The notes beneath the pieces were generated by a model that saw only the letters and a program-made list of their open reading frames with translations, was not told the origin of the DNA and did not search any database. From Clostridia bacterium (lineage in GTDB: Bacteria > Bacillota > Clostridia > Oscillospirales > CAG-272), in NCBI GenBank assembly GCA_017463405.1, contig JAFTPJ010000003.1, positions 56,103 to 120,102 on the forward strand: a stretch of DNA of 64,000 nt. The letters run 5' to 3'. Position 1 is the first letter of the stretch, and every line of letters starts with the position of its first letter. Position numbers and translations under genes: made by a program. Positions 1 through 64,000 of the stretch are shown piece by piece.

Positions 1-210
1 GGGGACGTCGTTCGAAAATTGCTTTTTTTGCGACCAAGTGCGTCCGCGGTCGAGGCTTTCGGTAATCATCAGTCGGGACAGAGAGCGGTCGCCGTGGTGC
101 TTACATTCGGTGAAAATACAGATTAGCTTGCCGCCGTCGGTAAGAATCAGATCGGGCCACGCCTCGTAGATCGCATCGTCGCGACTGATGACAAATTTTT
201 GAATCGACAT
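1..210 (-). CDS. BNR/sialidase-like protein, N-terminal 70 codons only (gene continues beyond the window edge)
   Basis: My own reverse-strand translation from ATG 210..208, with an AAGGAGG RBS just upstream: MSIQKFVISRDDAIYEAWPDLILTDGGKLICIFTECKHHGDRSLSRLMITESLDRGRTWSQKKQFSNDVP. It contains an Asp-box (SLDRGRTW = S-x-D-x-G-x-T-W) typical of BNR/sialidase propellers. It lies immediately downstream (same strand) of a NanA-like lyase. It is absent from the ORF track because it is open-ended. Confidence 0.45.
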   Translation of the reverse strand, partial: MSIQKFVISRDDAIYEAWPDLILTDGGKLICIFTECKHHGDRSLSRLMITESLDRGRTWSQKKQFSNDVP

Positions 211-222
211 AACGGTCCTCCT

Positions 223-1095
223 TTACAAAAGCGGTAAAATTTCGGTAGCAATCATCTTTTTCTGCTCGGCGGTCAGCGGCGCAAAGGGAGCGCGGCTCTC
301 GCCGAAGTCCAATCCCATTTGGGTAAGGACCTCCTTCTCGCCCTGCATCACGCCTACGCGGCAGAGCACGGCAATGATGCGGTTGATCTCCTTTTGCAAT
401 GCATCCGCCTCCTGTATCCGACCGTCCCGGAACAGCTCGCACAAACGGAGAAATTTTTCCGCCATAAAATTATAGGTGCTGCCGATGCCGCCGTCCGCCC
501 CCATCGAAAGTCCTGCCAGCATCATTTCGTCAAAGCCGTTGTAAACGATCTTGTCAGGAAATGCGATTTTGAACTGCGAGAGTGCGAAATAGTCGTTTGA
601 GGTATGTTTGACGCCGATGAAGCGATCGTCGGTGAGAAATTCTCCCATTTGTGCAACTGATAGATTGACACCCGAAAAATTCGGGAAGTTGTAGACGATC
701 ATTGGGAGCGAGACCGAGGTGACGATATCATAATAGTATTGCTTGATTTCCGCAAAGGAAAATTTGTAGTAAAAGGGTGCGACGGCGGAAATTGCGTCGT
801 AGCCGAGCGAGTCTGCAAGTCGGGCGTAGCACTTTGCGCGATCGGTGGAAACGTCTCCGACATGCGCGATCAGAGCGGCGCGCGAGCCGACGATTTCCTT
901 GACCGTACGGTATAAAGCTTTGCGCTCCTCGGGGGTCAACAGGAACACCTCGGCGGTGCTTCCCGCGACGTAGAAGCCCCGTACCCCTTTTTTGATGTTC
1001 ATTTCGATCAGCGCCTCAAGTGCGCGGTTGTTGATGCTACCGTCCTTACCGAACGGAGTCAGAAGGGCAGGGAAAATCCCTTTTAATAGATTCAT
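223..1095 (-). CDS. nanA: N-acetylneuraminate lyase (DapA/NanA class-I aldolase family)
   Basis: ORF track 223..1128. I trimmed the start to ATG 1095 (MNLLKG), which has an AAGGAGAG RBS. The motif series GSTAE, FYYKFSF, GVKHT, AFPDK, GFDEM and GSTYN matches the pattern of clostridial NanA lyases. Confidence 0.8.
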   Translation of the reverse strand: MNLLKGIFPALLTPFGKDGSINNRALEALIEMNIKKGVRGFYVAGSTAEVFLLTPEERKALYRTVKEIVGSRAALIAHVGDVSTDRAKCYARLADSLGYDAISAVAPFYYKFSFAEIKQYYYDIVTSVSLPMIVYNFPNFSGVNLSVAQMGEFLTDDRFIGVKHTSNDYFALSQFKIAFPDKIVYNGFDEMMLAGLSMGADGGIGSTYNFMAEKFLRLCELFRDGRIQEADALQKEINRIIAVLCRVGVMQGEKEVLTQMGLDFGESRAPFAPLTAEQKKMIATEILPLL

Positions 1096-1228
1096 AGATG
1101 GGTCTCTCCTTTCTTGATGTGCCTTCATTATACGACAAGAAAATGAAAAAATATAGCGAAATATTGCTCTATAATTGACTTTTCTTGCTTTTTATGGTAT
1201 AATAAAGGAATGAAACGGAGGTGAGGGG

Positions 1229-2029
1229 ATGGAAACCGATTTTCAATATCGCCACACGGTCGGCAAGGATTCATTGCAGAACGTGAAGCATTCGCACAAT
1301 GCGGTGGAAATCTTATTTGTACAGCGAGGACGCGGTGTTGTTACTGTTGGGGAGCATATCTATCCGCTCTCACCGAACGGTCTGTATTTTATCGGTGCCA
1401 ATACGTTGCACTACACCGCTCCTGTTGAGAATGAGCAGTATGTGCGAAGCGTTGTGAATATTTCCACGGAGTATTTTTCTTGCCTGTGTGAGGTGACGGG
1501 TTACGAAGAAATTGCAAGACGTCTGCAGGAGCGGTGCTGTATTATGTCGGACGGAGAGGCGGCGGCACGGGTCAGTGCGGCTATGGAGCGGATGCAATCC
1601 GAGGATTTGCGCGAGCGTGTGCGGGCGCTCCTTGATGTGTTGGAGATTGCCGACAGTCGGGATATCTTTGTGCCTGCATTTGAAAGTAAGGTATCGGAAA
1701 TTATGGCATATGTCAACCGTAATATCGGAGAACCGTTGACCTTGGACGGGATTTCGGCGCATATGTTCATCGGAAAATACTACATGTGCCATCTGTTCAA
1801 GCGAACAACAGGCATGAGCATTGCACAATACGTGCTCCTGCAACGGCTTTCCCTTTGTAAGCGCCTTTTGCTTTCCAGCGACAAAAGTATTTCGGAAATT
1901 TCCATGGAGTGCGGCTTTTCGTCGTTTTCCTATTTTTGCCGCGCATTTTTCAAAAGCGAAGGCATGAGCGCGGGGGATTTTCGGAAACGATTTGCCGAAA
2001 AACGCATCATGTATGTAAAAAACGGATAA
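1229..2029 (+). CDS. AraC-family transcriptional regulator (cupin sensor + double HTH)
   Basis: 266 aa. The C-terminus SIAQYVLLQRLSLCKRLLLSSDKSISEISMECGFSSFSYFCRAFFKSEGMSAGDFRKR is a canonical AraC HTH. It is divergent from the nanA-like gene. Confidence 0.85.
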   Translation: METDFQYRHTVGKDSLQNVKHSHNAVEILFVQRGRGVVTVGEHIYPLSPNGLYFIGANTLHYTAPVENEQYVRSVVNISTEYFSCLCEVTGYEEIARRLQERCCIMSDGEAAARVSAAMERMQSEDLRERVRALLDVLEIADSRDIFVPAFESKVSEIMAYVNRNIGEPLTLDGISAHMFIGKYYMCHLFKRTTGMSIAQYVLLQRLSLCKRLLLSSDKSISEISMECGFSSFSYFCRAFFKSEGMSAGDFRKRFAEKRIMYVKNG

Positions 2030-2087
2030 AAAGAGTGCGTCCGAACGGACCTGCGATCAAGCAGGTCGTTTGGACGCATGTTGTTTT

Positions 2088-4178
2088 TTATACGCGGAAC
2101 ATCATATCTCCGTAGGTCGGGACGGGCCACAGGTCGGAGGAGGTGAGAACCTCCATGCCGTCGACAGCGGCGCGAAGCGTAGTCATAACGGGCAGAACTT
2201 TAGTGCAGTAGTATTCGGCGCGCTCCTTTGCGTCTTCGATCGACGCGGCGGTGGATTCCTCGGACTTCAGCGTTTCAATCGCGCTGTATGCCTGCGCCAC
2301 GAGGTCGGACAGACGGCGGATGATGTCCTGCTCCACCGTGCAGGAGATTCCTTCACAAACGATGCGTTTCTTTGCCGCGGAGTTCGCAATCTCGGCGATA
2401 TAACGCTCTGCCGCGGGGATATAATCGCGCGATGCCATGACGATCATGGTCAATGCCTCGATGTTGACGATCTTGGCGTAGTTTTCAAAGTAGATCTCCT
2501 CGCGCGAGCGCATTTCGGTTTCGCTCATGACACCGTGAGAGGAGAAGAGTGCGATATTTTTGGGATCCATGAAGGTCTTGTAGGCGTCGACGGTGGTGGG
2601 CAGATTGGCAAGTCCGCGTGCCGCTGCCTCACGCTCCCAATCCTCGGAATAGCCGTTGCCGTCGAAGATGATGCGCTTATGTGCCGCGAAGGTTTTTTTG
2701 ATCAGTCTTGCGATTGCAGACTCGAGGTTTTCCGCCTGCTCGAGTTCATCCGCAAACTGACGGAAGGACTCCGCGACGGCGGTGTTGAGTACGGTATTGG
2801 GCATTGCAATATTCTGTGACGAGCCAGGCATACGAAACTCGAATTTGTTACCTGTGAACGCGAAAGGTGAGGTACGGTTACGGTCGGTAGTGTCCTTGCG
2901 GAACACGGGGACTGTGGGGATACCGAGGTCCATCATTGCCTTTTTCGCGCCCTTATAGGCGGTACCGTCCACGATCGAATCGATCAAAGATTCCAGCTCC
3001 TCGCCGACGAAGACCGAGACGATGGCGGGAGGTGCTTCATTTGCGCCCAAACGGTGGTCGTTTCCTGCGTGCGCGACCGAAATACGCATCAACTCCTGGT
3101 AGTCGTCGACCGCCTTGATGATTGCCGCGAGAATCAGAAGAAACTGCATATTTTCCTCGGGAGTCTTTCCGGGATCAAGCAGATTTTTGCCATTTGCCGA
3201 GATCGACCAGTTGTTGTGCTTGCCGCTTCCGTTGACACCTGCGTAGGGCTTTTCGTGAAGCAGGCAGACAAGCCCGTGGCGTTCAGCGATTTTTTTCATA
3301 TATTCCATCGTCAACAGATTTTGGTCGACGGCGATATTTGCGGTGGCATAGATGGGAGCGAGCTCATGCTGTGCAGGCGCCGCCTCGTTGTGTTTGGTTT
3401 TGGCATTGATGCCCATAATCCAGAGCGCCTCATCCAAATCGGACATAAACGCCGCAATGCGAGTTTTGAGAGGACCAAAATAGTGATCCTCCAGCTCCTG
3501 ACCCTTAGGGGCGGGGGCTCCGAAGAGGGTGCGTCCCGTGTAGACCAGATCCTTGCGGCGGTCGTACATTTTTTTGTCAATGATAAAGTATTCCTGCTCG
3601 GCACCGACGGTGATATCCACTCGCTTGCTCTGCGTGTCGCCGAACAGACGCAGGATGCGGAGCGCCTGATTGCTTAACGCCTCCATGGAGCGTAGCAGCG
3701 GAGTCTTGCTGTCGAGCGCCTCGCCCGTGTAGGAACAGAAGGCGGTGGGAATATAGAGCGTGCCGTCCTTGACAAACGCATAGGATGCGGGATCCCATGC
3801 CGTATAGCCGCGCGCCTCAAAGGTCGCGCGAAGACCGCCCGAGGGGAAGGATGAGGCATCGGACTCACCATGGATCAGCTCCTTGCCCGAAAATTCCATC
3901 ACGACCTTGCAGGCGCCGACGGGAGAAATGAATGCGTCGTGTTTTTCTGCGGTTACCCCCGTGAGCGGCTGAAACCAGTGAGTATAGTGCGTGGCGCCCT
4001 TTTCCACAGCCCAATCCTTCATGGCGTTGGCAACCACATCGGCGATTGTGGGGTCGATGGTTTTGCCGGTTGCGATGGTCTTGGTCAGCGATTTGTAGAC
4101 TTCCTTGGGAAGTCTTTCGCGCATGACGTCGTCGTTAAAGACCATGGAACCGAAAATTTCGGAAATCTTTTTCTCCAT
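2088..4178 (-). CDS. glnN: Glutamine synthetase type III
   Basis: 696 aa. The length and the N-terminus (FGSMVFNDDVMRERLPKEVYKSL...THYTHWFQPLTG) are typical of ~700-aa type III glutamine synthetases. The ATG has an RBS. Confidence 0.85.
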   Translation of the reverse strand: MEKKISEIFGSMVFNDDVMRERLPKEVYKSLTKTIATGKTIDPTIADVVANAMKDWAVEKGATHYTHWFQPLTGVTAEKHDAFISPVGACKVVMEFSGKELIHGESDASSFPSGGLRATFEARGYTAWDPASYAFVKDGTLYIPTAFCSYTGEALDSKTPLLRSMEALSNQALRILRLFGDTQSKRVDITVGAEQEYFIIDKKMYDRRKDLVYTGRTLFGAPAPKGQELEDHYFGPLKTRIAAFMSDLDEALWIMGINAKTKHNEAAPAQHELAPIYATANIAVDQNLLTMEYMKKIAERHGLVCLLHEKPYAGVNGSGKHNNWSISANGKNLLDPGKTPEENMQFLLILAAIIKAVDDYQELMRISVAHAGNDHRLGANEAPPAIVSVFVGEELESLIDSIVDGTAYKGAKKAMMDLGIPTVPVFRKDTTDRNRTSPFAFTGNKFEFRMPGSSQNIAMPNTVLNTAVAESFRQFADELEQAENLESAIARLIKKTFAAHKRIIFDGNGYSEDWEREAAARGLANLPTTVDAYKTFMDPKNIALFSSHGVMSETEMRSREEIYFENYAKIVNIEALTMIVMASRDYIPAAERYIAEIANSAAKKRIVCEGISCTVEQDIIRRLSDLVAQAYSAIETLKSEESTAASIEDAKERAEYYCTKVLPVMTTLRAAVDGMEVLTSSDLWPVPTYGDMMFRV

Positions 4179-4232
4179 AGGAGTTCATCCTTTCTGCGAT
4201 TGAAGACGCATAAAAAATAAAAAATCATAATT

Positions 4233-4261
4233 ATTATATACCATGTTTTCGATTTTGTCAA
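4233..4261 (-). promoter_or_regulatory. sigma70/SigA-type promoter for glnN
   Basis: The reverse complement reads TTGACA-aaatcgaaaacatggta(17)-TATAAT, about 55 nt upstream of the ATG at 4178. Confidence 0.6.
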
Positions 4262-4293
4262 TCCCAACATCGGATTTTTCTTGCGGGAAACAG

Positions 4294-4338
4294 AAAAGGA
4301 TATGCCAAATGCGAAAAACGCACAGGGCTTATCCTTTT
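4294..4338 (-). terminator. Hairpin terminator after the GH20-like gene
   Basis: Arms aaaaggatatgcc (4294..4306) and ggcttatcctttt (4326..4338) are complementary with one mismatch. The U-run forms part of the 3' arm on the minus-strand transcript. Confidence 0.5.
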
Positions 4339-4346
4339 GGGTTGCT

Positions 4347-6476
4347 TTATCGCATAAAGCGGAAAATCTCGGAATCGGGAAGCGAAAGGGCGAAGTCGCC
4401 GCCGGCTTTGACGTGCTCGCGTAGCTCGATGTAGTACTGACGGAATACGCTCATGTTACGCAGATAGGTATACTGCGATGCGGGGAAGCGCACGGTTTCG
4501 GTCAGGTTCATTACACGCTCACGTTGTGCGATCAGGCGATCCAGCTCGCTTACGAGTGCGAATTTGTCAAGTGTGCCGGCCTCCTTCTCATCGTAGAAGC
4601 GCCAGAGTGTGAGGTACTCGTCGGCAAGGATCTGATAATGCTTTGCGTTGAGCAACCACATATCGTTATAAAAGCCAGCGTCTCGGCTGCGGTTTTCAAA
4701 GAAATCAATGGCAAGCGCGGATTTTTCTGCAAGCATTTGCAGATAGTCGCGGAAGCGCTTTTTCTCGGGCAGGATAACAACGTCGAAGACCGACTGCGGG
4801 AAGGGGTTGAGAGTCAGTGTCGGATCGTCCGAGGAATAGGGCTTGCGGTAGCAGTAGAAGTAATATTCGAGCTTATAGCATGCGCTGTTCATGTAGCTTG
4901 CGTGTGTCTCGTCCTCCATGGCGATGCTCATTGCTTCAAGCGCGACAGATGCCTCCGATTCGCTATTGGGGAATCGCAAACATGCATACCGTTTGTCAAA
5001 ATCGGCAACGTCAAGGGCACGATCGGTGTTCCAAGCAGCTTCGGCGAGGCAGTAGTAATTCTTATCGTAGCAGTATTCTAGCGAGCTGTATGCCTCCATA
5101 CCTTCAAAGCCGTGCTTTCTTGCCACTTCGGCGCAGGCGCGGATATTGGGATTGTTTTCGGTCGGGATCGTCCAATGATAGTATCCGGTAAAGGGCTTGA
5201 TGGTGCTACGGAAAAGTCCGTTGACACCGTCGACCTTATCCCAGAACAGATGATCGGGATCCTCATACGTCCACCAGTCAAGAATGACTTCGTTGTAGAT
5301 GTCCTCCTTGATAAACAGCTCCTTCAGCTCCTCGTTGACGCAATTAAAGGAGTTATAGAGCATATCATGGTAAACGTAGATGTTTTTCATACCGCGCGAC
5401 TTTAAGTTCTTACAAAGGCGGATGATGAGTTCGATCATCAGCTCCTGATGCGTGCTGTCCTTACATTTCGGGCATTTGCAGATGTGTGCACCGTAGACCT
5501 CGTCCAGACCGATCTGGATGGAGTCAATGCCGTTGGGGGCGAGGTAGCGGTCGATGATCTCATCGTAAATGTTGAGCAGAAGCTCATAGGTCTTTTCTTC
5601 TCTTGTGCAGAAGCCGTAGCCGGAGGGCGTGCCGTCCTCGCGCTTTGCGGAAACCTCCGGGAAGGTAGAGGGGATGAGACTGTTGTGACCGAGGCTGTTG
5701 AACAGCGGCTTAACGGTGACATTCTTTTTCTTACCGTATGCGATGATCTCACCGAGATAGTCCTCACGGAACATGGTGGGGAGCTCATTGCTGCGGTATA
5801 TCCATTTGTTTTCTCTGGCCGAGAAATAGCGGATGCTTTTGGGCGTTTTTAATTCGGGGTATTTTTTGAGCGGAACGTAGAGGTATTCGGCGCGCACGTC
5901 GTCGTACTGATAGGTCCAGCACCCGTAGACGCCGATGGTGAGCTGGTTGTTCTTCATGGATGCGAAATAATCGATTGCGCGCATCCAGTCCTCACGTGTC
6001 AGAAATTCGGTTCCGTAGCGGCACTCAATGAAGTTTCCGCGGCGAGCAAAGTCGGGATAGTCAACGATGGTGCAGAGCGGGAGGCAGACGTTGACACCCT
6101 CCATGTGCAGAAGCTGTGCAAAGGTAACTGCCGCGTAATACGCACCTGCGACATCCTTTCCGCAAAGCGTGCATGCGTTTTCGGTGATCTCAATGGAATA
6201 TGCCTCTGCCTTGTCGACATCCGCAAAGCAAGAAGCACCGGCGTCCACGCAGATGGTAACCCGATACGAGGCATTGACGCTGTCGGTATCAAAAATACAG
6301 AGCTTGTCTGCAAATGTTTTTTGCAGAAGCGCGACCGCTTCTGCGAACACGGGGGAGTCGTTTTCTTTGACTGTGAGAGTGAAATCGGGGGCATGGAGGC
6401 GCCCGATGACGACGTCACCGCCGGTTTTCGTTACTCTTTGGGGATAGGGGATGAGTGCTTTTTCCAGACTGTACAT
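4347..6476 (-). CDS. GH20-like putative glycoside hydrolase (family assignment tentative)
   Basis: 709 aa with no signal peptide. An N-terminal GH20b-like region is followed by IVDYPDFARRG, the GH20-type D-x-P-x-F-x-x-R-G junction into a barrel. A Cys cluster HICKCPKCKD occurs later. AAGGAG RBS present. Confidence 0.5.
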   Translation of the reverse strand: MYSLEKALIPYPQRVTKTGGDVVIGRLHAPDFTLTVKENDSPVFAEAVALLQKTFADKLCIFDTDSVNASYRVTICVDAGASCFADVDKAEAYSIEITENACTLCGKDVAGAYYAAVTFAQLLHMEGVNVCLPLCTIVDYPDFARRGNFIECRYGTEFLTREDWMRAIDYFASMKNNQLTIGVYGCWTYQYDDVRAEYLYVPLKKYPELKTPKSIRYFSARENKWIYRSNELPTMFREDYLGEIIAYGKKKNVTVKPLFNSLGHNSLIPSTFPEVSAKREDGTPSGYGFCTREEKTYELLLNIYDEIIDRYLAPNGIDSIQIGLDEVYGAHICKCPKCKDSTHQELMIELIIRLCKNLKSRGMKNIYVYHDMLYNSFNCVNEELKELFIKEDIYNEVILDWWTYEDPDHLFWDKVDGVNGLFRSTIKPFTGYYHWTIPTENNPNIRACAEVARKHGFEGMEAYSSLEYCYDKNYYCLAEAAWNTDRALDVADFDKRYACLRFPNSESEASVALEAMSIAMEDETHASYMNSACYKLEYYFYCYRKPYSSDDPTLTLNPFPQSVFDVVILPEKKRFRDYLQMLAEKSALAIDFFENRSRDAGFYNDMWLLNAKHYQILADEYLTLWRFYDEKEAGTLDKFALVSELDRLIAQRERVMNLTETVRFPASQYTYLRNMSVFRQYYIELREHVKAGGDFALSLPDSEIFRFMR

Positions 6477-6497
6477 AAAACTCTCCTTTCCGATGTG

Positions 6498-7298
6498 TCA
6501 GTGCTTGGGGTAGATGCGGTATCGGTGAACGATGTTCAGATCCTCTTCCATATCCAGCCCGTGTGATCCGAGTTTTCCATCGATCTCATGGCAACCGTGG
6601 TCCATTGCAAAGCCAACCAACGTGTTGTGCTTGCCCCAGTAGCGCTCGATCAGGACGCTGAAGGTCGCAAAGATCTCGGAATTTGCGCGTGCCTCGCCGA
6701 GCGCTTCGATGCTCTCGGGGGCGTAGCGGTGCATAAAGGAATCGTAGTTGCCGTTGTAGACGGCGATGAAATCGTATTCGTCACGGATGATCAGCTCGCA
6801 TGCCTTGGCGTTGACCTCCTCGATCGTTTCGTAGATATAATAGTCCATTTCGCGGTCGAGATAGATCATTGCCATGCTGCAATCCTTTTCTGCGACGATC
6901 GCGCACTTCTTTCCCGCACGGATCATGGCGTCAAAGAGCGAATCCGTCTTGATAACGGGCTTTTCGTATTTGCGGATGCCGTGCACCTCGGGCTGCACGC
7001 CCGTGTACATGGTGCCGAAGCAAACCGGCGTGACCGAGGGCATGACCGTGCAGAACGGAAGTGAGAGATCGGTACGCTTGGTCGTCTCGGTGAACAGCTG
7101 CGGATATTTTTCATAGACCCACTGTGCGATTGCGTCGGGATTATACATAAAAAGGCGGTCGGCTCGCTCACCGTTCAACTTTTCCGCAACGTATGCGGAA
7201 AGCGCTTCGTTTGGAGCGGCTGCCTGATTGGGGGCATCAATTCCCATGGCGTCGGCGAGAGCGGCGCATAATGTGTCAAGTGAGATTGGATTCAGCAT
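6498..7298 (-). CDS. Alkaline-phosphatase superfamily metalloenzyme (type I phosphodiesterase/nucleotide pyrophosphatase-like)
   Basis: 266 aa. Motifs MPSVTPVCFGTMYTG (nucleophile region) and AMDHGCH (DHG-x-H metal site) are present. AAGGAGG RBS. Confidence 0.6.
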   Translation of the reverse strand: MLNPISLDTLCAALADAMGIDAPNQAAAPNEALSAYVAEKLNGERADRLFMYNPDAIAQWVYEKYPQLFTETTKRTDLSLPFCTVMPSVTPVCFGTMYTGVQPEVHGIRKYEKPVIKTDSLFDAMIRAGKKCAIVAEKDCSMAMIYLDREMDYYIYETIEEVNAKACELIIRDEYDFIAVYNGNYDSFMHRYAPESIEALGEARANSEIFATFSVLIERYWGKHNTLVGFAMDHGCHEIDGKLGSHGLDMEEDLNIVHRYRIYPKH

Positions 7299-7331
7299 AG
7301 CTGTCCTCCTTGCTATTTTTTTACATAGATG

Positions 7332-7359
7332 ACGGGCGCAGGCAAGCGCCTGCGCCCGT
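7332..7359 (-). terminator. GC-rich perfect hairpin between the Gfo/Idh/MocA gene and the AP-family gene (attenuator or terminator)
   Basis: acgggcgcagg (7332..7342) pairs with cctgcgcccgt (7349..7359), an 11-bp perfect stem. There is no clear U-run on either strand, so the function is uncertain. Confidence 0.35.
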
Positions 7360-7441
7360 TGAAAATATTATAACTTATTTTTTCTGATTTGTAAATATCC
7401 TTTTTGTTGTTTTATTTATCATTTTTTTGGATATCGTAAAA

Positions 7442-8680
7442 TTATTTTGCCACGATTGGAATTTCAATCACGTCACGCGGCTTGCGCACCGTCCAAAGAC
7501 CTCCTGTGAAGTCGGGAATCGCCTGCGGCATACCTCCGGTGGCGACCGAAGCGGCAGAGAGCGCAGTGATGCTCATCCAAGCGGCGGCATCGTAGACATC
7601 GATCGGCATTTCGGTGTTGTTTTTGAGAGCGTTTATGAATTGACGGAACTCGATGCCGTCCATGCCGCCGTGTCCGATCGCGATTTCCTCGGGTGTGATC
7701 TTGCTCCAGCAATCGGGCAGGTAATCGGGCTCAAAGCGAACGGCATTGTTGACGTTTTTGTTAGCGAATTCTGCAGGCTCCCAATATTCTTTCTCTCCAT
7801 CCAGATAGACAAGATTGAGATCCTGCGTGTAAAGTCCGCGCGTGCCGCGGAGCGTAAATTCGCGAGAATAGGAGCGAGGCAGCGTGGTGTCAAGGCGCAG
7901 AGTGATCGTGGAGCCGTCAGCGCAAGTAATGATTGTGTTGACAATATCACCCTGACGGAAAGGTTTTCCGACGAGGTCCGGATATCGATCTGCGTGACGT
8001 GCGATGTAATCCTGCATTCCGACTGCCTTGGAGGCGACGGAAACGAGAGAGAGCATCTGATTTCCGCGATTGATATTGAGCACCTTTGCGATCGGTCCCA
8101 ATTCATGTGTGGGATAATTTTCGCAGTTGCGGGTAAGGTAGTTGCGCAAACGGTAGTGACGGTTGATTTCGCCACCGGCAATCTCCCCGCAAAGATAGTG
8201 CGCGTAGCATCCGTGGGCATGGACGATCTCGCCGAGAAGTCCGTTGCGCACAAGGGAGGTTGCAAGCAGCTCATCCTTTCCGTAACAGCAATTTTCCATA
8301 AACATCAAAGGTGTGGCAGTTGCTTCTTGCGTGCGCACCATATCCCACAGTGGCTCGATGCTATATGCGCCGCCGACCTCAAGCGCGACAGGAATGCCCT
8401 TTTTCAAGGCGTCGATTGCGACCTCGACGTGCGTTTCCCACGAGGTGGAAACGAGAACGGCATCCAATGCGTCCATGTTCAGTATATCCAAATAATTCGT
8501 TGAGCCGCAGGGACGCTTAAAGCCTGCTTTTTCGATAATGTCTTGCGCCTTTTCGACGCGATCTGCATAATTGTCACATACGGCAACGATCTCCACGTCT
8601 GGTAATTTGAGAAGAACGTCCCTTGTCAGTCCGTGGCCTCTTTGTCCGAAGCCGATGACACCCATTTTTACTTTATCCAT
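7442..8680 (-). CDS. Gfo/Idh/MocA-family NAD-binding oxidoreductase (possibly GH109-type glycosidase)
   Basis: 412 aa. It has an N-terminal Rossmann MGVIGFGQRGHG...AVCD and a GGAGGTG RBS. The GH109 idea is inference from size and glycan context only. Confidence 0.75.
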   Translation of the reverse strand: MDKVKMGVIGFGQRGHGLTRDVLLKLPDVEIVAVCDNYADRVEKAQDIIEKAGFKRPCGSTNYLDILNMDALDAVLVSTSWETHVEVAIDALKKGIPVALEVGGAYSIEPLWDMVRTQEATATPLMFMENCCYGKDELLATSLVRNGLLGEIVHAHGCYAHYLCGEIAGGEINRHYRLRNYLTRNCENYPTHELGPIAKVLNINRGNQMLSLVSVASKAVGMQDYIARHADRYPDLVGKPFRQGDIVNTIITCADGSTITLRLDTTLPRSYSREFTLRGTRGLYTQDLNLVYLDGEKEYWEPAEFANKNVNNAVRFEPDYLPDCWSKITPEEIAIGHGGMDGIEFRQFINALKNNTEMPIDVYDAAAWMSITALSAASVATGGMPQAIPDFTGGLWTVRKPRDVIEIPIVAK

Positions 8681-8720
8681 GATTCAACACCTCCGTTGAA
8701 AAAATGATTTTGCAACTGTC

Positions 8721-8749
8721 ATTATAAACGAAAAAAAGACATCTGTCAA
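8721..8749 (-). promoter_or_regulatory. sigma70/SigA-type promoter for the 8680..4347 gene string
   Basis: The reverse complement reads TTGACA-gatgtctttttttcgtt(17)-TATAAT, about 40 nt upstream of the ATG at 8680. Confidence 0.6.
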
Positions 8750-8956
8750 TAGAAAAACGGATACAGATTTTATAAAATCGGGTACCGTCTGTTTTATTTT
8801 GCATCATTTTGTAAAAATATTAAATTAGAATTAGAATATTTATAAAAAATGGATTATAAGATAAAAAAAGCTTATAGAAAAGAGGTGAAAGAGGAAAAGA
8901 AGAATGGTAATATGTGAAAAAACTTTCGAAAAAACAAAAAAAGTCGCAATTTGCTA

Positions 8957-8985
8957 TTGACAAGCGAGCGATTTAATGGTATTAT
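8957..8985 (+). promoter_or_regulatory. sigma70/SigA-type promoter (extended -10) for the giant surface-protein gene
   Basis: TTGACA (8957..8962), a 17-nt spacer ending in TGG, then TATTAT (8980..8985). It sits in a ~420-bp AT-rich intergenic region, about 120 nt upstream of ATG 9104. Confidence 0.55.
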
Positions 8986-9103
8986 ATTATATGTATAAGC
9001 ATTTTCGGTTCCTACGCGTATGCGTAAGCGCGTAGAACCAAGTCGAAAATGACCGTTCGGGAAAACTCCGCGAGCGGAATCTGAAACAAAGCGAGGTTTT
9101 GTT

Positions 9104-12100
9104 ATGAAAAAATTCAACAGAGTTCTTGCTATGATTCTTGCAATCATCATGACACTGGCTGTTATGCCGTTGGGTGTTTTTGCAGACGCATGGCTGGATA
9201 CGAATGTGGAGTCCGACAAGAGTGGCACCACAACGTCTACAGATGTGACGTTGTCCTTGGATGCGGCGGCATTGTTGAGCTATCTCAAGAACGGAGATAA
9301 GGCAGAGCTTTTGGCGGGAATTTCGTTCGGCGAGCTTGCGGATGCCTTTACCCGTGAGGAGTTGAACGGGATTTTCCCCGGCGCAAAGCTTGAGGAAATC
9401 GTTTCTGCCTTGACGGATGAGCTCGATATCGAGTTTGTGTTGCAGTATCTCGATCTTGAGGCGCTTTTGGAGACGATTGATACCGAGGGCTTGATTGCGC
9501 AGATCAAGGCACTTCCCAATCTGCAGGATTACGTCCTTGATTTCGATGCTTTGATGGGCTACATCGAAGATGAAAATCTGGAAGCGGCGGTCAAATATGT
9601 CGATACGGAGGCTTTGATCGCGGATTATACCGATGATCTGATTCCGCTGGCATTGGAACTGGATGCAGAGGTGCTGGCAGCTATCGTCGATATTGATGCG
9701 GTACTGGAACTGGACGGAATTGATATTGCATCGATGCTGGATTTGACTTTCTTCGGTTTGGTGATTTCTTATTCGGATCTGGTATACTTTGACGGTGATG
9801 GAGATGGCGCCCCCGATTATATGGATCACCATGCGTTTATCGATTACATCCACCGTTTCTACAGCGATGAGGAATTTTCTGATGTACTTCATGAATATTA
9901 CGTACGCAGAGATTACATGAAGGAGTTGCTGGAAGACCACGAGCATGATCTTGAGCCCTATATGGACATGGGCAATCTGCAGAGCATGCTGGCGGGTAAG
10001 ACCTACAGCGACGTTCAGGATTATGTCAAGATCAATGCGACTCTGTTTAATATGGTGTCGGATGCGATTGAGAGCAATCCCAATTATGTTATTAAGGAAA
10101 ACGCAAAGGCTGTTTTGGAGAACTTGGTGAATGCAGGGGAAATTGACCTTGCCGATCTGGGTGGCGATTTGGATAACATCGATTACGCAGAGGTGTTCCG
10201 CAGCGACGTGATGAGCTCGGATATCTACGAAGATCTGATCGCCGGTGATGCACTGGATATGAATGCTATGGTAATCAGTGCCGATGCACCGCTCAATATT
10301 CAAAATCTGAATAATGCGGGGATTTTTGAACTGGATCTTATGCTGAATACCGATCCCGATTTCAATATCGACCGTTTGGAAGATGCAAAAGTTATTGATT
10401 TGAATAAGGTAATCTTCGGTGACGAGGAGGCCGGTCTTGATCCCTTTGATAGTGATCTGCTGCTTAAATATAAAGTGCTCAATATGGATGGTATGCTGTC
10501 AGGCACTGCCGAGCGTCCTGAACCGTTGTTCGAGATTGTTGATTTGGTTCGTGATGATATCATTCATGACGAGGCATTGGCGAGCAAGTATGGATATGAT
10601 AATATGATCCTTGATGCGGAACTCAAGAGACAGGTTAAAGCACTGCCCGATACGAGCGTGCTTGCAGATTGCATTGACGATACGGTCGGTGCGATTCAGG
10701 CTGTTGGTGTTCCTGCGGCGGTTGATGCGACCTGCGGCAGTTACGGTGTCCTTATTAATAATTATGTAACCGATGTCGCTGCCATGATGGATGTGCTCGG
10801 CGTTGATGCGGTGATTGCACAAATCATCGAGGATGACATGCTGGATACGATCCTTGATGTTGAGGGGGTTGTCAGAGCTCTTGGTATTGTCACTCTGATC
10901 AGACTGGTTGATCTGCAACTTGTGATCACCCAGCTTCGTGAGAGTGGCGGTTTGCAGGCAATTGTAAAGTCGATCGATCCCGAAAAGTATATCTCTGCTT
11001 TGACCTCTACTCTGGGTGTTCTCGAGAAGAATATCAGCGAGATCAAGGTGAACGATGTTGTAATTACTAAAAAGGATGGCAATCTGCTGTTCATTGATAC
11101 TGCAAGTCTGTTTGTTTTGTTGGAGGACTTTGTTCCCCAGGTGGAGGACATTGCGAATATCGGAGACGACGGAAAGGTGTTTTCCGTAAGTCTTGCAATC
11201 AAGTATAAGTCTGACAATACTAATAATGTAGAAAAAACCAAGGAAATCACCGTGAATGCGGTGCTTGCGAGCGGCGTTGAGCAGGTTCGCAAGGCGGCAC
11301 AGAAGCTACAGTCCATTCTTGACAAGTACTTTGTTTATGATTTCAAGGATGGCATTCTGTCCCTGGATCTCCGTATCCCCGGCAAGTTTGCAACGGCTAT
11401 GAAGCTGGCGCTCGAGAAGTTGGAAACCACGGGCGACAGCGACCTGCAGGCTCTGAAGGATGAGCTTCTGACGATCTTTAATATGAACGTATCCGATGCG
11501 GGAGCGTTTGTGAACAACTTCACGTTGGCACAGATCGTGGATCTGCTGGAGTTGGTGGATTCCTCCAAGTTCAGCGTAGCGTATAGCAAGATCATTGCAA
11601 ATCAGTACGTTCAAACGCTTCTTGATTATATTTCGGAAGCAACCGGACTGGAATATAACGATCTGTCGCTCGACGATCTGCTCCTCACGGCAACGGATCT
11701 TCCGACACTGGAAGAGCTTTGCGAGAGAATTGAATCCAAGTTGGGCAGAGAAATTGAAGCATTTGACAAGCTTCCCACAGGCGATCCCGTGGAGATTCTG
11801 CAACGTCTTGCAAACAAGGCAGGCGTTGATGCAGATTTGAAGCAGATTTTGAAGGATGCCGCAAAGCAGGATGATCCTTTGAAATATCTGTACGATACGG
11901 CTGTTTCGATCATTGAAAACAACGAAAATGCTTATGAGGCAATCAAGAGCCGGGTGATCAATGTGATCGACAAGGTACTCGCTTCCAATCTCGGTCAAAA
12001 GCTGGGCACGCTTTCGCTCTCCGATTTCTATGTAGAATCCGGCGTATTCGAGCTTGTAAAGAGCGTTGAGATTGAGCCCATCACACTTCTGAATAAGGGT

Positions 12101-15100
12101 GTGCAAAAGCTCATTGAGGTTGTGGCTTCCAAGGTTGACTTTGACATGACGCTTGTTGACCGCGTTGCCGACATCATCCTCAGCTATTTCACGGATGACA
12201 CCGTTAAGCTTGGCGTTGATGTGACGACTCGCTTTAACGGACTGTATAAGGCTGTTTTCTATGATGAAAACGGCGATGAGATTCTTACCACGCTGCTTCC
12301 CGAGGGTGCTGATCTGGCTTTGATGATGGATTACACGCCTCTGAATCCCGAGGATGTATTCGAGGGATGGAAGGCGTTGACCTCCGACGACCACTATGAG
12401 GAGATGCCTGCCAAGGATATCGGCTTGATTGCTGATGTTGGTAAGCTTCAGATTATCGTAATCGATCCCGACGATGATACCAAGCTGGTTGGAATCATCC
12501 CCGTGGCTATCGGCGATACGCCGGCAGATTATGCAGATGAGCTGAATGCACTTGTAAAGAGCTATCTAAAGAACAATGCGCTTGCGGATGATGAGATTGT
12601 ATGGTTGAATCATCAGGATCGTGTAGAACTCGATATGAATGCGTCGATCGAAAGCAATCTGTACGTAACATGGCGCTTGAATATTCAGCACACCGTAACG
12701 ATCGTTGATCCCGATACCGACGAGCTTGTTCATGAATTCACAGTACAGGATGGCGAGACTCTGGAGGATTATCTTGCAGAGATGATTGCCAAGGTGAAGG
12801 ATCATCTGGAAGATGATACGATCGCGGATGAAGATATCATTTGGATGTATGAAGATGCGGAATATGATATCACGACGCCCGTAACCTCCGATTTGACTCT
12901 GACTTGGGAGATTGAGGAAACGGTTCTGCCGACTTACACGGTGACGATCGTTGACCCCGATTTGGCAACTCTGGAGGTTCATAGCTTCCCCGTAACCGAA
13001 GGCGATACATTGAGCGAATATCTTACCGAGATGAACGACAGTGTAAGAGACTATTTGGATGACGACACGATCGCAGATGAGGATATTTCCTGGCTCCATA
13101 GCGACGGAACGGCTTGCGATCTTGATGCTGCAATCGTTTCCGATCTGACCTTGACTTGGGAGATCGAAGAAGATGATGAGCCCGAGCAGGTAACAGTTAC
13201 CGTTGTAGATCCCGAGGACAATGATGCAGTTGTTCATACGATTGATGACCTTGTCGAGGGCGATGTACTGAATGCTGATCAGTTGGCAGAAATGTTGGCG
13301 AAGGTCAATGAGTACCTGGGCACGAATTATACCGCTGATCAGATCGTGTGGAAGAATCTTGACGGGACGGATTTCAATGTTTCCGCAGAAATCAATGCAA
13401 ATGTGATCATCACGTGGGCAATTACGCAAACTCCCGACATCGAAACCGTAACTGTGACCGTTGTCAATCGCGAGAATCCTGACGAGGTTCTCTATGAGAC
13501 TACCGTGATCAAGGGTGGACGACTGAACTCTACCGATCTCGATGCGATGAATGCACTCCAGCAGCTGAAGGAGCAGAACCCCAGCGATGAAATGCATGTA
13601 TACCATCACGCATGGCACGATGCAGACGATGCAAGCAAAGCGGTTTTGAATTTGAACACGCTTTCCATCACTGCGGATATGACCCTGACTTGGACTTATG
13701 TCGAGGATAAGGATGCTGTTGCACTGCGCATCGTAGATGCAATCAGGGGTCAGCATTACTACATTACCTCCGATGCAAACAACTGGATCGTTGTTTGGAC
13801 TGACGAATGGCGTGGAGTCTTGGAGCTGGATATTGATGCCGAGTTCTATAGCAATACGAAAAAGAACCTGATTGTGCAATCCGAAACATCGGTTCATCAG
13901 TTTGTATTCCCGAAGGAGCTTTTGGTGAAGGTTGGTGCGGCAGCTGTGGCGGCTGAAATCGCAGACGTCAGCATTCACTACGAGGAGAATAAGGGCGCCG
14001 ATCAGTTCAACTATGCCGCAGACAGTGGCGCCGTGTACTTTACGCTCGGCTTCTACTTTGGTGGCTTTGACGATGGAACTGAAACTTCTGTCGGTGATTT
14101 CGGTGAGAACAAGGTTGTAATCACCATGCCTTTCACCGGTGCATCCAAGACCATGGATAAGAAGACCTTTGTAACGATTGGTACGGATGAGGTCGAGATT
14201 GAAGATAACTATACCGAAAGCAGTGTTACCTTCATGGCACCGCACTTCTCCCCGTTTGCAATCGTCAACAAGTATAATGTCTACCATGCGGATGCTCCCG
14301 ATACGAGCATGTTGCCCGACGGTTTCCCGACGGAGTTGATTCCGACGGCAAACATCGCAACCTTCCCGATCGAGAACAAGTATTACGCAAAGGGACACGT
14401 ATTTAACAATCTCAAGGTTGATCTGCTTGACGGCATCAAGGGCTTTGAGGTCGTTTACACGAAGGTTCTGGCGGGTGCTCCCACGGCGACCGATGCAACC
14501 GTTCTCGAAAAGCTGTATGCAAACGGCTCGTTTGTGATGCCTGATGGCGCAATTACGTTGCAACACGTAATTGATATCAGAGTTTACTACGTGTTCTACT
14601 ATATTAACAGCAAGCTTGACAGCTTGGATTCCTACACTATGCTGGAGTCGTTGCCTGCACTCAAGGCACTGCCCGATGGTTATGCCGCAGAGGACGGCTG
14701 GAGCTGGTCCGGATACAACACCGCCCTGAAGGATCAGGCAGATATCTACGTCTACCTGGTAAATGATAAGGGTGAGGCTGATAAGAGCTTTACTGTGAAC
14801 TTCTTGGATGCGGACGGTAACAAGATTGCTGATCCAATCACCAAAACGGTTCGCGAATGGGCGGATCTTTCGGGCTTCCCGACTGTTGCGGCTGTATTGA
14901 AGCTGACCGATGCAGATGCCACCAAGGCAGGCTATTGGGCAGTGAAGACGGGCGGTGCAGAGAAGCGCGTGAACGACCTGACGACTGCCGAATGGAATGC
15001 GATTTTGGCAGGCGGCACTTCCGTGGACGTTTATGTACAGTACAGCGACCGTGATTATACCGTTTATACGGACGGCAATGCAACGGTGGAAAACATCAGC

Positions 15101-16420
15101 GCATCTGTCGGTGAAACCGTAGAGGTGGTAATCCGTAAGGAACTTGGAAAGACCGCGACCGTGATCGTTCAAAATTTGAACGATGCAACGGATAAGATCG
15201 TATTTACCTTTGCTGAAGGCTCCGATGTAAACGGTTCCTTCGTAATGCCCGCGGCTGACGTTGCGATTGAAGTTGTTTATACCGCAACAACGATTAGCTA
15301 CATTGATGCAAACGGCAAGACGCAGACCGGCGCTTACGGTGATACAAATGAGCTTCCCGCAATCATTATCCCCGAGGGTATGACGCTGGATGCTACCAAG
15401 TTTACCAACATTCCCAACGGATTGGTTCTGACTTCATCCTCTATGGACGAAAACAGAAATCTGATTCTCGTTTACAGTTACGTGCTGATTGACAATACTG
15501 TCAATGAGCAGGCGTTCATAGCAGCTGTTAAGGCGAGCGCGATCAAGGAGCTGGTTTATCAGTCTGTATACGTTCTGAACGGTAAGACATTTGATAATGA
15601 GGATGCGGCACTTGCAACCTTGACTGGAAGCGCAACCTTCAAGAACTGGAGCAAGAGCTTTGGCAAGAATCTCAACTTTGCGGCGTTCAATCTTGCGAGT
15701 GAGAATCTGGAACCCACTCTCCTGATCCTCTGCATCGTACTGGTTGTATTGATTCTGATTCTCTTGATTGCTTTGTTCTATATCCTTTACATCACCGGTA
15801 AGCTGAAGCCCAACTGGTTCCTGAAGATGATAACGGCTATTGTATCCGCCTTCTATGCAGTATGTATGGCGGTTGCAGCTGCAGGACTTGCAATTGCACG
15901 CTTGTTCGGTTACCGTGAGGATGAGCTTGTGGAGACTCCCGAGGAGATCAACGCAAGACTTGCGGCTGAAGCGGCAGAGGAGTCGGTTGAGGAAGCTGCC
16001 GAGGAGCCGACCGAAGAGGCTGTTGAAGAGGTGCCCGAGGCGGTTGTGGAAGATGTAACTGCAGAGTTGTCCGAGGAAACTGCCGAAGAAACAGGCGAGG
16101 ACCACGTTGAAGAAACAGCAGAGGACGACGCTGTTGCAACAGTTGTTGAGGAAACGATCGAAGAAGCGGCACAGGACGACGCGATTGATGTAGTCGTTGA
16201 GGACGCGGTCGAGGAAGCAACTGTTGAAACGACCGAGGAAGCGACCGAGGCGGTTGCCGAAGAGGCTGTCGAAGGAATGACCGAAGAAGTAACCGAGAAA
16301 ACTACCGAGGCGGTTGCCGAAGAGGTTGTTGAGGATACGACCGAAGAAGCTTCCGAGGAAGCAACCGAGGAGACAACCGAAGAGGAAGTCACCGCGGACG
16401 CTGACGAAAAGAAAGAGTAA
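9104..16420 (+). CDS. Giant (2438 aa) highly acidic secreted/cell-surface protein with Flg_new-like tandem modules, C-terminal two-helix membrane anchor and polyacidic tail
   Basis: Signal peptide MKKFNRVLAMILAIIMTLAVMPLGVFA|DAW. About 1000 aa of D/E/L-rich sequence follows with no domain I recognise. Six consecutive ~75-90-aa modules then end in DLTLTWEIEE-type strands and resemble Listeria-Bacteroides (InlB B-repeat/Flg_new) repeats. Two hydrophobic helices follow, then a 170-aa E/A/T/V tail. The gene is a single uninterrupted ORF with a GAGG RBS. Confidence 0.85.
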   Translation: MKKFNRVLAMILAIIMTLAVMPLGVFADAWLDTNVESDKSGTTTSTDVTLSLDAAALLSYLKNGDKAELLAGISFGELADAFTREELNGIFPGAKLEEIVSALTDELDIEFVLQYLDLEALLETIDTEGLIAQIKALPNLQDYVLDFDALMGYIEDENLEAAVKYVDTEALIADYTDDLIPLALELDAEVLAAIVDIDAVLELDGIDIASMLDLTFFGLVISYSDLVYFDGDGDGAPDYMDHHAFIDYIHRFYSDEEFSDVLHEYYVRRDYMKELLEDHEHDLEPYMDMGNLQSMLAGKTYSDVQDYVKINATLFNMVSDAIESNPNYVIKENAKAVLENLVNAGEIDLADLGGDLDNIDYAEVFRSDVMSSDIYEDLIAGDALDMNAMVISADAPLNIQNLNNAGIFELDLMLNTDPDFNIDRLEDAKVIDLNKVIFGDEEAGLDPFDSDLLLKYKVLNMDGMLSGTAERPEPLFEIVDLVRDDIIHDEALASKYGYDNMILDAELKRQVKALPDTSVLADCIDDTVGAIQAVGVPAAVDATCGSYGVLINNYVTDVAAMMDVLGVDAVIAQIIEDDMLDTILDVEGVVRALGIVTLIRLVDLQLVITQLRESGGLQAIVKSIDPEKYISALTSTLGVLEKNISEIKVNDVVITKKDGNLLFIDTASLFVLLEDFVPQVEDIANIGDDGKVFSVSLAIKYKSDNTNNVEKTKEITVNAVLASGVEQVRKAAQKLQSILDKYFVYDFKDGILSLDLRIPGKFATAMKLALEKLETTGDSDLQALKDELLTIFNMNVSDAGAFVNNFTLAQIVDLLELVDSSKFSVAYSKIIANQYVQTLLDYISEATGLEYNDLSLDDLLLTATDLPTLEELCERIESKLGREIEAFDKLPTGDPVEILQRLANKAGVDADLKQILKDAAKQDDPLKYLYDTAVSIIENNENAYEAIKSRVINVIDKVLASNLGQKLGTLSLSDFYVESGVFELVKSVEIEPITLLNKGVQKLIEVVASKVDFDMTLVDRVADIILSYFTDDTVKLGVDVTTRFNGLYKAVFYDENGDEILTTLLPEGADLALMMDYTPLNPEDVFEGWKALTSDDHYEEMPAKDIGLIADVGKLQIIVIDPDDDTKLVGIIPVAIGDTPADYADELNALVKSYLKNNALADDEIVWLNHQDRVELDMNASIESNLYVTWRLNIQHTVTIVDPDTDELVHEFTVQDGETLEDYLAEMIAKVKDHLEDDTIADEDIIWMYEDAEYDITTPVTSDLTLTWEIEETVLPTYTVTIVDPDLATLEVHSFPVTEGDTLSEYLTEMNDSVRDYLDDDTIADEDISWLHSDGTACDLDAAIVSDLTLTWEIEEDDEPEQVTVTVVDPEDNDAVVHTIDDLVEGDVLNADQLAEMLAKVNEYLGTNYTADQIVWKNLDGTDFNVSAEINANVIITWAITQTPDIETVTVTVVNRENPDEVLYETTVIKGGRLNSTDLDAMNALQQLKEQNPSDEMHVYHHAWHDADDASKAVLNLNTLSITADMTLTWTYVEDKDAVALRIVDAIRGQHYYITSDANNWIVVWTDEWRGVLELDIDAEFYSNTKKNLIVQSETSVHQFVFPKELLVKVGAAAVAAEIADVSIHYEENKGADQFNYAADSGAVYFTLGFYFGGFDDGTETSVGDFGENKVVITMPFTGASKTMDKKTFVTIGTDEVEIEDNYTESSVTFMAPHFSPFAIVNKYNVYHADAPDTSMLPDGFPTELIPTANIATFPIENKYYAKGHVFNNLKVDLLDGIKGFEVVYTKVLAGAPTATDATVLEKLYANGSFVMPDGAITLQHVIDIRVYYVFYYINSKLDSLDSYTMLESLPALKALPDGYAAEDGWSWSGYNTALKDQADIYVYLVNDKGEADKSFTVNFLDADGNKIADPITKTVREWADLSGFPTVAAVLKLTDADATKAGYWAVKTGGAEKRVNDLTTAEWNAILAGGTSVDVYVQYSDRDYTVYTDGNATVENISASVGETVEVVIRKELGKTATVIVQNLNDATDKIVFTFAEGSDVNGSFVMPAADVAIEVVYTATTISYIDANGKTQTGAYGDTNELPAIIIPEGMTLDATKFTNIPNGLVLTSSSMDENRNLILVYSYVLIDNTVNEQAFIAAVKASAIKELVYQSVYVLNGKTFDNEDAALATLTGSATFKNWSKSFGKNLNFAAFNLASENLEPTLLILCIVLVVLILILLIALFYILYITGKLKPNWFLKMITAIVSAFYAVCMAVAAAGLAIARLFGYREDELVETPEEINARLAAEAAEESVEEAAEEPTEEAVEEVPEAVVEDVTAELSEETAEETGEDHVEETAEDDAVATVVEETIEEAAQDDAIDVVVEDAVEEATVETTEEATEAVAEEAVEGMTEEVTEKTTEAVAEEVVEDTTEEASEEATEETTEEEVTADADEKKE
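12245..13705 (+). repeat. In-frame tandem protein modules (about six, ~75-90 aa each) inside the giant gene
   Basis: Consecutive modules begin YKAVFYDENGDE, LQIIVIDPDDDTK, HTVTIVDPDTDEL, YTVTIVDPDLATL, VTVTVVDPEDNDA and VTVTVVNRENPDE. Each ends in a ...(L/I)T(L/I)TW(E/A/T)(I/Y).. strand. Confidence 0.75.
15714..15908 (+). other. Two predicted transmembrane helices of the giant protein (C-terminal anchor)
   Basis: TLLILCIVLVVLILILLIALFYILYIT, then a GKLKPNWFLK loop, then MITAIVSAFYAVCMAVAAAGLAIARLF. Confidence 0.7.
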
Positions 16421-16471
16421 TATGAAAATCATTCGTCAGAATGATCTCTCATAACACAATTCTGTGCATCA

Positions 16472-16501
16472 GGGAAAACTTCGATAGGAGTTTTCCCTTT
16501 T
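16472..16501 (+). terminator. Rho-independent terminator of the giant gene
   Basis: gggaaaact (16472..16480) pairs with agttttccc (16489..16497), followed by TTTT. Confidence 0.7.
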
Positions 16502-16532
16502 GCACATAAAAATCGAAAAGAAGGTTTCATGA

Positions 16533-17261
16533 ATGAAATTTACAAAGCACTATACGGTGAGATGGCATGATACCGATTGTAACCGTTGCGTTCGCCCGAC
16601 TAAAATACTGATGTATATGCAGGAAACGGCAGGCGAGCATTTGAAATCGTTGCTCATGTCGATGGATGACATGCGCGATCGGCTGGGTCTGGCGTTTTTG
16701 TTGAGCAGTATCTCCGTTTCGATATATGAGCCCCTATACGCAGACGACGAGATCGATGTGCAGACGTGGGTATGCGAGAGCCGAGGCTTGGGCTACAACC
16801 GTTGCTTTTGTATCATCCGAAACGGCAAGACCGTAGCAGAGGCATCCTCTGTATGGGGATTGCTGGATCTGCGGACACACCGATTGTTGCGTGCGGATGA
16901 GTCCCCATTTGAAGCGAAGCCGGATGCGGCTGTTGCTTTGGATCTTCCCCGCCGCTTGCGCATGGTGCGCATTGAGGAAATGGAAGCGGTGGGAGAGCGG
17001 ACGATTGTATATTCGGATATCGATTATAATGGGCATATGAATAATACGCATTATCCGGATTTGTTCTGCGATTTTACCCCCGATATCTGTCAATCAAGGG
17101 TCTGCGCGATGATGCTTTCATTTTTGCATGAAGGCACATTCGGGCACACCCTGAAGATCTATCGCAAGAAAACGGAGAACGGATATCTGTTCCGAACCGT
17201 TGATGGGGAGGGCGTTACGTGCACCGAGGCGTTGCTTCGCACGGAGCCGTTTTCGAAATAA
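16533..17261 (+). CDS. Acyl-ACP thioesterase (double hot-dog, FatA/B-like)
   Basis: 242 aa. YTVRWHDTDCNRCVRPTKILMYMQE and a second-half YSDIDYNGHMNNTHY are typical of the acyl-ACP thioesterase family. Confidence 0.75.
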   Translation: MKFTKHYTVRWHDTDCNRCVRPTKILMYMQETAGEHLKSLLMSMDDMRDRLGLAFLLSSISVSIYEPLYADDEIDVQTWVCESRGLGYNRCFCIIRNGKTVAEASSVWGLLDLRTHRLLRADESPFEAKPDAAVALDLPRRLRMVRIEEMEAVGERTIVYSDIDYNGHMNNTHYPDLFCDFTPDICQSRVCAMMLSFLHEGTFGHTLKIYRKKTENGYLFRTVDGEGVTCTEALLRTEPFSK

Positions 17262-17325
17262 CCATGAAATAACGTATATACGCATGCAAAAAACGAATAT
17301 AAGAGCTGTAGTAAGGAGACGGTAA

Positions 17326-18354
17326 ATGAAACCGATCATCAGAATCAAAAAGTGGCAGCTACTCCGCGTGAAGAAAAAGGACGAGGTGCTGGATCTTACC
17401 GAAGAAGCATTTGTCACAGTTGGAAAAAAAGCATTTCGCGGTACCTGTCAGGAAAGCATTGTCTTTCCGAGTGGGGTGTCGGCGATCAAGGGTGAGGCAT
17501 TTTTCGGTTGTAAGCGTTTGAAACATGTGGTGCTGTCCCGTGAAAATTATATCGGATTGTCTTATGCGGTGTTTCGGAATTGCGAGCGCCTGCACGGGGT
17601 GGAAAATGCAGATCGGATTTCCGTAATTGGTGCGAGTGCGTTTGAAAATTGCTCTATGCTGCAGACGATCGAGCTGGGTCAGGAGCTGCGCCGCATCGGC
17701 GAGTATGCATTCCGCCGTTGCCGTTCGCTCAAGCATATTGTGCTCCCATCGTGCACCGCCGCAATTGGCAAGGGCGCATTTCGGGATTGCACAGAGCTGG
17801 AGAACGTAGAGGTGGGAGAGCGCTTGAACGCATTTTCCGCAGAAATGTTCCGTGGGTGCCTTTCCTTGAAAGACGTAAAGCTACCCGTGTCGATGACAGC
17901 ACTTCCGAAAGGTGTGTTTCGCGACTGTACATCTTTGCGGGATATGGCAGTGCCTGCCGGCGTTCGTTCGGTTGGCAAAAACGCTTTTCGCGGTTGTACG
18001 CGCTTGGAGTCTTTGACGCTGGATAGAGGCGTGGAGTGGATCGGTGCGCATGCATTTGCCGATACGCCGCGCTTGCGTGAGGTTTATATTCCGCACACGC
18101 TCAAGAGATTGGGATTCGGTGCGTTTGGGCTCGGAAAACGTGAGGAGGATGAGAAAATCACGCTTTACGTAAATAGCGAGTATATGGAAAAGCGTATGAA
18201 TCGCTTGGTTGCTCTCTGCGGTTCCTCCGGATGTGTAAAAGTGGTTGTTGTCGGAAAAACGATAGAGGAGAGAAAGCGAGAGAGAAGGCGTTCCTCGCTG
18301 GATTCGGCGCCCGCACATCTGTTTGATGTTGCAGAGGAGAAGAATGAAGAATAA
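17326..18354 (+). CDS. BspA-type leucine-rich-repeat protein
   Basis: 342 aa. About nine ~23-aa units of the form F..C..L..I.LP..V..IG..AF..C are present. AAGGAG RBS. No signal peptide is evident. Confidence 0.75.
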   Translation: MKPIIRIKKWQLLRVKKKDEVLDLTEEAFVTVGKKAFRGTCQESIVFPSGVSAIKGEAFFGCKRLKHVVLSRENYIGLSYAVFRNCERLHGVENADRISVIGASAFENCSMLQTIELGQELRRIGEYAFRRCRSLKHIVLPSCTAAIGKGAFRDCTELENVEVGERLNAFSAEMFRGCLSLKDVKLPVSMTALPKGVFRDCTSLRDMAVPAGVRSVGKNAFRGCTRLESLTLDRGVEWIGAHAFADTPRLREVYIPHTLKRLGFGAFGLGKREEDEKITLYVNSEYMEKRMNRLVALCGSSGCVKVVVVGKTIEERKRERRRSSLDSAPAHLFDVAEEKNEE

Positions 18355-18569
18355 AAAATGTCCCCGATTTGCATCACAAATAATGTGCCGAAACATCCAA
18401 GAGTACGCATAATATTACTCGATTTTGCACCGGCTTCCATGCTTTCACGGAAGTTTGCTTCTAAATAGTCGACAGTGTTTTCTTGTTCAATGATGCGGTC
18501 GGCTATTTCATCAGTGATTTGAAAATATTGGGTCGCATGTGCCAGCTTTGTTTGTAATTCTTGATTCAT
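18165..18569 (-). CDS. Hypothetical small protein; its 3' 190 nt overlap the LRR gene convergently
   Basis: A strong RBS (AAGGAGAAGAAAAATG) precedes ATG 18569. The first ~65 codons lie in otherwise non-coding DNA, divergent from an XRE regulator. I recognise no family, and the extent is doubtful. Confidence 0.3.
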   Translation of the reverse strand: MNQELQTKLAHATQYFQITDEIADRIIEQENTVDYLEANFRESMEAGAKSSNIMRTLGCFGTLFVMQIGDIFYSSFFSSATSNRCAGAESSEERLLSRFLSSIVFPTTTTFTHPEEPQRATKRFIRFSIYSLFT

Positions 18570-18633
18570 TTTTCTTCTCCTTTTTTAGAAAAAATCAGAT
18601 ATTCTGATCTTTAACGAATTTTGGAGGAAAATT

Positions 18634-18948
18634 GTGAAAATTTACGATTACAATGGAAAAAAGAACATTTGTGGTGACAGAGTTCATGAGGCAAGGTGTC
18701 GTTATCGACTGACGCAGAGTGATCTGGCGGCACAGCCACAGATTGCGGGGATTATTATGGAGCGGGACAGCGTTTCGCACATTGAGATCGGTACGCGGTT
18801 TGTTGCCGATTATGAATTGCGTGAGCTTGCAAGAATATTGAAAGTGTCGGTTGGTTGGCTTTTGGGATTGGAAAATGATGGAGGTGGAGGATTATTGACC
18901 TTTCCTTGCAGAATTATACCTTTACTTTTTATTGAAAATATGGTATGA
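18634..18948 (+). CDS. XRE-family HTH transcriptional regulator
   Basis: GTG start with a GGAGG RBS. ICGDRVHEARCRYRLTQSDLAAQ...SHIEIGTRFVADYELRELARILKVSVGWLLG is a Cro/C1-type HTH. Confidence 0.7.
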   Translation: MKIYDYNGKKNICGDRVHEARCRYRLTQSDLAAQPQIAGIIMERDSVSHIEIGTRFVADYELRELARILKVSVGWLLGLENDGGGGLLTFPCRIIPLLFIENMV

Positions 18949-18988
18949 TGATGTCAGAAGAATTTATCCGGTTTCGAAGGAGATTACA

Positions 18989-19936
18989 ATGTATCAAAAT
19001 AAAAGATTTTTGTTGATTGCGGGCGGAGGGACGCTCGGAAGCTACGTGTCCGAGGAGCTGCTTTCCCACGGTGCGTACGTGGACGTGATTTGTCTGGAGG
19101 ACAACGTATCGGAGAACGAGCACCTGAACTATTACAAGGGTTATGCGACAGAGGACCTGTTGGGCTCACTGTTTGCGAAGGGAGGCTACGACGGTATCGT
19201 CAATTTTATCCACTACAAGCGAGTGGAGGACTATCGTGCGATGTACGAGCTGTTGATCGCGAATACCGATCATTTGATCTTTCTTTCGTCCTACCGTGTC
19301 TATGCGGACGCACAGCATCCCGTTACGGAGAATGCGCCGCGCCTTTTGGACGTGACCGAGGACAAGGAATTTTTGGAGGTGGAGGACTACGCACTTCCCA
19401 AGGCGCGTTGCGAGGACTTTTTGCGTACGGAGCACGCGGGGGAGCCTTGGACGATCGTGCGCCCTGTGATCTCGTTTTCCTGCCGTCGGTTTGATCTTTA
19501 CACCTACTCGGACAACGATATCTGGGAGATGGTTGCGACGGGAGGCACACTGAAGCTTCCGAGAGATGCCAAGGAGCTGGTCGCCGGTCTTGACTGGGCA
19601 GGTAACTCGGGCAAGCTGATCGCCAATCTGTTCCTCAATCCCGAGACCTTTGGTGAGGCGTACACGATTTCGACAGCACAGAATTTGACGTGGGGCGATG
19701 TTGCGGCACTTTATCGGGAGCAGTTCGGTCTTTCGGTGGAATGGTGTGACGAGGCGGAGTTTGTTGAGGCATATCCGTGCGTGGAGGGCATTAAGAAGTG
19801 GCTGTATCTGTATGACAGAAAATTCAGCCGCGATATGGACAACTCCAAGGTGCTGGCGGCGACGGGATTGACGGAGGCGGATTTCAAATCGATCGCAGAC
19901 GGTTTACGGATCGAGCTGGAGCTGAAAAAACAATAA
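18989..19936 (+). CDS. NAD-dependent epimerase/dehydratase-family (extended SDR) protein
   Basis: ORF track 18932..19936. I trimmed the start to ATG 18989 (MYQNKRFLLIAGGGTLGSYV), which has an AAGGAG RBS. A Rossmann GGGxxG lies at the N-terminus. Confidence 0.7.
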   Translation: MYQNKRFLLIAGGGTLGSYVSEELLSHGAYVDVICLEDNVSENEHLNYYKGYATEDLLGSLFAKGGYDGIVNFIHYKRVEDYRAMYELLIANTDHLIFLSSYRVYADAQHPVTENAPRLLDVTEDKEFLEVEDYALPKARCEDFLRTEHAGEPWTIVRPVISFSCRRFDLYTYSDNDIWEMVATGGTLKLPRDAKELVAGLDWAGNSGKLIANLFLNPETFGEAYTISTAQNLTWGDVAALYREQFGLSVEWCDEAEFVEAYPCVEGIKKWLYLYDRKFSRDMDNSKVLAATGLTEADFKSIADGLRIELELKKQ

Positions 19937-19939
19937 AAG

Positions 19940-19977
19940 GATGAGTCGATGCGAAAATGCATTCGGCTCATCTTTTT
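19940..19977 (+). terminator. Rho-independent terminator of the epimerase-family gene
   Basis: gatgagtcga (19940..19949) pairs with tcggctcatc (19963..19972), a 10-bp stem with one G-U pair, followed by TTTTT. Confidence 0.7.
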
Positions 19978-20005
19978 GGTATGCTGTTGTTTTACAGAGT
20001 TTTGA

Positions 20006-20831
20006 TGGCGAGATGCCCATGAGGCGCTGATACGCGTGAAATATCGCAAGCATATGAAGTTGGCGCTGATGTATGAAATCGGTCCGCGTTGGAGCAGCAG
20101 CGATTCTCTCAATTTGTTGGAGAATCCGATGCTCTACTGGATGGATACCTATTTTATGTTAGAGAATTATCTGGTGATCGACAACAAGCCGGTCCTTTGT
20201 TGTTCAATCCCAAGCGTATGGCGGTGGAATGTTTTGACAGTATGATTTTTACAACGTGCGAGTACGATACGGAAAAGCACGCGTATTACGTGGACAACGG
20301 CTTTGATTTTCGCTTTGGGTACGCCTCGGGCTATCGGGCAGAGGCGGATTTTGCCGTGACGGATGAGGAGATTAAAGGAGCAATGCGATCTTTATCGAAA
20401 GTAGCTGGAGACGGATCTGTATCGCTCCGTTCCCACTGCCTCCTGCTTCAGCGATCCTCCGTCGCGCTTTACCGAGCGATGGAACGCCTTGGGATACAAG
20501 TTCCGCGAATGGAGCAAAATCTGATATTTCTCTCCCGATTGATATCGACGTGTGTTGGAAGAGATGAAGGCGATTTCAGACGCGATTCCCGACGGTGCGT
20601 GGGGCAAGCGGATGATTATGATCGAAAACCGGAACGAGTGGATGAGAGACATTTCGTTGCCCCGGTCATCGGTTCGGCTTCAAGTATCTGCAGGCGATCT
20701 GCGAGGCGTTGATCGATTGGGACAATCTGCCCGATTACCACACGCCGCAGAATCAGGGCTTTACGGAGTATAATACCTCGTGGGGGACGTCCGATTTTGC
20801 ACGGATGTGTAAGAAACGGTTGAAGAAATAA
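20006..20831 (+). pseudogene. Decayed 3' fragment of a glycan-enzyme gene (WbsX/GH99-like 'NEW.EG' family), with multiple frameshifts
   Basis: The coding signal hops between all three frames. The pieces are ...HMKLALMYEIG...YWMDTYFMLENYLVIDNKPVL; then FNPKRMAVECFDSM...YYVDNGFDFRFGYASGYRAEADFAVTDEEIKGAM; then LEEMKAISDAIPDGAWGKRMIMIENRNEW; then FGFKYLQAICEALIDWDNLPDYHTPQNQGFTEYNTSWGTSDFARMCKKRLKK*. There is no start codon or RBS. Confidence 0.6.
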
Positions 20832-20844
20832 AATAACTGGAAAA

Positions 20845-20887
20845 GGCAATATCAAACCGATTTTGCATCGGAATGATATTGCTTTTT
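20845..20887. terminator. Bidirectional terminator hairpin, member 'a' of the GGCAATATCA family
   Basis: aaaaGGCAATATCAaaCCGATtttgcATCGGaaTGATATTGCttttt, located between convergent gene ends. Confidence 0.65.
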
Positions 20888-20903
20888 GGGGGTTAAAATG
20901 CGG

Positions 20904-21641
20904 TTATGAGCGTGAGGCTTGGCGAAAGGCGGACGGTGAGAGAGCGGTGTGTTGCTTGAAGAAATTACTGAAATAGTATTCGTTTTCAAATCCACAGACG
21001 GCGGCGATCTCCTTGATTCGCAGATCGGTATCTGCGATCAGTGTTTTTGCCTTTTGCAGGCGGAGCGCAATGATATAATCGGAGGGAGTCATGCCGGTAA
21101 AGCCTTTGAAACGGCGCAAAAACTGCACGTAGGACAGCCCGCTCTCCTCCCCGATTCTTGCAAGATCCACGCCGTTGTGAAGGCTATGGCGGATCTTTCC
21201 GATGGCATCCTCAATGGGGGGGTCGATGCGTTGCATACTGCGGTTTTCCATTGCGTGCTGCAGGGCAAGATCGTCAAACAGATGACTGCGGTATTCAAAC
21301 TCATTTTCCAGCATCTCGGTGTCCAGACATTCCAGCATGGCAAAGGTGGTTGCAAGACGCGCGTGATCCTGAAAGATGACGTGGTCGGTGCCAAATACGT
21401 GGTCCTCGGATTTGTATCGGAACAGATACATGGTGACGGGAGTGATCACGCGGCGATGATACAATACGTTCTTGCGAAACAGCGCGCCTTCATTTTTTTG
21501 TATGATGGATTGGGCGCCCTCTGCATCCATATAAAAGCACCCCTCCTTAACGAGTGCAAAAATATCGTCCGAGTCGATGAAATCCTCCATGGTGAATTTT
21601 TCTCGTGTGACCTTTACGGCAATGGTGAGTTGTGCTTTCAT
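20904..21641 (-). CDS. AraC-family transcriptional regulator
   Basis: 245 aa. The C-terminal HTH is LSYVQFLRRFKGFTGMTPSDYIIALRLQKAKTLIADTDLRIKEIAAVCGFENEYYFSNFFKQHTALSPSAFR. GGAGG RBS. Confidence 0.85.
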   Translation of the reverse strand: MKAQLTIAVKVTREKFTMEDFIDSDDIFALVKEGCFYMDAEGAQSIIQKNEGALFRKNVLYHRRVITPVTMYLFRYKSEDHVFGTDHVIFQDHARLATTFAMLECLDTEMLENEFEYRSHLFDDLALQHAMENRSMQRIDPPIEDAIGKIRHSLHNGVDLARIGEESGLSYVQFLRRFKGFTGMTPSDYIIALRLQKAKTLIADTDLRIKEIAAVCGFENEYYFSNFFKQHTALSPSAFRQASRS

Positions 21642-21749
21642 GCCATCCTCCGATGATAAAATATTATATCTTTATTATAACAGAGCGTATTGAAAATGTC
21701 AATATCTCTGTGCTATAATGAGGATGCATAAAAAGCAACGGAGGAAAAC

Positions 21750-22628
21750 ATGGGATATATCAGTATATTGATTGCTCTGCTCGCAGGAACGACCAAAGGC
21801 TATATGGGAAAGCGGTTGAGTAATACCGTAACAACGCACAGGCAATCGGTGTTTGTGAACATGGTGCGGATGGTGATCTGTATCTTCATCAGCGCCGCAG
21901 TTTTTTTGATCGAGGTATGGGGCAACGGATTTTATATGGACGGTGCCGCGTGGGGATTCGGTGCGCTTGCGGGCGTTACGGTGTCTTTGTTTATGGTTAC
22001 GTGGCTTCTGGCGGTGCGGCGCGGTGCGTTCATGCTGATCAGTGTTTCGCAGATGTTCGGCGTTGTGGTGACGCTGATCTGTAGCTTTATCGTGTTCCGT
22101 GACCCCATCACGCCGTGGCAGCTGTTGGCGGTTGTGATTCTGACGGTCGCAGTGTTGATCATGGTGTCGTACAGTGTGGGGCTCAAGGGAAAGATCAGTG
22201 TCGGTTCGGTGATCCTTTTGATTGCTTGCGGTGTATCCAGCGGCTTGTACGACTTTTCACTCAAGCTGTTTACGCATTATTCCGAGGCGAGCATTTCCAT
22301 GCTGAATCTGATCTCGTATTTTGTGGCGGCGCTTGCTTTGATGATTGTATTTTTGTTGCCATCCGAGGGAGATCGGTTTGACGCAGGGAAAATGCTTCGC
22401 TCGACGCTGATCACGATCGTGATCATGTCGGTGTGCCTGTTTATCAATTCGTATTTCAAGGCGCTCGCCAATAACTATCTGTTGCCTGCGCAGGTCTACC
22501 CGATCTATCAGGCAGGTGGCTTGATTTTCAGCGCGGTCATGGCGGCGGTATTCTTTAAAGAAAAAATTACCGTGCGATGCGTGATCGGTATAGCGCTGGC
22601 GTTCGTTGCGATTTTGCTTTTGAAATGA
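21750..22628 (+). CDS. DMT-superfamily (EamA-like) permease, ~10 TM
   Basis: 292 aa, hydrophobic throughout, with two-fold internal symmetry of TM bundles. GGAGG RBS. It is the first gene of a three-gene string with GH42-like and GH20 genes (19- and 12-nt gaps). Confidence 0.65.
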   Translation: MGYISILIALLAGTTKGYMGKRLSNTVTTHRQSVFVNMVRMVICIFISAAVFLIEVWGNGFYMDGAAWGFGALAGVTVSLFMVTWLLAVRRGAFMLISVSQMFGVVVTLICSFIVFRDPITPWQLLAVVILTVAVLIMVSYSVGLKGKISVGSVILLIACGVSSGLYDFSLKLFTHYSEASISMLNLISYFVAALALMIVFLLPSEGDRFDAGKMLRSTLITIVIMSVCLFINSYFKALANNYLLPAQVYPIYQAGGLIFSAVMAAVFFKEKITVRCVIGIALAFVAILLLK

Positions 22629-22646
22629 CAAAAAGGAGATAGAAAA

Positions 22647-24521
22647 ATGTATCGCTTGAAAAACGGAATTCTTTATAAAAATGAGAAAAAGACGTTCGGG
22701 CTCGGAGAATCCTACTATCCTTCCTTCCATCCCTGCAAATTTCCGGTGCCGCCCGAGGGAGATCGGATCGGGGAAATGAAAAAGGATCTTGCCATGATGT
22801 CAAAGATCGGATTCAATCACGTGCGCTTTGCCGCTCTTGGTGAGGTGACGTTGGGAGAGGACGGTGCTCCCGTTGTCAATACCCCCTTCATCGACGCGAT
22901 GATAGAGGAGGCGGGGAAGAACGGAATTTCCGTTTCGGTGCGTGAGCAGGGATACGTGGTCAATCTGCGCGGCTTTGATGGGATCGAGATGGTGGATTGG
23001 AGTGGCGGAAGGCAGGAGACGGTGTGGTCGGATTTCATTCGCACAACGCTTCATCACGATGGGATTTTAGAGGACAACCGCACGCATGCGGCGGCGCTTT
23101 CGCGTCATTATGAGGCGTATCCTAACGTGGTGGCGGCGCAGATCTATAATGAGCCACATTACCCGGGAACGCAGATGTATGATTATCATGAGGAAACGGT
23201 CAAGGCGTACCGCAAGTGGCTGGTGGAGAAGGGAATCTTTACGGCAGAGGAGGCGGCGGATTATCAGCCGCCTCGCGGAAGACGGGAGCAGGGCGAGCAC
23301 AGGTGGGCGCTGTGGCGCATGTTTGCGCGGGACAGCCTGACTGATTTTTTGAACAATGCATCGGACGGCTCGAAGAAGGGCTCCGCGCTTCCAACCTACA
23401 CCTGCATGACCAACGATCAGCTTGCCAAGCGTGCGGCGTATCGCGGATGCGACATTTTTGCGAATGCAAAGGCGATGGATCTGGTTGGATATACTTGCTA
23501 TTATCACGGCAGGGGGATTGATTATTACCCCTTGTGTCTTTTTACGGATTTGGCGCAATGTGCCGCAGAGCTGGAGGGAAAGGAATCGTGGTGCATTGAG
23601 TTGGACAGCCGCACCTACATTCCGATTCCGTTGTACAACCGCACCACCTACACGGTGCTCGGCTCCGGTGCGAAGGGAATTGTGTATTACCAATGGCGTG
23701 GGGATTGCCCCGTGCCGGGTGTGCCGCATCCGAACAGCTGTGGCATTCTGAACTACGACGGTACGAAGACGCACAATTTTGACAATGCGGCGAACGTCAA
23801 CCGATACATCATGGAGATGAACGATTGGTTGATGGAGGCACACCGCGCGCACGATGGTGTGGGTTTGTTGCATTCCGATTATGCGATTTATCTGTGCGAT
23901 GCAAGAGAGAACGGCGAGCAACAGGCAAGAGGTGCAAATACGCGAAACTCCTATCTGCTGGAGCATACGGAGGTCCACAAGCAGTTGCGGCAGGCGGGCT
24001 ACAACGTTACCGTGACCGACGCCGATCATCTGGATGAAAATGCGTTTGGCATCAAGGTTTTGTACGTGCCGTATATCAATATGCTCGCTCCAGAGGAAAA
24101 GGCGGCGGTGGAGCGTTTCAGAGAAAAGGGCGGCGAGGTATATATGATCTCCTACCCCTGCTGGGATGGAGCGTGCATCGGTTATGCAAAATATGAAGGA
24201 AAGGTCGAGTCGCGCGAAGGGTTGACGCTCGACAGCATGTGCTCGGTGTACGACGTTGCCGATCTGACTGGTGTTTATCCGAAGGTGACGCCGTTGGATC
24301 CGTACCTTGGCGTACAGCTTCTTGAGAGTGACGGATATCATCTGATCGTTCTGACCAATATTTCGGTGGCGAGAGAGACAATCCGTGCGAGAATGCGCGT
24401 GGAACTTCCGTTTGAGTCGGTTCGCTTTTATGCGATGAACGGTGAGAAGCCGGTACAAATCAACGGAAATGAGCTGACGGTCGAGAATGTGACCGACGGC
24501 GGTATCATTATTTTGAAATAA
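22647..24521 (+). CDS. GH42/GH35-like (clan GH-A) beta-galactosidase-type glycoside hydrolase
   Basis: 624 aa with no signal peptide. GESYYPSFHP...MMSKIGFNHVRFAALGEVTLGEDG and AAQIYNEPHYPG (acid/base N-E-P) are present. AAGGAG RBS. Confidence 0.65.
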   Translation: MYRLKNGILYKNEKKTFGLGESYYPSFHPCKFPVPPEGDRIGEMKKDLAMMSKIGFNHVRFAALGEVTLGEDGAPVVNTPFIDAMIEEAGKNGISVSVREQGYVVNLRGFDGIEMVDWSGGRQETVWSDFIRTTLHHDGILEDNRTHAAALSRHYEAYPNVVAAQIYNEPHYPGTQMYDYHEETVKAYRKWLVEKGIFTAEEAADYQPPRGRREQGEHRWALWRMFARDSLTDFLNNASDGSKKGSALPTYTCMTNDQLAKRAAYRGCDIFANAKAMDLVGYTCYYHGRGIDYYPLCLFTDLAQCAAELEGKESWCIELDSRTYIPIPLYNRTTYTVLGSGAKGIVYYQWRGDCPVPGVPHPNSCGILNYDGTKTHNFDNAANVNRYIMEMNDWLMEAHRAHDGVGLLHSDYAIYLCDARENGEQQARGANTRNSYLLEHTEVHKQLRQAGYNVTVTDADHLDENAFGIKVLYVPYINMLAPEEKAAVERFREKGGEVYMISYPCWDGACIGYAKYEGKVESREGLTLDSMCSVYDVADLTGVYPKVTPLDPYLGVQLLESDGYHLIVLTNISVARETIRARMRVELPFESVRFYAMNGEKPVQINGNELTVENVTDGGIIILK

Positions 24522-24532
24522 CCGAGGCAGGC

Positions 24533-25723
24533 ATGGAAAATCAAAAATATATTGTTCCCGAGCGCATCTTTTTTCTGGACTGTGCGCGGAAATATTACAC
24601 ACCCGAGTGGATCAAAAAGATGATTCTTGTTGCGAAGGCGGCGGGCTTCAACGTATTCAGTATCCACTTTTCCGAGGATATGGGTCTGCGCCTGGAGTCC
24701 AAGCAATACCCGTGGCTGGCGGGAGGAGATCATTCGCTGTGTGTGTACGGTGCGACTATGGGACGCGCCGAGGATGACGATAAGTATATTACTCAAAAGG
24801 AAATGGCAGATATCGTTCGCTTTGCGCAAGGAGTGGGGATGGAGGTCATTCCGTCCTTTGATTCGCCCGGGCATATGAACTACGCGGTCAAAAAATATAA
24901 CGCATATTATGGAAGCAACATCTCCAACTATTTTCATAAGCACGGTAAGGTCGAGCTTGTGCACGGAACGAGTCGGTTGAAGGAGGAGGCACAGTTATCC
25001 TATTCGCGTGGTATTGATATTTCCAATTCCGAGGCGGTGGTGTTTGCTAAAAATCTGTATACCGAATACGGTCGGTTTTTCCGCGATCTCGGATGCACCA
25101 AATTCGACATTGGCGGCGACGAGCTGCTCGGCTTTGGCGATACGATCAATGAATCTCTTTCCAAGTGGCAGAATCTGGAGCATTGGGATGCGTATGCGCA
25201 AAGGGTGACGGGAAACTCGGACGCAGTTGCCTACGATGCGTTTATTCTGTATATGAACGAGATTTGCGCGTTGATGAAGTCCCTGGGATATGAGCGCGTG
25301 CGATTGTGGAATGATGACGTGTACCGTGATTTCGACACGGGATATACGGGTGTGACGCGGTTAGATCCGGATATTGACGTTCAATATTGGCTGGTGAATT
25401 CCAACGGCGGAAAAAACACGGTACACACCTATATTGACCGCGGACATAAGGTGTTGAATTTTATCAGCCTGTATACCTATTACGTTCTTGGAATGGGTGG
25501 GTATCACGGTGCAACGCCGGAAACGATCGCGAAAAACTGGAATGCGTATGTTTTCGATCCGTCCAATCCCGAAAACAATCCCGCGGCACCGAATCCGTAC
25601 GTGCTTGGCGGCGGTTATTGCCTCTGGTCGGATATGCCTGCGGCGGAGACTGAGGATGAGGTGATGGAGCACGTCAAGCCGTTTCTGACGGCTTGCGGAA
25701 AAGCATTGCGCGGAAAAACGTAA
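24533..25723 (+). CDS. GH20 beta-N-acetylhexosaminidase / lacto-N-biosidase-type hydrolase
   Basis: 396 aa with no signal peptide. FFLDCARKYYT, IHFSEDMG, SFDSPGHMN and the catalytic pair in FDIGGDE are present. Confidence 0.8.
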   Translation: MENQKYIVPERIFFLDCARKYYTPEWIKKMILVAKAAGFNVFSIHFSEDMGLRLESKQYPWLAGGDHSLCVYGATMGRAEDDDKYITQKEMADIVRFAQGVGMEVIPSFDSPGHMNYAVKKYNAYYGSNISNYFHKHGKVELVHGTSRLKEEAQLSYSRGIDISNSEAVVFAKNLYTEYGRFFRDLGCTKFDIGGDELLGFGDTINESLSKWQNLEHWDAYAQRVTGNSDAVAYDAFILYMNEICALMKSLGYERVRLWNDDVYRDFDTGYTGVTRLDPDIDVQYWLVNSNGGKNTVHTYIDRGHKVLNFISLYTYYVLGMGGYHGATPETIAKNWNAYVFDPSNPENNPAAPNPYVLGGGYCLWSDMPAAETEDEVMEHVKPFLTACGKALRGKT

Positions 25724-25728
25724 AACAG

Positions 25729-25768
25729 ACAGGCAATATCAAACTTGTGTGGGTTTGATATTGCCTGT
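25729..25768. terminator. Bidirectional terminator hairpin, member 'b' of the GGCAATATCA family
   Basis: ACAGGCAATATCAAAC-ttgtgtgg-GTTTGATATTGCCTGT, a perfect 16-bp stem, located between convergent gene ends. Confidence 0.7.
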
Positions 25769-25788
25769 CTTTATTGAAAGGGGACACG

Positions 25789-26609
25789 TTATATATATAG
25801 CTTGTTTTCTTTTCGGTATTCGGTTGGTGTAACTCCGTTTTTATGCTTGAACGCGCGGCAAAGCATTCCCATGCTTGAGTAGCCGCACGCTTCGGAAATC
25901 TCGGCGATCGAGCAGGAGCTGTTGACGAGAGCTCTTTGGCACGGTTTCATCGGAGGCTTTGAATATATTTTTGTGGGGATTTGGACAGGTAAGCGCGGAA
26001 GATCTTTCGCAGATAGATTTCGCTGATATGAAGCTCGGAGGCAAGATATGTATTGGAAAGCTCGGTATCGGAGATTTGCGATTCGAGCAGCATTAACGCC
26101 TTTTTTAAGACGGGCGGAACGCTGTTTTTTTCTTGTTCATCTATGATTGTTGCAATGATTTCATATAAGCAGGATTGCATCTTTGCATGTCTGCTGCTTT
26201 GATAGGAGCGGAACGCTTCCTCCGCCTTTTTGTGGAGCGCCAGAATTTTTTCGGGCTTGGATATTTCTATGATCCGGAACGTATCGAGCGGAATGTCTGT
26301 GTTGAGAAGAAAATTGATCAGTGTAATTTTCCCGGATTGTATGCATTCAAGGTCATAGTCTTGATTTTTCGGCAGGATAACGATATGGTTACTGTCGGAT
26401 ATAAACCGCCTGCCGTGATGCTTGTAAACGATTTTGCCGTCGATCGCCAAGGATATTCCGTACCAGGGTCAATTTTTCATATACATACGCTCACGGGCAG
26501 AGTGCTCGGAGGTGAGCACGTGTGTGATCTCCGTGATGCAAAAGGAGCTTGCGTTGATCGATTCCATGATGCAAAGCCTCGCGTTTCTTACAGATTGATT
26601 CGTTTGCAT
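25789..26609 (-). pseudogene. AraC-family regulator inactivated by two in-frame TGA codons and one frameshift
   Basis: The reverse strand reads M(QTNQ..)MESINASSFCITEITHVLTSEHSARERMYMKN-TGA(26471..26469)-PWYGISLAIDGKIVYKHHGRRF...KYIQSLR-TGA(25949..25947)-NRAKEL. A frame change near 25925..25935 then leads into LVNSSCSIAEISEACGYSSMGMLCRAFKHKNGVTPTEYRKENKLYI*. Confidence 0.75.
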
Positions 26610-26777
26610 TGATTATATCATTTTATGCGATCAATATCAAAGTTTTTTCAAAAATATGTATCGGAAATGCGCATTTCGGACAGTTGTGCGATTGAATGCA
26701 GAGGTGTCGTGTGGTATAATTGATTCGTAAAACCATCTGTAGCGAAACGACAGAAATGCTTGCGGAGGAAACCAGAA

Positions 26778-26988
26778 ATGAAAAAGGTTCTTATTTTGGG
26801 CGCGACGGGTGCGATGGATTGCGAGGCGACCATGTCCCGGGCGGGGGACGTTACGAGGATGCTGGCGGCGATCCTGTTTAATCCCACGGCGTTCGGAGCG
26901 GCTTGCCCGCATCGGATGCAACGAGGAGGTCAACCGCCGTATGGATGAGTATCTTGCGGCGATGGATAAGGCTGAAAATCGGAAATGA
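26778..26988 (+). pseudogene. Remnant of an NmrA/SDR-like NAD(P)-binding protein gene (internal deletion plus frameshift)
   Basis: GGAGG RBS + ATG gives MKKVLILGATGAM (Rossmann start). This is joined directly to a C-terminal-looking piece ...DVTRMLAAILFNPTAFG. A second frame gives ...EEVNRRMDEYLAAMDKAENRK*. The total is far too short for the family. Confidence 0.4.
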
Positions 26989-26995
26989 AATAATA

Positions 26996-27028
26996 GGCAA
27001 TATCAAACCGTTATGGAATGATATTGCC
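26996..27028. terminator. Bidirectional terminator hairpin, member 'c' of the GGCAATATCA family
   Basis: GGCAATATCAaaccgttatggaaTGATATTGCC, located between convergent gene ends. Confidence 0.6.
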
Positions 27029-27043
27029 TGCTTTTATATAAAA

Positions 27044-28369
27044 TTATAATTGCTCCGCAAGGTATTCGCCAACACCCTCACCAAGGGACATCATCGTGCG
27101 ACTCAATCTGACCGAGGACGCCGCAATATGCGTAAAGGATGCACCGCGACAAGCGACAAATAAATTGGAAAATTCATTGGTCATGGTACACTCAATCGGG
27201 ATTTCATATGGCATCATCAGCTCCTTGCACATCCCGTTAGTGCCATGAATGTCCAATGCGTGATCGGCGATTGCGACGGTTCTTCCTTTTTTCGGCTGTG
27301 AAAGCATCCCCGCTCGCAGATCCTGCTCCCGAAGCACGTATTTTCCCTTTAGCCGATGGCTTTCCCTGATACCAACATCATAGATATGCTTTAACGTAAA
27401 GCCATTCATACTTTTCTCGGTTTGCAGATAATGCCAATATGCCCAAATCATGGCGCGCCCGACTGTGTCGGCGTTTTCGCCGAGCGCAAAATATTCGTCT
27501 CCTTGCATCGTTGGGAGCATATTGACGTTAAAATCGCCGTTTGGATATTCCACGATAAAGGAAACCGTATCTTTAAAGCGGAAAGCGTTATATTTTGAAG
27601 CATCGGAGCGATATTGGCTCGGAATCTTGTCGACGTGATCTTCGTCATTTGTTTTTGCAATTCTGAAAACGAATGAAACACCGTTAACGCGATTACTTCT
27701 TTCATTTGCGGACGGCTCGCCGTAGTCCTCATGCCCCTCACATCCGAAGGCTGTCTCGCAACCGGCATCTCTGGCAAGTATGATATCTCCCGTGGCGTCA
27801 ACAAAATAGTCGGCAAAGATTTTTTCTTCGGTATCACCGTTTGAGACGGTGATGCCGGCAATCTTGCCGTCGCCGATGTGGCAGGATACGTATTGATATC
27901 CGAACAACGCGACAAGATGCTCACTGTACGAGGCGAAGATTGCATTGACAGCACGCGACAGCGCGCCCGGCTCAAACTGCAATCTTTTGGAAAAGCGGTA
28001 GGGAACTCGCTTGAAGGTATCCTCGTATCGGTACGCACTACCGAGAGCCAATGCCCAAGGATATTTTGCAAAGGAATAATTGCCATCCCATTGGTCTTCC
28101 CACGCAGAGGAAAACAGATTGCCGTTGGGGACTTGGGTGACAATATGACAGCCGTTTTGTTCCTTTGCCATTGCTTCGTACAGCAGCCGGTGAAGTCCAT
28201 CAAGCGAAACCCCCGGCTCCCAACCGTCAACACCTGAAAAAACCATGGTTCCGCCGAAATCGGGGTTTTTATCAACGACAACGGTTTTTATGCCGTGTTT
28301 TATCAGTCTGTAGGCACATCCGATTCCGCCGGCACCTGCGCCCACGATGCAAACCTGCGCCTTGATCAT
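27044..28369 (-). CDS. FAD-dependent oxidoreductase (FAD_oxidored/GIDA-like fold)
   Basis: ORF track 27044..28507. I trimmed the start to ATG 28369 (MIKAQVCIVGAGAGGIGCAYRL = GxGxxG). This ATG overlaps the upstream TGA as ATGA, implying translational coupling with the SDR gene. Confidence 0.7.
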   Translation of the reverse strand: MIKAQVCIVGAGAGGIGCAYRLIKHGIKTVVVDKNPDFGGTMVFSGVDGWEPGVSLDGLHRLLYEAMAKEQNGCHIVTQVPNGNLFSSAWEDQWDGNYSFAKYPWALALGSAYRYEDTFKRVPYRFSKRLQFEPGALSRAVNAIFASYSEHLVALFGYQYVSCHIGDGKIAGITVSNGDTEEKIFADYFVDATGDIILARDAGCETAFGCEGHEDYGEPSANERSNRVNGVSFVFRIAKTNDEDHVDKIPSQYRSDASKYNAFRFKDTVSFIVEYPNGDFNVNMLPTMQGDEYFALGENADTVGRAMIWAYWHYLQTEKSMNGFTLKHIYDVGIRESHRLKGKYVLREQDLRAGMLSQPKKGRTVAIADHALDIHGTNGMCKELMMPYEIPIECTMTNEFSNLFVACRGASFTHIAASSVRLSRTMMSLGEGVGEYLAEQL

Positions 28370-29070
28370 AGCGGATTTATCTGTTTGTCGATGCCCCAAA
28401 CGGTAACGTCCTCGACCACGGCTCTCTGAGGAAGATTGGCTACGTAAAGAACGGTATCGGCAATATCCTCTGGCAGAAGAAGGTCTGTGGTTTCTCCGAT
28501 GCCGCATGCACGCTGAAAGCCAGTGCTTGCCGACGAGGGAACGACGCAGCTGACTCTCACGTTGTGGGGCTGCATTTCAAGATACATTCCCTTTGAGAAG
28601 TTGAGAACGCCCGCCTTTGCAGCCGCATATACGGACCAGGTAGGCCAACATTGGCGTGCACAAACCGAGGAAATATTGATGATCGTACCGTTTTTTTGCT
28701 CCTTCATCATTCCCGCAAATGCATGGCAACCATAGATCACACTGTTGAGATTGAGCTTGATGGTGGCGTCGATTTCCTCGATGGAAAATTCGCTGACCTC
28801 TTTGATGGCAATGCCACCGCCTGCGTTGTTTACCAAAACGTCAAGACGACCGTAGGTTTCCTGCACGGTCTGTACGGCGCGCTCCCAATCGGCGGGAAGC
28901 GTCACGTCCATAACGAGTGCAAGATCTCCGCCGACCTCCGCCCTTGCCGCTTCGAGCTTTTCCTTCCCTCTTGCGGCAAGAATAACGGTGTCGCCGTTTT
29001 TCTTAAACGCTTTTGCGGTTGCCTTCCCGTAGCCGTCGGAGGCGCCTGTGATCAATACAATTCTGTTCAT
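28366..29070 (-). CDS. Short-chain dehydrogenase/reductase (classical SDR)
   Basis: 234 aa with TGASDGYGKA (TGxxxGxG), NNAG, NISS and YAAAK (YxxxK). Confidence 0.85.
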   Translation of the reverse strand: MNRIVLITGASDGYGKATAKAFKKNGDTVILAARGKEKLEAARAEVGGDLALVMDVTLPADWERAVQTVQETYGRLDVLVNNAGGGIAIKEVSEFSIEEIDATIKLNLNSVIYGCHAFAGMMKEQKNGTIINISSVCARQCWPTWSVYAAAKAGVLNFSKGMYLEMQPHNVRVSCVVPSSASTGFQRACGIGETTDLLLPEDIADTVLYVANLPQRAVVEDVTVWGIDKQINPL

Positions 29071-29093
29071 TTTTTTACTCCTGTTCTGTTATT

Positions 29094-29918
29094 TTATTCT
29101 ATGGGGATCCGGATCTCCCATTCAAAATGTTCCTCGGACATGTCACGCGGATAAATCTCCACTGTTGGGAGATCCGAGCGTCGGGTCAGTTTTGCCGAAG
29201 GAAGAAGATCGTAAAGGATCATGTTGTATTTTTGATTGACGATGTCATCATCCGTGGTGTTCATTTTTACAGAGAGCCATCGGCATGCGGGAATGCGATC
29301 GACGGGCGCTGATTTCTCATACGCGGTATCACGGTCACCGATGCGACATTTTACCTTTCCGTTTTCACTTGCATATGAAACGAAAATTTGATTTCCCGAA
29401 AGCTCCTGATCCTTTCCAAGCTCGTAAAAGTCATGCCACACCTGCTCACAGCAGCAGGTGTCGGTATCGTCCGAAAGGGCGCAGTACCCACGGATCATAA
29501 AGTCGGTGTCCTGTACGATTTGGAAGGTGTGCTCGCTCGCACTATGCACGTGCCATTCGAATTTCGGCCTTGGAAACAGCGTGATTGCCGCCGCGCCCCT
29601 TTGGCAGGCGGTGGGAGAGATGCCGTGGTACTCACTGAACGCTTTGGAGAATGCCGCCGACGTGGAATAGCCGTATGTTTCGCTGATCTCCTGTATGCTT
29701 GCCTTGGTATTTCTCATAAGCTCACAGGCGGCAAGAGAAAGCCTCCGCTTGCGGATATATTCCGACAGAGGACATCCTACGATAAACGAAAAAATTCGTC
29801 TGAATTCGTAGACGGATAGCGCCATTCGCGAAGCCAATGCCTCGTAATCGATATCGGATGTTATATTGGCTTCGATAGATTCAATGAGTTCTTCTATTTT
29901 CTGCATGCCGCTGTTCAT
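29094..29918 (-). CDS. AraC-family regulator with C-terminal GyrI-like effector-binding domain (Rob/MarA-type architecture)
   Basis: 274 aa. The HTH is at the N-terminus (LSVYEFRRIFSFIVGCPLSEYIRKRRLSLAACELMRNTKASIQEISETYGYSTSAAFSKAFSEYHGISP). A ~150-aa small-molecule-binding-type C-terminal domain follows. AGGAGG RBS. Confidence 0.8.
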   Translation of the reverse strand: MNSGMQKIEELIESIEANITSDIDYEALASRMALSVYEFRRIFSFIVGCPLSEYIRKRRLSLAACELMRNTKASIQEISETYGYSTSAAFSKAFSEYHGISPTACQRGAAAITLFPRPKFEWHVHSASEHTFQIVQDTDFMIRGYCALSDDTDTCCCEQVWHDFYELGKDQELSGNQIFVSYASENGKVKCRIGDRDTAYEKSAPVDRIPACRWLSVKMNTTDDDIVNQKYNMILYDLLPSAKLTRRSDLPTVEIYPRDMSEEHFEWEIRIPIE

Positions 29919-30075
29919 AGGATCCCCCTCCTTGTTTGTATTTTTCGTGTCCTAAATACCATTAAGATTATTTTATCATAAATTTGTACGTTTGTCTTGT
30001 CTTTTGGTGCATTTTTTGGATAAAATTTGAAATTTCCGTATGGGAGCAGGTAAATGAACGGGCGACAAACAAAAA

Positions 30076-30116
30076 GGCAACATCCCCCCGGTTTTGGAAT
30101 GATGTTGCCTTTTTTG
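30076..30116. terminator. Terminator hairpin after the GH2 gene, variant member 'f' of the hairpin family
   Basis: aaaaaGGCAACATCcccccggttttggaatGATGTTGCCtttttt, flanked by A-run and T-run. Confidence 0.65.
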
Positions 30117-30133
30117 GAGTTGATTTGCTCTGC

Positions 30134-32962
30134 TTATCGGGTGTAGTGCTTGACCGTGTTGATCAGCAGCATGTCCGCATAGGGGTGGAGTCCTATATTT
30201 TCATGAATGCGGAAGGTGTTGACGATATATTTGCCTTTCCCGATAGCATATTCACCGTATGTCAATCCGGAGGCAGTGAACGAGGAATCGATGCGGATCG
30301 ACGCACACACCGTGCGCGTGGGTTTATTGACCGAATGAAAAATCGAGGTGGGATAGGTCACGCCGAATTTGTCAAATTCCAGTACGCCCGCATCCTTGAT
30401 ACCGTCGAATACGGGGTGAGATATATTGATATGATCATGATGATAGATGCTACCTTGAACGTATCTGACATATGCGTTTTCGCCTGCGATTCTTTTGAGA
30501 ACGTTTTCGTATTTGACGAAGAAATCCGCATCAGCAAATACGACATTACAGCCGTTTTGTGCTAACGTATGGAGTGCATCAATGCCGTCAATGGAATCGG
30601 GATTTCCGACCAACACCATTTTCGGAGGAGACTTCATATCGATATTGTTCAGATTGATCGCAGAGCCCCCGTGCGCGTGCAAAAACGCAAGCGCGTGATC
30701 TGCAACACCCCACACGGCAATTTCGGCATTGCACGTATCGGTCGCCTCCGCAACGGTGAATTTCAGATCTCCGTCATATGCCACGCCGCCCTGTGTCAGC
30801 CGTGCGGAAAATACGTACTCGCCTGCGGGGAGAGTAATCTGCTCCTTGAGTGCCGAGACGGCGAGTGGCGGCATATCTCCGTAGCCGTTTCGTGGGTAAT
30901 CCACGTTGAAGAGCTGTTTCCATACGCAACCGTTCTTACCTGTGATATAGGCTTGCGCGGCATAAGCACCGGGAGCAAGTACATCCTCATTGCAAAGAAC
31001 AGCCTCGATTGAAAAGGGTATATTTGCATACACGGTTCGCTCACTTGTGAACAGTGACCAGCGCAACGGCTCATTTCCCTGCTGGATGGCATACGCCAAG
31101 GAATCCTTGATGACAAGATTGCCCTGCAATGTGCCCTCGTGGCTGACGCCGAAGCTGGTAAAGCTGAAGCCGTTGATCATGGGATTGGAACGGTAGATGT
31201 TGTAAAGCAGTGTTCGCTGTGTACCGTTGAGCTTTTCTGTGGCGCGACTGAAATCAAACGACAGGGGATACACGTTACGCAAATCGTAAAAATCGAGAAA
31301 TTCCTCGGTTTCATCCCACAACCGTCTTTGTTGCTCGGTTGTGATTGCCTTCGAGAGCGGTTCGTTGCAATGTGCGAGATATACGCCCATCGGGTCGGGC
31401 TGTGATGCGATGCCCGATTCACTGACGAAGATCGGTCTTACGTAAGCCCCGATCGTTCGGAAGTGAAGCTTGGATTCGGCGGAAACAGGAATGTGCATAT
31501 AGATGTGGATATCGCCCATGGCGGTATCTTGGTAGCCGTCGCAGGGGAACGGTGGCTTTCTGTTCGGATAATCGGGGATTCCCTCACCACCAAGATAGGT
31601 GTCCCAGCGATCGGATCCGGGATTAGAGGCGCTACCGAGAGAAATATCTCTGTCCCAGCGACCGCTGTGTAATAAAAACAGAGTGTCGGGGGCGAGGTGG
31701 CGAAGCTTTGGGAGCGATTCGGAGAAGCAGTGGAAGAGCGGATCGTTGTTTTCCAGCTCGTTGAGGAGGCAATACGCCGCGACAGAAGGATGATTGCGGT
31801 GTTGACGGATCAGGTTGGCGTTATAAGTCTCCACCTGCTGTCGGGTTTTGGAATGGAGGGTCATACCCCATCCTGTCGCCGCCGCGTCCATGACCAACAA
31901 TCCGATTTCGTCGCAGATATCGAGTAGCTCGTCGGTAAAACCGCGGGCAATGGTGCGGATGATGTTGAATCCGAGCGCCTTCATGGTGATGGCGTACGAG
32001 GCGTTGATGCTGCAATGCGCCCCTTTGAGGAAAATGCGCTTGCCGTTGAGGAAGAAGAACCCGTTTTTGATGCGGAAATCTTTGAAGCCGAAGCGCACTG
32101 TGTGATGGTCTTTGCCATCAATTGATGCCGTAGCAAGATACAGCGCGGGAGCGTCGAGCTCCCAAAGCTGATGGTTTTCAATATTGGAGCACAGTGTGAA
32201 TTCGGCTTTTCCGGAGGGCGTTTCAACGCTTTGGAGAATCTCGCAGATGAACGTGCCGCTCTTTTTGTCTGACAAGACGACAGAGAGCGCTTTTGATTTT
32301 GTTACAGTGGTATAATTGACCGTGGCGATTGTCACATATACGTCGCCTGTTTCGGGGAGTGCGCGGATGTAGATACTATCGATTGCGACCTCGGGAACGG
32401 CACGCAGATGCACCGCTCCCAGAATGCCGCCCACACATTCCAGACAGAAGGTGTCCTCCGCGCCGAGCATATGCGCCTGAATGTTCGCCCAACAGCTGTT
32501 GGGAATCTCATGTAGGACGATGCCATCGATTGGTTTTCCTGTTGCACGAGGTTCAAAGCAGCGTACCGCCAGAAGATTTTCGGCATCCGTACGGATCGCG
32601 TCGGTGACGTCAAAGGCAAACTTTTTTTCGTGATCCCGGTGCTCGCCCACGCGGATGCCGTTGACGAACGCCTCACACACATAGCCCGCACGCTCAAATT
32701 CCAGCAGCATTCTTTCGCCCGCCTCAAGCGTTGGTACGGTTGGGATCGACTTGTAATACCACACGTATCCGTGATATTTTGGGAATACGTTGGAATAGGA
32801 CAGCTCCATCGTCCAGTAGGAGTTGGGCATATGATCGTAAATATTGATTTGACGGATTTCGGTATCGGGGATTGCATTTTGCCATCCGTTTTCCCGTCCG
32901 TTGTTTTCGGGGTCGGTAGTGATGCTCCACTCACCGCACAGTGTGATCGTTTTATTGTTCAT
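30134..32962 (-). CDS. GH2-family glycoside hydrolase (beta-galactosidase/beta-mannosidase-like)
   Basis: About 942 aa from ATG 32962 (MNNKT; GAGGTG RBS). The GH2 sugar-binding domain motifs YHGYVWYYK, FERAGYVCEAFVNGIRVGEH and FAFDVTD are present. The barrel has RNHPSVAAYCLLNE (acid/base). No signal peptide. Confidence 0.8.
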   Translation of the reverse strand: MNNKTITLCGEWSITTDPENNGRENGWQNAIPDTEIRQINIYDHMPNSYWTMELSYSNVFPKYHGYVWYYKSIPTVPTLEAGERMLLEFERAGYVCEAFVNGIRVGEHRDHEKKFAFDVTDAIRTDAENLLAVRCFEPRATGKPIDGIVLHEIPNSCWANIQAHMLGAEDTFCLECVGGILGAVHLRAVPEVAIDSIYIRALPETGDVYVTIATVNYTTVTKSKALSVVLSDKKSGTFICEILQSVETPSGKAEFTLCSNIENHQLWELDAPALYLATASIDGKDHHTVRFGFKDFRIKNGFFFLNGKRIFLKGAHCSINASYAITMKALGFNIIRTIARGFTDELLDICDEIGLLVMDAAATGWGMTLHSKTRQQVETYNANLIRQHRNHPSVAAYCLLNELENNDPLFHCFSESLPKLRHLAPDTLFLLHSGRWDRDISLGSASNPGSDRWDTYLGGEGIPDYPNRKPPFPCDGYQDTAMGDIHIYMHIPVSAESKLHFRTIGAYVRPIFVSESGIASQPDPMGVYLAHCNEPLSKAITTEQQRRLWDETEEFLDFYDLRNVYPLSFDFSRATEKLNGTQRTLLYNIYRSNPMINGFSFTSFGVSHEGTLQGNLVIKDSLAYAIQQGNEPLRWSLFTSERTVYANIPFSIEAVLCNEDVLAPGAYAAQAYITGKNGCVWKQLFNVDYPRNGYGDMPPLAVSALKEQITLPAGEYVFSARLTQGGVAYDGDLKFTVAEATDTCNAEIAVWGVADHALAFLHAHGGSAINLNNIDMKSPPKMVLVGNPDSIDGIDALHTLAQNGCNVVFADADFFVKYENVLKRIAGENAYVRYVQGSIYHHDHINISHPVFDGIKDAGVLEFDKFGVTYPTSIFHSVNKPTRTVCASIRIDSSFTASGLTYGEYAIGKGKYIVNTFRIHENIGLHPYADMLLINTVKHYTR

Positions 32963-33015
32963 AACAAGCACCTCAACTGATGATAAATTTTATGATAACC
33001 GATAGTGCATTCGCA

Positions 33016-35031
33016 TCATTCAAAAAACAGTGTGACAATTTCGTACGGCTCCAGTGCCTGGATGCGTACGGTGACGTCGTCCTGTTCTTCCTCTACAACG
33101 ATGAAGCCGATTTCGGGGCGGCGAACGCTCATCGCAAGTATTTGCTTACCGCGCGGCTTACGCACAAGCACCTCAAACGGCTCCGTTCCTCCCTGTGACG
33201 CGCTTTCCAGAGTAACAGAGAGCGTTCTGCCGCATTCATCCACCGAGGGAATGGCAACTACCTGCTCCTCGGACAGAAGACGCACGGGCATAGGACCGAT
33301 GGCATCCAATGCACCGACGATCTGATTTTGCTTGGCGGAGCTGATGATATTGCTCCAGAGACTGTAGCCGAAGATCGTCCACTTGGCGTTGGAACTCTGA
33401 ATCTCGGTAACGACCGTGCACGCGCCCATACAGGAGCCGTCGTCAAGTAGAGAGTCTCGGAATGCCTCTCCAAGCACCGCTGTTCTTTCATCGATCCCGT
33501 CGAATACGAATCTTTGCATCGGGGCGGCAGCGTACGGGTTTTCGTTGTAAAACATGCCTGCCTTGGAGCGATTGATCGGGGACGCCGTAAAATGCTCTTC
33601 GGTTCGATTGTCGATCGGTCGCGGAACGAACGCAAAGCGGTCGGCAAAGCCTCTTGCAAAAAGCTTGGCAACGCTTTCTCCGTCGGTGATAACGGGATGT
33701 GTCAGCAAAAATTCGATGTCACGATCGGTCAATGCGTCCACCGTCGAATGATGTACGAGGTATGCGGCATGTTTTCGCTGATCGTAGGTTAGAGGGACTC
33801 CGACGCGCGTCAGCCGTATATCTTTGTCCAGTAACACGCTATCCCAAGCGATCAAGGGATCCTCGCGATTCGACGGTGCCAATTGCGGTGCCTCTCCCCA
33901 GTAGATTGCCACGCCGCCGCGCGCGTGTTGCTTCGCAATTACGGAAAGCTTCGTCCAATAAGGGCGGATTTTTGAAAAGCCCGCAAAGATTTTTTCATAA
34001 TATTCCATTGGCTCGTGGCAGGATTGCACGTCGGTAAAGGTGAGTCCCGTACAGCAGATGGCGAGATCCAGTGTTCCTTCGTTGAGAATTCCGCCGATGC
34101 TTTTTCCCAAAACCACACCGGGGAGATTTTCGATCTCGGCAACGCACGCCGTCACGTACGGCGGCAAAAGTGAGTTTGCGGCGGACAGGCACAGCGCCTT
34201 GCTGTACTGCTCCCAGGGAGATTTGTCGTAATAATACCCACCGCCGGAACGCGTTTCGACCTCCCTGCCGCTTGCATCGTGAAGCGCGCCCAGCAGATGC
34301 TCGTCGTTTGCGCCATGATAGTTGTGCATATGCTCGTATTCCAAACCGAAGCGCGTATCGGGAGCAACCGCAAGCCAAGCCTTGACCGCTCCGTAGGTAA
34401 CCTCATACATTCCCTCTCGGATAAAATCGATATATCTTTGGCGCAGCGCCGTATCGCTGTAATTCATTTTCTCGACCAATTCCTCGCGCGTGTACGCGGT
34501 ATTATTTTGACGGTTGAATTCCGCGATGCAACGGTCGCAATAGCAGCCGTATTTGGCGGGAGTGTGTCCGTGCGCACGCAGATCGTCGTCAAACTACAAG
34601 CGGTACGGCTGTATCCGTTCAGCATAAATGGCAACCACGGTGTTGATGTATTCACGAAACTGCATGCTTCTCCAGCAGAAGCAGGACATATTTTTCGATC
34701 CGTTGTGACCTACGAGATAAGGGGCCTCACCGTCCTTGGGAAGCATTCCCAGTGCAAAGTGATTCTTGTTCTCGGGCAAAAGCTGCTCCCAATCCCGATG
34801 CCAGACGGTATTGGCGATCTGCATGGAAACCCGTATGCCCGCATCGTGGAACATTTTTGCGATCGGCTTCCACTGTTCTGCATATATCACGTGCTGCTCA
34901 TACGGCGGATAATATCCCATGGAGGTCAGCCACACGGTATCGCACGAGTCGGGCTGACGCTTGATCGCATCGATCAGCTCCTGCGCGCGTTCCGGGGTCG
35001 CTTGATGAAATCCAAGTCTGAAGGTAAGCAT
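33016..35031 (-). pseudogene. 671-codon reading frame (uncharacterised, glycan-enzyme-like) interrupted by a single in-frame TAG at 34596..34594
   Basis: Track ORFs 34594..35031 and 33016..34479 are in the same frame. The 38 codons between them (FDDDLRAHGHTPAKYGCYCDRCIAEFNRQNNTAYTREE) also read through cleanly, giving ...AERIQPYRL-TAG-FDDDLRAHG.... The C-x-C-x2-C motif after a barrel-like N-domain echoes the HICKCPKCKD of the 4347..6476 protein. Confidence 0.6.
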
Positions 35032-35085
35032 GAAAAAATCCTCCTATATGCTCTATTTACTCTATTTTTACTGAAGATACGGAAA

Positions 35086-35967
35086 TTACGCAAGGAACAG
35101 GCAAGTGCCGCCAAGGCAGAGGAAAATACCGATCCAGCCGCGTCGCGAAAGCTTTTCTCCAAAGAACAACAGCGCAAACAGTCCCGTCAGGACGATCGTG
35201 CCGCCCGTGATCATGGGATAAAGCACGCTGGCGGGCAGATTCCTCGCTCCCTCCAGCTGTAACAGCGACGATACGGTGCCGATGGCGCTGTACAACGGTA
35301 CAAGCAGCAGCGTGCGCCAGCGGAAGTGCGTGCGCAGCTCGCTCTGCGTATGGTTTTTTGCGACCAGCACCGAAAGCAACGCGATGCTCATCAAAAGCGA
35401 CGCAACCGTACCAAGCATAGCGTATTCGGTCGTTCCTACGGATGCATAGGCGGTGTTGACTTGGTGGAGCTTTGAGAAGACGCTGGCAAAGCCGTTGAGC
35501 ACGAAGACCACACAGCATTTGAGAAGCGTTTTTGTCGTGGGGCGTGACGTACCCGAATTGGAGAGCACGATCGATGCGACGATCACGGCAACACCGATGA
35601 CGTGCAGCGGCTTGACCTCCTCACCGAGGAAAATCCATCCCCAAACGGCGGGAACGAGCATGCCTCCGCTCATCAAAAACAGCATATAGAAGGCGATCTT
35701 GCCCTCGCGCATGATCTGAAAGCCGAGAATTGTATACAACAGACCGCACAGCGCACGCAGCACGGAGTTGATCGCCGAGTACCACGTAATATCGAACGAA
35801 AAGCCGTTGAGCAGAATTAGAACGACGATCGAGCAGCAGGCGGAAATGATGCTGAACATGATACTGCTCTCGTTGGAGCTTTTACTTCCTTTTTGATAGA
35901 TCTTCTGAATGATAAATCCGAGTGCCAGAAGCGCAACCGACGACAGCACTAAAATATAATCCCACAT
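35086..35967 (-). CDS. DMT-superfamily (EamA-like) permease
   Basis: ORF track 35086..35988. I trimmed the start to ATG 35967 (MWDYILVL), which has a GGAGG RBS. About 10 hydrophobic helices. Confidence 0.65.
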   Translation of the reverse strand: MWDYILVLSSVALLALGFIIQKIYQKGSKSSNESSIMFSIISACCSIVVLILLNGFSFDITWYSAINSVLRALCGLLYTILGFQIMREGKIAFYMLFLMSGGMLVPAVWGWIFLGEEVKPLHVIGVAVIVASIVLSNSGTSRPTTKTLLKCCVVFVLNGFASVFSKLHQVNTAYASVGTTEYAMLGTVASLLMSIALLSVLVAKNHTQSELRTHFRWRTLLLVPLYSAIGTVSSLLQLEGARNLPASVLYPMITGGTIVLTGLFALLFFGEKLSRRGWIGIFLCLGGTCLFLA

Positions 35968-36086
35968 TTGTGAGTCCTCCGTTGACAATTTCTGTTTTTT
36001 ATGCTATAATTATAGCATGCAAAAACACTTAAAAATAGGTGTTTTGGAGCAATTTTTATGCGATTGGATTCACGACGGAGGGGCGT

Positions 36087-36902
36087 ATGGTTGTACAGCC
36101 GATATTAAGTGATACTGTTGTATCGTTTGGCGAGATGAAGCTGCGTTCGGTGATGAGCGAGGGGAATTACGAGATGGGGAAAACCGAGGTGGATGGCGCG
36201 CATATTCACAGCTGTTATGAGATCTACATTAATGTTACGGGGGATATTTCATTTTTTCACGGCAGTGCGGTTTACGATATCCGCCCGTTTGACGCCGTTG
36301 TATCCTATCCCGGTGATGTCCATCATTGCATTTACCGTGCCTCATGCCGGCATACGCATTATTGCATTTGGTTTCAGAGCGACGAGGTCGGTGCATTTTT
36401 GGAGCGGCGCAGTATTCGCGGTCGGGTGGAGCTTTCACAGGGAGAGCGGGAGCGCATGCAGACACTTTTGCAAAAGCTGACGCAGACCAAGGAGGATTCG
36501 TTTTTGCGCTCCGCCGCGCTGATGGAGCTATTGTCCATGCTGGATACCGAAAGTCGCACGCGAACGGAGGTATCGGATGATTTCCCCGCGCAGATCAATG
36601 AGATGCTGGGCTATATCGATGCGCATCTGACCGATATTTCCGGTTGGGAGGCGCTTTCGCGTGAATTTTTCATCTCCAAGTCCACCATCAATCGGATGTT
36701 CAAAAAATACGTGGGGATTTCTGCGGGACGGTTGATTGAGGCAAAGCGTCTGTCTTATGCGGAAAAGTTGTTGCGCGCCGACGTTTCCGTGACCGATGCT
36801 TGTTATCGCGCGGGGTTTTCCGATTGCTCACGCTTTATCTCCGCTTTTCGGAAAAAGTTTGGGCTGACACCATTGAAATACAAGCAGGGGCTGCGTAAGT
36901 GA
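36087..36902 (+). CDS. AraC-family transcriptional regulator
   Basis: ORF track 36039..36902. I trimmed the start to ATG 36087 (MVVQPIL), which has a GGAGG RBS. The C-terminal HTH is ...STINRMFKKYVGISAGRLIEAKRLSYAEKLLRADVSVTDACYRAGFSDCSRFISAFRKKFGLTPLKYK. Confidence 0.85.
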   Translation: MVVQPILSDTVVSFGEMKLRSVMSEGNYEMGKTEVDGAHIHSCYEIYINVTGDISFFHGSAVYDIRPFDAVVSYPGDVHHCIYRASCRHTHYCIWFQSDEVGAFLERRSIRGRVELSQGERERMQTLLQKLTQTKEDSFLRSAALMELLSMLDTESRTRTEVSDDFPAQINEMLGYIDAHLTDISGWEALSREFFISKSTINRMFKKYVGISAGRLIEAKRLSYAEKLLRADVSVTDACYRAGFSDCSRFISAFRKKFGLTPLKYKQGLRK

Positions 36903-36915
36903 TGCAGCCCCTTTT
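36887..36915. terminator. Hairpin terminator shared by two convergent AraC genes; marks the left edge of the lower-GC island
   Basis: GGGGCTGC-gtaagtgat-GCAGCCCC followed by TTTT. It overlaps the stop codon of the plus-strand AraC gene (36900..36902) and ends 4 nt before the stop codon of the minus-strand AraC gene (36919..36921). Confidence 0.55.
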
Positions 36916-36918
36916 CGA

Positions 36919-37701
36919 TTATTTGGAAGAGCGATATTTTTTGACGAACTGTGTCGGCGTGATGCCCATATACTCCTTGAACTGGCGGCTGAAGAAGTAC
37001 ACGTCGGAAAAATTGCAAAGCTCGGCGATCTGTGTCACGGTATACCGTTCCAGGCGCAACAGCTCACACGCGTGGTTGATTTTGAGTTGAATGATATATT
37101 TTCGAGGTGGAACACCGTATTTTTCCTTGAACAGTCTTTGAAAATACGATTCTCCGAACCCACACATGGCGGCAAGTTCTTCTACCGAAAAATCTCTTTG
37201 CAAAAACGAATTGTGAATTTCATTGACCGCAGGTCGGATTTTCATCCAATGTTGTCCCGGTACATCGTTGCTACGTTGCATTTCCGCAAATATTTTATAA
37301 AGTAAGGAAACCGATTCAAAATAATAGCCTTCGTTTTTGCCTACCCACGTGGAAAATAACTTTTTGAAAAGCGTGCCGAGCTTTTCGTTCTGTGCGACGT
37401 CGATCACAAAGGCACGCGGTGAGATAGGACGGTCGACTTGAAAGAAGACATCAATACATTCACCTCGTTCATAACGAAACACATCGTATCTTTTTGTGCG
37501 TCCTTTTGGCAAAAACCGGATCGTGTTTGGCTTGGTCTCCAGCGTCAGATCATCAAAAAACACCATTGCGTGTCCCGAAAAGTGAAAAATCAACTCGTTG
37601 TAGCGAATGTCGCCTGAAAAGGAGGTTTTTTGCTCCGGATACTCTTCTTTTCCAATCATTACAACGCGGTTTATTTCGGTAACAACAAATTTTTCTCCCA
37701 T
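36919..37701 (-). CDS. AraC-family transcriptional regulator, divergent from GRE operon 1
   Basis: ORF track 36919..37776. The start is probably ATG 37701 (MGEKFVVTEI). The C-terminal HTH is ...ESYFQRLFKEKYGVPPRKYIIQLKINHACELLRLERYTVTQIAELCNFSDVYFFSRQFKEYMGITPTQF. Confidence 0.85.
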   Translation of the reverse strand: MGEKFVVTEINRVVMIGKEEYPEQKTSFSGDIRYNELIFHFSGHAMVFFDDLTLETKPNTIRFLPKGRTKRYDVFRYERGECIDVFFQVDRPISPRAFVIDVAQNEKLGTLFKKLFSTWVGKNEGYYFESVSLLYKIFAEMQRSNDVPGQHWMKIRPAVNEIHNSFLQRDFSVEELAAMCGFGESYFQRLFKEKYGVPPRKYIIQLKINHACELLRLERYTVTQIAELCNFSDVYFFSRQFKEYMGITPTQFVKKYRSSK

Positions 37702-37793
37702 ATCATCACCCTGTCTTATTATACCATCTCTCTCCGGTTTTGTCAACCTATATATTTTTTGTGCGGAAAAGTACAAAACGAGAGATTTGTCTA

Positions 37794-37821
37794 TTTACAT
37801 TTTTCGTCTTTGTGCTATACT
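37794..37821 (+). promoter_or_regulatory. Putative promoter of GRE operon 1
   Basis: TTTACA (37794..37799), a 16-nt spacer ending in TGC, then TATACT (37816..37821). It lies about 30 nt upstream of the GGAGG RBS and ATG 37853. Confidence 0.45.
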
Positions 37822-37852
37822 GACGCTACAGAAACTGTTGTGGAGGTAGAAT

Positions 37853-39973
37853 ATGACTGAAAGAATTGCCAAGCTGACAGCCCTGACCCTGTCGGGGCAG
37901 ATGTATGCTACGCCTGTAGCAACGACCTATGATGAAGCTGATCGTCTGTTATCGAGACAGCACATGGAGTCCAAGCGGATTTGCGAATATATTTTGAATC
38001 AAGAGCCCAAGCTGACCGAATATTCATGTATGACAGGATTTTTTAACTTTGACGGAAGCGTTGTGGGGGATGCCTTTCGGCGCGGAGGACACAAGGCAAC
38101 ACAAGAAGCCTTCAAGCTCTTTTATTTGAAGCCCATCGATCATCTTTCCACCATGGAATGGCAGCACGCGACTGCCGACTACACCAAAATACTCAAAAAA
38201 GGGATCCGCGGAATCATTGGTGAGATCGACGCATCGTTGGAGGTGCACAGTGATCCCGAGCAGACGGAATTTTTGACGGCGCTTCGCCGTGTGGCGAATG
38301 CTTTGATCGCGTGGGCACACAAATGCTCGGATCGTGCGTTGGAGCAATCCCGAAAGATTGAGGTCGAAGAATACCGCAAAAATCTTGTAAGGCTTTCAAA
38401 GGCGTTGAAAAGGGTTCCCGAAAATGCTCCCGAGACCTTCTATGAGGCAATTCTTTGTATCTACGTCTGCTTTTCTGCCGATCCCGACAGCATCGGAACG
38501 CTTGACAGATATTTATATCCTTTTTATCAAAGAGATATGGCAAACGGAACACTCACCAAGGAAGCGGCAACAGAATATTTGCAGGAGCTTTTTCTGATGC
38601 TGCAGGCGGCAACGAGCATCACGTCTCCGCATTTCACCCGCGGCGGCGAATCCCATTTTTGCATCGGGGGCTATTTGCCGAGCGGAGAGGACGGCTTCAC
38701 CGAGCTTTCTCAATTGATCGTCGAGAGTATGATCGCGCTTCCCACTTATATTCCGCAGGTCACTTTGCGCTGGACAAAGAAAACGTCTCGCGAGGTATTT
38801 CGTTTTATGCTCGACTGCGAGAGACGCGATCCGCATAAGCGTATTGCCTTCCAAAATGACGAAAAGCGCATCAAGGCTTACACCGAGATCTGCCATATCC
38901 CGTTTGAGAAGGCAGTGGGCTATACCACGGTCGGCTGCAACGAGCCTGCCTTTCTTGGGGCGATCATCGGCAGCAATTCCAAGATCAATTTCGTACATCC
39001 GTTGGAAACGGTTTTTCACCAAAAGTCGGATCGGATCGAATCCGCAAACAGCTACGACGAATTTTTTGACGTGTTTAAAAGCGAGCTGTTTTCCGATCTT
39101 ACCCGCGCATATGAATACGACGATTTTTACAACAAGCAACGCGCGCAGGATATCAACTATATTTCCAGTCTTGTGTTCAACGACTGCATCCAAAATGCGA
39201 AATCCTTGACGCAGGGTGGCGGAAATACTGCCATTTCCGCGCCCATGTGCCTTGGCATCACCAACGTGATCGATTCACTTTGCGTGGTCATGCAATTTGT
39301 TTTTGACGAGCAGATCTTTACCATGCGGGAGCTGATCTCCGCTCTGCAAGCAAATTGGCAGGGATATGAGGACATGCGCACCGTAATTCTCAAAAAGGGA
39401 AAATTCTTTGGAAATGACGATGAAACATCCAATTACGTTGCGCAAAGGCTTTATCGGGAATTGTACGAATTTTTGAAGGAGAAGACCAATCTTTTCGGCT
39501 ACCACATTCTGATCGGTGATCTTTTGGGCTACAATATTCATCACAAATGGTTTGGAGAGCATACGAAGGCGACTCCCGACGGAAGATTTTGGGGGGACAG
39601 CTTGAAATTCGGTCTCGGACAAAGCGAGGGGCGCGATCGCGAGGGATTGTCCGCGCTTCTCAATTCCATTGCAAAGGTTGATCCCAACGGCATTGGTTGC
39701 GGCTCTACCGTCACCAATATTACGCTCGATGAGCAGCTGATCAAAAATGATGACAATTTTGAAAAGACGGTCGATCTGCTTCTGACGTATTTTCAAAACG
39801 GTGGTGTGCATTTTCAATTGACCTACGTCTCCAAGGACGATCTGCGGCAAGCGAAATGTACCCCAGAGGACTACAAGCATCTGCGTGTTCGCGTCACGGG
39901 ATTTTCGGATTATTTCGTCAAGTTGAACGAAGCCATTCAGGACGACATTATTGCAAGGACGGAGCAAAGATGA
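37853..39973 (+). CDS. Glycyl radical enzyme 1 (PFL2/dehydratase-eliminase type, short, function unknown)
   Basis: 706 aa. The Cys loop is TTVGCNEPAF (Cys362 at 38936..38938, Glu364). The C-terminal glycyl-radical fingerprint is HLRVRVTGFSDYF (Gly683 at 39899..39901). Confidence 0.85.
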   Translation: MTERIAKLTALTLSGQMYATPVATTYDEADRLLSRQHMESKRICEYILNQEPKLTEYSCMTGFFNFDGSVVGDAFRRGGHKATQEAFKLFYLKPIDHLSTMEWQHATADYTKILKKGIRGIIGEIDASLEVHSDPEQTEFLTALRRVANALIAWAHKCSDRALEQSRKIEVEEYRKNLVRLSKALKRVPENAPETFYEAILCIYVCFSADPDSIGTLDRYLYPFYQRDMANGTLTKEAATEYLQELFLMLQAATSITSPHFTRGGESHFCIGGYLPSGEDGFTELSQLIVESMIALPTYIPQVTLRWTKKTSREVFRFMLDCERRDPHKRIAFQNDEKRIKAYTEICHIPFEKAVGYTTVGCNEPAFLGAIIGSNSKINFVHPLETVFHQKSDRIESANSYDEFFDVFKSELFSDLTRAYEYDDFYNKQRAQDINYISSLVFNDCIQNAKSLTQGGGNTAISAPMCLGITNVIDSLCVVMQFVFDEQIFTMRELISALQANWQGYEDMRTVILKKGKFFGNDDETSNYVAQRLYRELYEFLKEKTNLFGYHILIGDLLGYNIHHKWFGEHTKATPDGRFWGDSLKFGLGQSEGRDREGLSALLNSIAKVDPNGIGCGSTVTNITLDEQLIKNDDNFEKTVDLLLTYFQNGGVHFQLTYVSKDDLRQAKCTPEDYKHLRVRVTGFSDYFVKLNEAIQDDIIARTEQR

Positions 39974-40103
39974 TATGCAAGACCGAATACACGATTATAT
40001 ACAAGGACACAAAAGAGAAATCATTGATACCTTAAAGAAACTAATCGCAATTCCATCTGTAAGAGGTGAGTCGGAAGAAAATGCGCCCTTTGGCTGAGAA
40101 TGT

Positions 40104-41384
40104 ATGCGGGTGCTTGAATTTACGCAGAATCTATACGAAAGCAACGGCTTTGATACCGAGCTTGACGCAGAGGGTGGTTATCTGCTATCGTATTATGGGG
40201 AAGGAAAAAAGAGCCTCGGCTTATTTGCTCATGCTGACGTTGTGCCTGTCGGTGACGACTGGATCTTGACTTCTCCATTTGAACCAATCGAAAAGGACGG
40301 CTATATCATTGGCAGAGGTGCTATCGATGACAAATCTGCCGTGGTTACCTCGCTGTTCTGCGCAAGGATGCTGAAGGAGCTGAGGATTCCGTTTGGTTCA
40401 CGCTTGGTGATGTTTACGGGCGCGGCGGAAGAAAGTGGAATGGGAGACATTAAAAATTACCTAAAAGCACATACCCCACCCGATTTTTCTTTGATAGCAG
40501 ATACGGCATTTCCTCTTTATAGGGGAAATAAAGGCAGAATCTTATTGAAAGCTACCAAAAATTCAGCCATCGGCGAATTGAAAAGTTTTATAGGAGGAAA
40601 GGCAGGCTCAAACGTCGCCGAGGCAACGGTAAGGCTGAAATACTTTCCTACGCTCTACGAGAGGTTGAAAACAAAGGAAAATGAACGAATATCCGTAAAA
40701 AACGAAAATGACGAGATCGTGATTTCCGCTGTCGGTGTGGGTAAGCATACAGCCTTGCCCGAAGGATCGATCAACGCCGCCGCTTTGATCGCGGAGGTGC
40801 TTTGCACGTGCGAGCTTCTTTCGGACGATACTCGCGAAATCTTACGGTTTATTCGCGATGTCTGTTCGGACTACTACGGTACCTGTCTTGGTATTGAGAA
40901 TGATGACACCGAATTTGGCAGGCTTACCTTTGTAAATTACCAAATCAACGCGGATGAGAGCTCGATCGAGCTGTATTTCAATATCCGTCACGGTCTTGGC
41001 ATCAGCCGATCCGAAATAAAAGAACGCTTGACCGCCGCGGTTGAGCAAAGAGGTTTTGCGCTTGCGTTCTTGGACGCCTCCGATCCTCATATCGTACCCG
41101 AGGATCATCCTATGTTATGCGCATTGATGGACGTATATATAAAATATACGGGAAAGACCAACGCGGAAATGTATGTGAACGCGGGCGGTACTTATGCGCA
41201 GCTTTTGCCTTGCGCCGCAGAAATCGGCACGTCGATCGGCGGCGAAGAGCGCACGCTTGATTTGCCGCAAGGTCATGGAAGCGTGCATCAACCTGATGAA
41301 TGTATCAGCATTGACGGGTTATTGAACGCTATCGAATTAACAATGCTTATGCTACTCGGATGTGATAAGCAACAGGAGGATTGA
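40104..41384 (+). CDS. M20-family metallopeptidase (PepV/DapE/ArgE-like); the N-terminal 43 codons are cut off by an in-frame TGA (full frame 39975..41384)
   Basis: Metal and catalytic motifs are LGLFAHADVVPVGDDW, GRGAIDDKSAV and FTGAAEESGMGD. Upstream and in the same frame, ATG 39975 gives MQDRIHDYIQGHKREIIDTLKKLIAIPSVRGESEENAPFG-TGA(40095..40097)-ECM(40104)RVLEF. That sequence is the normal N-terminus of this family. Confidence 0.75.
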   Translation: MRVLEFTQNLYESNGFDTELDAEGGYLLSYYGEGKKSLGLFAHADVVPVGDDWILTSPFEPIEKDGYIIGRGAIDDKSAVVTSLFCARMLKELRIPFGSRLVMFTGAAEESGMGDIKNYLKAHTPPDFSLIADTAFPLYRGNKGRILLKATKNSAIGELKSFIGGKAGSNVAEATVRLKYFPTLYERLKTKENERISVKNENDEIVISAVGVGKHTALPEGSINAAALIAEVLCTCELLSDDTREILRFIRDVCSDYYGTCLGIENDDTEFGRLTFVNYQINADESSIELYFNIRHGLGISRSEIKERLTAAVEQRGFALAFLDASDPHIVPEDHPMLCALMDVYIKYTGKTNAEMYVNAGGTYAQLLPCAAEIGTSIGGEERTLDLPQGHGSVHQPDECISIDGLLNAIELTMLMLLGCDKQQED

Positions 41385-42536
41385 ATGATGAAGCTTTTAT
41401 TTACGGGCGATATCAATTTCAGAGGACTTCCGGAACCAAACCCCGAAATGTGCGCCGATATTCTTGCAGAGGTGCTGCCGTATTTTGAAATGGCAGATTT
41501 TCGTATTGTCAATTTGGAAACACCTCTTGCAGACAAGGAAAAGCACACGCCTATCAAAAAATCGGGTCCCAACTTAATATGTGACCCGAGCAACATTCTG
41601 TTTTTAGAAACACTCAACGTCGACGTTTGCACACTTGCCAACAATCACACGGGTGACTTTGGCGAAGGTGCGGTTATTGACACGTTAAAGCTTCTTGACA
41701 CACATAATATACGGTACTGCGGTGCGGGCGCAAATATAGAACGCGCGTACGATGCTTGCCGCTTGGAGAAGGACGGCGTATCGGTGTCTTTGATTTCTGT
41801 ATGTGAGAACGAATTTGGTATGGCAACCGAAATTACCTACGGCTCGGCCGGATACAATGCAAGATTACTCATGAATAAAATCCGGCAAGAGAAGGAAGTG
41901 TCTGATGCTGTCATCGTTGTTTTTCACGGAGGAAACGAGTTCAATCCCTTGCCATCACCCGACACACAGGACAGATATCGCTTGATTTGCGATATGGGAG
42001 CCGATGCGGTGATTGCGGGACATACACATTGTCCGCAAGGATACGAAGTATATGACGGTAAGCCCATCATATACAGCATGGGGAATTTCTTGTTCAAAAG
42101 CAGCACCGAGCGTTCCGCAAACGATTCGTGGTACTACGGATATATGGCAGAGCTTGAAGTGATGAAATCAACCGTTGATTTTAATATTATACCTTACAGA
42201 TTTGATCTCGATGTCACAAGAATCAGTGTATTTGAGGGCGAGGATAAACAAAAAATGATCGGATACGTTGATGAGCTATCCAGCATTGTTCGCTCCCCGA
42301 ATTTGCTGGACCACTATTTTTGCGGTTGGTCATATCTGCACAAATGGATTCCGATAGCGCCTTCGGATTATTTTAATTTGGCAGAATATAACAGTGCAGG
42401 ACACTACAATTTGATCTGCTGTGAATCGCACTTGAGCCAAGCGAAAAAGGTCTTTGAATTTTGCTTTTTTGACCGTTTGGAAGAAGCAAAAGAGTGGGCA
42501 GAAAAGATCACCGGGCTTACGAGGATGCCGATATGA
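41385..42536 (+). CDS. CapA/PGA_cap-family metallophosphoesterase-like protein
   Basis: 383 aa. LLFTGDINFRG, VNLETPL, TLANNHTGDFG, VVFHGGNEF and AGHTHCPQGYEVY are present. The start abuts the M20 stop (41384/41385). Confidence 0.75.
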   Translation: MMKLLFTGDINFRGLPEPNPEMCADILAEVLPYFEMADFRIVNLETPLADKEKHTPIKKSGPNLICDPSNILFLETLNVDVCTLANNHTGDFGEGAVIDTLKLLDTHNIRYCGAGANIERAYDACRLEKDGVSVSLISVCENEFGMATEITYGSAGYNARLLMNKIRQEKEVSDAVIVVFHGGNEFNPLPSPDTQDRYRLICDMGADAVIAGHTHCPQGYEVYDGKPIIYSMGNFLFKSSTERSANDSWYYGYMAELEVMKSTVDFNIIPYRFDLDVTRISVFEGEDKQKMIGYVDELSSIVRSPNLLDHYFCGWSYLHKWIPIAPSDYFNLAEYNSAGHYNLICCESHLSQAKKVFEFCFFDRLEEAKEWAEKITGLTRMPI

Positions 42537-43369
42537 TATTAAAAGCAACGATTTTCGATATCCAAAGAAATTCCTACGTCGACGGTCCCGGTATTCGTAC
42601 GACGGTGTTTTTCAAGGGGTGTAATCTGCGCTGCGCGTGGTGCCACAATCCCGAAAGCCAAAGTCACAAGCCGCAGATGCTGTTTTATAAGAACAAGTGT
42701 ACGGGGTGCGGAAAATGCAAGGAAAAATGCCCAAATGCACTTGAAAAATGTGAGCTTTGCGGCAAATGTACCATTTACTGTCTGCACGACGCTCGAGAGA
42801 TCTGCGGAAAGGAATACACGGTCGATGCAGTGCTCCGCGAGATTGTTAAGGATAAGAACTTCTATGAAACCTCGGGGGGCGGAGTGACCTTTTCGGGCGG
42901 GGAATGTATGCTGCAGATCGATTTTCTTACCGAGATTTTGAAGGCGTGTAAAGGAAACGGCATCCATACCGCCGTGGATACCGCAGGACACGTGCCGTAT
43001 GAGCAATTTGAGAGAATCATACCATACACCGATCTGTTTCTCTATGACGTTAAATGCTTTGACAGTGAAAAGCACAAGCAATATACAGGCGTCGGAAACG
43101 AATTGATACTTGAAAATCTGAAAAGGTTACTCGTCGCTGACAAGCCCGTATGGGTGCGGATTCCGATCATTCCCACGGTGAACGATACGGTGGAAGAAAT
43201 ACAAAGGATCAAAGGATGCGTTTGCTCCGGCGGTGCTCCCGAAAAGATCGAGCTTCTCCCGTATCACGCCATGGGAGAGCATAAATATGCCGCGCTTGGG
43301 CGTGTAGAGCCGGTGTTTTCCGTGCCGGAGGCAGATGAAATCGGGAAATTGAGGGACATCTTTTTATAA
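42533..43369 (+). CDS. Glycyl-radical-enzyme activating enzyme 1 (radical SAM)
   Basis: ORF track 42494..43369. I trimmed the start to ATG 42533, which overlaps the CapA-like stop as ATGA. Motifs are GIRTTVFFKGCNLRCAWCHNPES (CxxxCxxC), the ferredoxin-like clusters CTGCGKCKEKCP...CELCGKCTIYC, and GGGVTFSGGE. Confidence 0.9.
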   Translation: MILKATIFDIQRNSYVDGPGIRTTVFFKGCNLRCAWCHNPESQSHKPQMLFYKNKCTGCGKCKEKCPNALEKCELCGKCTIYCLHDAREICGKEYTVDAVLREIVKDKNFYETSGGGVTFSGGECMLQIDFLTEILKACKGNGIHTAVDTAGHVPYEQFERIIPYTDLFLYDVKCFDSEKHKQYTGVGNELILENLKRLLVADKPVWVRIPIIPTVNDTVEEIQRIKGCVCSGGAPEKIELLPYHAMGEHKYAALGRVEPVFSVPEADEIGKLRDIFL

Positions 43370-43383
43370 CAAATAAAGGGAAA

Positions 43384-43422
43384 GGCAATATCAGACCGAT
43401 TTAGGGGCGGGGCGATATTGTC
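43384..43422. terminator. Degenerate member 'd' of the GGCAATATCA hairpin family (start of direct-repeat copy 1)
   Basis: GGCAATATCAgaccgatttaggggcggggcGATATTGTC. It aligns base-for-base with member 'e' at 47613, with several substitutions. Confidence 0.5.
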
Positions 43423-43431
43423 TTTGTTCTT

Positions 43432-43612
43432 TCACTGCGCCATCATTGGCATATTGACCAGCATATTTTCGAGGAAGATGCCGTAGCCCGTGGTCGGGGC
43501 GTTGATCAGTACATGGTGTGACCATATTCCGCTTCGCTCTATGGTAAGCTTGTTTTACAAGCATTGCGCGCCGGCGAGTTTGCTGTTTTGAATGATGGGC
43601 GAGCCCGACAGA
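43432..43612 (-). pseudogene. Orphan, frameshifted copy of the 3' end of spoIVB (last ~45-55 codons)
   Basis: 43437..43498 is identical over 62 nt to 47667..47728, the spoIVB C-terminal codons ...TTGYGIFLENMLVNMPMMA. The TGA is retained at 43434..43432. A 1-nt indel and a ~45-nt insertion (about 43524..43567) break the frame. Homology resumes at roughly 80% identity up to ~43612. Confidence 0.8.
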
Positions 43613-43619
43613 TGTGTGG

Positions 43620-44495
43620 TTAATAGAGGACAACAAATTTTGTGATGTTTTGAATCAATTTTCCTGCCTTTTCAAGATCTGCATTGTTGGGTAATTTTGG
43701 GGGCAACGTGTTTTGAATATCCAATGCACTATATTTGCCATCGGCGTAATCGTGATAGGATAAAAGCCGTATTTTTTTGATATTCCTGAAGGGGGATAAG
43801 AATTTTGCGATTTTTTCCATTTGATCATCGTTATATTCGGGAACGTACGGAATACGGATCTCGATATTAGACCCTATGTCGTCCAAAAATTTGAGATTTT
43901 CCAATATGATCTTGTTTGACTTTCCGGTGCATCGGATATGCGCGTCCTCGTCGTATGCCTTGAGGTCATATAGAAACGTATCGGCATAGGGCAAAATTCG
44001 CTCAAAGGACTTGCGTGGCGCAAAACCGCAGGTATCTATGGCAATATTAACACCGTGTTTCTTTAATTTCCTTGCGATTTCTATGCAAAGCTCGACCTGC
44101 AAAAGCGGTTCTCCACCGGAAAAGGTTACGCCGCCGCCCGAGCCCTTGAAAAACATTTCATCCCGTAGCAGTTCCGTAGCAATATCTCTCGCGGTTCTAT
44201 CCTCGCCGTATATCAGAAACGCATTCCTTGGGCAACAGTCGATGCATCTTCCGCAAAGCGTGCATGCTTCGCGGTCAAAAATATGTATACCGTCGGAAAG
44301 ATTGTTTGCGGAGCACAATTCCGTACATATTCCACAGTCTGTGCAAAGATTTTGAAAAAAGGCGATTTGCCGTTGCATACCGAATGATTCCGGATTATGA
44401 CACCATTTGCAACGGAGAGGGCAGCCCTTAAAAAACAGAGTAGTGCGTATTCCGTCTCCGTCATGCGTTTCAAAGCGTTTGATGGCAAATATCAT
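43620..44495 (-). CDS. Glycyl-radical-enzyme activating enzyme 2 (radical SAM)
   Basis: 291 aa. Motifs are GIRTTLFFKGCPLRCKWCHNPES, the clusters CTDCGICTELC...CTLCGRCIDCCP, and GGGVTFSGGE. The start overlaps the GRE2 stop (ATGA, 44492..44495). Confidence 0.9.
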   Translation of the reverse strand: MIFAIKRFETHDGDGIRTTLFFKGCPLRCKWCHNPESFGMQRQIAFFQNLCTDCGICTELCSANNLSDGIHIFDREACTLCGRCIDCCPRNAFLIYGEDRTARDIATELLRDEMFFKGSGGGVTFSGGEPLLQVELCIEIARKLKKHGVNIAIDTCGFAPRKSFERILPYADTFLYDLKAYDEDAHIRCTGKSNKIILENLKFLDDIGSNIEIRIPYVPEYNDDQMEKIAKFLSPFRNIKKIRLLSYHDYADGKYSALDIQNTLPPKLPNNADLEKAGKLIQNITKFVVLY

Positions 44496-46696
44496 ATATT
44501 TCTTTCCTCGCTTCGTTTAATAAACAATTCCTGCTTTTCTCGACTCATTTTTACAAAATATTCGTTCCACCCACAGACACGTACTTGAAGCGTAGAGTAT
44601 TTGTTCGGCTCATTCAAAGCGTTTTTCAGCGTTTCTGCGCTGACTACGTTTCCTTGAACGGCAAATCCGCCTTGCGCGAAGAAGATTTTGATCAGAGAGC
44701 AGAAGTCCTCAAGCCCCTTGTCACCTTCGATTGCGGAAGGATGAAGGGTGAAATCCAAAATTGCCGAATTGAGAAAAGCAGCCGAATTGATCTTTAATAC
44801 CGATTGCATATAAGCTGTAATGCCGCCTCGATCCATACCGAGCGTTGCACACAGGTTCCTTGAAACGGGCTCTCCCGACCTTCTACCGTCGGGTGTCGCC
44901 ACCGTGCGCACTCCTCGCCAAATGCATTGATCGATAGAGTCGAGGCCGATTCGCAGACGTCTGCTGTGCGCAAACTGTTTTCCTGTGTATTTTTCTTCGA
45001 TATGCGCGGTGATCGCAGTCATAATGGAATCCGGCAGAGGCAACCCGTTTCCGTATTTATCCTTATCGCAAAGCACCCTCTGCCTTAAATCCTCGCGACC
45101 CTCCCAATTCTTCGCCAGGATCTCCCTGAATTCCTCCAAAGAGATTGATCCCTCGTCAAAAACAAGCTTTTTGATTGCCACAAGAGAATCAACCACCGTG
45201 GCAAGCCCAAACAATTTTATTGCCAAATTATTATATTTGAGTGGGTATTCGTGAACGTCCAGTCCGTTCTCTATACATTCGGGAAAGCTCGCGGAATATA
45301 TGGGGGACGGATTTATCTCTGTATTGTAAATGCTCTGCTTTTCGGCAAAGTGGAGGGCAAAATCAACGGCATAGTCCATTTGAGAAAAATAGGTTTCCAA
45401 AAAATCCTCAAAGCACTCAAAATCAGTCTTGCTTTGATAACCGATCTGCTTTCCCGTCAGAATGTCCACGCCGCCGTTTAAAGCGAATTCGATAAATTTG
45501 GCGGCGTTGATCCACGCCACGCCTACCTCACCCTCTTCTTTTCCCATGATGATTGGCTCATAGCAACCGAGGACGACGTAATCGGCGGCATCCTCTCTCG
45601 GTACGTCCAGCTTTTCATATCCGGCAAATACCGCCGCGTCGTTCAGAATACAAATGCTGTTGTGTCCGCTTCTGATCATAGAGAGGGCTTTTTGAAATAA
45701 TTCCTTATTAATATTTTTGTGATAACGGATATGGATTTTCGGATCGTAGATCTTCAATTCGTCATACACGTCGAGGATCAGGTGCGAGAGCATATTGGTG
45801 CGGTCCTTGCCGCTTTTGTCGCAGCCGCAAAGTGTGAAGGGCTGTTCGGCAAATCGCTTTGTGGCGGTGAAATGTAAGAAGAAATACCGGAAAAGTTCTT
45901 TTATTTCGTCGATGCTTTTTCCGTTTTCCAAATCACGCAATACAAACGGGAGATATAATTGGTCAATGGGGCCAAGCGTTCTTGCACGCTCGCAGCCGAT
46001 TTCCTCAACGTAAAGATAAAGCACAGAGAAAAGCATAACTTCATACAGCGTTTGCGGTGGAGTTTTGGTAAGATTCCGCAGTGCTGCCGAGAAATCCGAG
46101 ACGTCAAAGTGCAAGGAATACTCATATACGCGCTCGATGAATCTCAAGATTGCCTTAAAACGGAGAATGACGGAATCAAGAAAGACCAGACGCCTGCTTT
46201 CTGCATGGTCATTTTTCAAGAGTTCTTTCTTGGATTTCTTTGCTTTTTCAAGAATCCCCGAAAAACCGTTTTCCAAAAGAAAATTCCAGTTGGGGACTGT
46301 GTGCCAAAAATCAACCCAGACGGTAGTAAGCCCCACGGAATCACCCTCTAACATTCGGTTGTAATCCCTGGGTAGCTCCCGCTTTAGAATTTTATGCCGT
46401 TGCTTTTGAAACAGCTCTTTATCGTAAATATCGGTGCTCGCGAAACCCGTATAGTCTACGCCAATATTCATTTTGACGGAAAAGGGGGTGTGCTCATTGA
46501 TCTGCAGCTGAACGTTGTCAAGAAGGTATGCATACGCTTTTGCGCATATCATAGGACGCGGCTCTTCTGAATCGCCATTTTGAAATGCTTGCAACCCGAG
46601 CGATAGTTGCTCCGGCGTCAGCCCTGTGCTTTGATCCCATACCGCTTCCTCAAATTCGTTCTCAATGTATTTTCGGTTGCATTCAAAAGTGTTCAT
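44492..46696 (-). CDS. Glycyl radical enzyme 2 (PFL2 type, short, function unknown; paralogous to, but highly diverged from, GRE 1)
   Basis: ORF track 44492..46708. The start is probably ATG 46696 (MNTFECN), which has a GGAGG RBS. The Cys loop is VVLGCYEPII (Cys codon 45565..45563, Glu 45559..45557). The glycyl-radical fingerprint is LQVRVCGWNEYF (Gly codon 44572..44570). Confidence 0.85.
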   Translation of the reverse strand: MNTFECNRKYIENEFEEAVWDQSTGLTPEQLSLGLQAFQNGDSEEPRPMICAKAYAYLLDNVQLQINEHTPFSVKMNIGVDYTGFASTDIYDKELFQKQRHKILKRELPRDYNRMLEGDSVGLTTVWVDFWHTVPNWNFLLENGFSGILEKAKKSKKELLKNDHAESRRLVFLDSVILRFKAILRFIERVYEYSLHFDVSDFSAALRNLTKTPPQTLYEVMLFSVLYLYVEEIGCERARTLGPIDQLYLPFVLRDLENGKSIDEIKELFRYFFLHFTATKRFAEQPFTLCGCDKSGKDRTNMLSHLILDVYDELKIYDPKIHIRYHKNINKELFQKALSMIRSGHNSICILNDAAVFAGYEKLDVPREDAADYVVLGCYEPIIMGKEEGEVGVAWINAAKFIEFALNGGVDILTGKQIGYQSKTDFECFEDFLETYFSQMDYAVDFALHFAEKQSIYNTEINPSPIYSASFPECIENGLDVHEYPLKYNNLAIKLFGLATVVDSLVAIKKLVFDEGSISLEEFREILAKNWEGREDLRQRVLCDKDKYGNGLPLPDSIMTAITAHIEEKYTGKQFAHSRRLRIGLDSIDQCIWRGVRTVATPDGRRSGEPVSRNLCATLGMDRGGITAYMQSVLKINSAAFLNSAILDFTLHPSAIEGDKGLEDFCSLIKIFFAQGGFAVQGNVVSAETLKNALNEPNKYSTLQVRVCGWNEYFVKMSREKQELFIKRSEERNI

Positions 46697-46721
46697 GGGC
46701 ACCTCCATATGGTTTTTCTTT

Positions 46722-46750
46722 ATTATAGTACCGAACGACAGTTGCGTAAA
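46722..46750 (-). promoter_or_regulatory. Putative promoter of the GRE2-activase operon
   Basis: The reverse complement reads TTTACG-caactgtcgttcggtac(17)-TATAAT, about 25 nt upstream of the ATG. Confidence 0.45.
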
Positions 46751-46790
46751 TACACAAAATGATCATTATGGATTTTTCGCTCATTTTTTG

Positions 46791-46819
46791 TTGACATTTT
46801 TTTATGAATATGGTATACT
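46791..46819 (+). promoter_or_regulatory. Putative promoter of the divergent AraC gene
   Basis: TTGACA-tttttttatgaatatgg(17)-TATACT, about 25 nt upstream of ATG 46846. Confidence 0.55.
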
Positions 46820-46845
46820 GTAAGCGAATAAGAGAGGTGGCTTTT

Positions 46846-47607
46846 ATGGAACGTGATCTTGTTATTGAAAAGGTGTGTTCGGTATTTGAGGGAGTGTTCA
46901 ATGTGGGATATATTCCGAGGGATAAGTCGCGGCACAGTGACGCGTTTGTTCTTTATACCAAGGGAGAGGCGGACTATATTTTTTCGGAGCAAGTGGCGAC
47001 CGTTAAGGTGGGAAATCTGCTTTATTTGCCGAAAAACAGCATGTATAATATTGATGTTAAGCAAAAAAGTAAGTTTATTTGTATTGATTTTTGTTTTTCC
47101 CCATCCGATGCGGAAATGCGTAGCTTCGTTTCCCAAAAGGTCGGTATAAATATCCAAGGTGATTTTGCCCGTGCCCTTCATAACTGGATGAAAAATGACA
47201 TCTCCCGTTTGCCGAAATTCTATGCGATCCTGTATGATATCTACGGAGCGATCCTTGATGCCGAAAACAATAAATATACCAATTCCGGCGGTATTTTTTC
47301 AAGAGCAATTGATATCATTTTGCAAAACTACAGTGACGCGGATTTTTCCGTCAATGATCTTTGCGAGCAGCTTGGGCTCTCTTCCGCGCACGTGCGAAGA
47401 ATTTTTATGGAAAATGCTCACGTTTCTCCCGTGAAATATCTCAATTACTTACGATGTGAGCAGGCAAAAAATCTGTTGCTCACCTCCAACCTTTCCATTA
47501 AGGAGATCTCGGAGTCCATCGGCTTTTCTGATCCGTTATACTTTAGCCGAGCATTCAAAAAAAGCGTCGGGATATCGCCCTTGGAATATAGAAAAAATAA
47601 TGCATAA
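46846..47607 (+). CDS. AraC-family transcriptional regulator, divergent from GRE cassette 2
   Basis: ORF track 46804..47607. I trimmed the start to ATG 46846 (MERDLVIEKV), which has a GAGAGGTGG RBS. The C-terminal HTH is ...SSAHVRRIFMENAHVSPVKYLNYLRCEQAKNLLLTSNLSIKEISESIGFSDPLYFSRAFKKSVGISPLEYR. Confidence 0.85.
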   Translation: MERDLVIEKVCSVFEGVFNVGYIPRDKSRHSDAFVLYTKGEADYIFSEQVATVKVGNLLYLPKNSMYNIDVKQKSKFICIDFCFSPSDAEMRSFVSQKVGINIQGDFARALHNWMKNDISRLPKFYAILYDIYGAILDAENNKYTNSGGIFSRAIDIILQNYSDADFSVNDLCEQLGLSSAHVRRIFMENAHVSPVKYLNYLRCEQAKNLLLTSNLSIKEISESIGFSDPLYFSRAFKKSVGISPLEYRKNNA

Positions 47608-47612
47608 GAAAA

Positions 47613-47652
47613 GGCAATATCAAACCGATTTTAAGGTCGGAATGATATTGCC
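47613..47652. terminator. Bidirectional terminator hairpin, member 'e' of the GGCAATATCA family (start of direct-repeat copy 2)
   Basis: aaaaGGCAATATCAaaCCGAttttaaggTCGGaaTGATATTGCCttt, located between the AraC (+) and spoIVB (-) ends. Confidence 0.65.
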
Positions 47653-47661
47653 TTTGTGCTT

Positions 47662-48813
47662 TCACCGCGCCATCATTGGCATATTGACCAGCATATTTTC
47701 GAGGAAGATGCCGTAGCCCGTGGTCGGGTCGTTGATGAGCACGTGGGTGACCGCGCCGACTAATTTGCCGTTTTGGATGATGGGGGAACCTGACATTCCC
47801 TGCACAATCCCGCCCGTAACGGCGAGCAGATCGGGGTCTGTTACGGTGACCGTATAGCATTTGGAGCCCTTGGCGTCGCGATTAATATTGGAAATTTTCA
47901 CGTCGTATTTTTCCGTTTTGTTGGAATCGAGTGTGCAGAGGATATAGGCGTCGCCCTCCTCAATCTCGTCGCGAAGTCCCACGGGCATCGGGTCGAGTGT
48001 GCACTCGGGAACCTCGGAAAACATTCCCCAGACGCCGCAGGTCGAGTTTCCGAGGAGTGCGCCGACCTTACCTGCATTGAAATAGCCCTTCAATTCTCCC
48101 GGAGCGCCCGACGCGCCCTTGACCACCGAGGAGATTGTTACGTCCGATACCGTGCCGCGCTTCATGGAGATCAGCGATCCAGTGTCGGCGTCGCAGATGC
48201 CGTGACCGAGTCCCGCGAAGGCACCCGTGTCGGGCAGGATAAAGGTGACGGTTCCGATCCCCGCGCCGCTGTCGCGTACCCAAATACCGGTTTTATAGCG
48301 GGCTTCTGCGTTACAGTAGACGGGGGTGAGCTGTGTTTCAAATTCGCGCTTGCCACGGCGGCAGAGCAGGGTCAGCTCCCGTCCTCCGCATGCTTCGATG
48401 CGGTCGGTCAGATCGTTGGCGCTTGTCAACGCGATACCGTCCACCTTCAGGATCATATCCTTTGGACGAAGCCCTGCGACGGTTGCGGGGTTGACGCTCC
48501 CATGCTCGGTTTCTACATCACAGAATCCAACCACCGTTACACCTTCGGTATAAAATTTAACGCCGAACGGCATTCCGCCCGGATAAACATTGAGATCCTG
48601 CAGAGACTCGGGAGCGAGCGTGGGAGATGTGATTGTCAGTGGCTGTGTGTTTGAAACGGTGGAGATGAGCGAGGTGGGGGCTGTGAATTGATTGCTCATG
48701 GCAAAAGCGATCTCCTTTTCGGGTGTTCCCGCCGAAATGGGTACCGCAAGCGAGTATGTGGTACAGACCATCAGCAGGAAGCAGCACAGGAGCTTCCAAA
48801 TTCGTTTTCTCAT
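47662..48813 (-). CDS. spoIVB: SpoIVB stage IV sporulation signalling serine peptidase (S55)
   Basis: 383 aa. It has an N-terminal signal/anchor, a PDZ-like segment, the catalytic His in FAGLGHGICD and the catalytic Ser in GMSGSPIIQNGKLVGAVTHV. Confidence 0.85.
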   Translation of the reverse strand: MRKRIWKLLCCFLLMVCTTYSLAVPISAGTPEKEIAFAMSNQFTAPTSLISTVSNTQPLTITSPTLAPESLQDLNVYPGGMPFGVKFYTEGVTVVGFCDVETEHGSVNPATVAGLRPKDMILKVDGIALTSANDLTDRIEACGGRELTLLCRRGKREFETQLTPVYCNAEARYKTGIWVRDSGAGIGTVTFILPDTGAFAGLGHGICDADTGSLISMKRGTVSDVTISSVVKGASGAPGELKGYFNAGKVGALLGNSTCGVWGMFSEVPECTLDPMPVGLRDEIEEGDAYILCTLDSNKTEKYDVKISNINRDAKGSKCYTVTVTDPDLLAVTGGIVQGMSGSPIIQNGKLVGAVTHVLINDPTTGYGIFLENMLVNMPMMAR

Positions 48814-49089
48814 AGTTTTTACCTTTCTTTATACAGCGGGCAAACGGAGGTGGCAGTTGGCGGATGCGGTATGGAGGAATGCGTTTTACTGTGGCTTGTC
48901 TCCGTGCGCCGGATTTTTTTCGGTTGGCAATTGGAAGCGGCAGACTGTAATATCGTCCGCCGCTTTGTTTGCTGATACTAATGTGCGCTGCTCTCCGTGT
49001 TTTCATGTGTAACAATGATAACCATGAAATCCTTTTGAAAGGCAATTGATTAGTTTATCAATAAATTACTTTTTGTTCACAAAAAGTTG

Positions 49090-49118
49090 TTGAAATCGAA
49101 ATAGCTTTTACATATAAT
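49090..49118 (+). promoter_or_regulatory. Putative promoter of the MarR-ABC exporter operon, followed by a 10-bp palindrome
   Basis: TTGAAA-tcgaaatagcttttaca(17)-TATAAT. The perfect palindrome AAACTAGTTT at 49127..49136 lies between -10 and the RBS. Confidence 0.5.
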
Positions 49119-49155
49119 TTATTTGTAAACTAGTTTTGAGGAGGGAGAGAAGGAG

Positions 49156-49647
49156 ATGGAACAGAATCGCAAGGATGGGGATATGAAATGCAAGTGCAGA
49201 TTTTCCCCTACACCGCCGATGCTAGTCAATGAAATATCAAGGCTGTTTCAAGCACGGATGCGACAATATGATCTGTCGGGTGTGATGTCGCAGGACAGTG
49301 CGCGGTTGATGATGCGTGCACTTTCTCGCGAGGACGGTGTCAGTCAATTGCATTTGACAAGCGTGACGCATCTGAAGGCGCCGACAGTCAGTGTTACCCT
49401 GAAAAAGATGGAGGAGGAGGGACTTGTCCGCCGCGAGCAGGATAAGCTCGATCTGCGCATGACGCGTGTGTATCTGACAGAACGAGGAAAGGAACACAAT
49501 CGGGGTGTTTGGGACAGATTGCAGGAGCTGGATGCTACGCTGATGAAAAATTTTACCGCCGAGGAGACCGAGCAGATGAGGAAGCTTCTGGAACGAATGC
49601 GTGATAATATTTTGTCCTCCGAGAAGGGAAAGAATACAGAAAATTGA
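49156..49647 (+). CDS. MarR-family transcriptional regulator
   Basis: 163 aa. The winged-helix core is ...LSREDGVSQLHLTSVTHLKAPTVSVTLKKMEEEGLVRREQDKLDLRMTRVYLTERG. Confidence 0.8.
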   Translation: MEQNRKDGDMKCKCRFSPTPPMLVNEISRLFQARMRQYDLSGVMSQDSARLMMRALSREDGVSQLHLTSVTHLKAPTVSVTLKKMEEEGLVRREQDKLDLRMTRVYLTERGKEHNRGVWDRLQELDATLMKNFTAEETEQMRKLLERMRDNILSSEKGKNTEN

Positions 49648-49697
49648 AAAAACGAACACGGAAAACAAATAGAATATTTACCGATGGAGGAAAAATT

Positions 49698-51518
49698 TTG
49701 AAAAGAACCTTGAAATCTTACATCAAGCCCTATCTGTTTCTTGCGATCATCTCGCCGATCATGATGATGTGCGAGGTGCTGGCAGACCTGTGCCTGCCGT
49801 TTCTGATGTCCTTTATCGTGGACTATGGCATCTTGGAAAACGGCTTGCAGGCGATCCGTGAGGACGGTGGATTTGCGTATTGGGTGATGACGTTGCTGTT
49901 CGATGAGCAATTTGATCAGCTGCACATTATCCTGACATTTGGAATTATGATGCTTCTGATCACATTGATCGGCGGATTTTTCGGCACTTTTTGCGCCTAC
50001 ACATCGGCGCGCGCGGCACAGAGCTTCGGGCACGATTTGCGCCGTGACGCATACCGCCGCGTGATGTCCTTGTCGATCGAGCAGACCGATCGCTTTACAA
50101 CGGGCTCTCTTGTGACGCGTATGACCAACGACGTATCGATGGTTGTGGAATTTGTGGAGATGATTACCCGTCATTTCGTTCGCGCGCCTATGTTCTTTGT
50201 GGGAGGCACGGTGATGCTTCTGATGCTCAACGTCAACTTCGGCGTGATCCTGTTGTGTGCACTTCCGATTCTTGCGCTGACCATCTTTTTGGTGCTCCGA
50301 CGTGCGATTCCGATGTATTCGGTGATCCAGAAAAAGCTGGACAGTGTCAACTCCGTCGTGCAAGAAAACGTCAGCGGTGCGCGCGTCGTCAAAGCGTATG
50401 TATGCGAGGATTTTGAAAATGAACGCTTTGCCAATGCAAACGACGAGCTTTGTTCGGTCAACTACCGCGTGCTCAAGCTGATGGCAATCGTGACTCCCGT
50501 GCTGCATATCGTGCAGAACGGGGCGGTCATTGCGCTGTTGTATATCGGTGCGATTGATCTGAATGCGGGATTTGGCGGGATGAGCACGGGTACGGTTATG
50601 GCGGGTGTCACCTATATTACGCAAGTTGTCAACTCGATCATGATGGCGACTATGATGTTTCAATCTATCTCCCGTGCGATGGCTTCGGGCAAGCGCGTGC
50701 GCGAGGTACTGCATACCGAGCCCGTGATTGTCAGAGGTGACCGTGTGGGCGTTGAGACGCCGATCGCGATCTCGATGAAAAACGTCGGCTTCCGTTATCC
50801 TGGAACGGTGGGAAGCCCCGTGCTTCACAATATCAATCTGGAGGTCAGGCGCGGTGAGACGCTTGCCGTGATCGGCGCGACGGGCTGCGGAAAGACCTCG
50901 CTCGTCAATCTGATCCCGCGTTTTTATGATGCGTCGGAGGGATGCGTGGAGATCGACGGAGTGCCGATCGGGGAGCTTGACATGAATGTGCTTCGCAAGA
51001 AGATCGGGTACGTTTTGCAAAAGAGCGAGCTATTCTCGGATACGGTTGCAAACAACATCCGTTGGGGCGATCCCGATGCGAGCGAGGAGGATATCCGAAA
51101 TGCCGCACGCATCGCACAGGCGGACGGATTTATTACCGGCTTCAACGAAGGTTACGACACTTTTATTGCGGAGAAGGGGGCGTCTTTGTCGGGGGGACAG
51201 AAGCAGCGTATTTCCATTGCACGTGCACTGACGCGCAAGCCCGAAATCCTGATTTTCGACGATTCGACCTCCGCGCTTGATCTTGCTACCGAGGCGAGAT
51301 TGCAGAAGGCTTTGCGTGAGAATCTGAAAGATACCACGGTGATTATGATCGCACAGCGGATTGCCAGTGTCAAGAACGCGGATCGCATTGCGGTGTTGGA
51401 AAACGGTACGATCACAGAGTGCGCGCCGCATGAGGAATTGATGCGCATCAGTGAGACGTATCGCGAAATTTACGCGTCGCAGATGAAGCAGAGCGAGGAA
51501 GGAGGGGTGAGAGCATGA
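49698..51518 (+). CDS. ABC exporter, fused permease/ATPase (type I exporter half-transporter A)
   Basis: ORF track 49644..51518. The likely TTG start at 49698 has a GGAGG RBS 8 nt upstream. Six TM helices are followed by Walker A GATGCGKTS, signature LSGGQKQR and Walker B ILIFDD. Confidence 0.85.
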   Translation: MKRTLKSYIKPYLFLAIISPIMMMCEVLADLCLPFLMSFIVDYGILENGLQAIREDGGFAYWVMTLLFDEQFDQLHIILTFGIMMLLITLIGGFFGTFCAYTSARAAQSFGHDLRRDAYRRVMSLSIEQTDRFTTGSLVTRMTNDVSMVVEFVEMITRHFVRAPMFFVGGTVMLLMLNVNFGVILLCALPILALTIFLVLRRAIPMYSVIQKKLDSVNSVVQENVSGARVVKAYVCEDFENERFANANDELCSVNYRVLKLMAIVTPVLHIVQNGAVIALLYIGAIDLNAGFGGMSTGTVMAGVTYITQVVNSIMMATMMFQSISRAMASGKRVREVLHTEPVIVRGDRVGVETPIAISMKNVGFRYPGTVGSPVLHNINLEVRRGETLAVIGATGCGKTSLVNLIPRFYDASEGCVEIDGVPIGELDMNVLRKKIGYVLQKSELFSDTVANNIRWGDPDASEEDIRNAARIAQADGFITGFNEGYDTFIAEKGASLSGGQKQRISIARALTRKPEILIFDDSTSALDLATEARLQKALRENLKDTTVIMIAQRIASVKNADRIAVLENGTITECAPHEELMRISETYREIYASQMKQSEEGGVRA

Positions 51519-53404
51519 ATAACGGTGAAAGAAGACCCTCCGGGGGAGGAAACGGAAATCCACCGATCATTCCGCTGGGCGGCAGACGCGGTCCCGGTGG
51601 CGGAGGACCCATGGCGGCACGCATGAATGCGGAAAAACCCAAGAATACCAAGCGGACGGTCGGACGACTGTTGCATTATATCGGACGCAGTAAGGTCATC
51701 CTGATCGTTTTACTCGGCATCATGCTGGCGGTCACAGTGGCGGATCTGTTGGGACCGTTCTTCCAGGCGAAGGCGATCGATACCTTCAAGGTGGACGGCG
51801 CGGGGAATTTCTTCGTTGACATGAACGTGCTGACGGGGTATCTGATCGCGATGGTTGTGATCTTCGTTTGCAGTGCGTCGCTGTCCTTTTTCCAAGGGGT
51901 GCTGTCGGCAAAGCTTTCTCAACAAACAGTGCGGAGCATGCGCGGAGATCTGTTCAAAAAGATCTCGCATCTGCCAATCAGCTACACCGATTCGCACCGC
52001 CACGGCGATATTATGTCGCGTATGACAAATGACGTGGAGAATGTCTCCAACGCCATCTCGCAATCCATCACCACACTGTTTTCCTGCGTGCTGACTTTGG
52101 TCGGTGCTTTGGTGATGATGCTTTATTACAGCTGGGAGATGACTTTGATCGCGATGATCAGCATTCCGCTATCGATTCTTGTGTCCTCACAGCTCGGCAA
52201 ATTCATGCGCAAGTATTTCGTGCGTCAGCAAAAGCTGCTCGGTCAGCTCAACGGGCAGGTCGAGGAGACGGTGACATCTTATAAGACCGTGGTTGCGTTC
52301 GGCAAGGAACCCGAATCGGTGGAAAAATTCGCGGCGATTTCATACGAGCTTCGCTCCTGTGCTGTCAAGGCGAAGGTCTGGGGCTCGATCATGGGGCCGA
52401 TCATGAACTTCATCGGAAATCTGCAGTACGTCCTCATCGCGGCGACGGGCGGATGGATGGTGCTCGGCGGCTTCGGTTCGGTTACGGTGGGCAGCATTCA
52501 GGCGATGCTACAGTACTCCAAGAAATTCACGCATCCGATCAATCAGATTGCAAACCAGTATTCGAGCATTCTGACCGCGCTTGCGGGTGCGGAGCGCATT
52601 TTTGAGATCATGGACAGCGCGGACGAGGTGGACGAGGGCAAGAAAAAGCTCGATGCCGCCGCAGTCAAGGGCAACATCGAGTTTCGGGATATTCGATTCG
52701 GATACGTTCCGGGTGAGCCCGTGCTCAAGGGGCTGAATCTTTCGGTCAAGCCGGGGCAAAAGATTGCCATCGTCGGCGCGACCGGATCGGGCAAGACGAC
52801 CGTGGTCAATCTGCTCACACGCTTTTATGAGCTGGACGGTGGCAGTATTACAATCGACGGTGTCAATATCACCGATATTCCGAAGGCGGAGCTGCGCCGC
52901 ATGATCGCCATCGTTCTGCAGGATACAGTGCTGTTTTCGGACACCATCCGCAACAACATTAAGTATGGACACAGAGAATCCGATGACGAAAAAATGCGTG
53001 CATCTGCCGCAACGGCACGGGCGGATCATTTCATCGACCGTCTGCCCGACGGTTACGACACGGTGCTTGCCGAGTCGGGCTCGAATCTGTCGCAGGGACA
53101 GAGACAGCTGCTCGCGATCGCGCGTGCGGTGCTGGCGGACCCGAAGATCCTGATTCTGGACGAGGCGACCTCGAATGTGGACACGCGTACCGAGATGCAT
53201 ATTCAGCAGGCGATGGTTGCTTTGATGAAGAACCGCACCTCGCTGATCATCGCGCACCGACTTTCGACCATCCGCGACGCGGACGTGATCGTGGTGATCA
53301 AGGACGGCAAGGTTGCGGAGTCGGGTAATCACGATACGCTCCTCTCGCTTGGCGGCGAATACGCAAAGCTGTACAGTAACCAGTTCGCGGGCGTGGCGAC
53401 GTAA
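51515..53404 (+). CDS. ABC exporter, fused permease/ATPase (half-transporter B)
   Basis: 629 aa. It overlaps the upstream gene as ATGA. It has a Gly/Pro-rich N-terminal extension, then GATGSGKTT, LSQGQRQL and ILILDE. Confidence 0.85.
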   Translation: MNNGERRPSGGGNGNPPIIPLGGRRGPGGGGPMAARMNAEKPKNTKRTVGRLLHYIGRSKVILIVLLGIMLAVTVADLLGPFFQAKAIDTFKVDGAGNFFVDMNVLTGYLIAMVVIFVCSASLSFFQGVLSAKLSQQTVRSMRGDLFKKISHLPISYTDSHRHGDIMSRMTNDVENVSNAISQSITTLFSCVLTLVGALVMMLYYSWEMTLIAMISIPLSILVSSQLGKFMRKYFVRQQKLLGQLNGQVEETVTSYKTVVAFGKEPESVEKFAAISYELRSCAVKAKVWGSIMGPIMNFIGNLQYVLIAATGGWMVLGGFGSVTVGSIQAMLQYSKKFTHPINQIANQYSSILTALAGAERIFEIMDSADEVDEGKKKLDAAAVKGNIEFRDIRFGYVPGEPVLKGLNLSVKPGQKIAIVGATGSGKTTVVNLLTRFYELDGGSITIDGVNITDIPKAELRRMIAIVLQDTVLFSDTIRNNIKYGHRESDDEKMRASAATARADHFIDRLPDGYDTVLAESGSNLSQGQRQLLAIARAVLADPKILILDEATSNVDTRTEMHIQQAMVALMKNRTSLIIAHRLSTIRDADVIVVIKDGKVAESGNHDTLLSLGGEYAKLYSNQFAGVAT

Positions 53405-53538
53405 AAAAGTGGAGCGAACGGATTTCGTCGGTTCACAAAAAATTTTGATAAAACTTTTTCAAAAGTTTGCGCAGTGGAGGCGGCTTAAGCCTCCTCGACG
53501 CCCGCGGGCATCGAAATTCCCTTTTCGGCATACAACGT

Positions 53539-53580
53539 AAAACACCCGATCCACTGCTTCGATAGTGAATCGGGTGTTTT
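53539..53580. terminator. Bidirectional terminator between the exporter and importer operons
   Basis: AAAACACCCGAT (53539..53550) pairs with ATCGGGTGTTTT (53569..53580), a 12-bp perfect stem with built-in A and U runs. Confidence 0.7.
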
Positions 53581-53584
53581 GATT

Positions 53585-54331
53585 TCATCCCTCAAAAAAG
53601 CATCTGCCGTCCACCTCGTGACGCGTGACGGAGAAGGTACGCTCAATGATGTCGGTGGCAAGGACCTCGGCGGTCGTGCCATGGAAGGCGATGTGTCCCG
53701 CATCCATGACCGCGACGCGATCGGCGAAGCGCAAAGCGCAATTGAGATCGTGCATGACCGCAAGCACGGTCTTTTTTTGTTGCTCCATGAGCGTGCGGAG
53801 CAGCGCCATAAAGTGATGCGCGACGGAGACGTCCATATAGGTAGTCGGCTCGTCAAGGACCAGGAGCGGCGCGTTTTGTGCGAGTATCATGGCAAGGTAT
53901 GCCTTTTGACGCTCACCGCCCGAGAGTATATCGAGGTATTGCGTGCGCAGGGAATCGAGTACGGTTGCATGGATCGCGGATTCGACCGCCGCGGTGTCTT
54001 TGTCGCCAAAGCGTTGTCCGAGTGTGAGGTGCGGAGTGCGTCCGAGACGCACCAATTCCTCCACCGTCATGTGCGGAGATTGCAAGATTTGCGGTAGGAT
54101 CGCGATGCGCTGTGCGCGCTTGCGCGGAGAGAGGCTGTGCAGGTCCTGACTGTCCGACAGAAGCGCGCCCGTGTGGCGACGCATGCCGCCGATGCAGGAG
54201 ACGAGCGTGGATTTTCCACACCCGTTTTTACCGATCAGCACGGTCAACGCGTTGGGTTCAAGTGTCATGGAAAGGTCGGAGAGGATCGTTTTGTGACCGA
54301 CCGCTACGCACAGACGTTTGATTTCAAGCAT
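53585..54331 (-). CDS. ABC importer ATPase (FecE/BtuD-type)
   Basis: 248 aa with GKNGCGKST, LSGGERQK and LLVLDEP. Confidence 0.85.
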   Translation of the reverse strand: MLEIKRLCVAVGHKTILSDLSMTLEPNALTVLIGKNGCGKSTLVSCIGGMRRHTGALLSDSQDLHSLSPRKRAQRIAILPQILQSPHMTVEELVRLGRTPHLTLGQRFGDKDTAAVESAIHATVLDSLRTQYLDILSGGERQKAYLAMILAQNAPLLVLDEPTTYMDVSVAHHFMALLRTLMEQQKKTVLAVMHDLNCALRFADRVAVMDAGHIAFHGTTAEVLATDIIERTFSVTRHEVDGRCFFEG

Positions 54332-55319
54332 GTCGATTCCCCCTTATCAGCAGAAATAGGAAGAACGGCGCGCCCACCAGGGCCATGATGATGCCCACGG
54401 GGATCTCGGTGGGGGAGAGTAGCGTGCGTCCGAGCAGATCGGCAAGTAAAACGAGCGTGCCGCCGAGCGTTGCGGAGGCGATCAGCACGTGCCGTGTGTA
54501 TCCGCCGACCAATTTTCGCGCGACGTGCGGAACGATCAGTCCGACAAAGCCGAGCAGTCCTGCAAAGCTGACTGCCGCCGCCGCAGATGCCGATGCACAG
54601 ATCAGCGCCACTGTGCGCAAGGGACGTACGCGGATGCCGAGTGCGCATGCCACGGTATCACCGAGGCGGAGGGCTTCCAGCTGTCTTGAGAGCGTCAGCG
54701 CGCCGACGAAGGAAAGCACAATGAGTATGGCGGGGAGGGGAAGGCGATCAAAGGAAAGCCCCGACAGCCCTCCCACAGAAAAATAGCTGTAGGCGGAGAG
54801 CACGTCGGTATCGATCAGCGAGATCAGTGAGATCGCCGCGTTGAGGATTGAGGTCAGCGCAATGCCCGCAAGGATAACGGTTGCGCGTGACGCGCCGAAG
54901 CGCCCTGCTGTGCCGATGATGACGAGCGTGGTCAGGAATGCGCCGACGAACGCGGCGAGCGGCAAAAGGGGAGACGCCGCGGGGAAGAACGCCAAAAGCA
55001 GAATCACGAAAAAGCCCGCGCCCGAGTTGACGCCGATGACGTTGGGGCTTGCCAAAGCGTTGTCGGTCACGCTTTGCAGAAGCACGCCCGCGACCGAGAG
55101 CCCGACGCCCGCCAAGATTGCGCCGAGCGCGCGGGGGAGTCGGATGCCCTGCATGATGACGCTTGCTGTGCCGTTGCCCACGCCGAAAAGCCCTCCCAGC
55201 GCTTCTGCGGGCGAGAGAGACGCACCGCCGAGGAGGAGGGAGAGAAGCATTGTGAGTATGAGGGCGCCCCCGGAGATTGCCAGGATCGGATATACGGCTT
55301 TACGGTTGCTCGGTTTCAT
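54324..55319 (-). CDS. FecCD/BtuC-family ABC importer permease
   Basis: ORF track 54324..55331 begins with a TTG. ATG 55319 (MKPSNRK) is the more likely start. It is hydrophobic throughout, ending in the FecCD-type ...GAPFFLFLLIR. Confidence 0.85.
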   Translation of the reverse strand: MKPSNRKAVYPILAISGGALILTMLLSLLLGGASLSPAEALGGLFGVGNGTASVIMQGIRLPRALGAILAGVGLSVAGVLLQSVTDNALASPNVIGVNSGAGFFVILLLAFFPAASPLLPLAAFVGAFLTTLVIIGTAGRFGASRATVILAGIALTSILNAAISLISLIDTDVLSAYSYFSVGGLSGLSFDRLPLPAILIVLSFVGALTLSRQLEALRLGDTVACALGIRVRPLRTVALICASASAAAAVSFAGLLGFVGLIVPHVARKLVGGYTRHVLIASATLGGTLVLLADLLGRTLLSPTEIPVGIIMALVGAPFFLFLLIRGNRHA

Positions 55320-56250
55320 ATAAAAATGCAATCAGATAGCGATACGCCTCGTCCCAGCGGGCGTTCGGCTTGTATTGAAACAGGTCCTTCGGAAGATAGA
55401 CGCATTTGCCCTCACGGACGGCAGTCAGGGTCTGCCAGACGACATTTTGCGCGATGAAATTCTTTGCCGCCGTCTCGTTTCCCATGGTGGAGACGAAGAT
55501 GTAGGAGGGATCCTTCTGCACGATCACCTCGTCGTTCAGTCCGTCGAGCAGGATGGGTGCGTCGTTTGCGATATTGTACGCACCGATCTCCTCCAGCATG
55601 GCTGCCGCGAAGTGCAGATCTGCGGTTTTTGCTTTGATAAAGGATGAGCCTGCGCGGACGAAGAGAACATCGGGTGCGGCTTGGAGTTCGGGAAGCGCCG
55701 ACAGCATCGCGTCGATGCGATCACGGACGGCGATGCCGTTGGCTTGGTAGGCGGAAGCGTCCTCGGTGACGTCGGTGCAGATCTTCAGCACGCGGAGATA
55801 ATCCGCAAAGGATTCGATACGGAAGCACGCGGCGGGGATGCCGCTCCGGTTCAGAAGGGCAGCTGCCTGCACCTGCTTTTCCACGTCTGCCGAGCAGATC
55901 ACGAAATCGGGTTGCGCGGCGATGAGCAGCTCGGTGTTGATCGTTTTTCCGGCACCCGCGTCTACGAGAATTGCGTTCGCATCGGTGAAGCCGCGCTCCA
56001 CACTCTCACCAACCGTGATCGAAACGTTGCCGCCTGCCGACACCCATACGTCGGCCAATGAGGAGAACAGAACCGCCACGCGCTGTGGCTTTTTTGAAAG
56101 CTCAATTGTGACGCCCGTGTCATCCGTAAACGCATAAAAGGCATCCGAAACGGGGGCATCGATGTTTCCGTTTGTGCAGGATGTAAGTGCTAAAATCAAG
56201 AGGATGAGCGAGAGGAGGAGGGAAAGGATACGGTGGATTCTCATTGTCAT
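55300..56250 (-). CDS. Periplasmic-binding-protein type (BtuF/FhuD-like) substrate-binding lipoprotein
   Basis: 316 aa. The lipobox is LLILALTSC. It is followed by a class III SBP-like sequence (RVAVLFSSLADVW...PDFVICS). Confidence 0.75.
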   Translation of the reverse strand: MTMRIHRILSLLLSLILLILALTSCTNGNIDAPVSDAFYAFTDDTGVTIELSKKPQRVAVLFSSLADVWVSAGGNVSITVGESVERGFTDANAILVDAGAGKTINTELLIAAQPDFVICSADVEKQVQAAALLNRSGIPAACFRIESFADYLRVLKICTDVTEDASAYQANGIAVRDRIDAMLSALPELQAAPDVLFVRAGSSFIKAKTADLHFAAAMLEEIGAYNIANDAPILLDGLNDEVIVQKDPSYIFVSTMGNETAAKNFIAQNVVWQTLTAVREGKCVYLPKDLFQYKPNARWDEAYRYLIAFLYETEQP

Positions 56251-57830
56251 GCCTTGTCTGCGAGGATCTCGTCTTTGCGAAGCAGAAGGGAGTCGGAGGC
56301 GAGGAGCGCCTGTACCTTCTCAAAACCGAGGCGTGCGATTGTATCGGCAAAGCGTTCGCCTGCCTCTCCCTTGTCACGGAAGAGGAGGATACATTTTTCG
56401 ACGAGTGCGAGTACCTCATCCTCGCTCGTGCAGATATAATCGAGTGCGCGACCGCGTGCGACCTGCTTGCCCCAGCGCCCACCGACGGTGACGCAGTAGC
56501 CCGTGAGCTGTGCTTCGACAGCTCCAAAGGGACATTTGCCGACGCAACGTCCGCAATGGTTGCAACGGTCGGGATCGATGTAAATTTTCCCGTCGATGAT
56601 GCGCGCGAGCTTGATAGAGCACGCCTTCTCAATCTGACAGATCTTACAGCTGCGGCACTTGCATGCGTCCACGGCGGGGATGCGCTGACCGATGATACCG
56701 ATGTCGTTGAGATCGGGCTTGACGCAGTTGTTGGGACAGCCGCCGACCCCGATCTTGAATTTGTGCGGTAGCTTGACACTGTGATAGCCCTCGTAAAAGC
56801 GCTCGTGAAGCTTTTCGGCGAGCGCGAAGGTGTCGATCAGACCGTACTGACAGGTTGTGCCCTTGCAGGAAACGATGGGACGGACGCGCGGTCCCGTACC
56901 GCCGGTTGCAAGTCTGTGCTCGGCAAGATACGCACAGAATGGCTCGATATTGACGTAGGGAATGCGCTGTACCTCAAAGCTCATGCGCGTGGTCAGGGCG
57001 ACCTCGCCGCTACCGAACAGACGCGCCGCCTCGGCGACGGTCTCCAGTACTTTGGCGGGGACCTTACCACCTCGCGTAATCACGCGGGCGTTGAAGCAAT
57101 CCTCGGTCGTTTTGTCACGCAGAAAGCCCAGTCCTTTGACGCGGGCGATATCCTCTGCGGTGGGAATGATTCTTTTGCTTTCCATGAAGAAATCCTCCGA
57201 TGTATTTTCAAACGTTTCGATAAAAGCATGTGCGTGTTTTTTGACGGTCTCCAGCTCCTCGGCACTTTGCAGATCCTTGACACCGAAGGTACAAAAGCCT
57301 GCCCGCCTTGCATTTTCCACGGCAATGACATTGTCGTCAAAATAGCGCACCTCGTGCATACTGCAGCCGATTCTTTTTGCGACTGCGCGGAAGATGCGCG
57401 TGTCGGATTTGGTCAGGGCGAAGTCCTCCACCGACCACACCTCCTCGAACAGGTCGAACACACCGTTTGCCTTGAGGCAGGCGTCGGTTACAAGGTGCGG
57501 GCTTGCGGTCAGAACGAACAGGCGTGCGCCGTGTGCTTTGAGATTGCAGAGCAACTCGCCAACGCCCGGCTTGAGCTTGATTTTCTGGGAGTATGCCGCA
57601 TAGAGACGGTGTTCGATCTCTGCAACGATGTCGTCGACGCTATTCTTGGCGCCGAGAGTGTTGACGTAATATTCTGCAGTTTTGCGGTAGCCGAGTGGAG
57701 TGACAGTCTTGATGAGATCGTCGCCGTACGGGATGCCCGCGTCGTCGAGTACACCCGTCATTGCGGCGGCAAAATGCGACATAGAGTCGATCAATGTACC
57801 GTCCAGATCAAATACAAAAGCGCTTTTCAT
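56247..57830 (-). CDS. Fusion protein: HAD-superfamily hydrolase (N) + nitrite/sulfite-reductase-like [4Fe-4S]/ferredoxin domain protein (C)
   Basis: ORF track 56247..57956. I trimmed the start to ATG 57830 (MKSAFVFDLDGTLIDS = HAD motif I), which has an AAGAGGT RBS. HAD motifs FVLTASP and YFDDN are present. From about residue 215, the sequence reads ...RPIVSCKGTTCQYG...KIGVGGCPNNCVKP with an inserted ferredoxin-type segment (CKCRSCKICQ...CNHCGRCVGKCP). Confidence 0.7.
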   Translation of the reverse strand: MKSAFVFDLDGTLIDSMSHFAAAMTGVLDDAGIPYGDDLIKTVTPLGYRKTAEYYVNTLGAKNSVDDIVAEIEHRLYAAYSQKIKLKPGVGELLCNLKAHGARLFVLTASPHLVTDACLKANGVFDLFEEVWSVEDFALTKSDTRIFRAVAKRIGCSMHEVRYFDDNVIAVENARRAGFCTFGVKDLQSAEELETVKKHAHAFIETFENTSEDFFMESKRIIPTAEDIARVKGLGFLRDKTTEDCFNARVITRGGKVPAKVLETVAEAARLFGSGEVALTTRMSFEVQRIPYVNIEPFCAYLAEHRLATGGTGPRVRPIVSCKGTTCQYGLIDTFALAEKLHERFYEGYHSVKLPHKFKIGVGGCPNNCVKPDLNDIGIIGQRIPAVDACKCRSCKICQIEKACSIKLARIIDGKIYIDPDRCNHCGRCVGKCPFGAVEAQLTGYCVTVGGRWGKQVARGRALDYICTSEDEVLALVEKCILLFRDKGEAGERFADTIARLGFEKVQALLASDSLLLRKDEILADKA

Positions 57831-57857
57831 TTGTTTACCTCTTTTCTTGTATAACCC

Positions 57858-57886
57858 ATTATAGCACAAAAAAATATCTTTTTCAA
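57858..57886 (-). promoter_or_regulatory. Promoter (extended -10) of the HAD::SiR-like / ABC importer operon
   Basis: The reverse complement reads TTGAAA-aagatatttttttgtgc(17, ending TGC)-TATAAT. Only about 27 nt separate -10 from the ATG. Confidence 0.55.
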
Positions 57887-57949
57887 GCCGTTTGTCGCTT
57901 TTTTGGAGAGTCGGCGTGATATTTTGAACATAAAAAGTGAGATTTTGTA

Positions 57950-57978
57950 TTGACAATCGGGCGGCATTTTTGTATAAT
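57950..57978 (+). promoter_or_regulatory. Consensus promoter (extended -10) of the amino-sugar operon
   Basis: TTGACA (57950..57955), a 17-nt spacer ending in TG, then TATAAT (57973..57978). It lies about 45 nt upstream of the AAAGGAGG RBS and ATG 58025. Confidence 0.65.
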
Positions 57979-58024
57979 GATGATGGTAAAGTATGCCATA
58001 CGATATAAAAGGAGGAATACTGAT

Positions 58025-59167
58025 ATGTTAGCGATCAAAAACGCGGTGCTGGTTATGCGCGATCATTTTATCCCCGATGCGGTGCTTCTGACAGAGGGAG
58101 GCAAGATCGTCGATTTCGGTGAGATGCGCGAGTTTCCCATCCCCGAGGGGTGTGAGGTGATTGATGCCGAGGGGCTGTATGTCGGTCCCGGGTTTGTAGA
58201 TATTCACACGCATTCCGACGGAAGAGTATTTCTGCAGGATGAGCCGGAGGTGGCGTGCCTGCACCATCTCAAGCACGGTACCACGACCCTGCTCCCCGCG
58301 CTTTATTTCAACATGAATACCGAAATGTACGTGGAGAAAATCAACTTTTTGCGTGAGGCGATGAAAAAAGATGCTTGCGCAAACATCGGTGGCCTTTATA
58401 TGGAGGGACCCTACCTCAATCCCAAATTCGGATGTGAGCGCGAATCTAACCCGTGGCGCGACGGTGTGAACCGTGAAAAATACGCACCGATCATCGATGC
58501 GGCATGGGATCTTGCACGCGTTTGGGCACTGGCGCCTGAACGGGAGAACATCCTGCAGTTTGTGCTTGACGTCAAGGCGAAGAATCCCGGCGCGGTGTTC
58601 ACCGTGGCACACAGCGAGGCGTCTCCACAGCAGATCGAGGCGCTGATGCCCTACGGTCTGAAGATCGGAACGCATCATACCAACGCAACCGGCGACCGTG
58701 TGAAATATCCCGAATGCCGCGGCGTTTGCGTAGATGAGGCGGTCAACTATAACCGCGAGATTTACGCCGAGCTGATCTGTGATAGCAGGGGCATTCACGT
58801 CGATCCCTATATGCTCCGTCTTGTCAGACGCATCAAGGGCGACGATCGTATCATCCTGATCTCCGACGCATACGCTTGCGACGGTCCTATCCCTCCCGGA
58901 TACGACGGCGTGGACGATATCAACTTTGACCATGCGGGTGAGATCGCCGGCTCGAAGCTGACGCTGGACATCGCTTGCCGCAACATGATTAAGCACACGG
59001 GCGCGTCGATCGTGGACGTGTTCAAGTTCGCGTCCTATAATCCCGCAATGGCGGTCGGCTTCTGCGATCGCGGCGAGATCGCCGTCGGTAAGCGTGCGGA
59101 TCTGACGTTCGTCGATTATAAAATGGGTGTGCACAAGGTATTGCTCGGAGGAGAGGTTAAGGCATGA
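58025..59167 (+). CDS. NagA-like amidohydrolase (N-acetyl-hexosamine-6-phosphate deacetylase family)
   Basis: ORF track 57950..59167. I trimmed the start to ATG 58025 (MLAIKNAVL). Motifs are GPGFVDIHTHSDG (metal H-x-H), a NagA-like length of 380 aa, ...TVAHSEA... and the C-terminal ...GEIAVGKRADLTFVD. Confidence 0.65.
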   Translation: MLAIKNAVLVMRDHFIPDAVLLTEGGKIVDFGEMREFPIPEGCEVIDAEGLYVGPGFVDIHTHSDGRVFLQDEPEVACLHHLKHGTTTLLPALYFNMNTEMYVEKINFLREAMKKDACANIGGLYMEGPYLNPKFGCERESNPWRDGVNREKYAPIIDAAWDLARVWALAPERENILQFVLDVKAKNPGAVFTVAHSEASPQQIEALMPYGLKIGTHHTNATGDRVKYPECRGVCVDEAVNYNREIYAELICDSRGIHVDPYMLRLVRRIKGDDRIILISDAYACDGPIPPGYDGVDDINFDHAGEIAGSKLTLDIACRNMIKHTGASIVDVFKFASYNPAMAVGFCDRGEIAVGKRADLTFVDYKMGVHKVLLGGEVKA

Positions 59168-59766
59168 GAACCTACGTGATCAAGAAAATGACGGCGGGTG
59201 GCTGGGATGCGATCCCTATGCTGGAGATCGATCACCCCTACTTTGAAACGCCCGATCACATCAAGGCGTATGCGCAGATCGCGTATGATGACGAGGCGAT
59301 CCTTGTGCATCTTTCTACGAAAGAGCGCGTGATCCGCGCCGTGGAGAACGGTCCTCTCGGCAGTCCTTGCGAGGACAGCTGTCTGGAGTTCTTTTTCTGC
59401 CCCACAGAGGGGGACAAGCGCTATTTCAATATTGAGTTCAATTCCAATGGATGCATGTATCTCGGCTTTGGCAGTGGAATCGTCGATCTGGTACGCCTCG
59501 TCCCCGACGGGGGTGCGGAAATCTTTTCGCCCGATATTCGCAAGGGGGATGGCGAGTGGGAGATCTTCTACCGCGTGTCCCACAGCTTCGTTCGTCGCTT
59601 TTTCCCCGACTTCAAGGTGTATGCGGGTAAGCGTATGCGCGCCAATTGCTACAAATGTGCCGATTTTTCCGAGCCGCCCCACTATCTGGCGTGGAGCCCG
59701 ATCGTCGGTGAGCCCTTCAAATTCCACCGTCCGGAGTGCTACGGTGAGATGATTTTCGGAGAGTAA
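59164..59766 (+). CDS. CBM9-like (DOMON-type) carbohydrate-binding-fold protein, cytoplasmic
   Basis: 200 aa with no signal peptide. AQIAYDDEAILVHL...DSCLEFFFCP...YFNIEFNSNG is typical of carbohydrate-binding family 9-like domains. It overlaps the upstream gene as ATGA. Confidence 0.5.
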   Translation: MRTYVIKKMTAGGWDAIPMLEIDHPYFETPDHIKAYAQIAYDDEAILVHLSTKERVIRAVENGPLGSPCEDSCLEFFFCPTEGDKRYFNIEFNSNGCMYLGFGSGIVDLVRLVPDGGAEIFSPDIRKGDGEWEIFYRVSHSFVRRFFPDFKVYAGKRMRANCYKCADFSEPPHYLAWSPIVGEPFKFHRPECYGEMIFGE

Positions 59767-59874
59767 GATGCAATTTACGAAATAAATTCGCTTTTGGGGC
59801 GACCTATTGACTTTCCGAAATTGATATGGTATAATGAAAATGATAATACAAAAACTTACAAAGGAGAAAAAACA

Positions 59875-60864
59875 ATGAAAGACATTATCTTTGATCCCCC
59901 TACGAAATTTGATTTTAAGTGCCCCGACTACGTTCCCTTCAAGGACCGTGAGCTTTGCGAGCGCCTTCGCAAGATCAGCGGCACGGATCTGGAGTACCGT
60001 GATCCTTGGCATCATCCCGAATTCAATATCAAGGTCATGATGAACCCTCATCCCGTTCTGATTGCTACACTGTTCTCCCGCTTGAAGGAAGCGAGCGAGG
60101 CGGGCAGAAAATTCAGCATGATCCTCGGTAACCCCGAGCCCGATACCTACATTCCTTTGGCACAGCTGATCAACTACTTTAAGGTTGACTGCTCCAAGGT
60201 ACACATTTTCGCAATGGACGAGTGGGCAGACGATATGGGCAACATCGCTCCCGAGACCTACGAGGCAGGCTTTGCACACTCCATGCTCAAGTACTTCGTA
60301 TATCAGATTGATCCCAAGCTCCGTATGCCGCTTGAGAACGTACACTATCCCACCAACGAGAACATCGGCTACTACTCCAAGATGATCACCGATATCGGTG
60401 AGGGCGGCGCTGACATCTGCTCCTCCTCTCCCGGATGGACCGGTCACATGGCGTTCATCGATCCCGTTGACGATTTCTTCCCCGCGAAGAAGGCAGACGG
60501 CAGCTACGACATCGACGAGTGGCTCAACATGGAGGCGCGCATCGTAACGCTGCATCCTCTCACCGTTGCGCAGAACTCTCTGCACGGCGTATTCGGTCAG
60601 TCCGGCTATATGCAGTCCGTGCCTCCCAAGGCAGCGACCATCGGACCGGTTGACGTTAAGAACGCACGCGAGAGAATCGAGGTTCACGCACTGATGACCA
60701 ACGGTACGTTCTCTTCCTGGCAGAGAATGACCTCCCGTCTGGTTCTCCACGGACCCGTGACACCCGAGATTCCTTCCTCCATGTTGCAGACTATGAAGAC
60801 GCAGGTGCTGGTCAGCGACGAGCTTGCTGCTCCGTTTGAGTGCTGGGAAAAGGTTGGATATTGA
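59875..60864 (+). CDS. NagB-superfamily glucosamine-6-phosphate deaminase/isomerase-like protein (long form)
   Basis: ORF track 59794..60864. I trimmed the start to ATG 59875 (MKDIIF), which has an AAAGGAG RBS. IFAMDEWADD corresponds to the (L/M)DE(Y/W) motif of NagB/6-phosphogluconolactonase-fold enzymes. Confidence 0.55.
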   Translation: MKDIIFDPPTKFDFKCPDYVPFKDRELCERLRKISGTDLEYRDPWHHPEFNIKVMMNPHPVLIATLFSRLKEASEAGRKFSMILGNPEPDTYIPLAQLINYFKVDCSKVHIFAMDEWADDMGNIAPETYEAGFAHSMLKYFVYQIDPKLRMPLENVHYPTNENIGYYSKMITDIGEGGADICSSSPGWTGHMAFIDPVDDFFPAKKADGSYDIDEWLNMEARIVTLHPLTVAQNSLHGVFGQSGYMQSVPPKAATIGPVDVKNARERIEVHALMTNGTFSSWQRMTSRLVLHGPVTPEIPSSMLQTMKTQVLVSDELAAPFECWEKVGY

Positions 60865-60906
60865 TCTGCCGACAGGCAAACAAACAGCAAAGGTCGCAAA
60901 TAACAG

Positions 60907-61581
60907 ATGAAATATTTAATTGATACGGCGAACGTTGAGGAAATCCGTCACTGCAACGAGTTTTACCCGCTCGCCGGCGTTACCACAAATCCCACCTTGA
61001 TTGCAAAGGAAAAATCCGACTTCTGGGCATTGCTTACGGCAATCCGCAGCATCATCGGTCCCGAAAAGGCGTTGCACGTACAGACGGTGCAGACCACCGC
61101 GGACAAGATGGTGGAGGAGGCGCTTCTGCTCAAGCAACGCCTCGGCGGTGAGTTTTACGTTAAGATTCCGATCGGTGAGGAGAGCCTGAAGGCGACGATG
61201 ATGATCAAGAAATTGGGCATCGGCGTCACAATGACGGCGATTTTCAATGCTGCACAGGCGCTGATCGCGGCAAAGGCGGGCGCAGATTTCGTAGCGCCTT
61301 ACGTCAACCGTCTGGACAATATCCTCGGTGACGGCGCGCAGGAGGTTGGAGAGATCGTCAAGCTGTTTGCGACGCATCGGCTGGACTGCAAGGTGTTGGC
61401 GGCAAGCTTCAAGAACTGCGAGCAGATCCACAAATGCGCACTGGCGGGTTGTCAGACCGTCACGATTTCGGCGGATTTGTTCCATACCGCGATCTCGCAT
61501 CCGATGACCGACGTGGCGATCAATACCTTTGATAAGGACTGGGAAGCTCTGTACGGAAACAAGACCATTCTGGACTTCTGA
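60907..61581 (+). CDS. Fructose-6-phosphate aldolase / TalC-type small transaldolase
   Basis: 224 aa. MKYLIDTANVEEI...GVTTNPTL...YVKIP...FVAPYVNR are present. The ~220-aa length is typical of the Fsa/TalC subfamily. Confidence 0.8.
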   Translation: MKYLIDTANVEEIRHCNEFYPLAGVTTNPTLIAKEKSDFWALLTAIRSIIGPEKALHVQTVQTTADKMVEEALLLKQRLGGEFYVKIPIGEESLKATMMIKKLGIGVTMTAIFNAAQALIAAKAGADFVAPYVNRLDNILGDGAQEVGEIVKLFATHRLDCKVLAASFKNCEQIHKCALAGCQTVTISADLFHTAISHPMTDVAINTFDKDWEALYGNKTILDF

Positions 61582-61612
61582 TCCGTACGGTATAAAGGAA
61601 GAAGGAACAGAT

Positions 61613-62311
61613 ATGTTAAAAAATTTTCAGATCAAACCGCCGTTTTTTGAAATCGGTCCCAAAGCGTATCTTTACGGCGAGGGTATGCTGAAGCTGGCAA
61701 AGGTGATCGATCGCGTCGCCATGAAATACGACGTTGATGTCATCGTCACGCCTCAGTATACCGATATCAGTCTTCTGGCGCAAAACACCGAGCGCATTCT
61801 GGTGTTCGCCCAGCACATGGACTATCTGCCTGTGGGCAGAGGCCTCGGCTCTGTGCTTCCCGAGGCGGTCAAGGCGGCGGGGGCAGTCGGCGTTATGCTG
61901 AACCATGCCGAGAAGAAGTTGACGCTCGAGGAGGTCGAAAAGACGATCGCGCGTGCCGATGAGGTCGGACTTGCCACCATCGTTTGCGCCGACACAGTCG
62001 AGGAGCTGGTCGCCATCGCCAAGCTTTCTCCGAATCTGCTTGTGGCAGAACCCACCGAACTGATCGGAACGGGTAAGACGAGCGATTCCAACTACGTTAT
62101 CGAGACCATTGAAAGAGTGCGTGCCATCAATCCCGATATTATGGTACTGCAGGGCGCGGGCATCTCCAACGGTCAGGACGTTTACAACACCATTAAGCTG
62201 GGCGCGCAGGCAACGGGCAGCACCAGCGGTATCATCAAGGCGGCGGATCCGTATGCCATGGTCGAGGAGATGCTCTATTCTCTCCGCAAGGCATGGGATG
62301 AGCTTCACTAA
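61613..62311 (+). CDS. Triosephosphate isomerase, archaeal-type short form
   Basis: ORF track 61529..62311. I trimmed the start to ATG 61613 (MLKNFQIKPPFFEIG). VMLNHAEKK (catalytic His), VAEPTELIGTG (catalytic Glu) and LQGAGISNG are present. Confidence 0.7.
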   Translation: MLKNFQIKPPFFEIGPKAYLYGEGMLKLAKVIDRVAMKYDVDVIVTPQYTDISLLAQNTERILVFAQHMDYLPVGRGLGSVLPEAVKAAGAVGVMLNHAEKKLTLEEVEKTIARADEVGLATIVCADTVEELVAIAKLSPNLLVAEPTELIGTGKTSDSNYVIETIERVRAINPDIMVLQGAGISNGQDVYNTIKLGAQATGSTSGIIKAADPYAMVEEMLYSLRKAWDELH

Positions 62312-62335
62312 TTCAAATAACAGGAGTATACAATT

Positions 62336-62956
62336 ATGGAATTTAAGGTTTTTCAAAAGGAGTTGGAGCTTCAGTCCAGAGGCTGGATCCCCACCTTCCA
62401 CGACGTATCCAAAGAGATTATTGAGATCGTAGAGGCATCGGGTGTCAAGAACGGTACCGTGACCATCGCATCTCACCACACCACCTGCTCGGTCATGATT
62501 CAGGAGTGCTCGCATGACATCGACAGCTTTGATTTGGAGTATCTCCAGCACGATCTGCTCGACATCATGAGAAAGATGATCCCCGACTTTGCGGAGGAGC
62601 ATCAGTACCGTCATCCCGGTCCGATTCATTCGCAGTTCGGCAGATACGTCAACGAGCCCGGTGACTATACCAGCATGAACACCGACGGACATCTGCGCAG
62701 TGTGTTCTTCGGCAGAAGCGAGACCATGACCATCAAGGACGGTGTTCTTGACGGTGGTGAGTTTGCACACGTTTACTTTATCGACTGGGATCACGTCCGC
62801 GCACGTCACAGACAGCTTAACGTCACCGTCATGGGTACGACCGAGGACGTCGGTGACAGAAAGTGGAACAACGGCGAGACCATCAACACGCTTCGTAAGT
62901 ACACCGACGAGGAAAAGGCATTCGACGTTCATTACACGCTTCAGCAGAAGCGCTGA
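62336..62956 (+). CDS. YjbQ/UPF0047-family protein with C-terminal extension
   Basis: 206 aa. TFHDVSKEIIEIVEASGVKNGTVTIASHHTTCSVMIQE...DGHLRSVFFGRSETMTIKDGVLDGGEFAHVYFIDWD is the YjbQ core. About 50 extra C-terminal residues follow. Confidence 0.6.
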   Translation: MEFKVFQKELELQSRGWIPTFHDVSKEIIEIVEASGVKNGTVTIASHHTTCSVMIQECSHDIDSFDLEYLQHDLLDIMRKMIPDFAEEHQYRHPGPIHSQFGRYVNEPGDYTSMNTDGHLRSVFFGRSETMTIKDGVLDGGEFAHVYFIDWDHVRARHRQLNVTVMGTTEDVGDRKWNNGETINTLRKYTDEEKAFDVHYTLQQKR

Positions 62957-63042
62957 TCGAAGATCATCCCGAAGGGTGCCGCAATCGGTTGCGGTACCCT
63001 TCCGTTTTTTGAAAATTAACACCCAAAAAGGAATATAGATTT

Positions 63043-64000
63043 ATGAAATATTTATTGGGCATTGACGTGGGGACGACGTCCCTGAAGGCGGCGGTGTTTG
63101 ACGAGAACGCCGTTTGTGTAAAAACGATTACAAAGGATTATACGCTTGAGGTAGCGGGGGATATCGTTGAATTTCCCGCGGATAACTATTGGAAGCTGGT
63201 CGAGGAGGTGCTGGACGAGGTTGCCTCCGAGCATGAGATATATGCGCTCAGCATTGATACGCAATGCGAGACACTGATCGTGACCGACGAGGCAGGAGTA
63301 CCGCTTCGCAAAACGATCGTATGGCTGGACAACCGCGCGGCGCGCGAGGCGGACGAGCTTCGCGCGAAATTCGGTGAGAAGCGCGTGTACGAGATCACAG
63401 GTCAGCCTGAAATTACCGCGACGTGGCCCGCGGCAAAGCTTTTGTGGATGAAGAAGAATGAGCCGGATACCTTCGGGAAGATCAAAAAGGTCTTTTTGCT
63501 GGAGGATTATCTGCTTTACAAGCTGACTGGCAGGTTTGTGACCGAGGAGACGTTGCAGTCCTCCACCATCTATTACGATATCCATAAGCACGCATGGTGG
63601 GGCGAGATGCTGGACTACATTGGCATCGAAGTCGAGAAATTCCCCGAGATCCGTCGTAGTGGCGAGATCATCGGTGAGTATAAGGGAATCAAGATTGTCA
63701 CGGGCGCCATCGACCAGATCGCGGGTGCGATCGGCGCGGGTGTTGTGAAGAAGGGCGTGATCAGCGAGATGACGGGAACGACGATGGTGATTTTTGCGCC
63801 GTCCGATACCGTGCCCGCATATAATCCCGACAGCAAGGTGCCGTGTCATCTGAACTACGACGGAAAATATTGCCTTTTGATGTGGACGCCTACGGCGGGC
63901 ATCGCACTCAAATGGTTTAAAAATCAGTTCTGTGAAAGCTTCAGCTTCCGCGAGCTGGACGAGCTTGCCGCGGCAGTTCCCGCAGGCTCGGCGGGATTGA
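63043..64000 (+). CDS. FGGY-family carbohydrate kinase (xylulokinase/glycerol-kinase-like), 3' end outside the window
   Basis: My own translation from ATG 63043: MKYLLGIDVGTTSLKAAVFDE...IVWLDNRA...GAIDQIAGAIGAG...EMTGTT.... It is absent from the ORF track because it is open-ended. Confidence 0.8.
   Translation, partial: MKYLLGIDVGTTSLKAAVFDENAVCVKTITKDYTLEVAGDIVEFPADNYWKLVEEVLDEVASEHEIYALSIDTQCETLIVTDEAGVPLRKTIVWLDNRAAREADELRAKFGEKRVYEITGQPEITATWPAAKLLWMKKNEPDTFGKIKKVFLLEDYLLYKLTGRFVTEETLQSSTIYYDIHKHAWWGEMLDYIGIEVEKFPEIRRSGEIIGEYKGIKIVTGAIDQIAGAIGAGVVKKGVISEMTGTTMVIFAPSDTVPAYNPDSKVPCHLNYDGKYCLLMWTPTAGIALKWFKNQFCESFSFRELDELAAAVPAGSAGL

Follow-up and report, generated by a model that had tools for sequence, protein, structure and literature searches.

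A giant acidic protein with a predicted surface location, encoded at a conserved locus of uncultured gut Clostridia

Animal guts harbour abundant Oscillospiraceae-like Clostridia, nearly all of them uncultured, so little is known of how their cells make contact with the exterior. The window analyzed here, the whole stretch of 64,000 nucleotides, contains an open reading frame of 2438 codons that runs uninterrupted from ATG to stop on the plus strand (9104..16420). Whether this frame is a genuine gene, where its product would reside and what the latter would do there are the questions that the locus raises. The answer we prefer, with a probability of about 0.55, is that it encodes an abundant membrane-anchored surface fibril or adhesin that carries a new head module and that would be, as far as the tools employed can see, the founding member of an undescribed family of giant envelope proteins.

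An intact gene at a syntenic locus

The reality of so long a frame is the first matter to settle. Long antisense frames inside the gene (up to 868 aa; 12566-15172, minus strand) imply that stop codons are scarce on both strands of the region, the end of the encoded protein is of low complexity and the DNA encoding that end contains short tandem repeats, all of which would suit a chance frame in GA-rich DNA, a decaying gene or a chimeric assembly. Such an explanation has next to no probability and, on sequence grounds, is already refuted by the homologue set: 42 full-length homologues (1700-3165 aa) share the same plan and align collinearly from end to end at 23-53% identity. The signal peptide, membrane anchor, promoter and ribosome-binding site are conserved as well, and the bead-like domains of the protein fold at a pLDDT of about 90 in AF2 models. 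An assembly artefact is excluded, as the frame recurs intact at 2438 aa in another assembly (P0001, on an ENA contig of 67.9 kb) and the metagenome-assembled protein MBQ8309476.1 (NCBI, contig of 127.8 kb; P0043) has the same length, with a single residue, at position 1086, separating the assemblies. The unbroken frame of the preliminary description is thus real.

The family is a small one, with 220 representatives among 1.84 billion proteins, and is defined by (i) a signal peptide of the form MK.FN[KR]VLA, (ii) an N-module (aa 28-1110), and (iii) a C-terminal two-helix module followed by an acidic tail. The giant protein displays all three features and is collinear with P0002-P0041. All named members stem from metagenome-assembled genomes of uncultured gut Clostridia/Oscillospiraceae, and neither its accession numbers nor its subject matter led to a publication on the family in the literature searches.

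The order of genes at the locus is a GH109-like gene, the giant gene, a hairpin, an acyl-ACP thioesterase gene and a gene for a cytoplasmic leucine-rich repeat (LRR) protein. The GH109-like gene, assigned by Pfam as an NAD-dependent glycosidase/oxidoreductase, is a divergent neighbour (7442-8680, minus strand) with a perfect consensus promoter of its own (8749 to 8721, minus strand), and its upstream position is retained in most orthologous loci. Downstream, the thioesterase gene (16533-17261, plus strand; Pfam) lies 3′ of the giant gene in each of the 14 loci whose sequence extends that far. It is followed in 12 of them by the gene for the BspA-type LRR_5 protein (17326-18354, plus strand; Pfam), which is 45-73% identical among loci, is absent in L003 and falls beyond the end of the contig in L005. 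These neighbours are 45-89% identical across loci compared to 26-45% for the giant protein, whose single-locus orthologous gene thus diverges about twice as fast, as is expected for a surface-exposed protein. The presence of a glycosidase next door, judged from gene order, is conserved clade synteny and would not be evidence of a shared function. A phage or other mobile origin was rejected, as the flanking genes are syntenic and of housekeeping type and no viral fold match was obtained.

Expression signals and the downstream genes

The spacer upstream of the giant gene (8681-9103) spans 423 bp and has a GC content of 31.9%, compared to 50.4% for the whole window. The AT-rich spacer of about 420 bp with an extended -10 promoter, as reported earlier, is therefore borne out, and the promoter can be given in full: a sigma-A type element (8957..8985, plus strand) made up of TTGACA (8957-8962), a 17-nt spacer and the extended -10 TGGTATTAT (TG-G-TATTAT; 8977-8985), which agrees with the consensus at 11 of 12 positions in addition to the TG extension. 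The same promoter architecture precedes the orthologues in 12 other loci. This vegetative promoter type led to the rejection of a sporulation-specific role.

With the transcription start placed from the -10 element, the predicted 5′ leader is about 112 nt long (8992..9103, plus strand) and contains two hairpins, a linker and a Shine-Dalgarno hairpin. Hairpin 1 (9007-9039) and hairpin 2 (9053-9077, stem CCGTTCG...CGAGCGG) emerge from folds of the individual leader sequences, which were anchored on the conserved linker GGAAUCUGAnAC that follows hairpin 2. In the Shine-Dalgarno hairpin (9085-9103), GAGG (9093-9096) occupies the loop and precedes the ATG by 7 nt. Hairpin 2 is found in all 11 leaders analyzed, with stem sequences that differ through compensatory changes, while loci L003 and L006, which lie outside these 11, diverge at this point; the linker and the Shine-Dalgarno region are almost invariant among orthologues. 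A MAFFT alignment of the leaders, which fails to bring the hairpins into register, accordingly yielded no structure in RNAalifold, and the leader has no match in Rfam.

At the other end of the gene, a terminator-like hairpin (16472..16501, plus strand) consists of GGGAAAACUUC, a loop and GAGUUUUCCC, followed by UUUU, and lies about 30 nt upstream of the start codon of the thioesterase. Its stem sequence is near-invariant across 14 orthologous loci, and the motif stands directly upstream of a thioesterase gene in 8 of 9 motif-bearing metagenome contigs. A simple terminator scan misses it because there are only four U residues, and an Rfam search of the region returned only a sub-threshold sRNA match (22 bits vs. 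a cut-off of 70). The combination of promoter, structured leader and strong 3′ hairpin suggests a stable, highly expressed mRNA, an expectation drawn from consensus signals only.

The steady order of giant gene, hairpin, thioesterase and LRR gene, which persists in nearly every sufficiently long locus even where the giant proteins are only 24-27% identical, raises the idea that the three products act together in a lipid-related process of the envelope. The thioesterase would then support fatty acid binding or handling, or acylation of the giant protein, and the LRR protein, which lacks a signal peptide and has a basic C-terminus (RKRERRR), would dock on the acidic tail if the latter is cytoplasmic. 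In favour of this idea, the gap between hairpin and thioesterase start is too short for a promoter, and the two downstream genes overlap each other in loci L014 and L015. However, the GH109-like, GH20 and GlnA3 genes upstream are also conserved in position, so plain inherited synteny explains the arrangement; moreover, the LRR gene is missing in L003, and a strong hairpin stands between the giant gene and the downstream pair. Lipid-binding insect-allergen (Bla g 1) repeats, PF06757, were considered as a candidate and rejected: two of seven family members gave weak matches (best E 0.005; in P0037 14.4 bits, E 0.036, aa 703-759), which fall below the cut-off of 23.2 bits and outside the helix array of the head, while the giant protein itself has no match in Pfam to this repeat. 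Foldseek likewise shows no lipid-transfer-like fold in the giant protein. A joint lipid-related role is accordingly very doubtful, and the surface fibril or adhesin remains the reading that we follow.

Head, stalk and anchor

The giant protein was described at the outset as hyper-acidic, and its composition is in line with this (pI 4.05; D+E 19.4%, K+R 6.3% over the whole protein). The reported dominance of D, E, L, I and A in the N-terminal part is reproduced, with these residues making up 49.7% of aa 28-1000. The motif noted there can be stated as hydrophobic-Asp-x-x-x-hydrophobic, which occurs 10-16 times in aa 54-643 as opposed to 2.4-4.9 times in shuffled sequences (z about 5), at a spacing that is loosely periodic only.

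The protein begins with a Sec signal peptide (9104..9184, plus strand; aa 1-27) with MKKFNR, a hydrophobic core and a predicted cleavage site VFA|DAW, as previously proposed. Its standing is strengthened by family-wide near-invariance of M1, K2, K3, N5, R6, L8, A9, M10, L12, P22, A27, W30 and L31. The signal peptide reads MKKFNRVLAMILA..., and neither a YSIRK or KxYKxGKxW signature nor that of serine-rich-repeat proteins is found, the serine content of the protein being 4.6% and Pfam giving no match.

The head (aa 28-1030) is composed of three parts. The first (9185..11032, plus strand) consists of a β-hairpin (aa 38-52) and an acidic array of short helices (aa 54-643) with a net charge of −91. 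AF2 predicts about 50 helices, each 4-18 residues long and most shorter than 10, with pLDDT values of 80-93 between aa 140 and 560, and 24 of the 50 have Asp at the N-cap. Profile self-comparison with hhalign shows the predicted array helices to be diverged repeats (e.g., 376-415 vs. 451-494, 93% probability), so that the helical-repeat structure suggested for this region is upheld at the level of prediction. The middle of the array (aa 200-480) is prone to insertion and deletion among homologues. It includes a single, isolated EF-hand/TSP3-like loop of the DxDxDGxxDxxD type (DGDGDGAPDYMD, aa 229-240), which the homologues in the family do not retain. The second part is an α/β domain (11033..11383, plus strand; aa 644-760, AF2 secondary structure), which is among the best conserved regions and recurs alone in other large proteins that match profile positions 550-750. 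The third is a conserved helical domain (11384..12193, plus strand; aa 761-1030) with many near-invariant residues, such as Y835, A919, Y930, Y976 and F982, and a low-confidence model (pLDDT 50-65). The AF2 models were built on shallow alignments (27-39 sequences) and reach a pTM of 0.38-0.42, with a pLDDT of only 50-65 at aa 740-1030.

The head has no match in Pfam, NCBIfam, PDB sequences, Foldseek/PDB or BFVD. Profile searches assign it to no known adhesin or S-layer family, and the proposal of a new protein type stands for aa 28-1030, which none of these matches cover. The claim of an unrecognizable N-terminus of about 1000 residues thus holds for this segment and fails for the one next to it, as aa 1034-1114 form an InlB-B-repeat-like β-grasp domain. 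Foldseek searches of the N-terminal model against PDB and BFVD gave nothing for the helical part, and the matches to SMC/JetC coiled coils and kinesins were discarded (probability <0.15, rmsd >20). The whole-protein matches to DUF2207_C, AmaP, AuxB and DUF445 in Pfam/NCBIfam were dismissed as noise at the membrane helices and tail. So were the PDB sequence searches with the single sequence and two profiles, in which the acidic tail resembled mycobacterial bL17 through low complexity and all else was noise at E>0.07. A toxin or enzyme role was rejected, as the homologue alignment contains no conserved set of catalytic-type residues.

The stalk (aa 1031-2198) opens with a β-grasp domain (12194..12445, plus strand; aa 1031-1114) akin to InlB B-repeats and Flg_new. 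Foldseek pairs it with 7nms and 7pv9, both structures of InlB B-repeats (E about 1e-3, probability 1.0), P0010 has a weak Pfam Flg_new match at the equivalent position, and the unit recurs together with the preceding helices in other surface proteins that have Flg_new or LPXTG. Four to five tandem β-grasp repeats of about 82 aa each follow (12446..13603, plus strand; aa 1115-1500). They are 29-55% identical to one another in internal BLAST at offsets that are multiples of about 82 residues, are most acidic at aa 1201-1400 (29-32% D+E) and are predicted by AF2 to adopt an EE-H-EE pattern at a pLDDT of about 90. A tandem ubiquitin-like fold with units of about 70-85 residues is hence found in the predicted structures, which match linear tetra-ubiquitin and the UBL arrays of USP7 in Foldseek (E 7e-13 to 1e-10) as well as the YwfG surface protein and the Ig-binding protein of R. 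gnavus. The number of such beads varies among homologues. The remainder of the ectodomain (13604..15697, plus strand; aa 1501-2198) is conserved and β-rich, and homologues carry Flg_new_2 in the equivalent region (24.5 bits in P0041 vs. a cut-off of 23.6). Flg_new and Flg_new_2 matches in homologues are mostly below cut-off, and the giant protein itself has no match to Flg_new (PF09479) or Flg_new_2 (PF18998) at E up to 1.

The membrane anchor (15698..15913, plus strand; aa 2199-2270) comprises two hydrophobic helices, at aa 2203-2230 and 2239-2267 by hydropathy and AF2, joined by the short basic loop TGKLKPNWFLK. Of the 185 relatives collected, 97 carry this module, and these are essentially all full-length core members; its conservation equals that of the N-terminus, with an identity of 0.53 over aa 2220-2259. 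The preliminary description, which had taken the protein for a secreted or matrix protein with no anchor, must be revised here: the two conserved transmembrane helices indicate a protein that is membrane-tethered rather than freely secreted. Its statement that LPXTG, SLH, choline-binding and dockerin motifs are missing is confirmed; LP.[TSA][GAN] occurs nowhere in the protein, Pfam finds no Gram_pos_anchor, no choline-binding domain and no cohesin or dockerin (type I, II or III), and neither SLH nor CW_binding_2 appears when Pfam and NCBIfam are scanned at E up to 1. The predicted two-helix anchoring is therefore distinct from the LPXTG, SLH and choline-binding schemes.

The anchor is followed by a low-complexity tail of about 170 residues rich in E, A and T (15914..16420 including the stop codon, plus strand; aa 2271-2438), in which 41 of 100 residues are D or E. 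Tails of 25-305 aa with 30-47% D/E terminate all complete family members except P0042 and are conserved as a feature, not in sequence. On sequence, the second hydrophobic helix admits more than one topology, and the tail may lie either outside or inside the membrane.

Proposed role and relation to known surface proteins

These parts can be assembled into a working model of the surface fibril or adhesin. The protein would be exported by the Sec route, cut after VFA and tethered in the cytoplasmic membrane by its C-terminal helix pair, as hydropathy, AF2 and conservation lead us to infer. A location at the cell surface is supported by the predicted signal peptide and by an ectodomain of 2170 residues with adhesin-like β-grasp beads. 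The stalk would be a flexible, highly acidic string of at least 10 β-grasp or β-rich beads (aa 1034-2195), long enough to cross the wall, a role that InlB-B-repeat and Mub-type domains fulfil in known Gram-positive adhesins. It would bear the head of about 1000 residues, with its Asp-capped short-helix array, α/β domain and helical domain, as the specific working part that would bind a ligand, a partner or cations. The binding of cations or host glycans that the preliminary description envisaged stays a putative property. Read-through of the 3′ hairpin would be the most likely way in which the thioesterase and LRR genes are expressed.

The conserved single locus, the signal peptide and the anchor fit a structural or housekeeping role in the envelope at least as well as an accessory adhesin. 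The protein could accordingly be a scaffold rather than an adhesin, i.e., an abundant polyanionic coat or spacer that replaces an S-layer or teichoic-acid-like charge and is needed for wall architecture or cation homeostasis, with the acidic tail and beads binding Mg2+/Ca2+ at the membrane-wall interface. The gene occupies one syntenic site in every locus sampled, beside housekeeping-type genes, which gives it the look of a core gene rather than of an accessory island, and its vegetative promoter and leader signals are typical of abundant envelope proteins. Extreme acidity extends across the family (pI 4.05-4.6), the poly-acidic tail persists despite its drifting sequence, and the strong conservation of the anchor suggests a membrane partner. 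On the other hand, many surface proteins of Gram-positive bacteria are comparably acidic, the sole canonical Ca2+-type loop is not conserved, and Pfam finds no self-assembly or known wall-binding domain (SLH, CWB2). Furthermore, the middle of the array and the number of beads vary freely among orthologues, which is unusual for a lattice-forming protein. We take the scaffold for the less likely of the two readings.

A bolder extension, which we regard as unlikely, would make the protein a clade-defining essential organizer of the envelope. The helix array would then be a new fold, the anchor and tail a new charge-bearing module serving as a protein counterpart of teichoic acids, and the invariant hairpin and covarying leader new cis-regulatory RNAs that govern how much giant protein is made relative to thioesterase and LRR protein.

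Giant uncharacterized surface proteins are common in metagenomes, and the present finding is descriptive. What the family offers is a concrete, conserved and probably abundant surface component for one uncultured clade, with a head of about 1000 residues that lacks a counterpart in Pfam, NCBIfam and PDB. It could supply a marker of the lineage or an antigen, a target for structural studies of what may be a new helical-repeat fold, and a system in which to examine how conserved leader and terminator RNAs balance a giant gene against its downstream partners.

Several known systems share parts of this plan. Genes for S-layer and other abundant surface proteins have a strong consensus promoter, a long structured 5′ UTR and a strong terminator. 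The giant gene resembles S-layer genes in these signals and in specifying an acidic envelope protein whose abundance is here presumed, but its product has no SLH/CWB2 wall-binding domains and is several-fold larger.

The bead proteins of the InlB B-repeat (Listeria-Bacteroides repeat) or Mub/MucBP type, such as Listeria InlB, Lactococcus YwfG and the R. gnavus Ig-binding protein, are likewise acidic surface proteins of Gram-positive gut bacteria with a signal peptide and a string of β-grasp domains of about 80 residues that makes up most of the ectodomain. In the giant protein, however, the repeats lie below every Pfam threshold, the head corresponds to no LRR, lectin or other established binding domain, and two transmembrane helices with an acidic tail take the place of LPXTG, GW or SLH modules.

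The giant envelope proteins Ebh (Staphylococcus aureus) and Embp (S. epidermidis) have a signal peptide, long helical repeats in three-helix-bundle units of 126 residues, and a sortase-independent C-terminal anchor of one transmembrane helix with a basic tail; a role in envelope integrity or adhesion has been proposed for them. The giant protein shares their size, N-terminal signal peptide, helical repeat region and C-terminal transmembrane anchor. Its helices, in contrast, are short (4-18 residues), often Asp-capped and irregular, its anchor has two membrane helices and an acidic tail, and it shows neither FIVAR, GA or DUF1542 repeats in Pfam nor a PDB sequence or fold match to Ebh fragments.

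Giant1-5 of Apilactobacillus kunkeei are elongated surface proteins of several thousand residues with an N-terminal head and a repetitive body, the heads being β-solenoids related to serine-rich-repeat adhesins and the genes forming a variable multi-gene cluster (PMC12863079). Both systems combine an elongated surface protein, a distinct head and a long repetitive body in host-associated Firmicutes, and they differ in that the head of the giant protein is predicted to be built of short helices with no detectable relative and its gene is a single syntenic orthologue.

An intact giant gene and its relatives

The giant gene is a single uninterrupted ATG-to-stop reading frame of 2438 codons (window 9104-16420, + strand), as the preliminary description had read it, and the hyper-acidic character attributed to its product is borne out by a predicted pI of 4.05 and by 472 D+E versus 153 K+R in a predicted mass of 268 kDa. 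The protein occurs twice in the collected family: as P0001, from an ENA assembly (contig of 67.9 kb), and as P0043 (MBQ8309476.1), from an NCBI MAG labelled "Clostridia bacterium" (contig of 127.8 kb). Each version has 2438 aa; the two differ at one position (L/F 1086), with the NCBI version being that in the window. Because two assemblies carry the same 2438 aa with one residue changed, an assembly accident is excluded, and the set of homologues refutes the reading of the ORF as an artefact, which retains a negligible probability. Homology lies entirely in the + frame. Antisense ORFs on the - strand (8987-10303, 11306-12394, 12566-15172, and 15434-16432; the longest of 868 aa) are most likely shadow ORFs from GAN/GCN-rich codon usage.

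A word-indexed search returned 42 homologues of 1700-3165 aa with 23-53% identity and no Pfam domains, all collinear with the giant protein over the N-module (aa 28-1110); in most, the C-terminal third is collinear too. The same type of search with aa 2120-2300 missed even the source protein, and its negatives are unreliable for short membrane-rich queries. An exhaustive HMMER search with an N-module profile against 1.84 billion cluster representatives gave only 220 matches at E<=1e-3, of which 77 reach E<=1e-30; the weaker ones cover a sub-module only, either aa ~930-1110, with helices and the first beta-grasp domain, or aa ~620-800. These sub-module sharers, which fall within P0105-P0185 of the collection, are further exported proteins of large size and acidic composition. 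Some carry Flg_new or LPXTG, and in many of P0105-P0185 the only transmembrane helix lies several hundred residues ahead of the C-terminus. These proteins may belong to one superfamily of surface proteins in Clostridia. Every named source is a MAG with the label Clostridia, Eubacteriales, Oscillospiraceae, or Ruminococcaceae, and the few records that state a sample origin give faecal or caecal material.

Predicted architecture of the N-terminal head

The N-terminal region had been called unrecognisable, and no match to aa 28-1030 was found in Pfam, NCBIfam, PDB sequences, Foldseek/PDB, or BFVD. Scanning the giant protein with Pfam and NCBIfam assigned no family to this region, PDB sequence searches with a single sequence and two profiles found no relative of it, and Pfam scans of seven family members, screened for recurring weak matches, showed no consistent family. 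The sole recurrent weak match (two of the seven members), an insect-allergen helical repeat, is sub-threshold and lies outside the helix array in the homologue P0037. Across the databases searched, the novelty of the region is real.

An AF2 model of aa 1-1120 built from the family alignment (mean pLDDT 71.5) places a small beta-hairpin (aa 38-52) ahead of an array of ~50 short helices (aa 54-643; pLDDT 80-93 over aa 140-560), each 4-18 residues long and set apart from the next by turns and bridges of one residue. The array is followed by an alpha/beta domain (aa 644-760) and a helical domain modelled at low confidence (aa 761-1030; pLDDT 50-65). In the array, Asp precedes the helix in 24 of 50 cases, usually with a hydrophobic residue before it, and this hydrophobic-Asp-short amphipathic motif occurs 10-16 times versus 2.4-4.9 in shuffles (z ~5). 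The loosely periodic D-x-E-A-L-type motif noticed earlier is thus above chance, with a spacing that is loosely periodic only; in the model, the "D-x-E-A-L-L" pattern corresponds to a capping-box short helix reused repeatedly, the impression arising because array helices often start after a hydrophobic residue and Asp. Profile-profile comparison of 70-residue tiles from the family alignment matches aa 376-415 to 451-494 (93% probability), 87-144 to 571-630 (84%), and 108-132 to 146-173 (71%), so the array is a diverged repeat, in line with the helical-repeat structure suggested at the outset.

Conservation is highest in aa 1-200 and in the C-terminal part of the head (aa 644-760 and 761-1030), where aromatic or aliphatic residues, Pro, and Gly make up the invariant positions apart from just one Lys and one Asp; none of these positions looks catalytic. 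The array middle (aa 200-480) is lost, swapped, or enlarged in many homologues, and P0037 has clear ~27-residue repeats in the equivalent region. The preliminary description put forward cation or host-glycan binding as a candidate property of the protein. At aa 229-240 (window 9788-9823), DGDGDGAPDYMD fits the DxDxDGxxDxxD Ca2+-binding loop, a feature of EF-hands, dockerins, and TSP type 3 repeats; this single canonical Ca2+-type loop lies in a poorly aligned stretch, is missing from the family consensus, and is specific to the giant protein of the window.

Signal peptide, proposed stalk, and membrane anchor

The Sec signal peptide reported earlier has textbook form (MKKFNR, a hydrophobic core, and VFA|DAW). 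Signal peptides normally drift; here, aa 1-32 (window 9104-9200; MKKFNRVLAMLLA...LP.S..AD.WL) are ~50-80% identical among proteins otherwise 25-35% identical, which hints at a dedicated recognition step.

A bead region occupies aa 1034-2195, most of it covered by a second AF2 model from the family alignment (aa 1100-2290, mean pLDDT 77.5). Its first beta-grasp domain (aa 1034-1114) matches the InlB B-repeat (Foldseek, E ~1e-3), four to five tandem ~82-residue beta-grasp copies follow at aa 1117-1500 (mutual identity 29-55%, pLDDT ~90), and beta-rich domains continue C-terminal to them. In Foldseek, the bead half aligns with linear tetra-ubiquitin and with arrays of USP7 UBL domains (E 7e-13 to 1e-10); it further aligns with YwfG, a cell-surface protein, and with an Ig-binding protein of R. 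gnavus. Pfam Flg_new and Flg_new_2 match homologues at positions equivalent to the beads.

LPXTG was not found, nor were SLH, choline-binding, or dockerin motifs (Pfam), as the preliminary description had stated. Its term "secreted" holds as far as export goes; it had overlooked two strongly hydrophobic segments, modelled by AF2 as helices (aa 2203-2230 and 2239-2267), which make the protein membrane-tethered. The helices are connected by a short basic loop, TGKLKPNWFLK, which argues for a helical hairpin with both ends outside; helix 2 is also trailed by basic residues, so that the tail after it may lie on either side. This tail comprises 170 E/A/T-rich residues (acidic 41/100). Its coding DNA (window 16085-16380) contains imperfect tandem repeats (periods 12, 24, 51, and 60 bp), consistent with tail lengths of 25-305 aa among homologues. 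The two-helix module is present in 97 of the 185 collected relatives, essentially all full-length core members, and equals the signal peptide in conservation (identity 0.53 over aa 2220-2259), which suggests more than a passive anchor.

We favour, with a probability of roughly 0.55, a membrane-tethered surface fibril: Sec would export the protein with its membrane tether retained, and the acidic beta-grasp stalk would span the wall and present the new ~1000-residue head to a putative ligand. A structural polyanionic envelope scaffold would also accord with a gene that behaves as a core gene, a conserved anchor, and family-wide acidity, and is the less likely account.

Conserved RNA elements and locus

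The AT-rich spacer upstream measures 423 bp (GC 31.9% vs 50.4% for the window), and consensus matching recovers the extended -10 promoter described there (TTGACA, 17-nt spacer, TG-G-TATTAT; 8957-8985, + strand; 11/12 matches with the TG extension). The plan TTGACA, ~17 nt, TGnTAxxAT plus a leader of ~90-140 nt is common to 13 loci. On the other strand, a perfect 12/12 sigma-70 promoter (TTGACA, 17 nt, TATAAT; 8721-8749) precedes the divergent GH109-like gene (7442-8680), which is usually found upstream of the giant gene. The structured leader (8992-9103, + strand) has equivalents in L001, L003-L005, L007, L008, and L012-L016 (orthologous loci). A hairpin ~25 nt 5' of the ribosome-binding site occurs in 11 of 11 leaders analysed, the divergent L003 and L006 being excluded; its stems (CCGTTCG/CGAGCGG, CCGTTG/CAACGG, CCGCCG/CGGCGG, and CCG-CCAAAC/GTTTGGCGG) differ by compensatory changes. 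The nearly invariant GGAAUCUGAnAC-AAAGyGAGGUUUUGU-AUG follows, and the segment before AUG can fold with GAGG (Shine-Dalgarno) in a loop. The leader has no match in Rfam, and its motif occurs once per locus, which does not indicate a regulon.

Downstream of the stop codon lies a 12-bp hairpin (GGGAAAACUUC-N4-GARGUUUUCCC, then UUUUGC; 16472-16501), shared by the window and L001, L002, L004, L005, L007, L008, L010, L011, L013-L017, L018-L021, and L023-L026. Its stem is almost invariant and its loop variable, with flanking proteins just 25-78% identical, a conservation that exceeds the needs of a plain terminator; as DNA it is a perfect palindrome and therefore could be a protein-binding site. The combination of a consensus promoter with a structured leader and a strong 3' hairpin is typical of abundant envelope-protein mRNAs, which is only a hint of high expression.

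In each of the 14 loci whose sequence extends downstream, the giant gene is followed by the hairpin and the acyl-ACP thioesterase gene; a BspA-type LRR_5 gene comes next in 12 of them (L003 lacks it; the L005 contig ends before it). Eight of nine short metagenome contigs retrieved by the hairpin motif alone have the same arrangement. Since only ~30 nt separate hairpin and thioesterase start codon, leaving no space for a promoter, the thioesterase and LRR genes (16533-18354) are probably co-transcribed by read-through. They overlap in L014 and L015, and the LRR_5 protein lacks a signal peptide and ends in a basic stretch (RKRERRR). A lipid-related function shared by this pair and the giant protein is improbable, general synteny being the simpler account of the arrangement. 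Interlocus identity is 89% for GlnA3, 68-81% for the GH109-like protein, 53-78% for the thioesterase, and 45-56% for the LRR protein versus 26-45% for the giant protein, which is a fast-evolving orthologue; fast evolution is typical of surface-exposed proteins. In L003 and L005, the giant gene has rsmG(gidB)-parA-parB-serS a few kb upstream, which places it in the neighbourhood of the replication origin; the window has monotonic GC skew and no origin.

The conserved RNA elements add to the value of the finding, which is tempered by the frequency of uncharacterised giant surface proteins in metagenomes. The protein is a giant Gram-positive surface protein with a head unassigned to any family and an unusual anchor. 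It would work like the bead-on-a-string adhesins of Gram-positive bacteria (InlB B-repeat, Mub, and Flg_new proteins), and its size, its helical content, and its transmembrane anchor resemble those of Ebh, but by sequence-defined membership it belongs to none of them.

Follow-up and report, generated by a model that had tools for sequence, protein, structure and literature searches.

The DNA analysed here, a window of 64,000 nucleotides from a Clostridia bacterium, contains two neighbouring glycyl radical enzyme (GRE) cassettes, the second of which is a three-gene unit of GRE2 (an oxygen-sensitive radical enzyme), activase 2 and a divergent AraC gene. GRE2 (44492..46696, minus strand) encodes 734 residues; its reading frame spans 44492..46708, the real start being the ATG at 46696, with a GGAGG 5 nt upstream. 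An ATGA overlap joins it to activase 2 (43620..44495, minus strand), a 291-residue radical-SAM glycyl-radical activating enzyme that scores 312 bits against TIGR02494 (cut-off 174), matches the Pfam families Radical_SAM, Fer4_12 and Fer4, and carries a CX3CX2C motif together with two ferredoxin-like Cys motifs. An earlier note on this DNA had described a GRE of ~734 residues at these positions, coupled to its own activase and carrying the sequences LGCYEP and RVCGWNEY; all of this was confirmed, the two motifs being located at Cys378/Glu380 and Gly709, respectively.

The regulator (46846..47607, plus strand) is a 253-residue AraC-family protein with a C-terminal double helix-turn-helix (HTH_18, 3.6e-22; HTH_AraC, 5.7e-17). 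No Pfam domain was matched in the N-terminal half of the window protein, which aligns to the AraC protein of cassette 1, and some orthologues give weak matches to AraC_binding (cupin). The ribosome binding site GAGAGGTGG precedes the start at 46846 and a 253-residue gene call agrees; most likely this is the start used and not 46804, the longer reading frame from 46804 probably being unused, and the TTGACA promoter therefore lies upstream of the gene, not inside it. The back-to-back promoters proposed previously are present as promoter-like sites, TTTACG-17-TATAAT for GRE2 and activase 2 (46722..46750, minus strand, 10/12) and TTGACA-17-TATACT with an extended TG for AraC (46791..46819, plus strand, 11/12, the best of the region), both within the top three of the region's 12 sites, where shuffles expect 7.6 +/- 2.8. 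The spacer between the GRE2 and AraC genes, given before as 137 bp, is 149 bp from start to start. The arrangement is conserved, with the divergent AraC gene found in all 36 non-redundant orthologous GRE2 loci and the activase downstream of GRE2 in 35 of them. Neither a transporter nor a downstream enzyme gene is present in the window's cassette 2.

GRE2 displays the features of the glycyl radical superfamily, namely the invariant Cys378, a cognate activase and, in an AlphaFold model (pLDDT 87.9), the barrel fold, which superposes on every solved GRE eliminase with TM scores of 0.83-0.88, the sequences being 20-25% identical. Pfam detects PFL-like (3e-87) and Gly_radical (1.9e-20), and the C-terminus, R706-V-C-G709-W-NEYFVK-M-SREK-Q-EL-F-IK-R, follows the superfamily fingerprint RVxG[FWY]x6-8[FL]x4Qx2[IV]x2R bar two positions, with Met at the [FL] and Phe at the [IV] position. 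That GRE2 is a decaying or non-catalytic paralogue, as its short length and the odd residues beside both radical-bearing residues might suggest, is highly improbable in view of the intact reading frame with translational coupling to the activase, the confident structural model, the presence of the catalytic residues conserved throughout its clade, and the ~140 positions that do not vary across 29 orthologues of 55-84% identity.

Within the superfamily, TIGR01774, the model for the PFL2/glycerol dehydratase subfamily, gives 338 bits against a cut-off of 678 and aligns at profile positions 157-784 only, so that the previous label 'PFL2-type' is apt only loosely. The HypD, CutC, HpsG, HpfG, PflD, IAD, HPAD and PFL models yield 71-273 bits against cut-offs of 994-1150, none of the NCBIfam equivalog cut-offs being reached, and the best PDB sequence match has 247 bits. 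Among the best 150 of 4964 GRE2 matches, ~110 (clusters at 50% identity) carry both the GCYE and the CGWN motif. We define this GCYE/CGWN clade by a GCYE Cys loop, a Q-[VI]-R-x-C-G-W-N glycyl loop and a length of ~680-760 residues; GRE2 has all three features, and GRE1, the enzyme of cassette 1, has none of the motif features. As judged by these signatures, GRE2 is a member of a large uncharacterised clade, set apart from GRE1 as well as from all characterised enzymes, and no known functional clade could be assigned to it, an outcome that leaves the inference of the earlier note standing.

Alternatively, GRE2 might be a diverged orthologue of a characterised enzyme, for example of glycerol/propanediol dehydratase, HypD or a related hydroxyproline enzyme, CutC, a sulfonate lyase or YbiW/PflD, with which it shares the fold, the Cys-x-Glu (CXE) motif and the equivalent of His164; 2f3o, 1r8w and 7vua match it best in sequence. 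We regard this as very unlikely, since the subfamily and full-length equivalog models, with cut-offs of 678-1150, give GRE2 only 173-338 bits, since no solved enzyme stands closer to it than the others, all being 20-25% identical, and since more than 100 cluster representatives are nearer to it than any characterised enzyme. In addition, key residues by which glycerol dehydratase contacts its substrate are replaced, and the neighbourhood holds no genes for a microcompartment, an aldehyde dehydrogenase or a sulfite reductase.

In the predicted active site, alignment to glycerol dehydratase pairs Cys378/Glu380 with Cys433/Glu435 and His132 with His164, and the three GRE2 residues are 94-100% conserved among 109 clade representatives (Glu 94%). 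GRE2 has the Cys-x-Glu motif of the 1,2-eliminases and isomerases (G-C378-Y-E380-P), and according to a review CXE is retained in all characterised eliminases/isomerases, where the Glu binds a hydroxyl of the substrate (PMC13450708). The pocket, mapped by sequence alignment alone, differs from that of glycerol dehydratase at several positions, through the changes Asp447->Gly392, Tyr640->Asp586 and Asn702->Asp648, Asp586 being invariant in the orthogroup and Asp648 clade-wide. The Tyr at Cys+1 and the Cys at Gly-1 have no known role, and the chemistry of GRE2 may depart from that of known eliminases.

The gene and domain partners of the clade bear on the nature of the substrate. A gene for a GH2 beta-mannosidase-like protein follows the activase in 8 of the 36 orthologous loci, and in some of these 8 loci a GDSL esterase gene follows as well. 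Moreover, GRE domains of the clade are fused to GH78, GH2-mannosidase-like, SASA and AXE1 domains in metagenome gene calls, taken at the protein level, and the operonic GH2 protein and the GH2 domain of the fusions are homologues (9e-44). Because of these glycosidase and carbohydrate-esterase fusions and the operonic GH2 gene, the substrate of GRE2 is probably a carbohydrate. Asp586 and Asp648 render the predicted pocket more acidic than its counterpart in glycerol dehydratase; such a pocket could suit an amine instead, and C-N elimination from a non-carbohydrate such as an amino alcohol or other amine would also be compatible with the lack of a sugar-specific gene in the window's cassette 2. 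We consider such a substrate unlikely, as the GH78, GH2, SASA and AXE1 fusions and the operonic GH2 and GDSL genes indicate sugars. Relatives of the GH2 beta-mannosidases include glucosaminidases, and an amino sugar would fit both the amine and the sugar readings.

Cassette 1 extends from its AraC gene (36919-37776) to activase 1 (42494-43369) and includes GRE1 (37853..39973, plus strand), a protein of 706 residues with a GCNE Cys loop and an RVTGFSDY glycyl loop, as compared to GCYE and RVCGWNEY in GRE2. BLASTP gives an identity of 27% between GRE1 and GRE2, and a trimmed alignment gives 24%; the two activases are 44% identical, and the two AraC proteins, one per cassette as previously proposed, are 26% identical. 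In a neighbour-joining tree of 134 sequences, none of them experimentally characterised, the two enzymes occupy different deep branches, GRE1 grouping with the non-GCYE sequences (canonical PFL2-type enzymes) in 39 of 40 bootstraps. Their orthologues also keep different company, M20, PGA_cap, SDR and PTE genes accompanying GRE1 and GH2-like and GDSL genes accompanying GRE2. GRE1 and GRE2 are judged, by sequence, to be related at superfamily level only, and we infer that they act on different substrates. The earlier reading of two distantly similar cassettes, with diverged Cys-loop and radical-motif residues and no recent duplication between them, is supported by pairwise identity, phylogeny and the neighbours of orthologous cassettes. 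A tandem duplication within this genome, followed by divergence, could be argued from the adjacent, tail-to-tail position of the cassettes, their same three gene types and the 44% identity of the activases, but is hardly credible: the GREs share only 24-27% identity and fall on separate deep branches, GRE1 orthologues (81-86% identical, more than 120 clusters) occur elsewhere without GRE2 and beside MobA or integrase genes, and the att-like boundaries belong to cassette 2 itself, which arrived as a separate att-flanked element.

Cassette 2 constitutes a 4.19-kb integrase-less element (43611-47795) within the 3' end of the sporulation gene spoIVB, and it is because of this insertion that the two cassettes are adjacent. 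The junctions are those of an integrative element, with a defined target and direct repeats of target sequence. On the side of cassette 1, the old spoIVB terminator hairpin (AAAGGCAATATC...GATATTGTCTTT; 43381..43425, minus strand), a direct repeat of 47610-47655, now lies directly past the stop codon of activase 1. It is followed by a displaced remnant of the spoIVB 3' end (43432..43610, minus strand), comprising the last ~45 codons and the stop and interrupted by a 44-bp insertion at ~43524-43567; the remnant matches 47610-47752, spaced 4230 bp from it, with ~90% identity and is recovered by tblastn with the SpoIVB C-terminus (6e-16). Next to it, the conserved element-end motif TTTGTTGTCCTCTATTAACCACACA (43613..43637, minus strand) overlaps the last codons and the stop of activase 2, with the crossover TG (43609-43610) coming after it. 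At the opposite end, the element carries a bidirectional terminator hairpin for AraC and spoIVB (47610..47655, perfect 13-bp stem), repeated at 43381-43425, and a replacement spoIVB 3' end of the last ~44 codons (47662..47795, minus strand), which completes a working gene at 47662-48813. The replacement begins at the Met-Ser-Gly-Ser-Pro codons, and similarity to the remnant ends at the codons ATG-TCA-GG.

In other species, the same ~25-bp motif stands ahead of nearly all spoIVB remnants whose locus includes upstream sequence, the remnants share the same starting codons in ~12 loci, including three-cassette arrays, and related genomes hold tandem arrays of such AraC-regulated cassettes. In 9 metagenome loci the motif directly follows large serine recombinase genes, two or three in tandem; the autonomous elements are known from this motif-bearing end. 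No serine recombinase homologue was found within the 64-kb window, and cassette 2 is therefore non-autonomous. The most likely agent of insertion would be a large serine recombinase supplied in trans, as suggested by other contigs, in which the motif and recombinase genes lie together; the element would have brought the replacement spoIVB 3' end, leaving the old end as a remnant beside cassette 1. Homologous recombination (Campbell-type or homology-facilitated) of foreign DNA carrying a spoIVB fragment could also have created the flanking repeat with no site-specific recombinase, in agreement with the length (~190-240 bp) and 80-92% identity of the repeats and with the lack of a recombinase in the cassette. 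This is nevertheless quite unlikely, given that all remnants begin at the same codons, that a conserved ~25-bp non-spoIVB motif adjoins nearly every one of them, and that this motif occurs after serine recombinase genes in 9 independent contigs.

Taken together, we consider it likely that cassette 2 is a self-contained substrate-inducible radical-enzyme module with CXE-type chemistry, most likely on a carbohydrate, carried by a small non-autonomous integrative element inserted at spoIVB. The AraC protein would sense a small molecule and switch on the divergent promoter, upon which GRE2 and activase 2 would be translated as a coupled pair. Activase 2, using S-adenosylmethionine and Fe-S clusters, would place a radical on Gly709, from where it would move to Cys378, which then takes a hydrogen atom from a hydroxyl-bearing carbon of the substrate, presumably a carbohydrate or sugar derivative freed by cytoplasmic glycosidases or esterases. 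Glu380 would hold the hydroxyl on the carbon attacked by Cys378, and His132 would aid the exit of the adjacent C-O (or C-N) leaving group, resulting in dehydration or ring-opening isomerisation as in known Cys-x-Glu GREs. Far more speculatively, and with low probability in our estimate, the GCYE/CGWN enzymes could form a functionally new GRE class that works together with GH2, GH78 and carbohydrate-esterase partners and acts directly on free sugars or glycosides. The reaction would be a radical dehydration, the opening of a ring or even the cleavage of a glycosidic C-O bond, the Tyr at Cys+1 and the Cys at Gly-1 would mark a modified radical transfer, and the enzymes would be spread among gut Clostridia as integrase-less AraC-regulated cassettes in integron-like spoIVB 3'-end arrays by serine recombinases in trans.

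Among known GREs, the B12-independent glycerol/1,2-propanediol dehydratases (1r8w, 5i2a/5i2g) share with GRE2 the ten-stranded barrel (TM 0.86-0.88), the Cys-x-Glu motif, the C-terminal glycyl loop, the general-acid His (His164 = His132) and a dedicated activase next door with two extra Fe-S motifs. However, GRE2 is only 22-23% identical and ~50 residues shorter, has a Tyr at Cys+1 where the dehydratases have Val, and Cys-Gly-Trp-Asn in the glycyl loop where they have Ala/Ser-Gly-Tyr-Ser, has replacements for Asp447, Tyr640 and the His281-Ser282 loop of glycerol dehydratase, and stays below the TIGR01774 cut-off, its cassette being under a divergent AraC and without microcompartment genes. The anhydro-hexitol-6-phosphate ring-opening isomerases YbiW/PflD (8id7, 8id0), the sole characterised sugar-acting GREs, use CXE with the Glu on a sugar hydroxyl and by analogy are a plausible model for GRE2 chemistry. 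They differ in sequence (~22% identity; PflD model 229 bits against a cut-off of 1109), in their Cys-loop and Gly-loop signatures and in gene context, cassette 2 having no PTS, kinase or aldolase genes. The best-scoring solved relative, Archaeoglobus fulgidus PFL2 (2f3o; 247 bits, Foldseek 1e-41), shares 25% identity with GRE2; its Cys loop reads GCVE and its glycyl loop RVAGWS, and its own function is still debated.

For the element, phage 21 and e14 in icd provide one precedent, in which the element supplies an alternative 3' end and the original persists as a diverged direct repeat. The replacement gene end and displaced original of cassette 2 appear analogous, although phage 21 and e14 are prophages with tyrosine integrases, as opposed to a 4.2-kb cassette without an integrase. 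SCCmec and pseudo-SCC islands at the 3' end of rlmH (orfX), and CIMEs, offer another, with large serine recombinases, direct repeats flanking the units, and recombinase-less units in tandem with autonomous ones in arrays that grow by accretion. The cassette-2 element resembles these, by analogy, in its 3'-end insertion, flanking direct repeats and tandem recombinase-less units, but the target is spoIVB at the GMSGSP-motif codons, the coding sequence that the element brings as a replacement amounts to ~130 bp, its autonomous forms have up to three tandem recombinase genes, and the cargo consists of AraC-regulated catabolic modules of uncultured gut Clostridia.

We conclude that GRE2 is a CXE-type glycyl radical enzyme of a large, unstudied, sugar-linked clade, packaged with a sensor and an activase as a mobile cassette. 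The second GRE cassette described in the earlier note (gene identities, ATGA overlap, promoters) is confirmed with small corrections, and the interpretation given there finds support. The window derives from an uncultured Clostridia MAG. GRE2 (44492-46696, minus strand, 734 aa; Pfam PFL-like 3e-87, Gly_radical 2e-20) matches at 100% identity a 'hypothetical protein' of a Clostridia bacterium in NCBI, and a search of E. coli genomes gave no match. Translation probably starts at the ATG at 46696 and not at the first ATG of the reading frame, 46708, because a GGAGG sits 5 nt before the former. The GRE2 stop codon and the start codon of activase 2 (43620-44495, minus strand) overlap as ATGA; this activase is a 291-aa radical-SAM protein with a TIGR02494 score of 312 bits (cut-off 174). 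The divergent AraC gene most likely starts at 46846, with its own RBS and in agreement with the 253-aa gene call. Both promoter-like sites named previously are present, within the top three of the region, and no riboswitch is recognised around the cassette, as an Rfam scan of window 35500-49500 returned no match.

An assignment of GRE2 to a known functional clade, also raised in the earlier note, was checked and none was found: the protein fell short of all NCBIfam equivalog cut-offs, approaching none, and of the TIGR01774 subfamily cut-off (338 versus 678 bits). A. fulgidus PFL2, glycerol dehydratase and HplG rank highest among its solved relatives. Superposition of the AlphaFold model (pLDDT 87.9) on the eliminases and isomerases gives TM scores of 0.83-0.88 throughout, at 20-25% identity, with no single solved member of these groups standing out as its partner. 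Searching 1.84 billion cluster representatives returned 4964 hits, only one of which exceeds 50% identity, constituting the GRE2 orthogroup. The best 150 of the 4964 are mostly 680-760 aa long and 28-45% identical to GRE2, most of them outscoring any characterised enzyme, and approximately 110 of these 150 combine a GCYE Cys loop with a Q-[VI]-R-x-C-G-W-N glycyl loop (the GCYE/CGWN clade). Literature searches for the motif strings RVCGW, GCYEP and VCGWNEY yielded nothing relevant, and those for GRE and AraC gene clusters nothing useful. The closest relative with flanking sequence (L005 6815-13068, equal to L017; GRE2 83% identical) carries a second GCYE/CGWN GRE directly upstream, 42% identical and with its own AraC. 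The two appear to share one activase, since the upstream GRE has none of its own. Several other MAGs hold 2-3 such paralogues each.

Cassettes 1 and 2 are related at the superfamily level only, and a recent duplication is rejected on these sequence comparisons, as the earlier reading had held. This follows from the low pairwise identities, 27% over 636 aa for the GREs, 44% for the activases and 26% for the AraCs, together with a neighbour-joining tree of 134 GRE sequences, in which 39 of 40 bootstrap replicates placed GRE1 among non-GCYE sequences and kept all GCYE sequences out of that group. In the same alignment, GRE2 is on average 33.7% identical to members of its clade, 27.4% to representatives of the canonical PFL2 type and 24.3% to GRE1; for GRE1 the averages are 26.8% against canonical types and 23.5% against the clade of GRE2. 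GRE1 displays GCNE and RVTGFSDY and lacks the GCYE/CGWN clade motifs. Its orthologues (81-86% identical, more than 120 clusters) neighbour SDR, PTE, M20 and PGA_cap genes, often with MobA, integrase or resolvase genes alongside, and its substrate looks peptide- or amino-acid-related, not sugar-related. Within cassette 1 itself (36919-43369), M20 dipeptidase-like and PGA_cap genes lie between GRE1 and activase 1; the related cassettes L014, L015 and L016 add SDR and PTE genes and adjoin MobA, integrase, resolvase or TnpV genes. Two AraC-family genes are arranged tail to tail upstream of GRE1 (36039-36902, plus strand; 36919-37776, minus strand), and an AraC_binding domain can be recognised only in the first.

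Cassette 2 is bracketed by a direct repeat (43381-43523 and 47610-47752, approximately 90% identity, spacing 4230 bp), with weaker similarity running on to 43616 and 47801, past a 44-bp insertion. The repeat unit corresponds to the final ~45 codons of spoIVB (47662-48813) plus terminator, the left copy being a broken remnant. An assembly artefact is rejected as its origin, since numerous independent MAGs share this architecture. In an independently assembled 4228-bp Logan contig (L008), the cassette is found alone with both ends within the repeats, an outcome that a break of the assembly in the repeat would explain and that a circular form could equally give. A conserved non-spoIVB end motif, TTGTTGTCCCnnnTTGACCACAC, directly precedes almost all remnants for which the locus includes upstream sequence; its pattern has 22 matches in 1.62 Mb, nearly all at remnant junctions. 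In the window it overlaps the final codons of activase 2, and it adjoins the activase gene end in loci L013, L024 and L046 too.

From this arrangement we infer that window 43611-47795 (4185 bp) represents a non-autonomous integrative cassette, mobilised in trans. Cassette 2 would bring a replacement spoIVB 3' end, so that spoIVB would stay intact and an attB-like site be regenerated, in turn allowing serial accretion with the newest cassette nearest to spoIVB. Until cassette 2 came, cassette 1 would have been the immediate downstream neighbour of spoIVB, and the old spoIVB 3' end now abuts activase 1. MarR and two ABC exporter genes upstream of spoIVB (49156-53404), syntenic also in L012, L029 and L041, identify this flank of the hot spot as the conserved chromosomal one.

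Approximately 12 related loci contain partial spoIVB 3' ends, which always start at the GMSGSP-motif codons, and L024 and L012 contain three and two cassettes in a row, respectively, with a remnant at the end of each in L024. The spoIVB 3' end is an integration hot spot occupied by small cassettes in tandem arrays, most of them AraC-regulated and each ending in the ~25-bp motif followed by the displaced final ~45 spoIVB codons (window 43381-43637 and 47610-47795; L012, L013, L021, L023, L024, L029, L030, L041, L045, L046 and L079). Other cargo comprises AraC with GH28, BNR with DHDPS and AraC, and an AbiEii toxin. The AraC-GRE-activase trio is also present away from spoIVB, next to other target genes whose 3' end is duplicated: in L033 (2764-2952 and 7145-7331; 189 bp, 92%) the duplicated end belongs to an AP_endonuc_2-domain gene of 489 aa. 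Repeats likewise bracket the trio in L042 (1-119 and 5417-5535) and the trio plus a GH2-like gene in L003 (8847-9030 and 15702-15883). Judged from these repeats, the data suggest further target sites besides spoIVB.

Regarding the mobilising enzyme, a relaxed pattern of end motif and core identified 46 loci in metagenome contigs; the strict end-motif pattern gave no match in these contigs, and the end motif none in viral contigs. In 9 of the 46 loci (L096 1603-6578; L099, L100, L101, L117, L123, L125, L133 and L136), a tandem set of two or three large serine recombinase genes, with Resolvase, Recombinase and Zn_ribbon_recom domains, precedes the end motif by 20-190 bp. Loci of the L096 type are presumably autonomous elements targeting spoIVB, and we infer that such large serine recombinases may move cassette 2. 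No large serine recombinase gene was found in the window, and a literature search linking spoIVB with serine recombinases retrieved nothing relevant.

Among 36 non-redundant loci orthologous to cassette 2, the divergent AraC is present in all and the activase follows GRE2 in 35. The only recurrent extra gene, directly 3' of the activase in eight of the 36, encodes a 717-aa protein that, among solved structures, matches GH2 beta-mannosidases best (2e-47); in some loci a GDSL esterase gene comes next. In addition, five predicted proteins of 1025-1533 aa place a GCYE/CGWN-type GRE behind a GH78 rhamnosidase (P0345), a GH2 mannosidase-like domain (P0372), a SASA esterase (P0378) or an AXE1 esterase (P0380 and P0388), and the GH2 region of P0372 shares homology with the operonic protein (9e-44). 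Based on these operonic genes and fusions, the GRE2 substrate is probably a carbohydrate or sugar-derived compound. Another credible candidate is an amine, possibly an amino sugar, in agreement with the acidic predicted pocket of GRE2, set against the glycosidase and esterase partners that favour a carbohydrate or sugar-derived compound. Neighbours past the cassette (GFO/IDH/MocA, AP_endonuc_2, HAD, BNR/DHDPS) were dropped as substrate clues and given no weight, because wherever att-like boundaries can be seen, for instance in the spoIVB arrays, genes past them form part of separate cassettes. A canonical-type GRE, P0358, carries an F5/8 type C domain.

The cassette 2 GRE is a member of one clade with more than 100 subfamilies, and as each compact operon has its own sensor, enzyme and inducer are both directly testable. 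The glycosidase and esterase fusions point to an undescribed anaerobic carbohydrate route in ruminant and human gut Clostridia. The spoIVB-end arrays reveal how catabolic modules shuffle among uncultured sporeformers and offer a candidate new serine-recombinase/att pair.

Residues conserved clade-wide are D129, H132, R239, P286, K320, S347, C378, Y379, E380, N614, D648, H652, C708, G709, W710 and N711. Positions fixed in the GRE2 orthogroup only, among others T133, E284, G392, H482, D586 and T650, are candidate specificity determinants. At residues 390 and 392 (window ~45521-45529, minus strand), approximately half of the clade has Cys at both (C-x-C just past the Cys loop), and the GRE2 orthogroup Glu and Gly. 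Cys433/Glu435 and His164 of glycerol dehydratase align with Cys378/Glu380 and His132 of GRE2; the CXE motif is kept by every characterised eliminase and isomerase, with the Glu bound to a substrate hydroxyl (2026 review, PMC13450708). Other glycerol-contacting positions of glycerol dehydratase, namely Asp447, Tyr640 and His281-Ser282, are replaced in the sequence alignment by Gly392, Asp586 and Arg237-Ala238, respectively. GRE2 may be envisaged to catalyse a radical dehydration or ring opening, for which YbiW/PflD represents the nearest chemical precedent.
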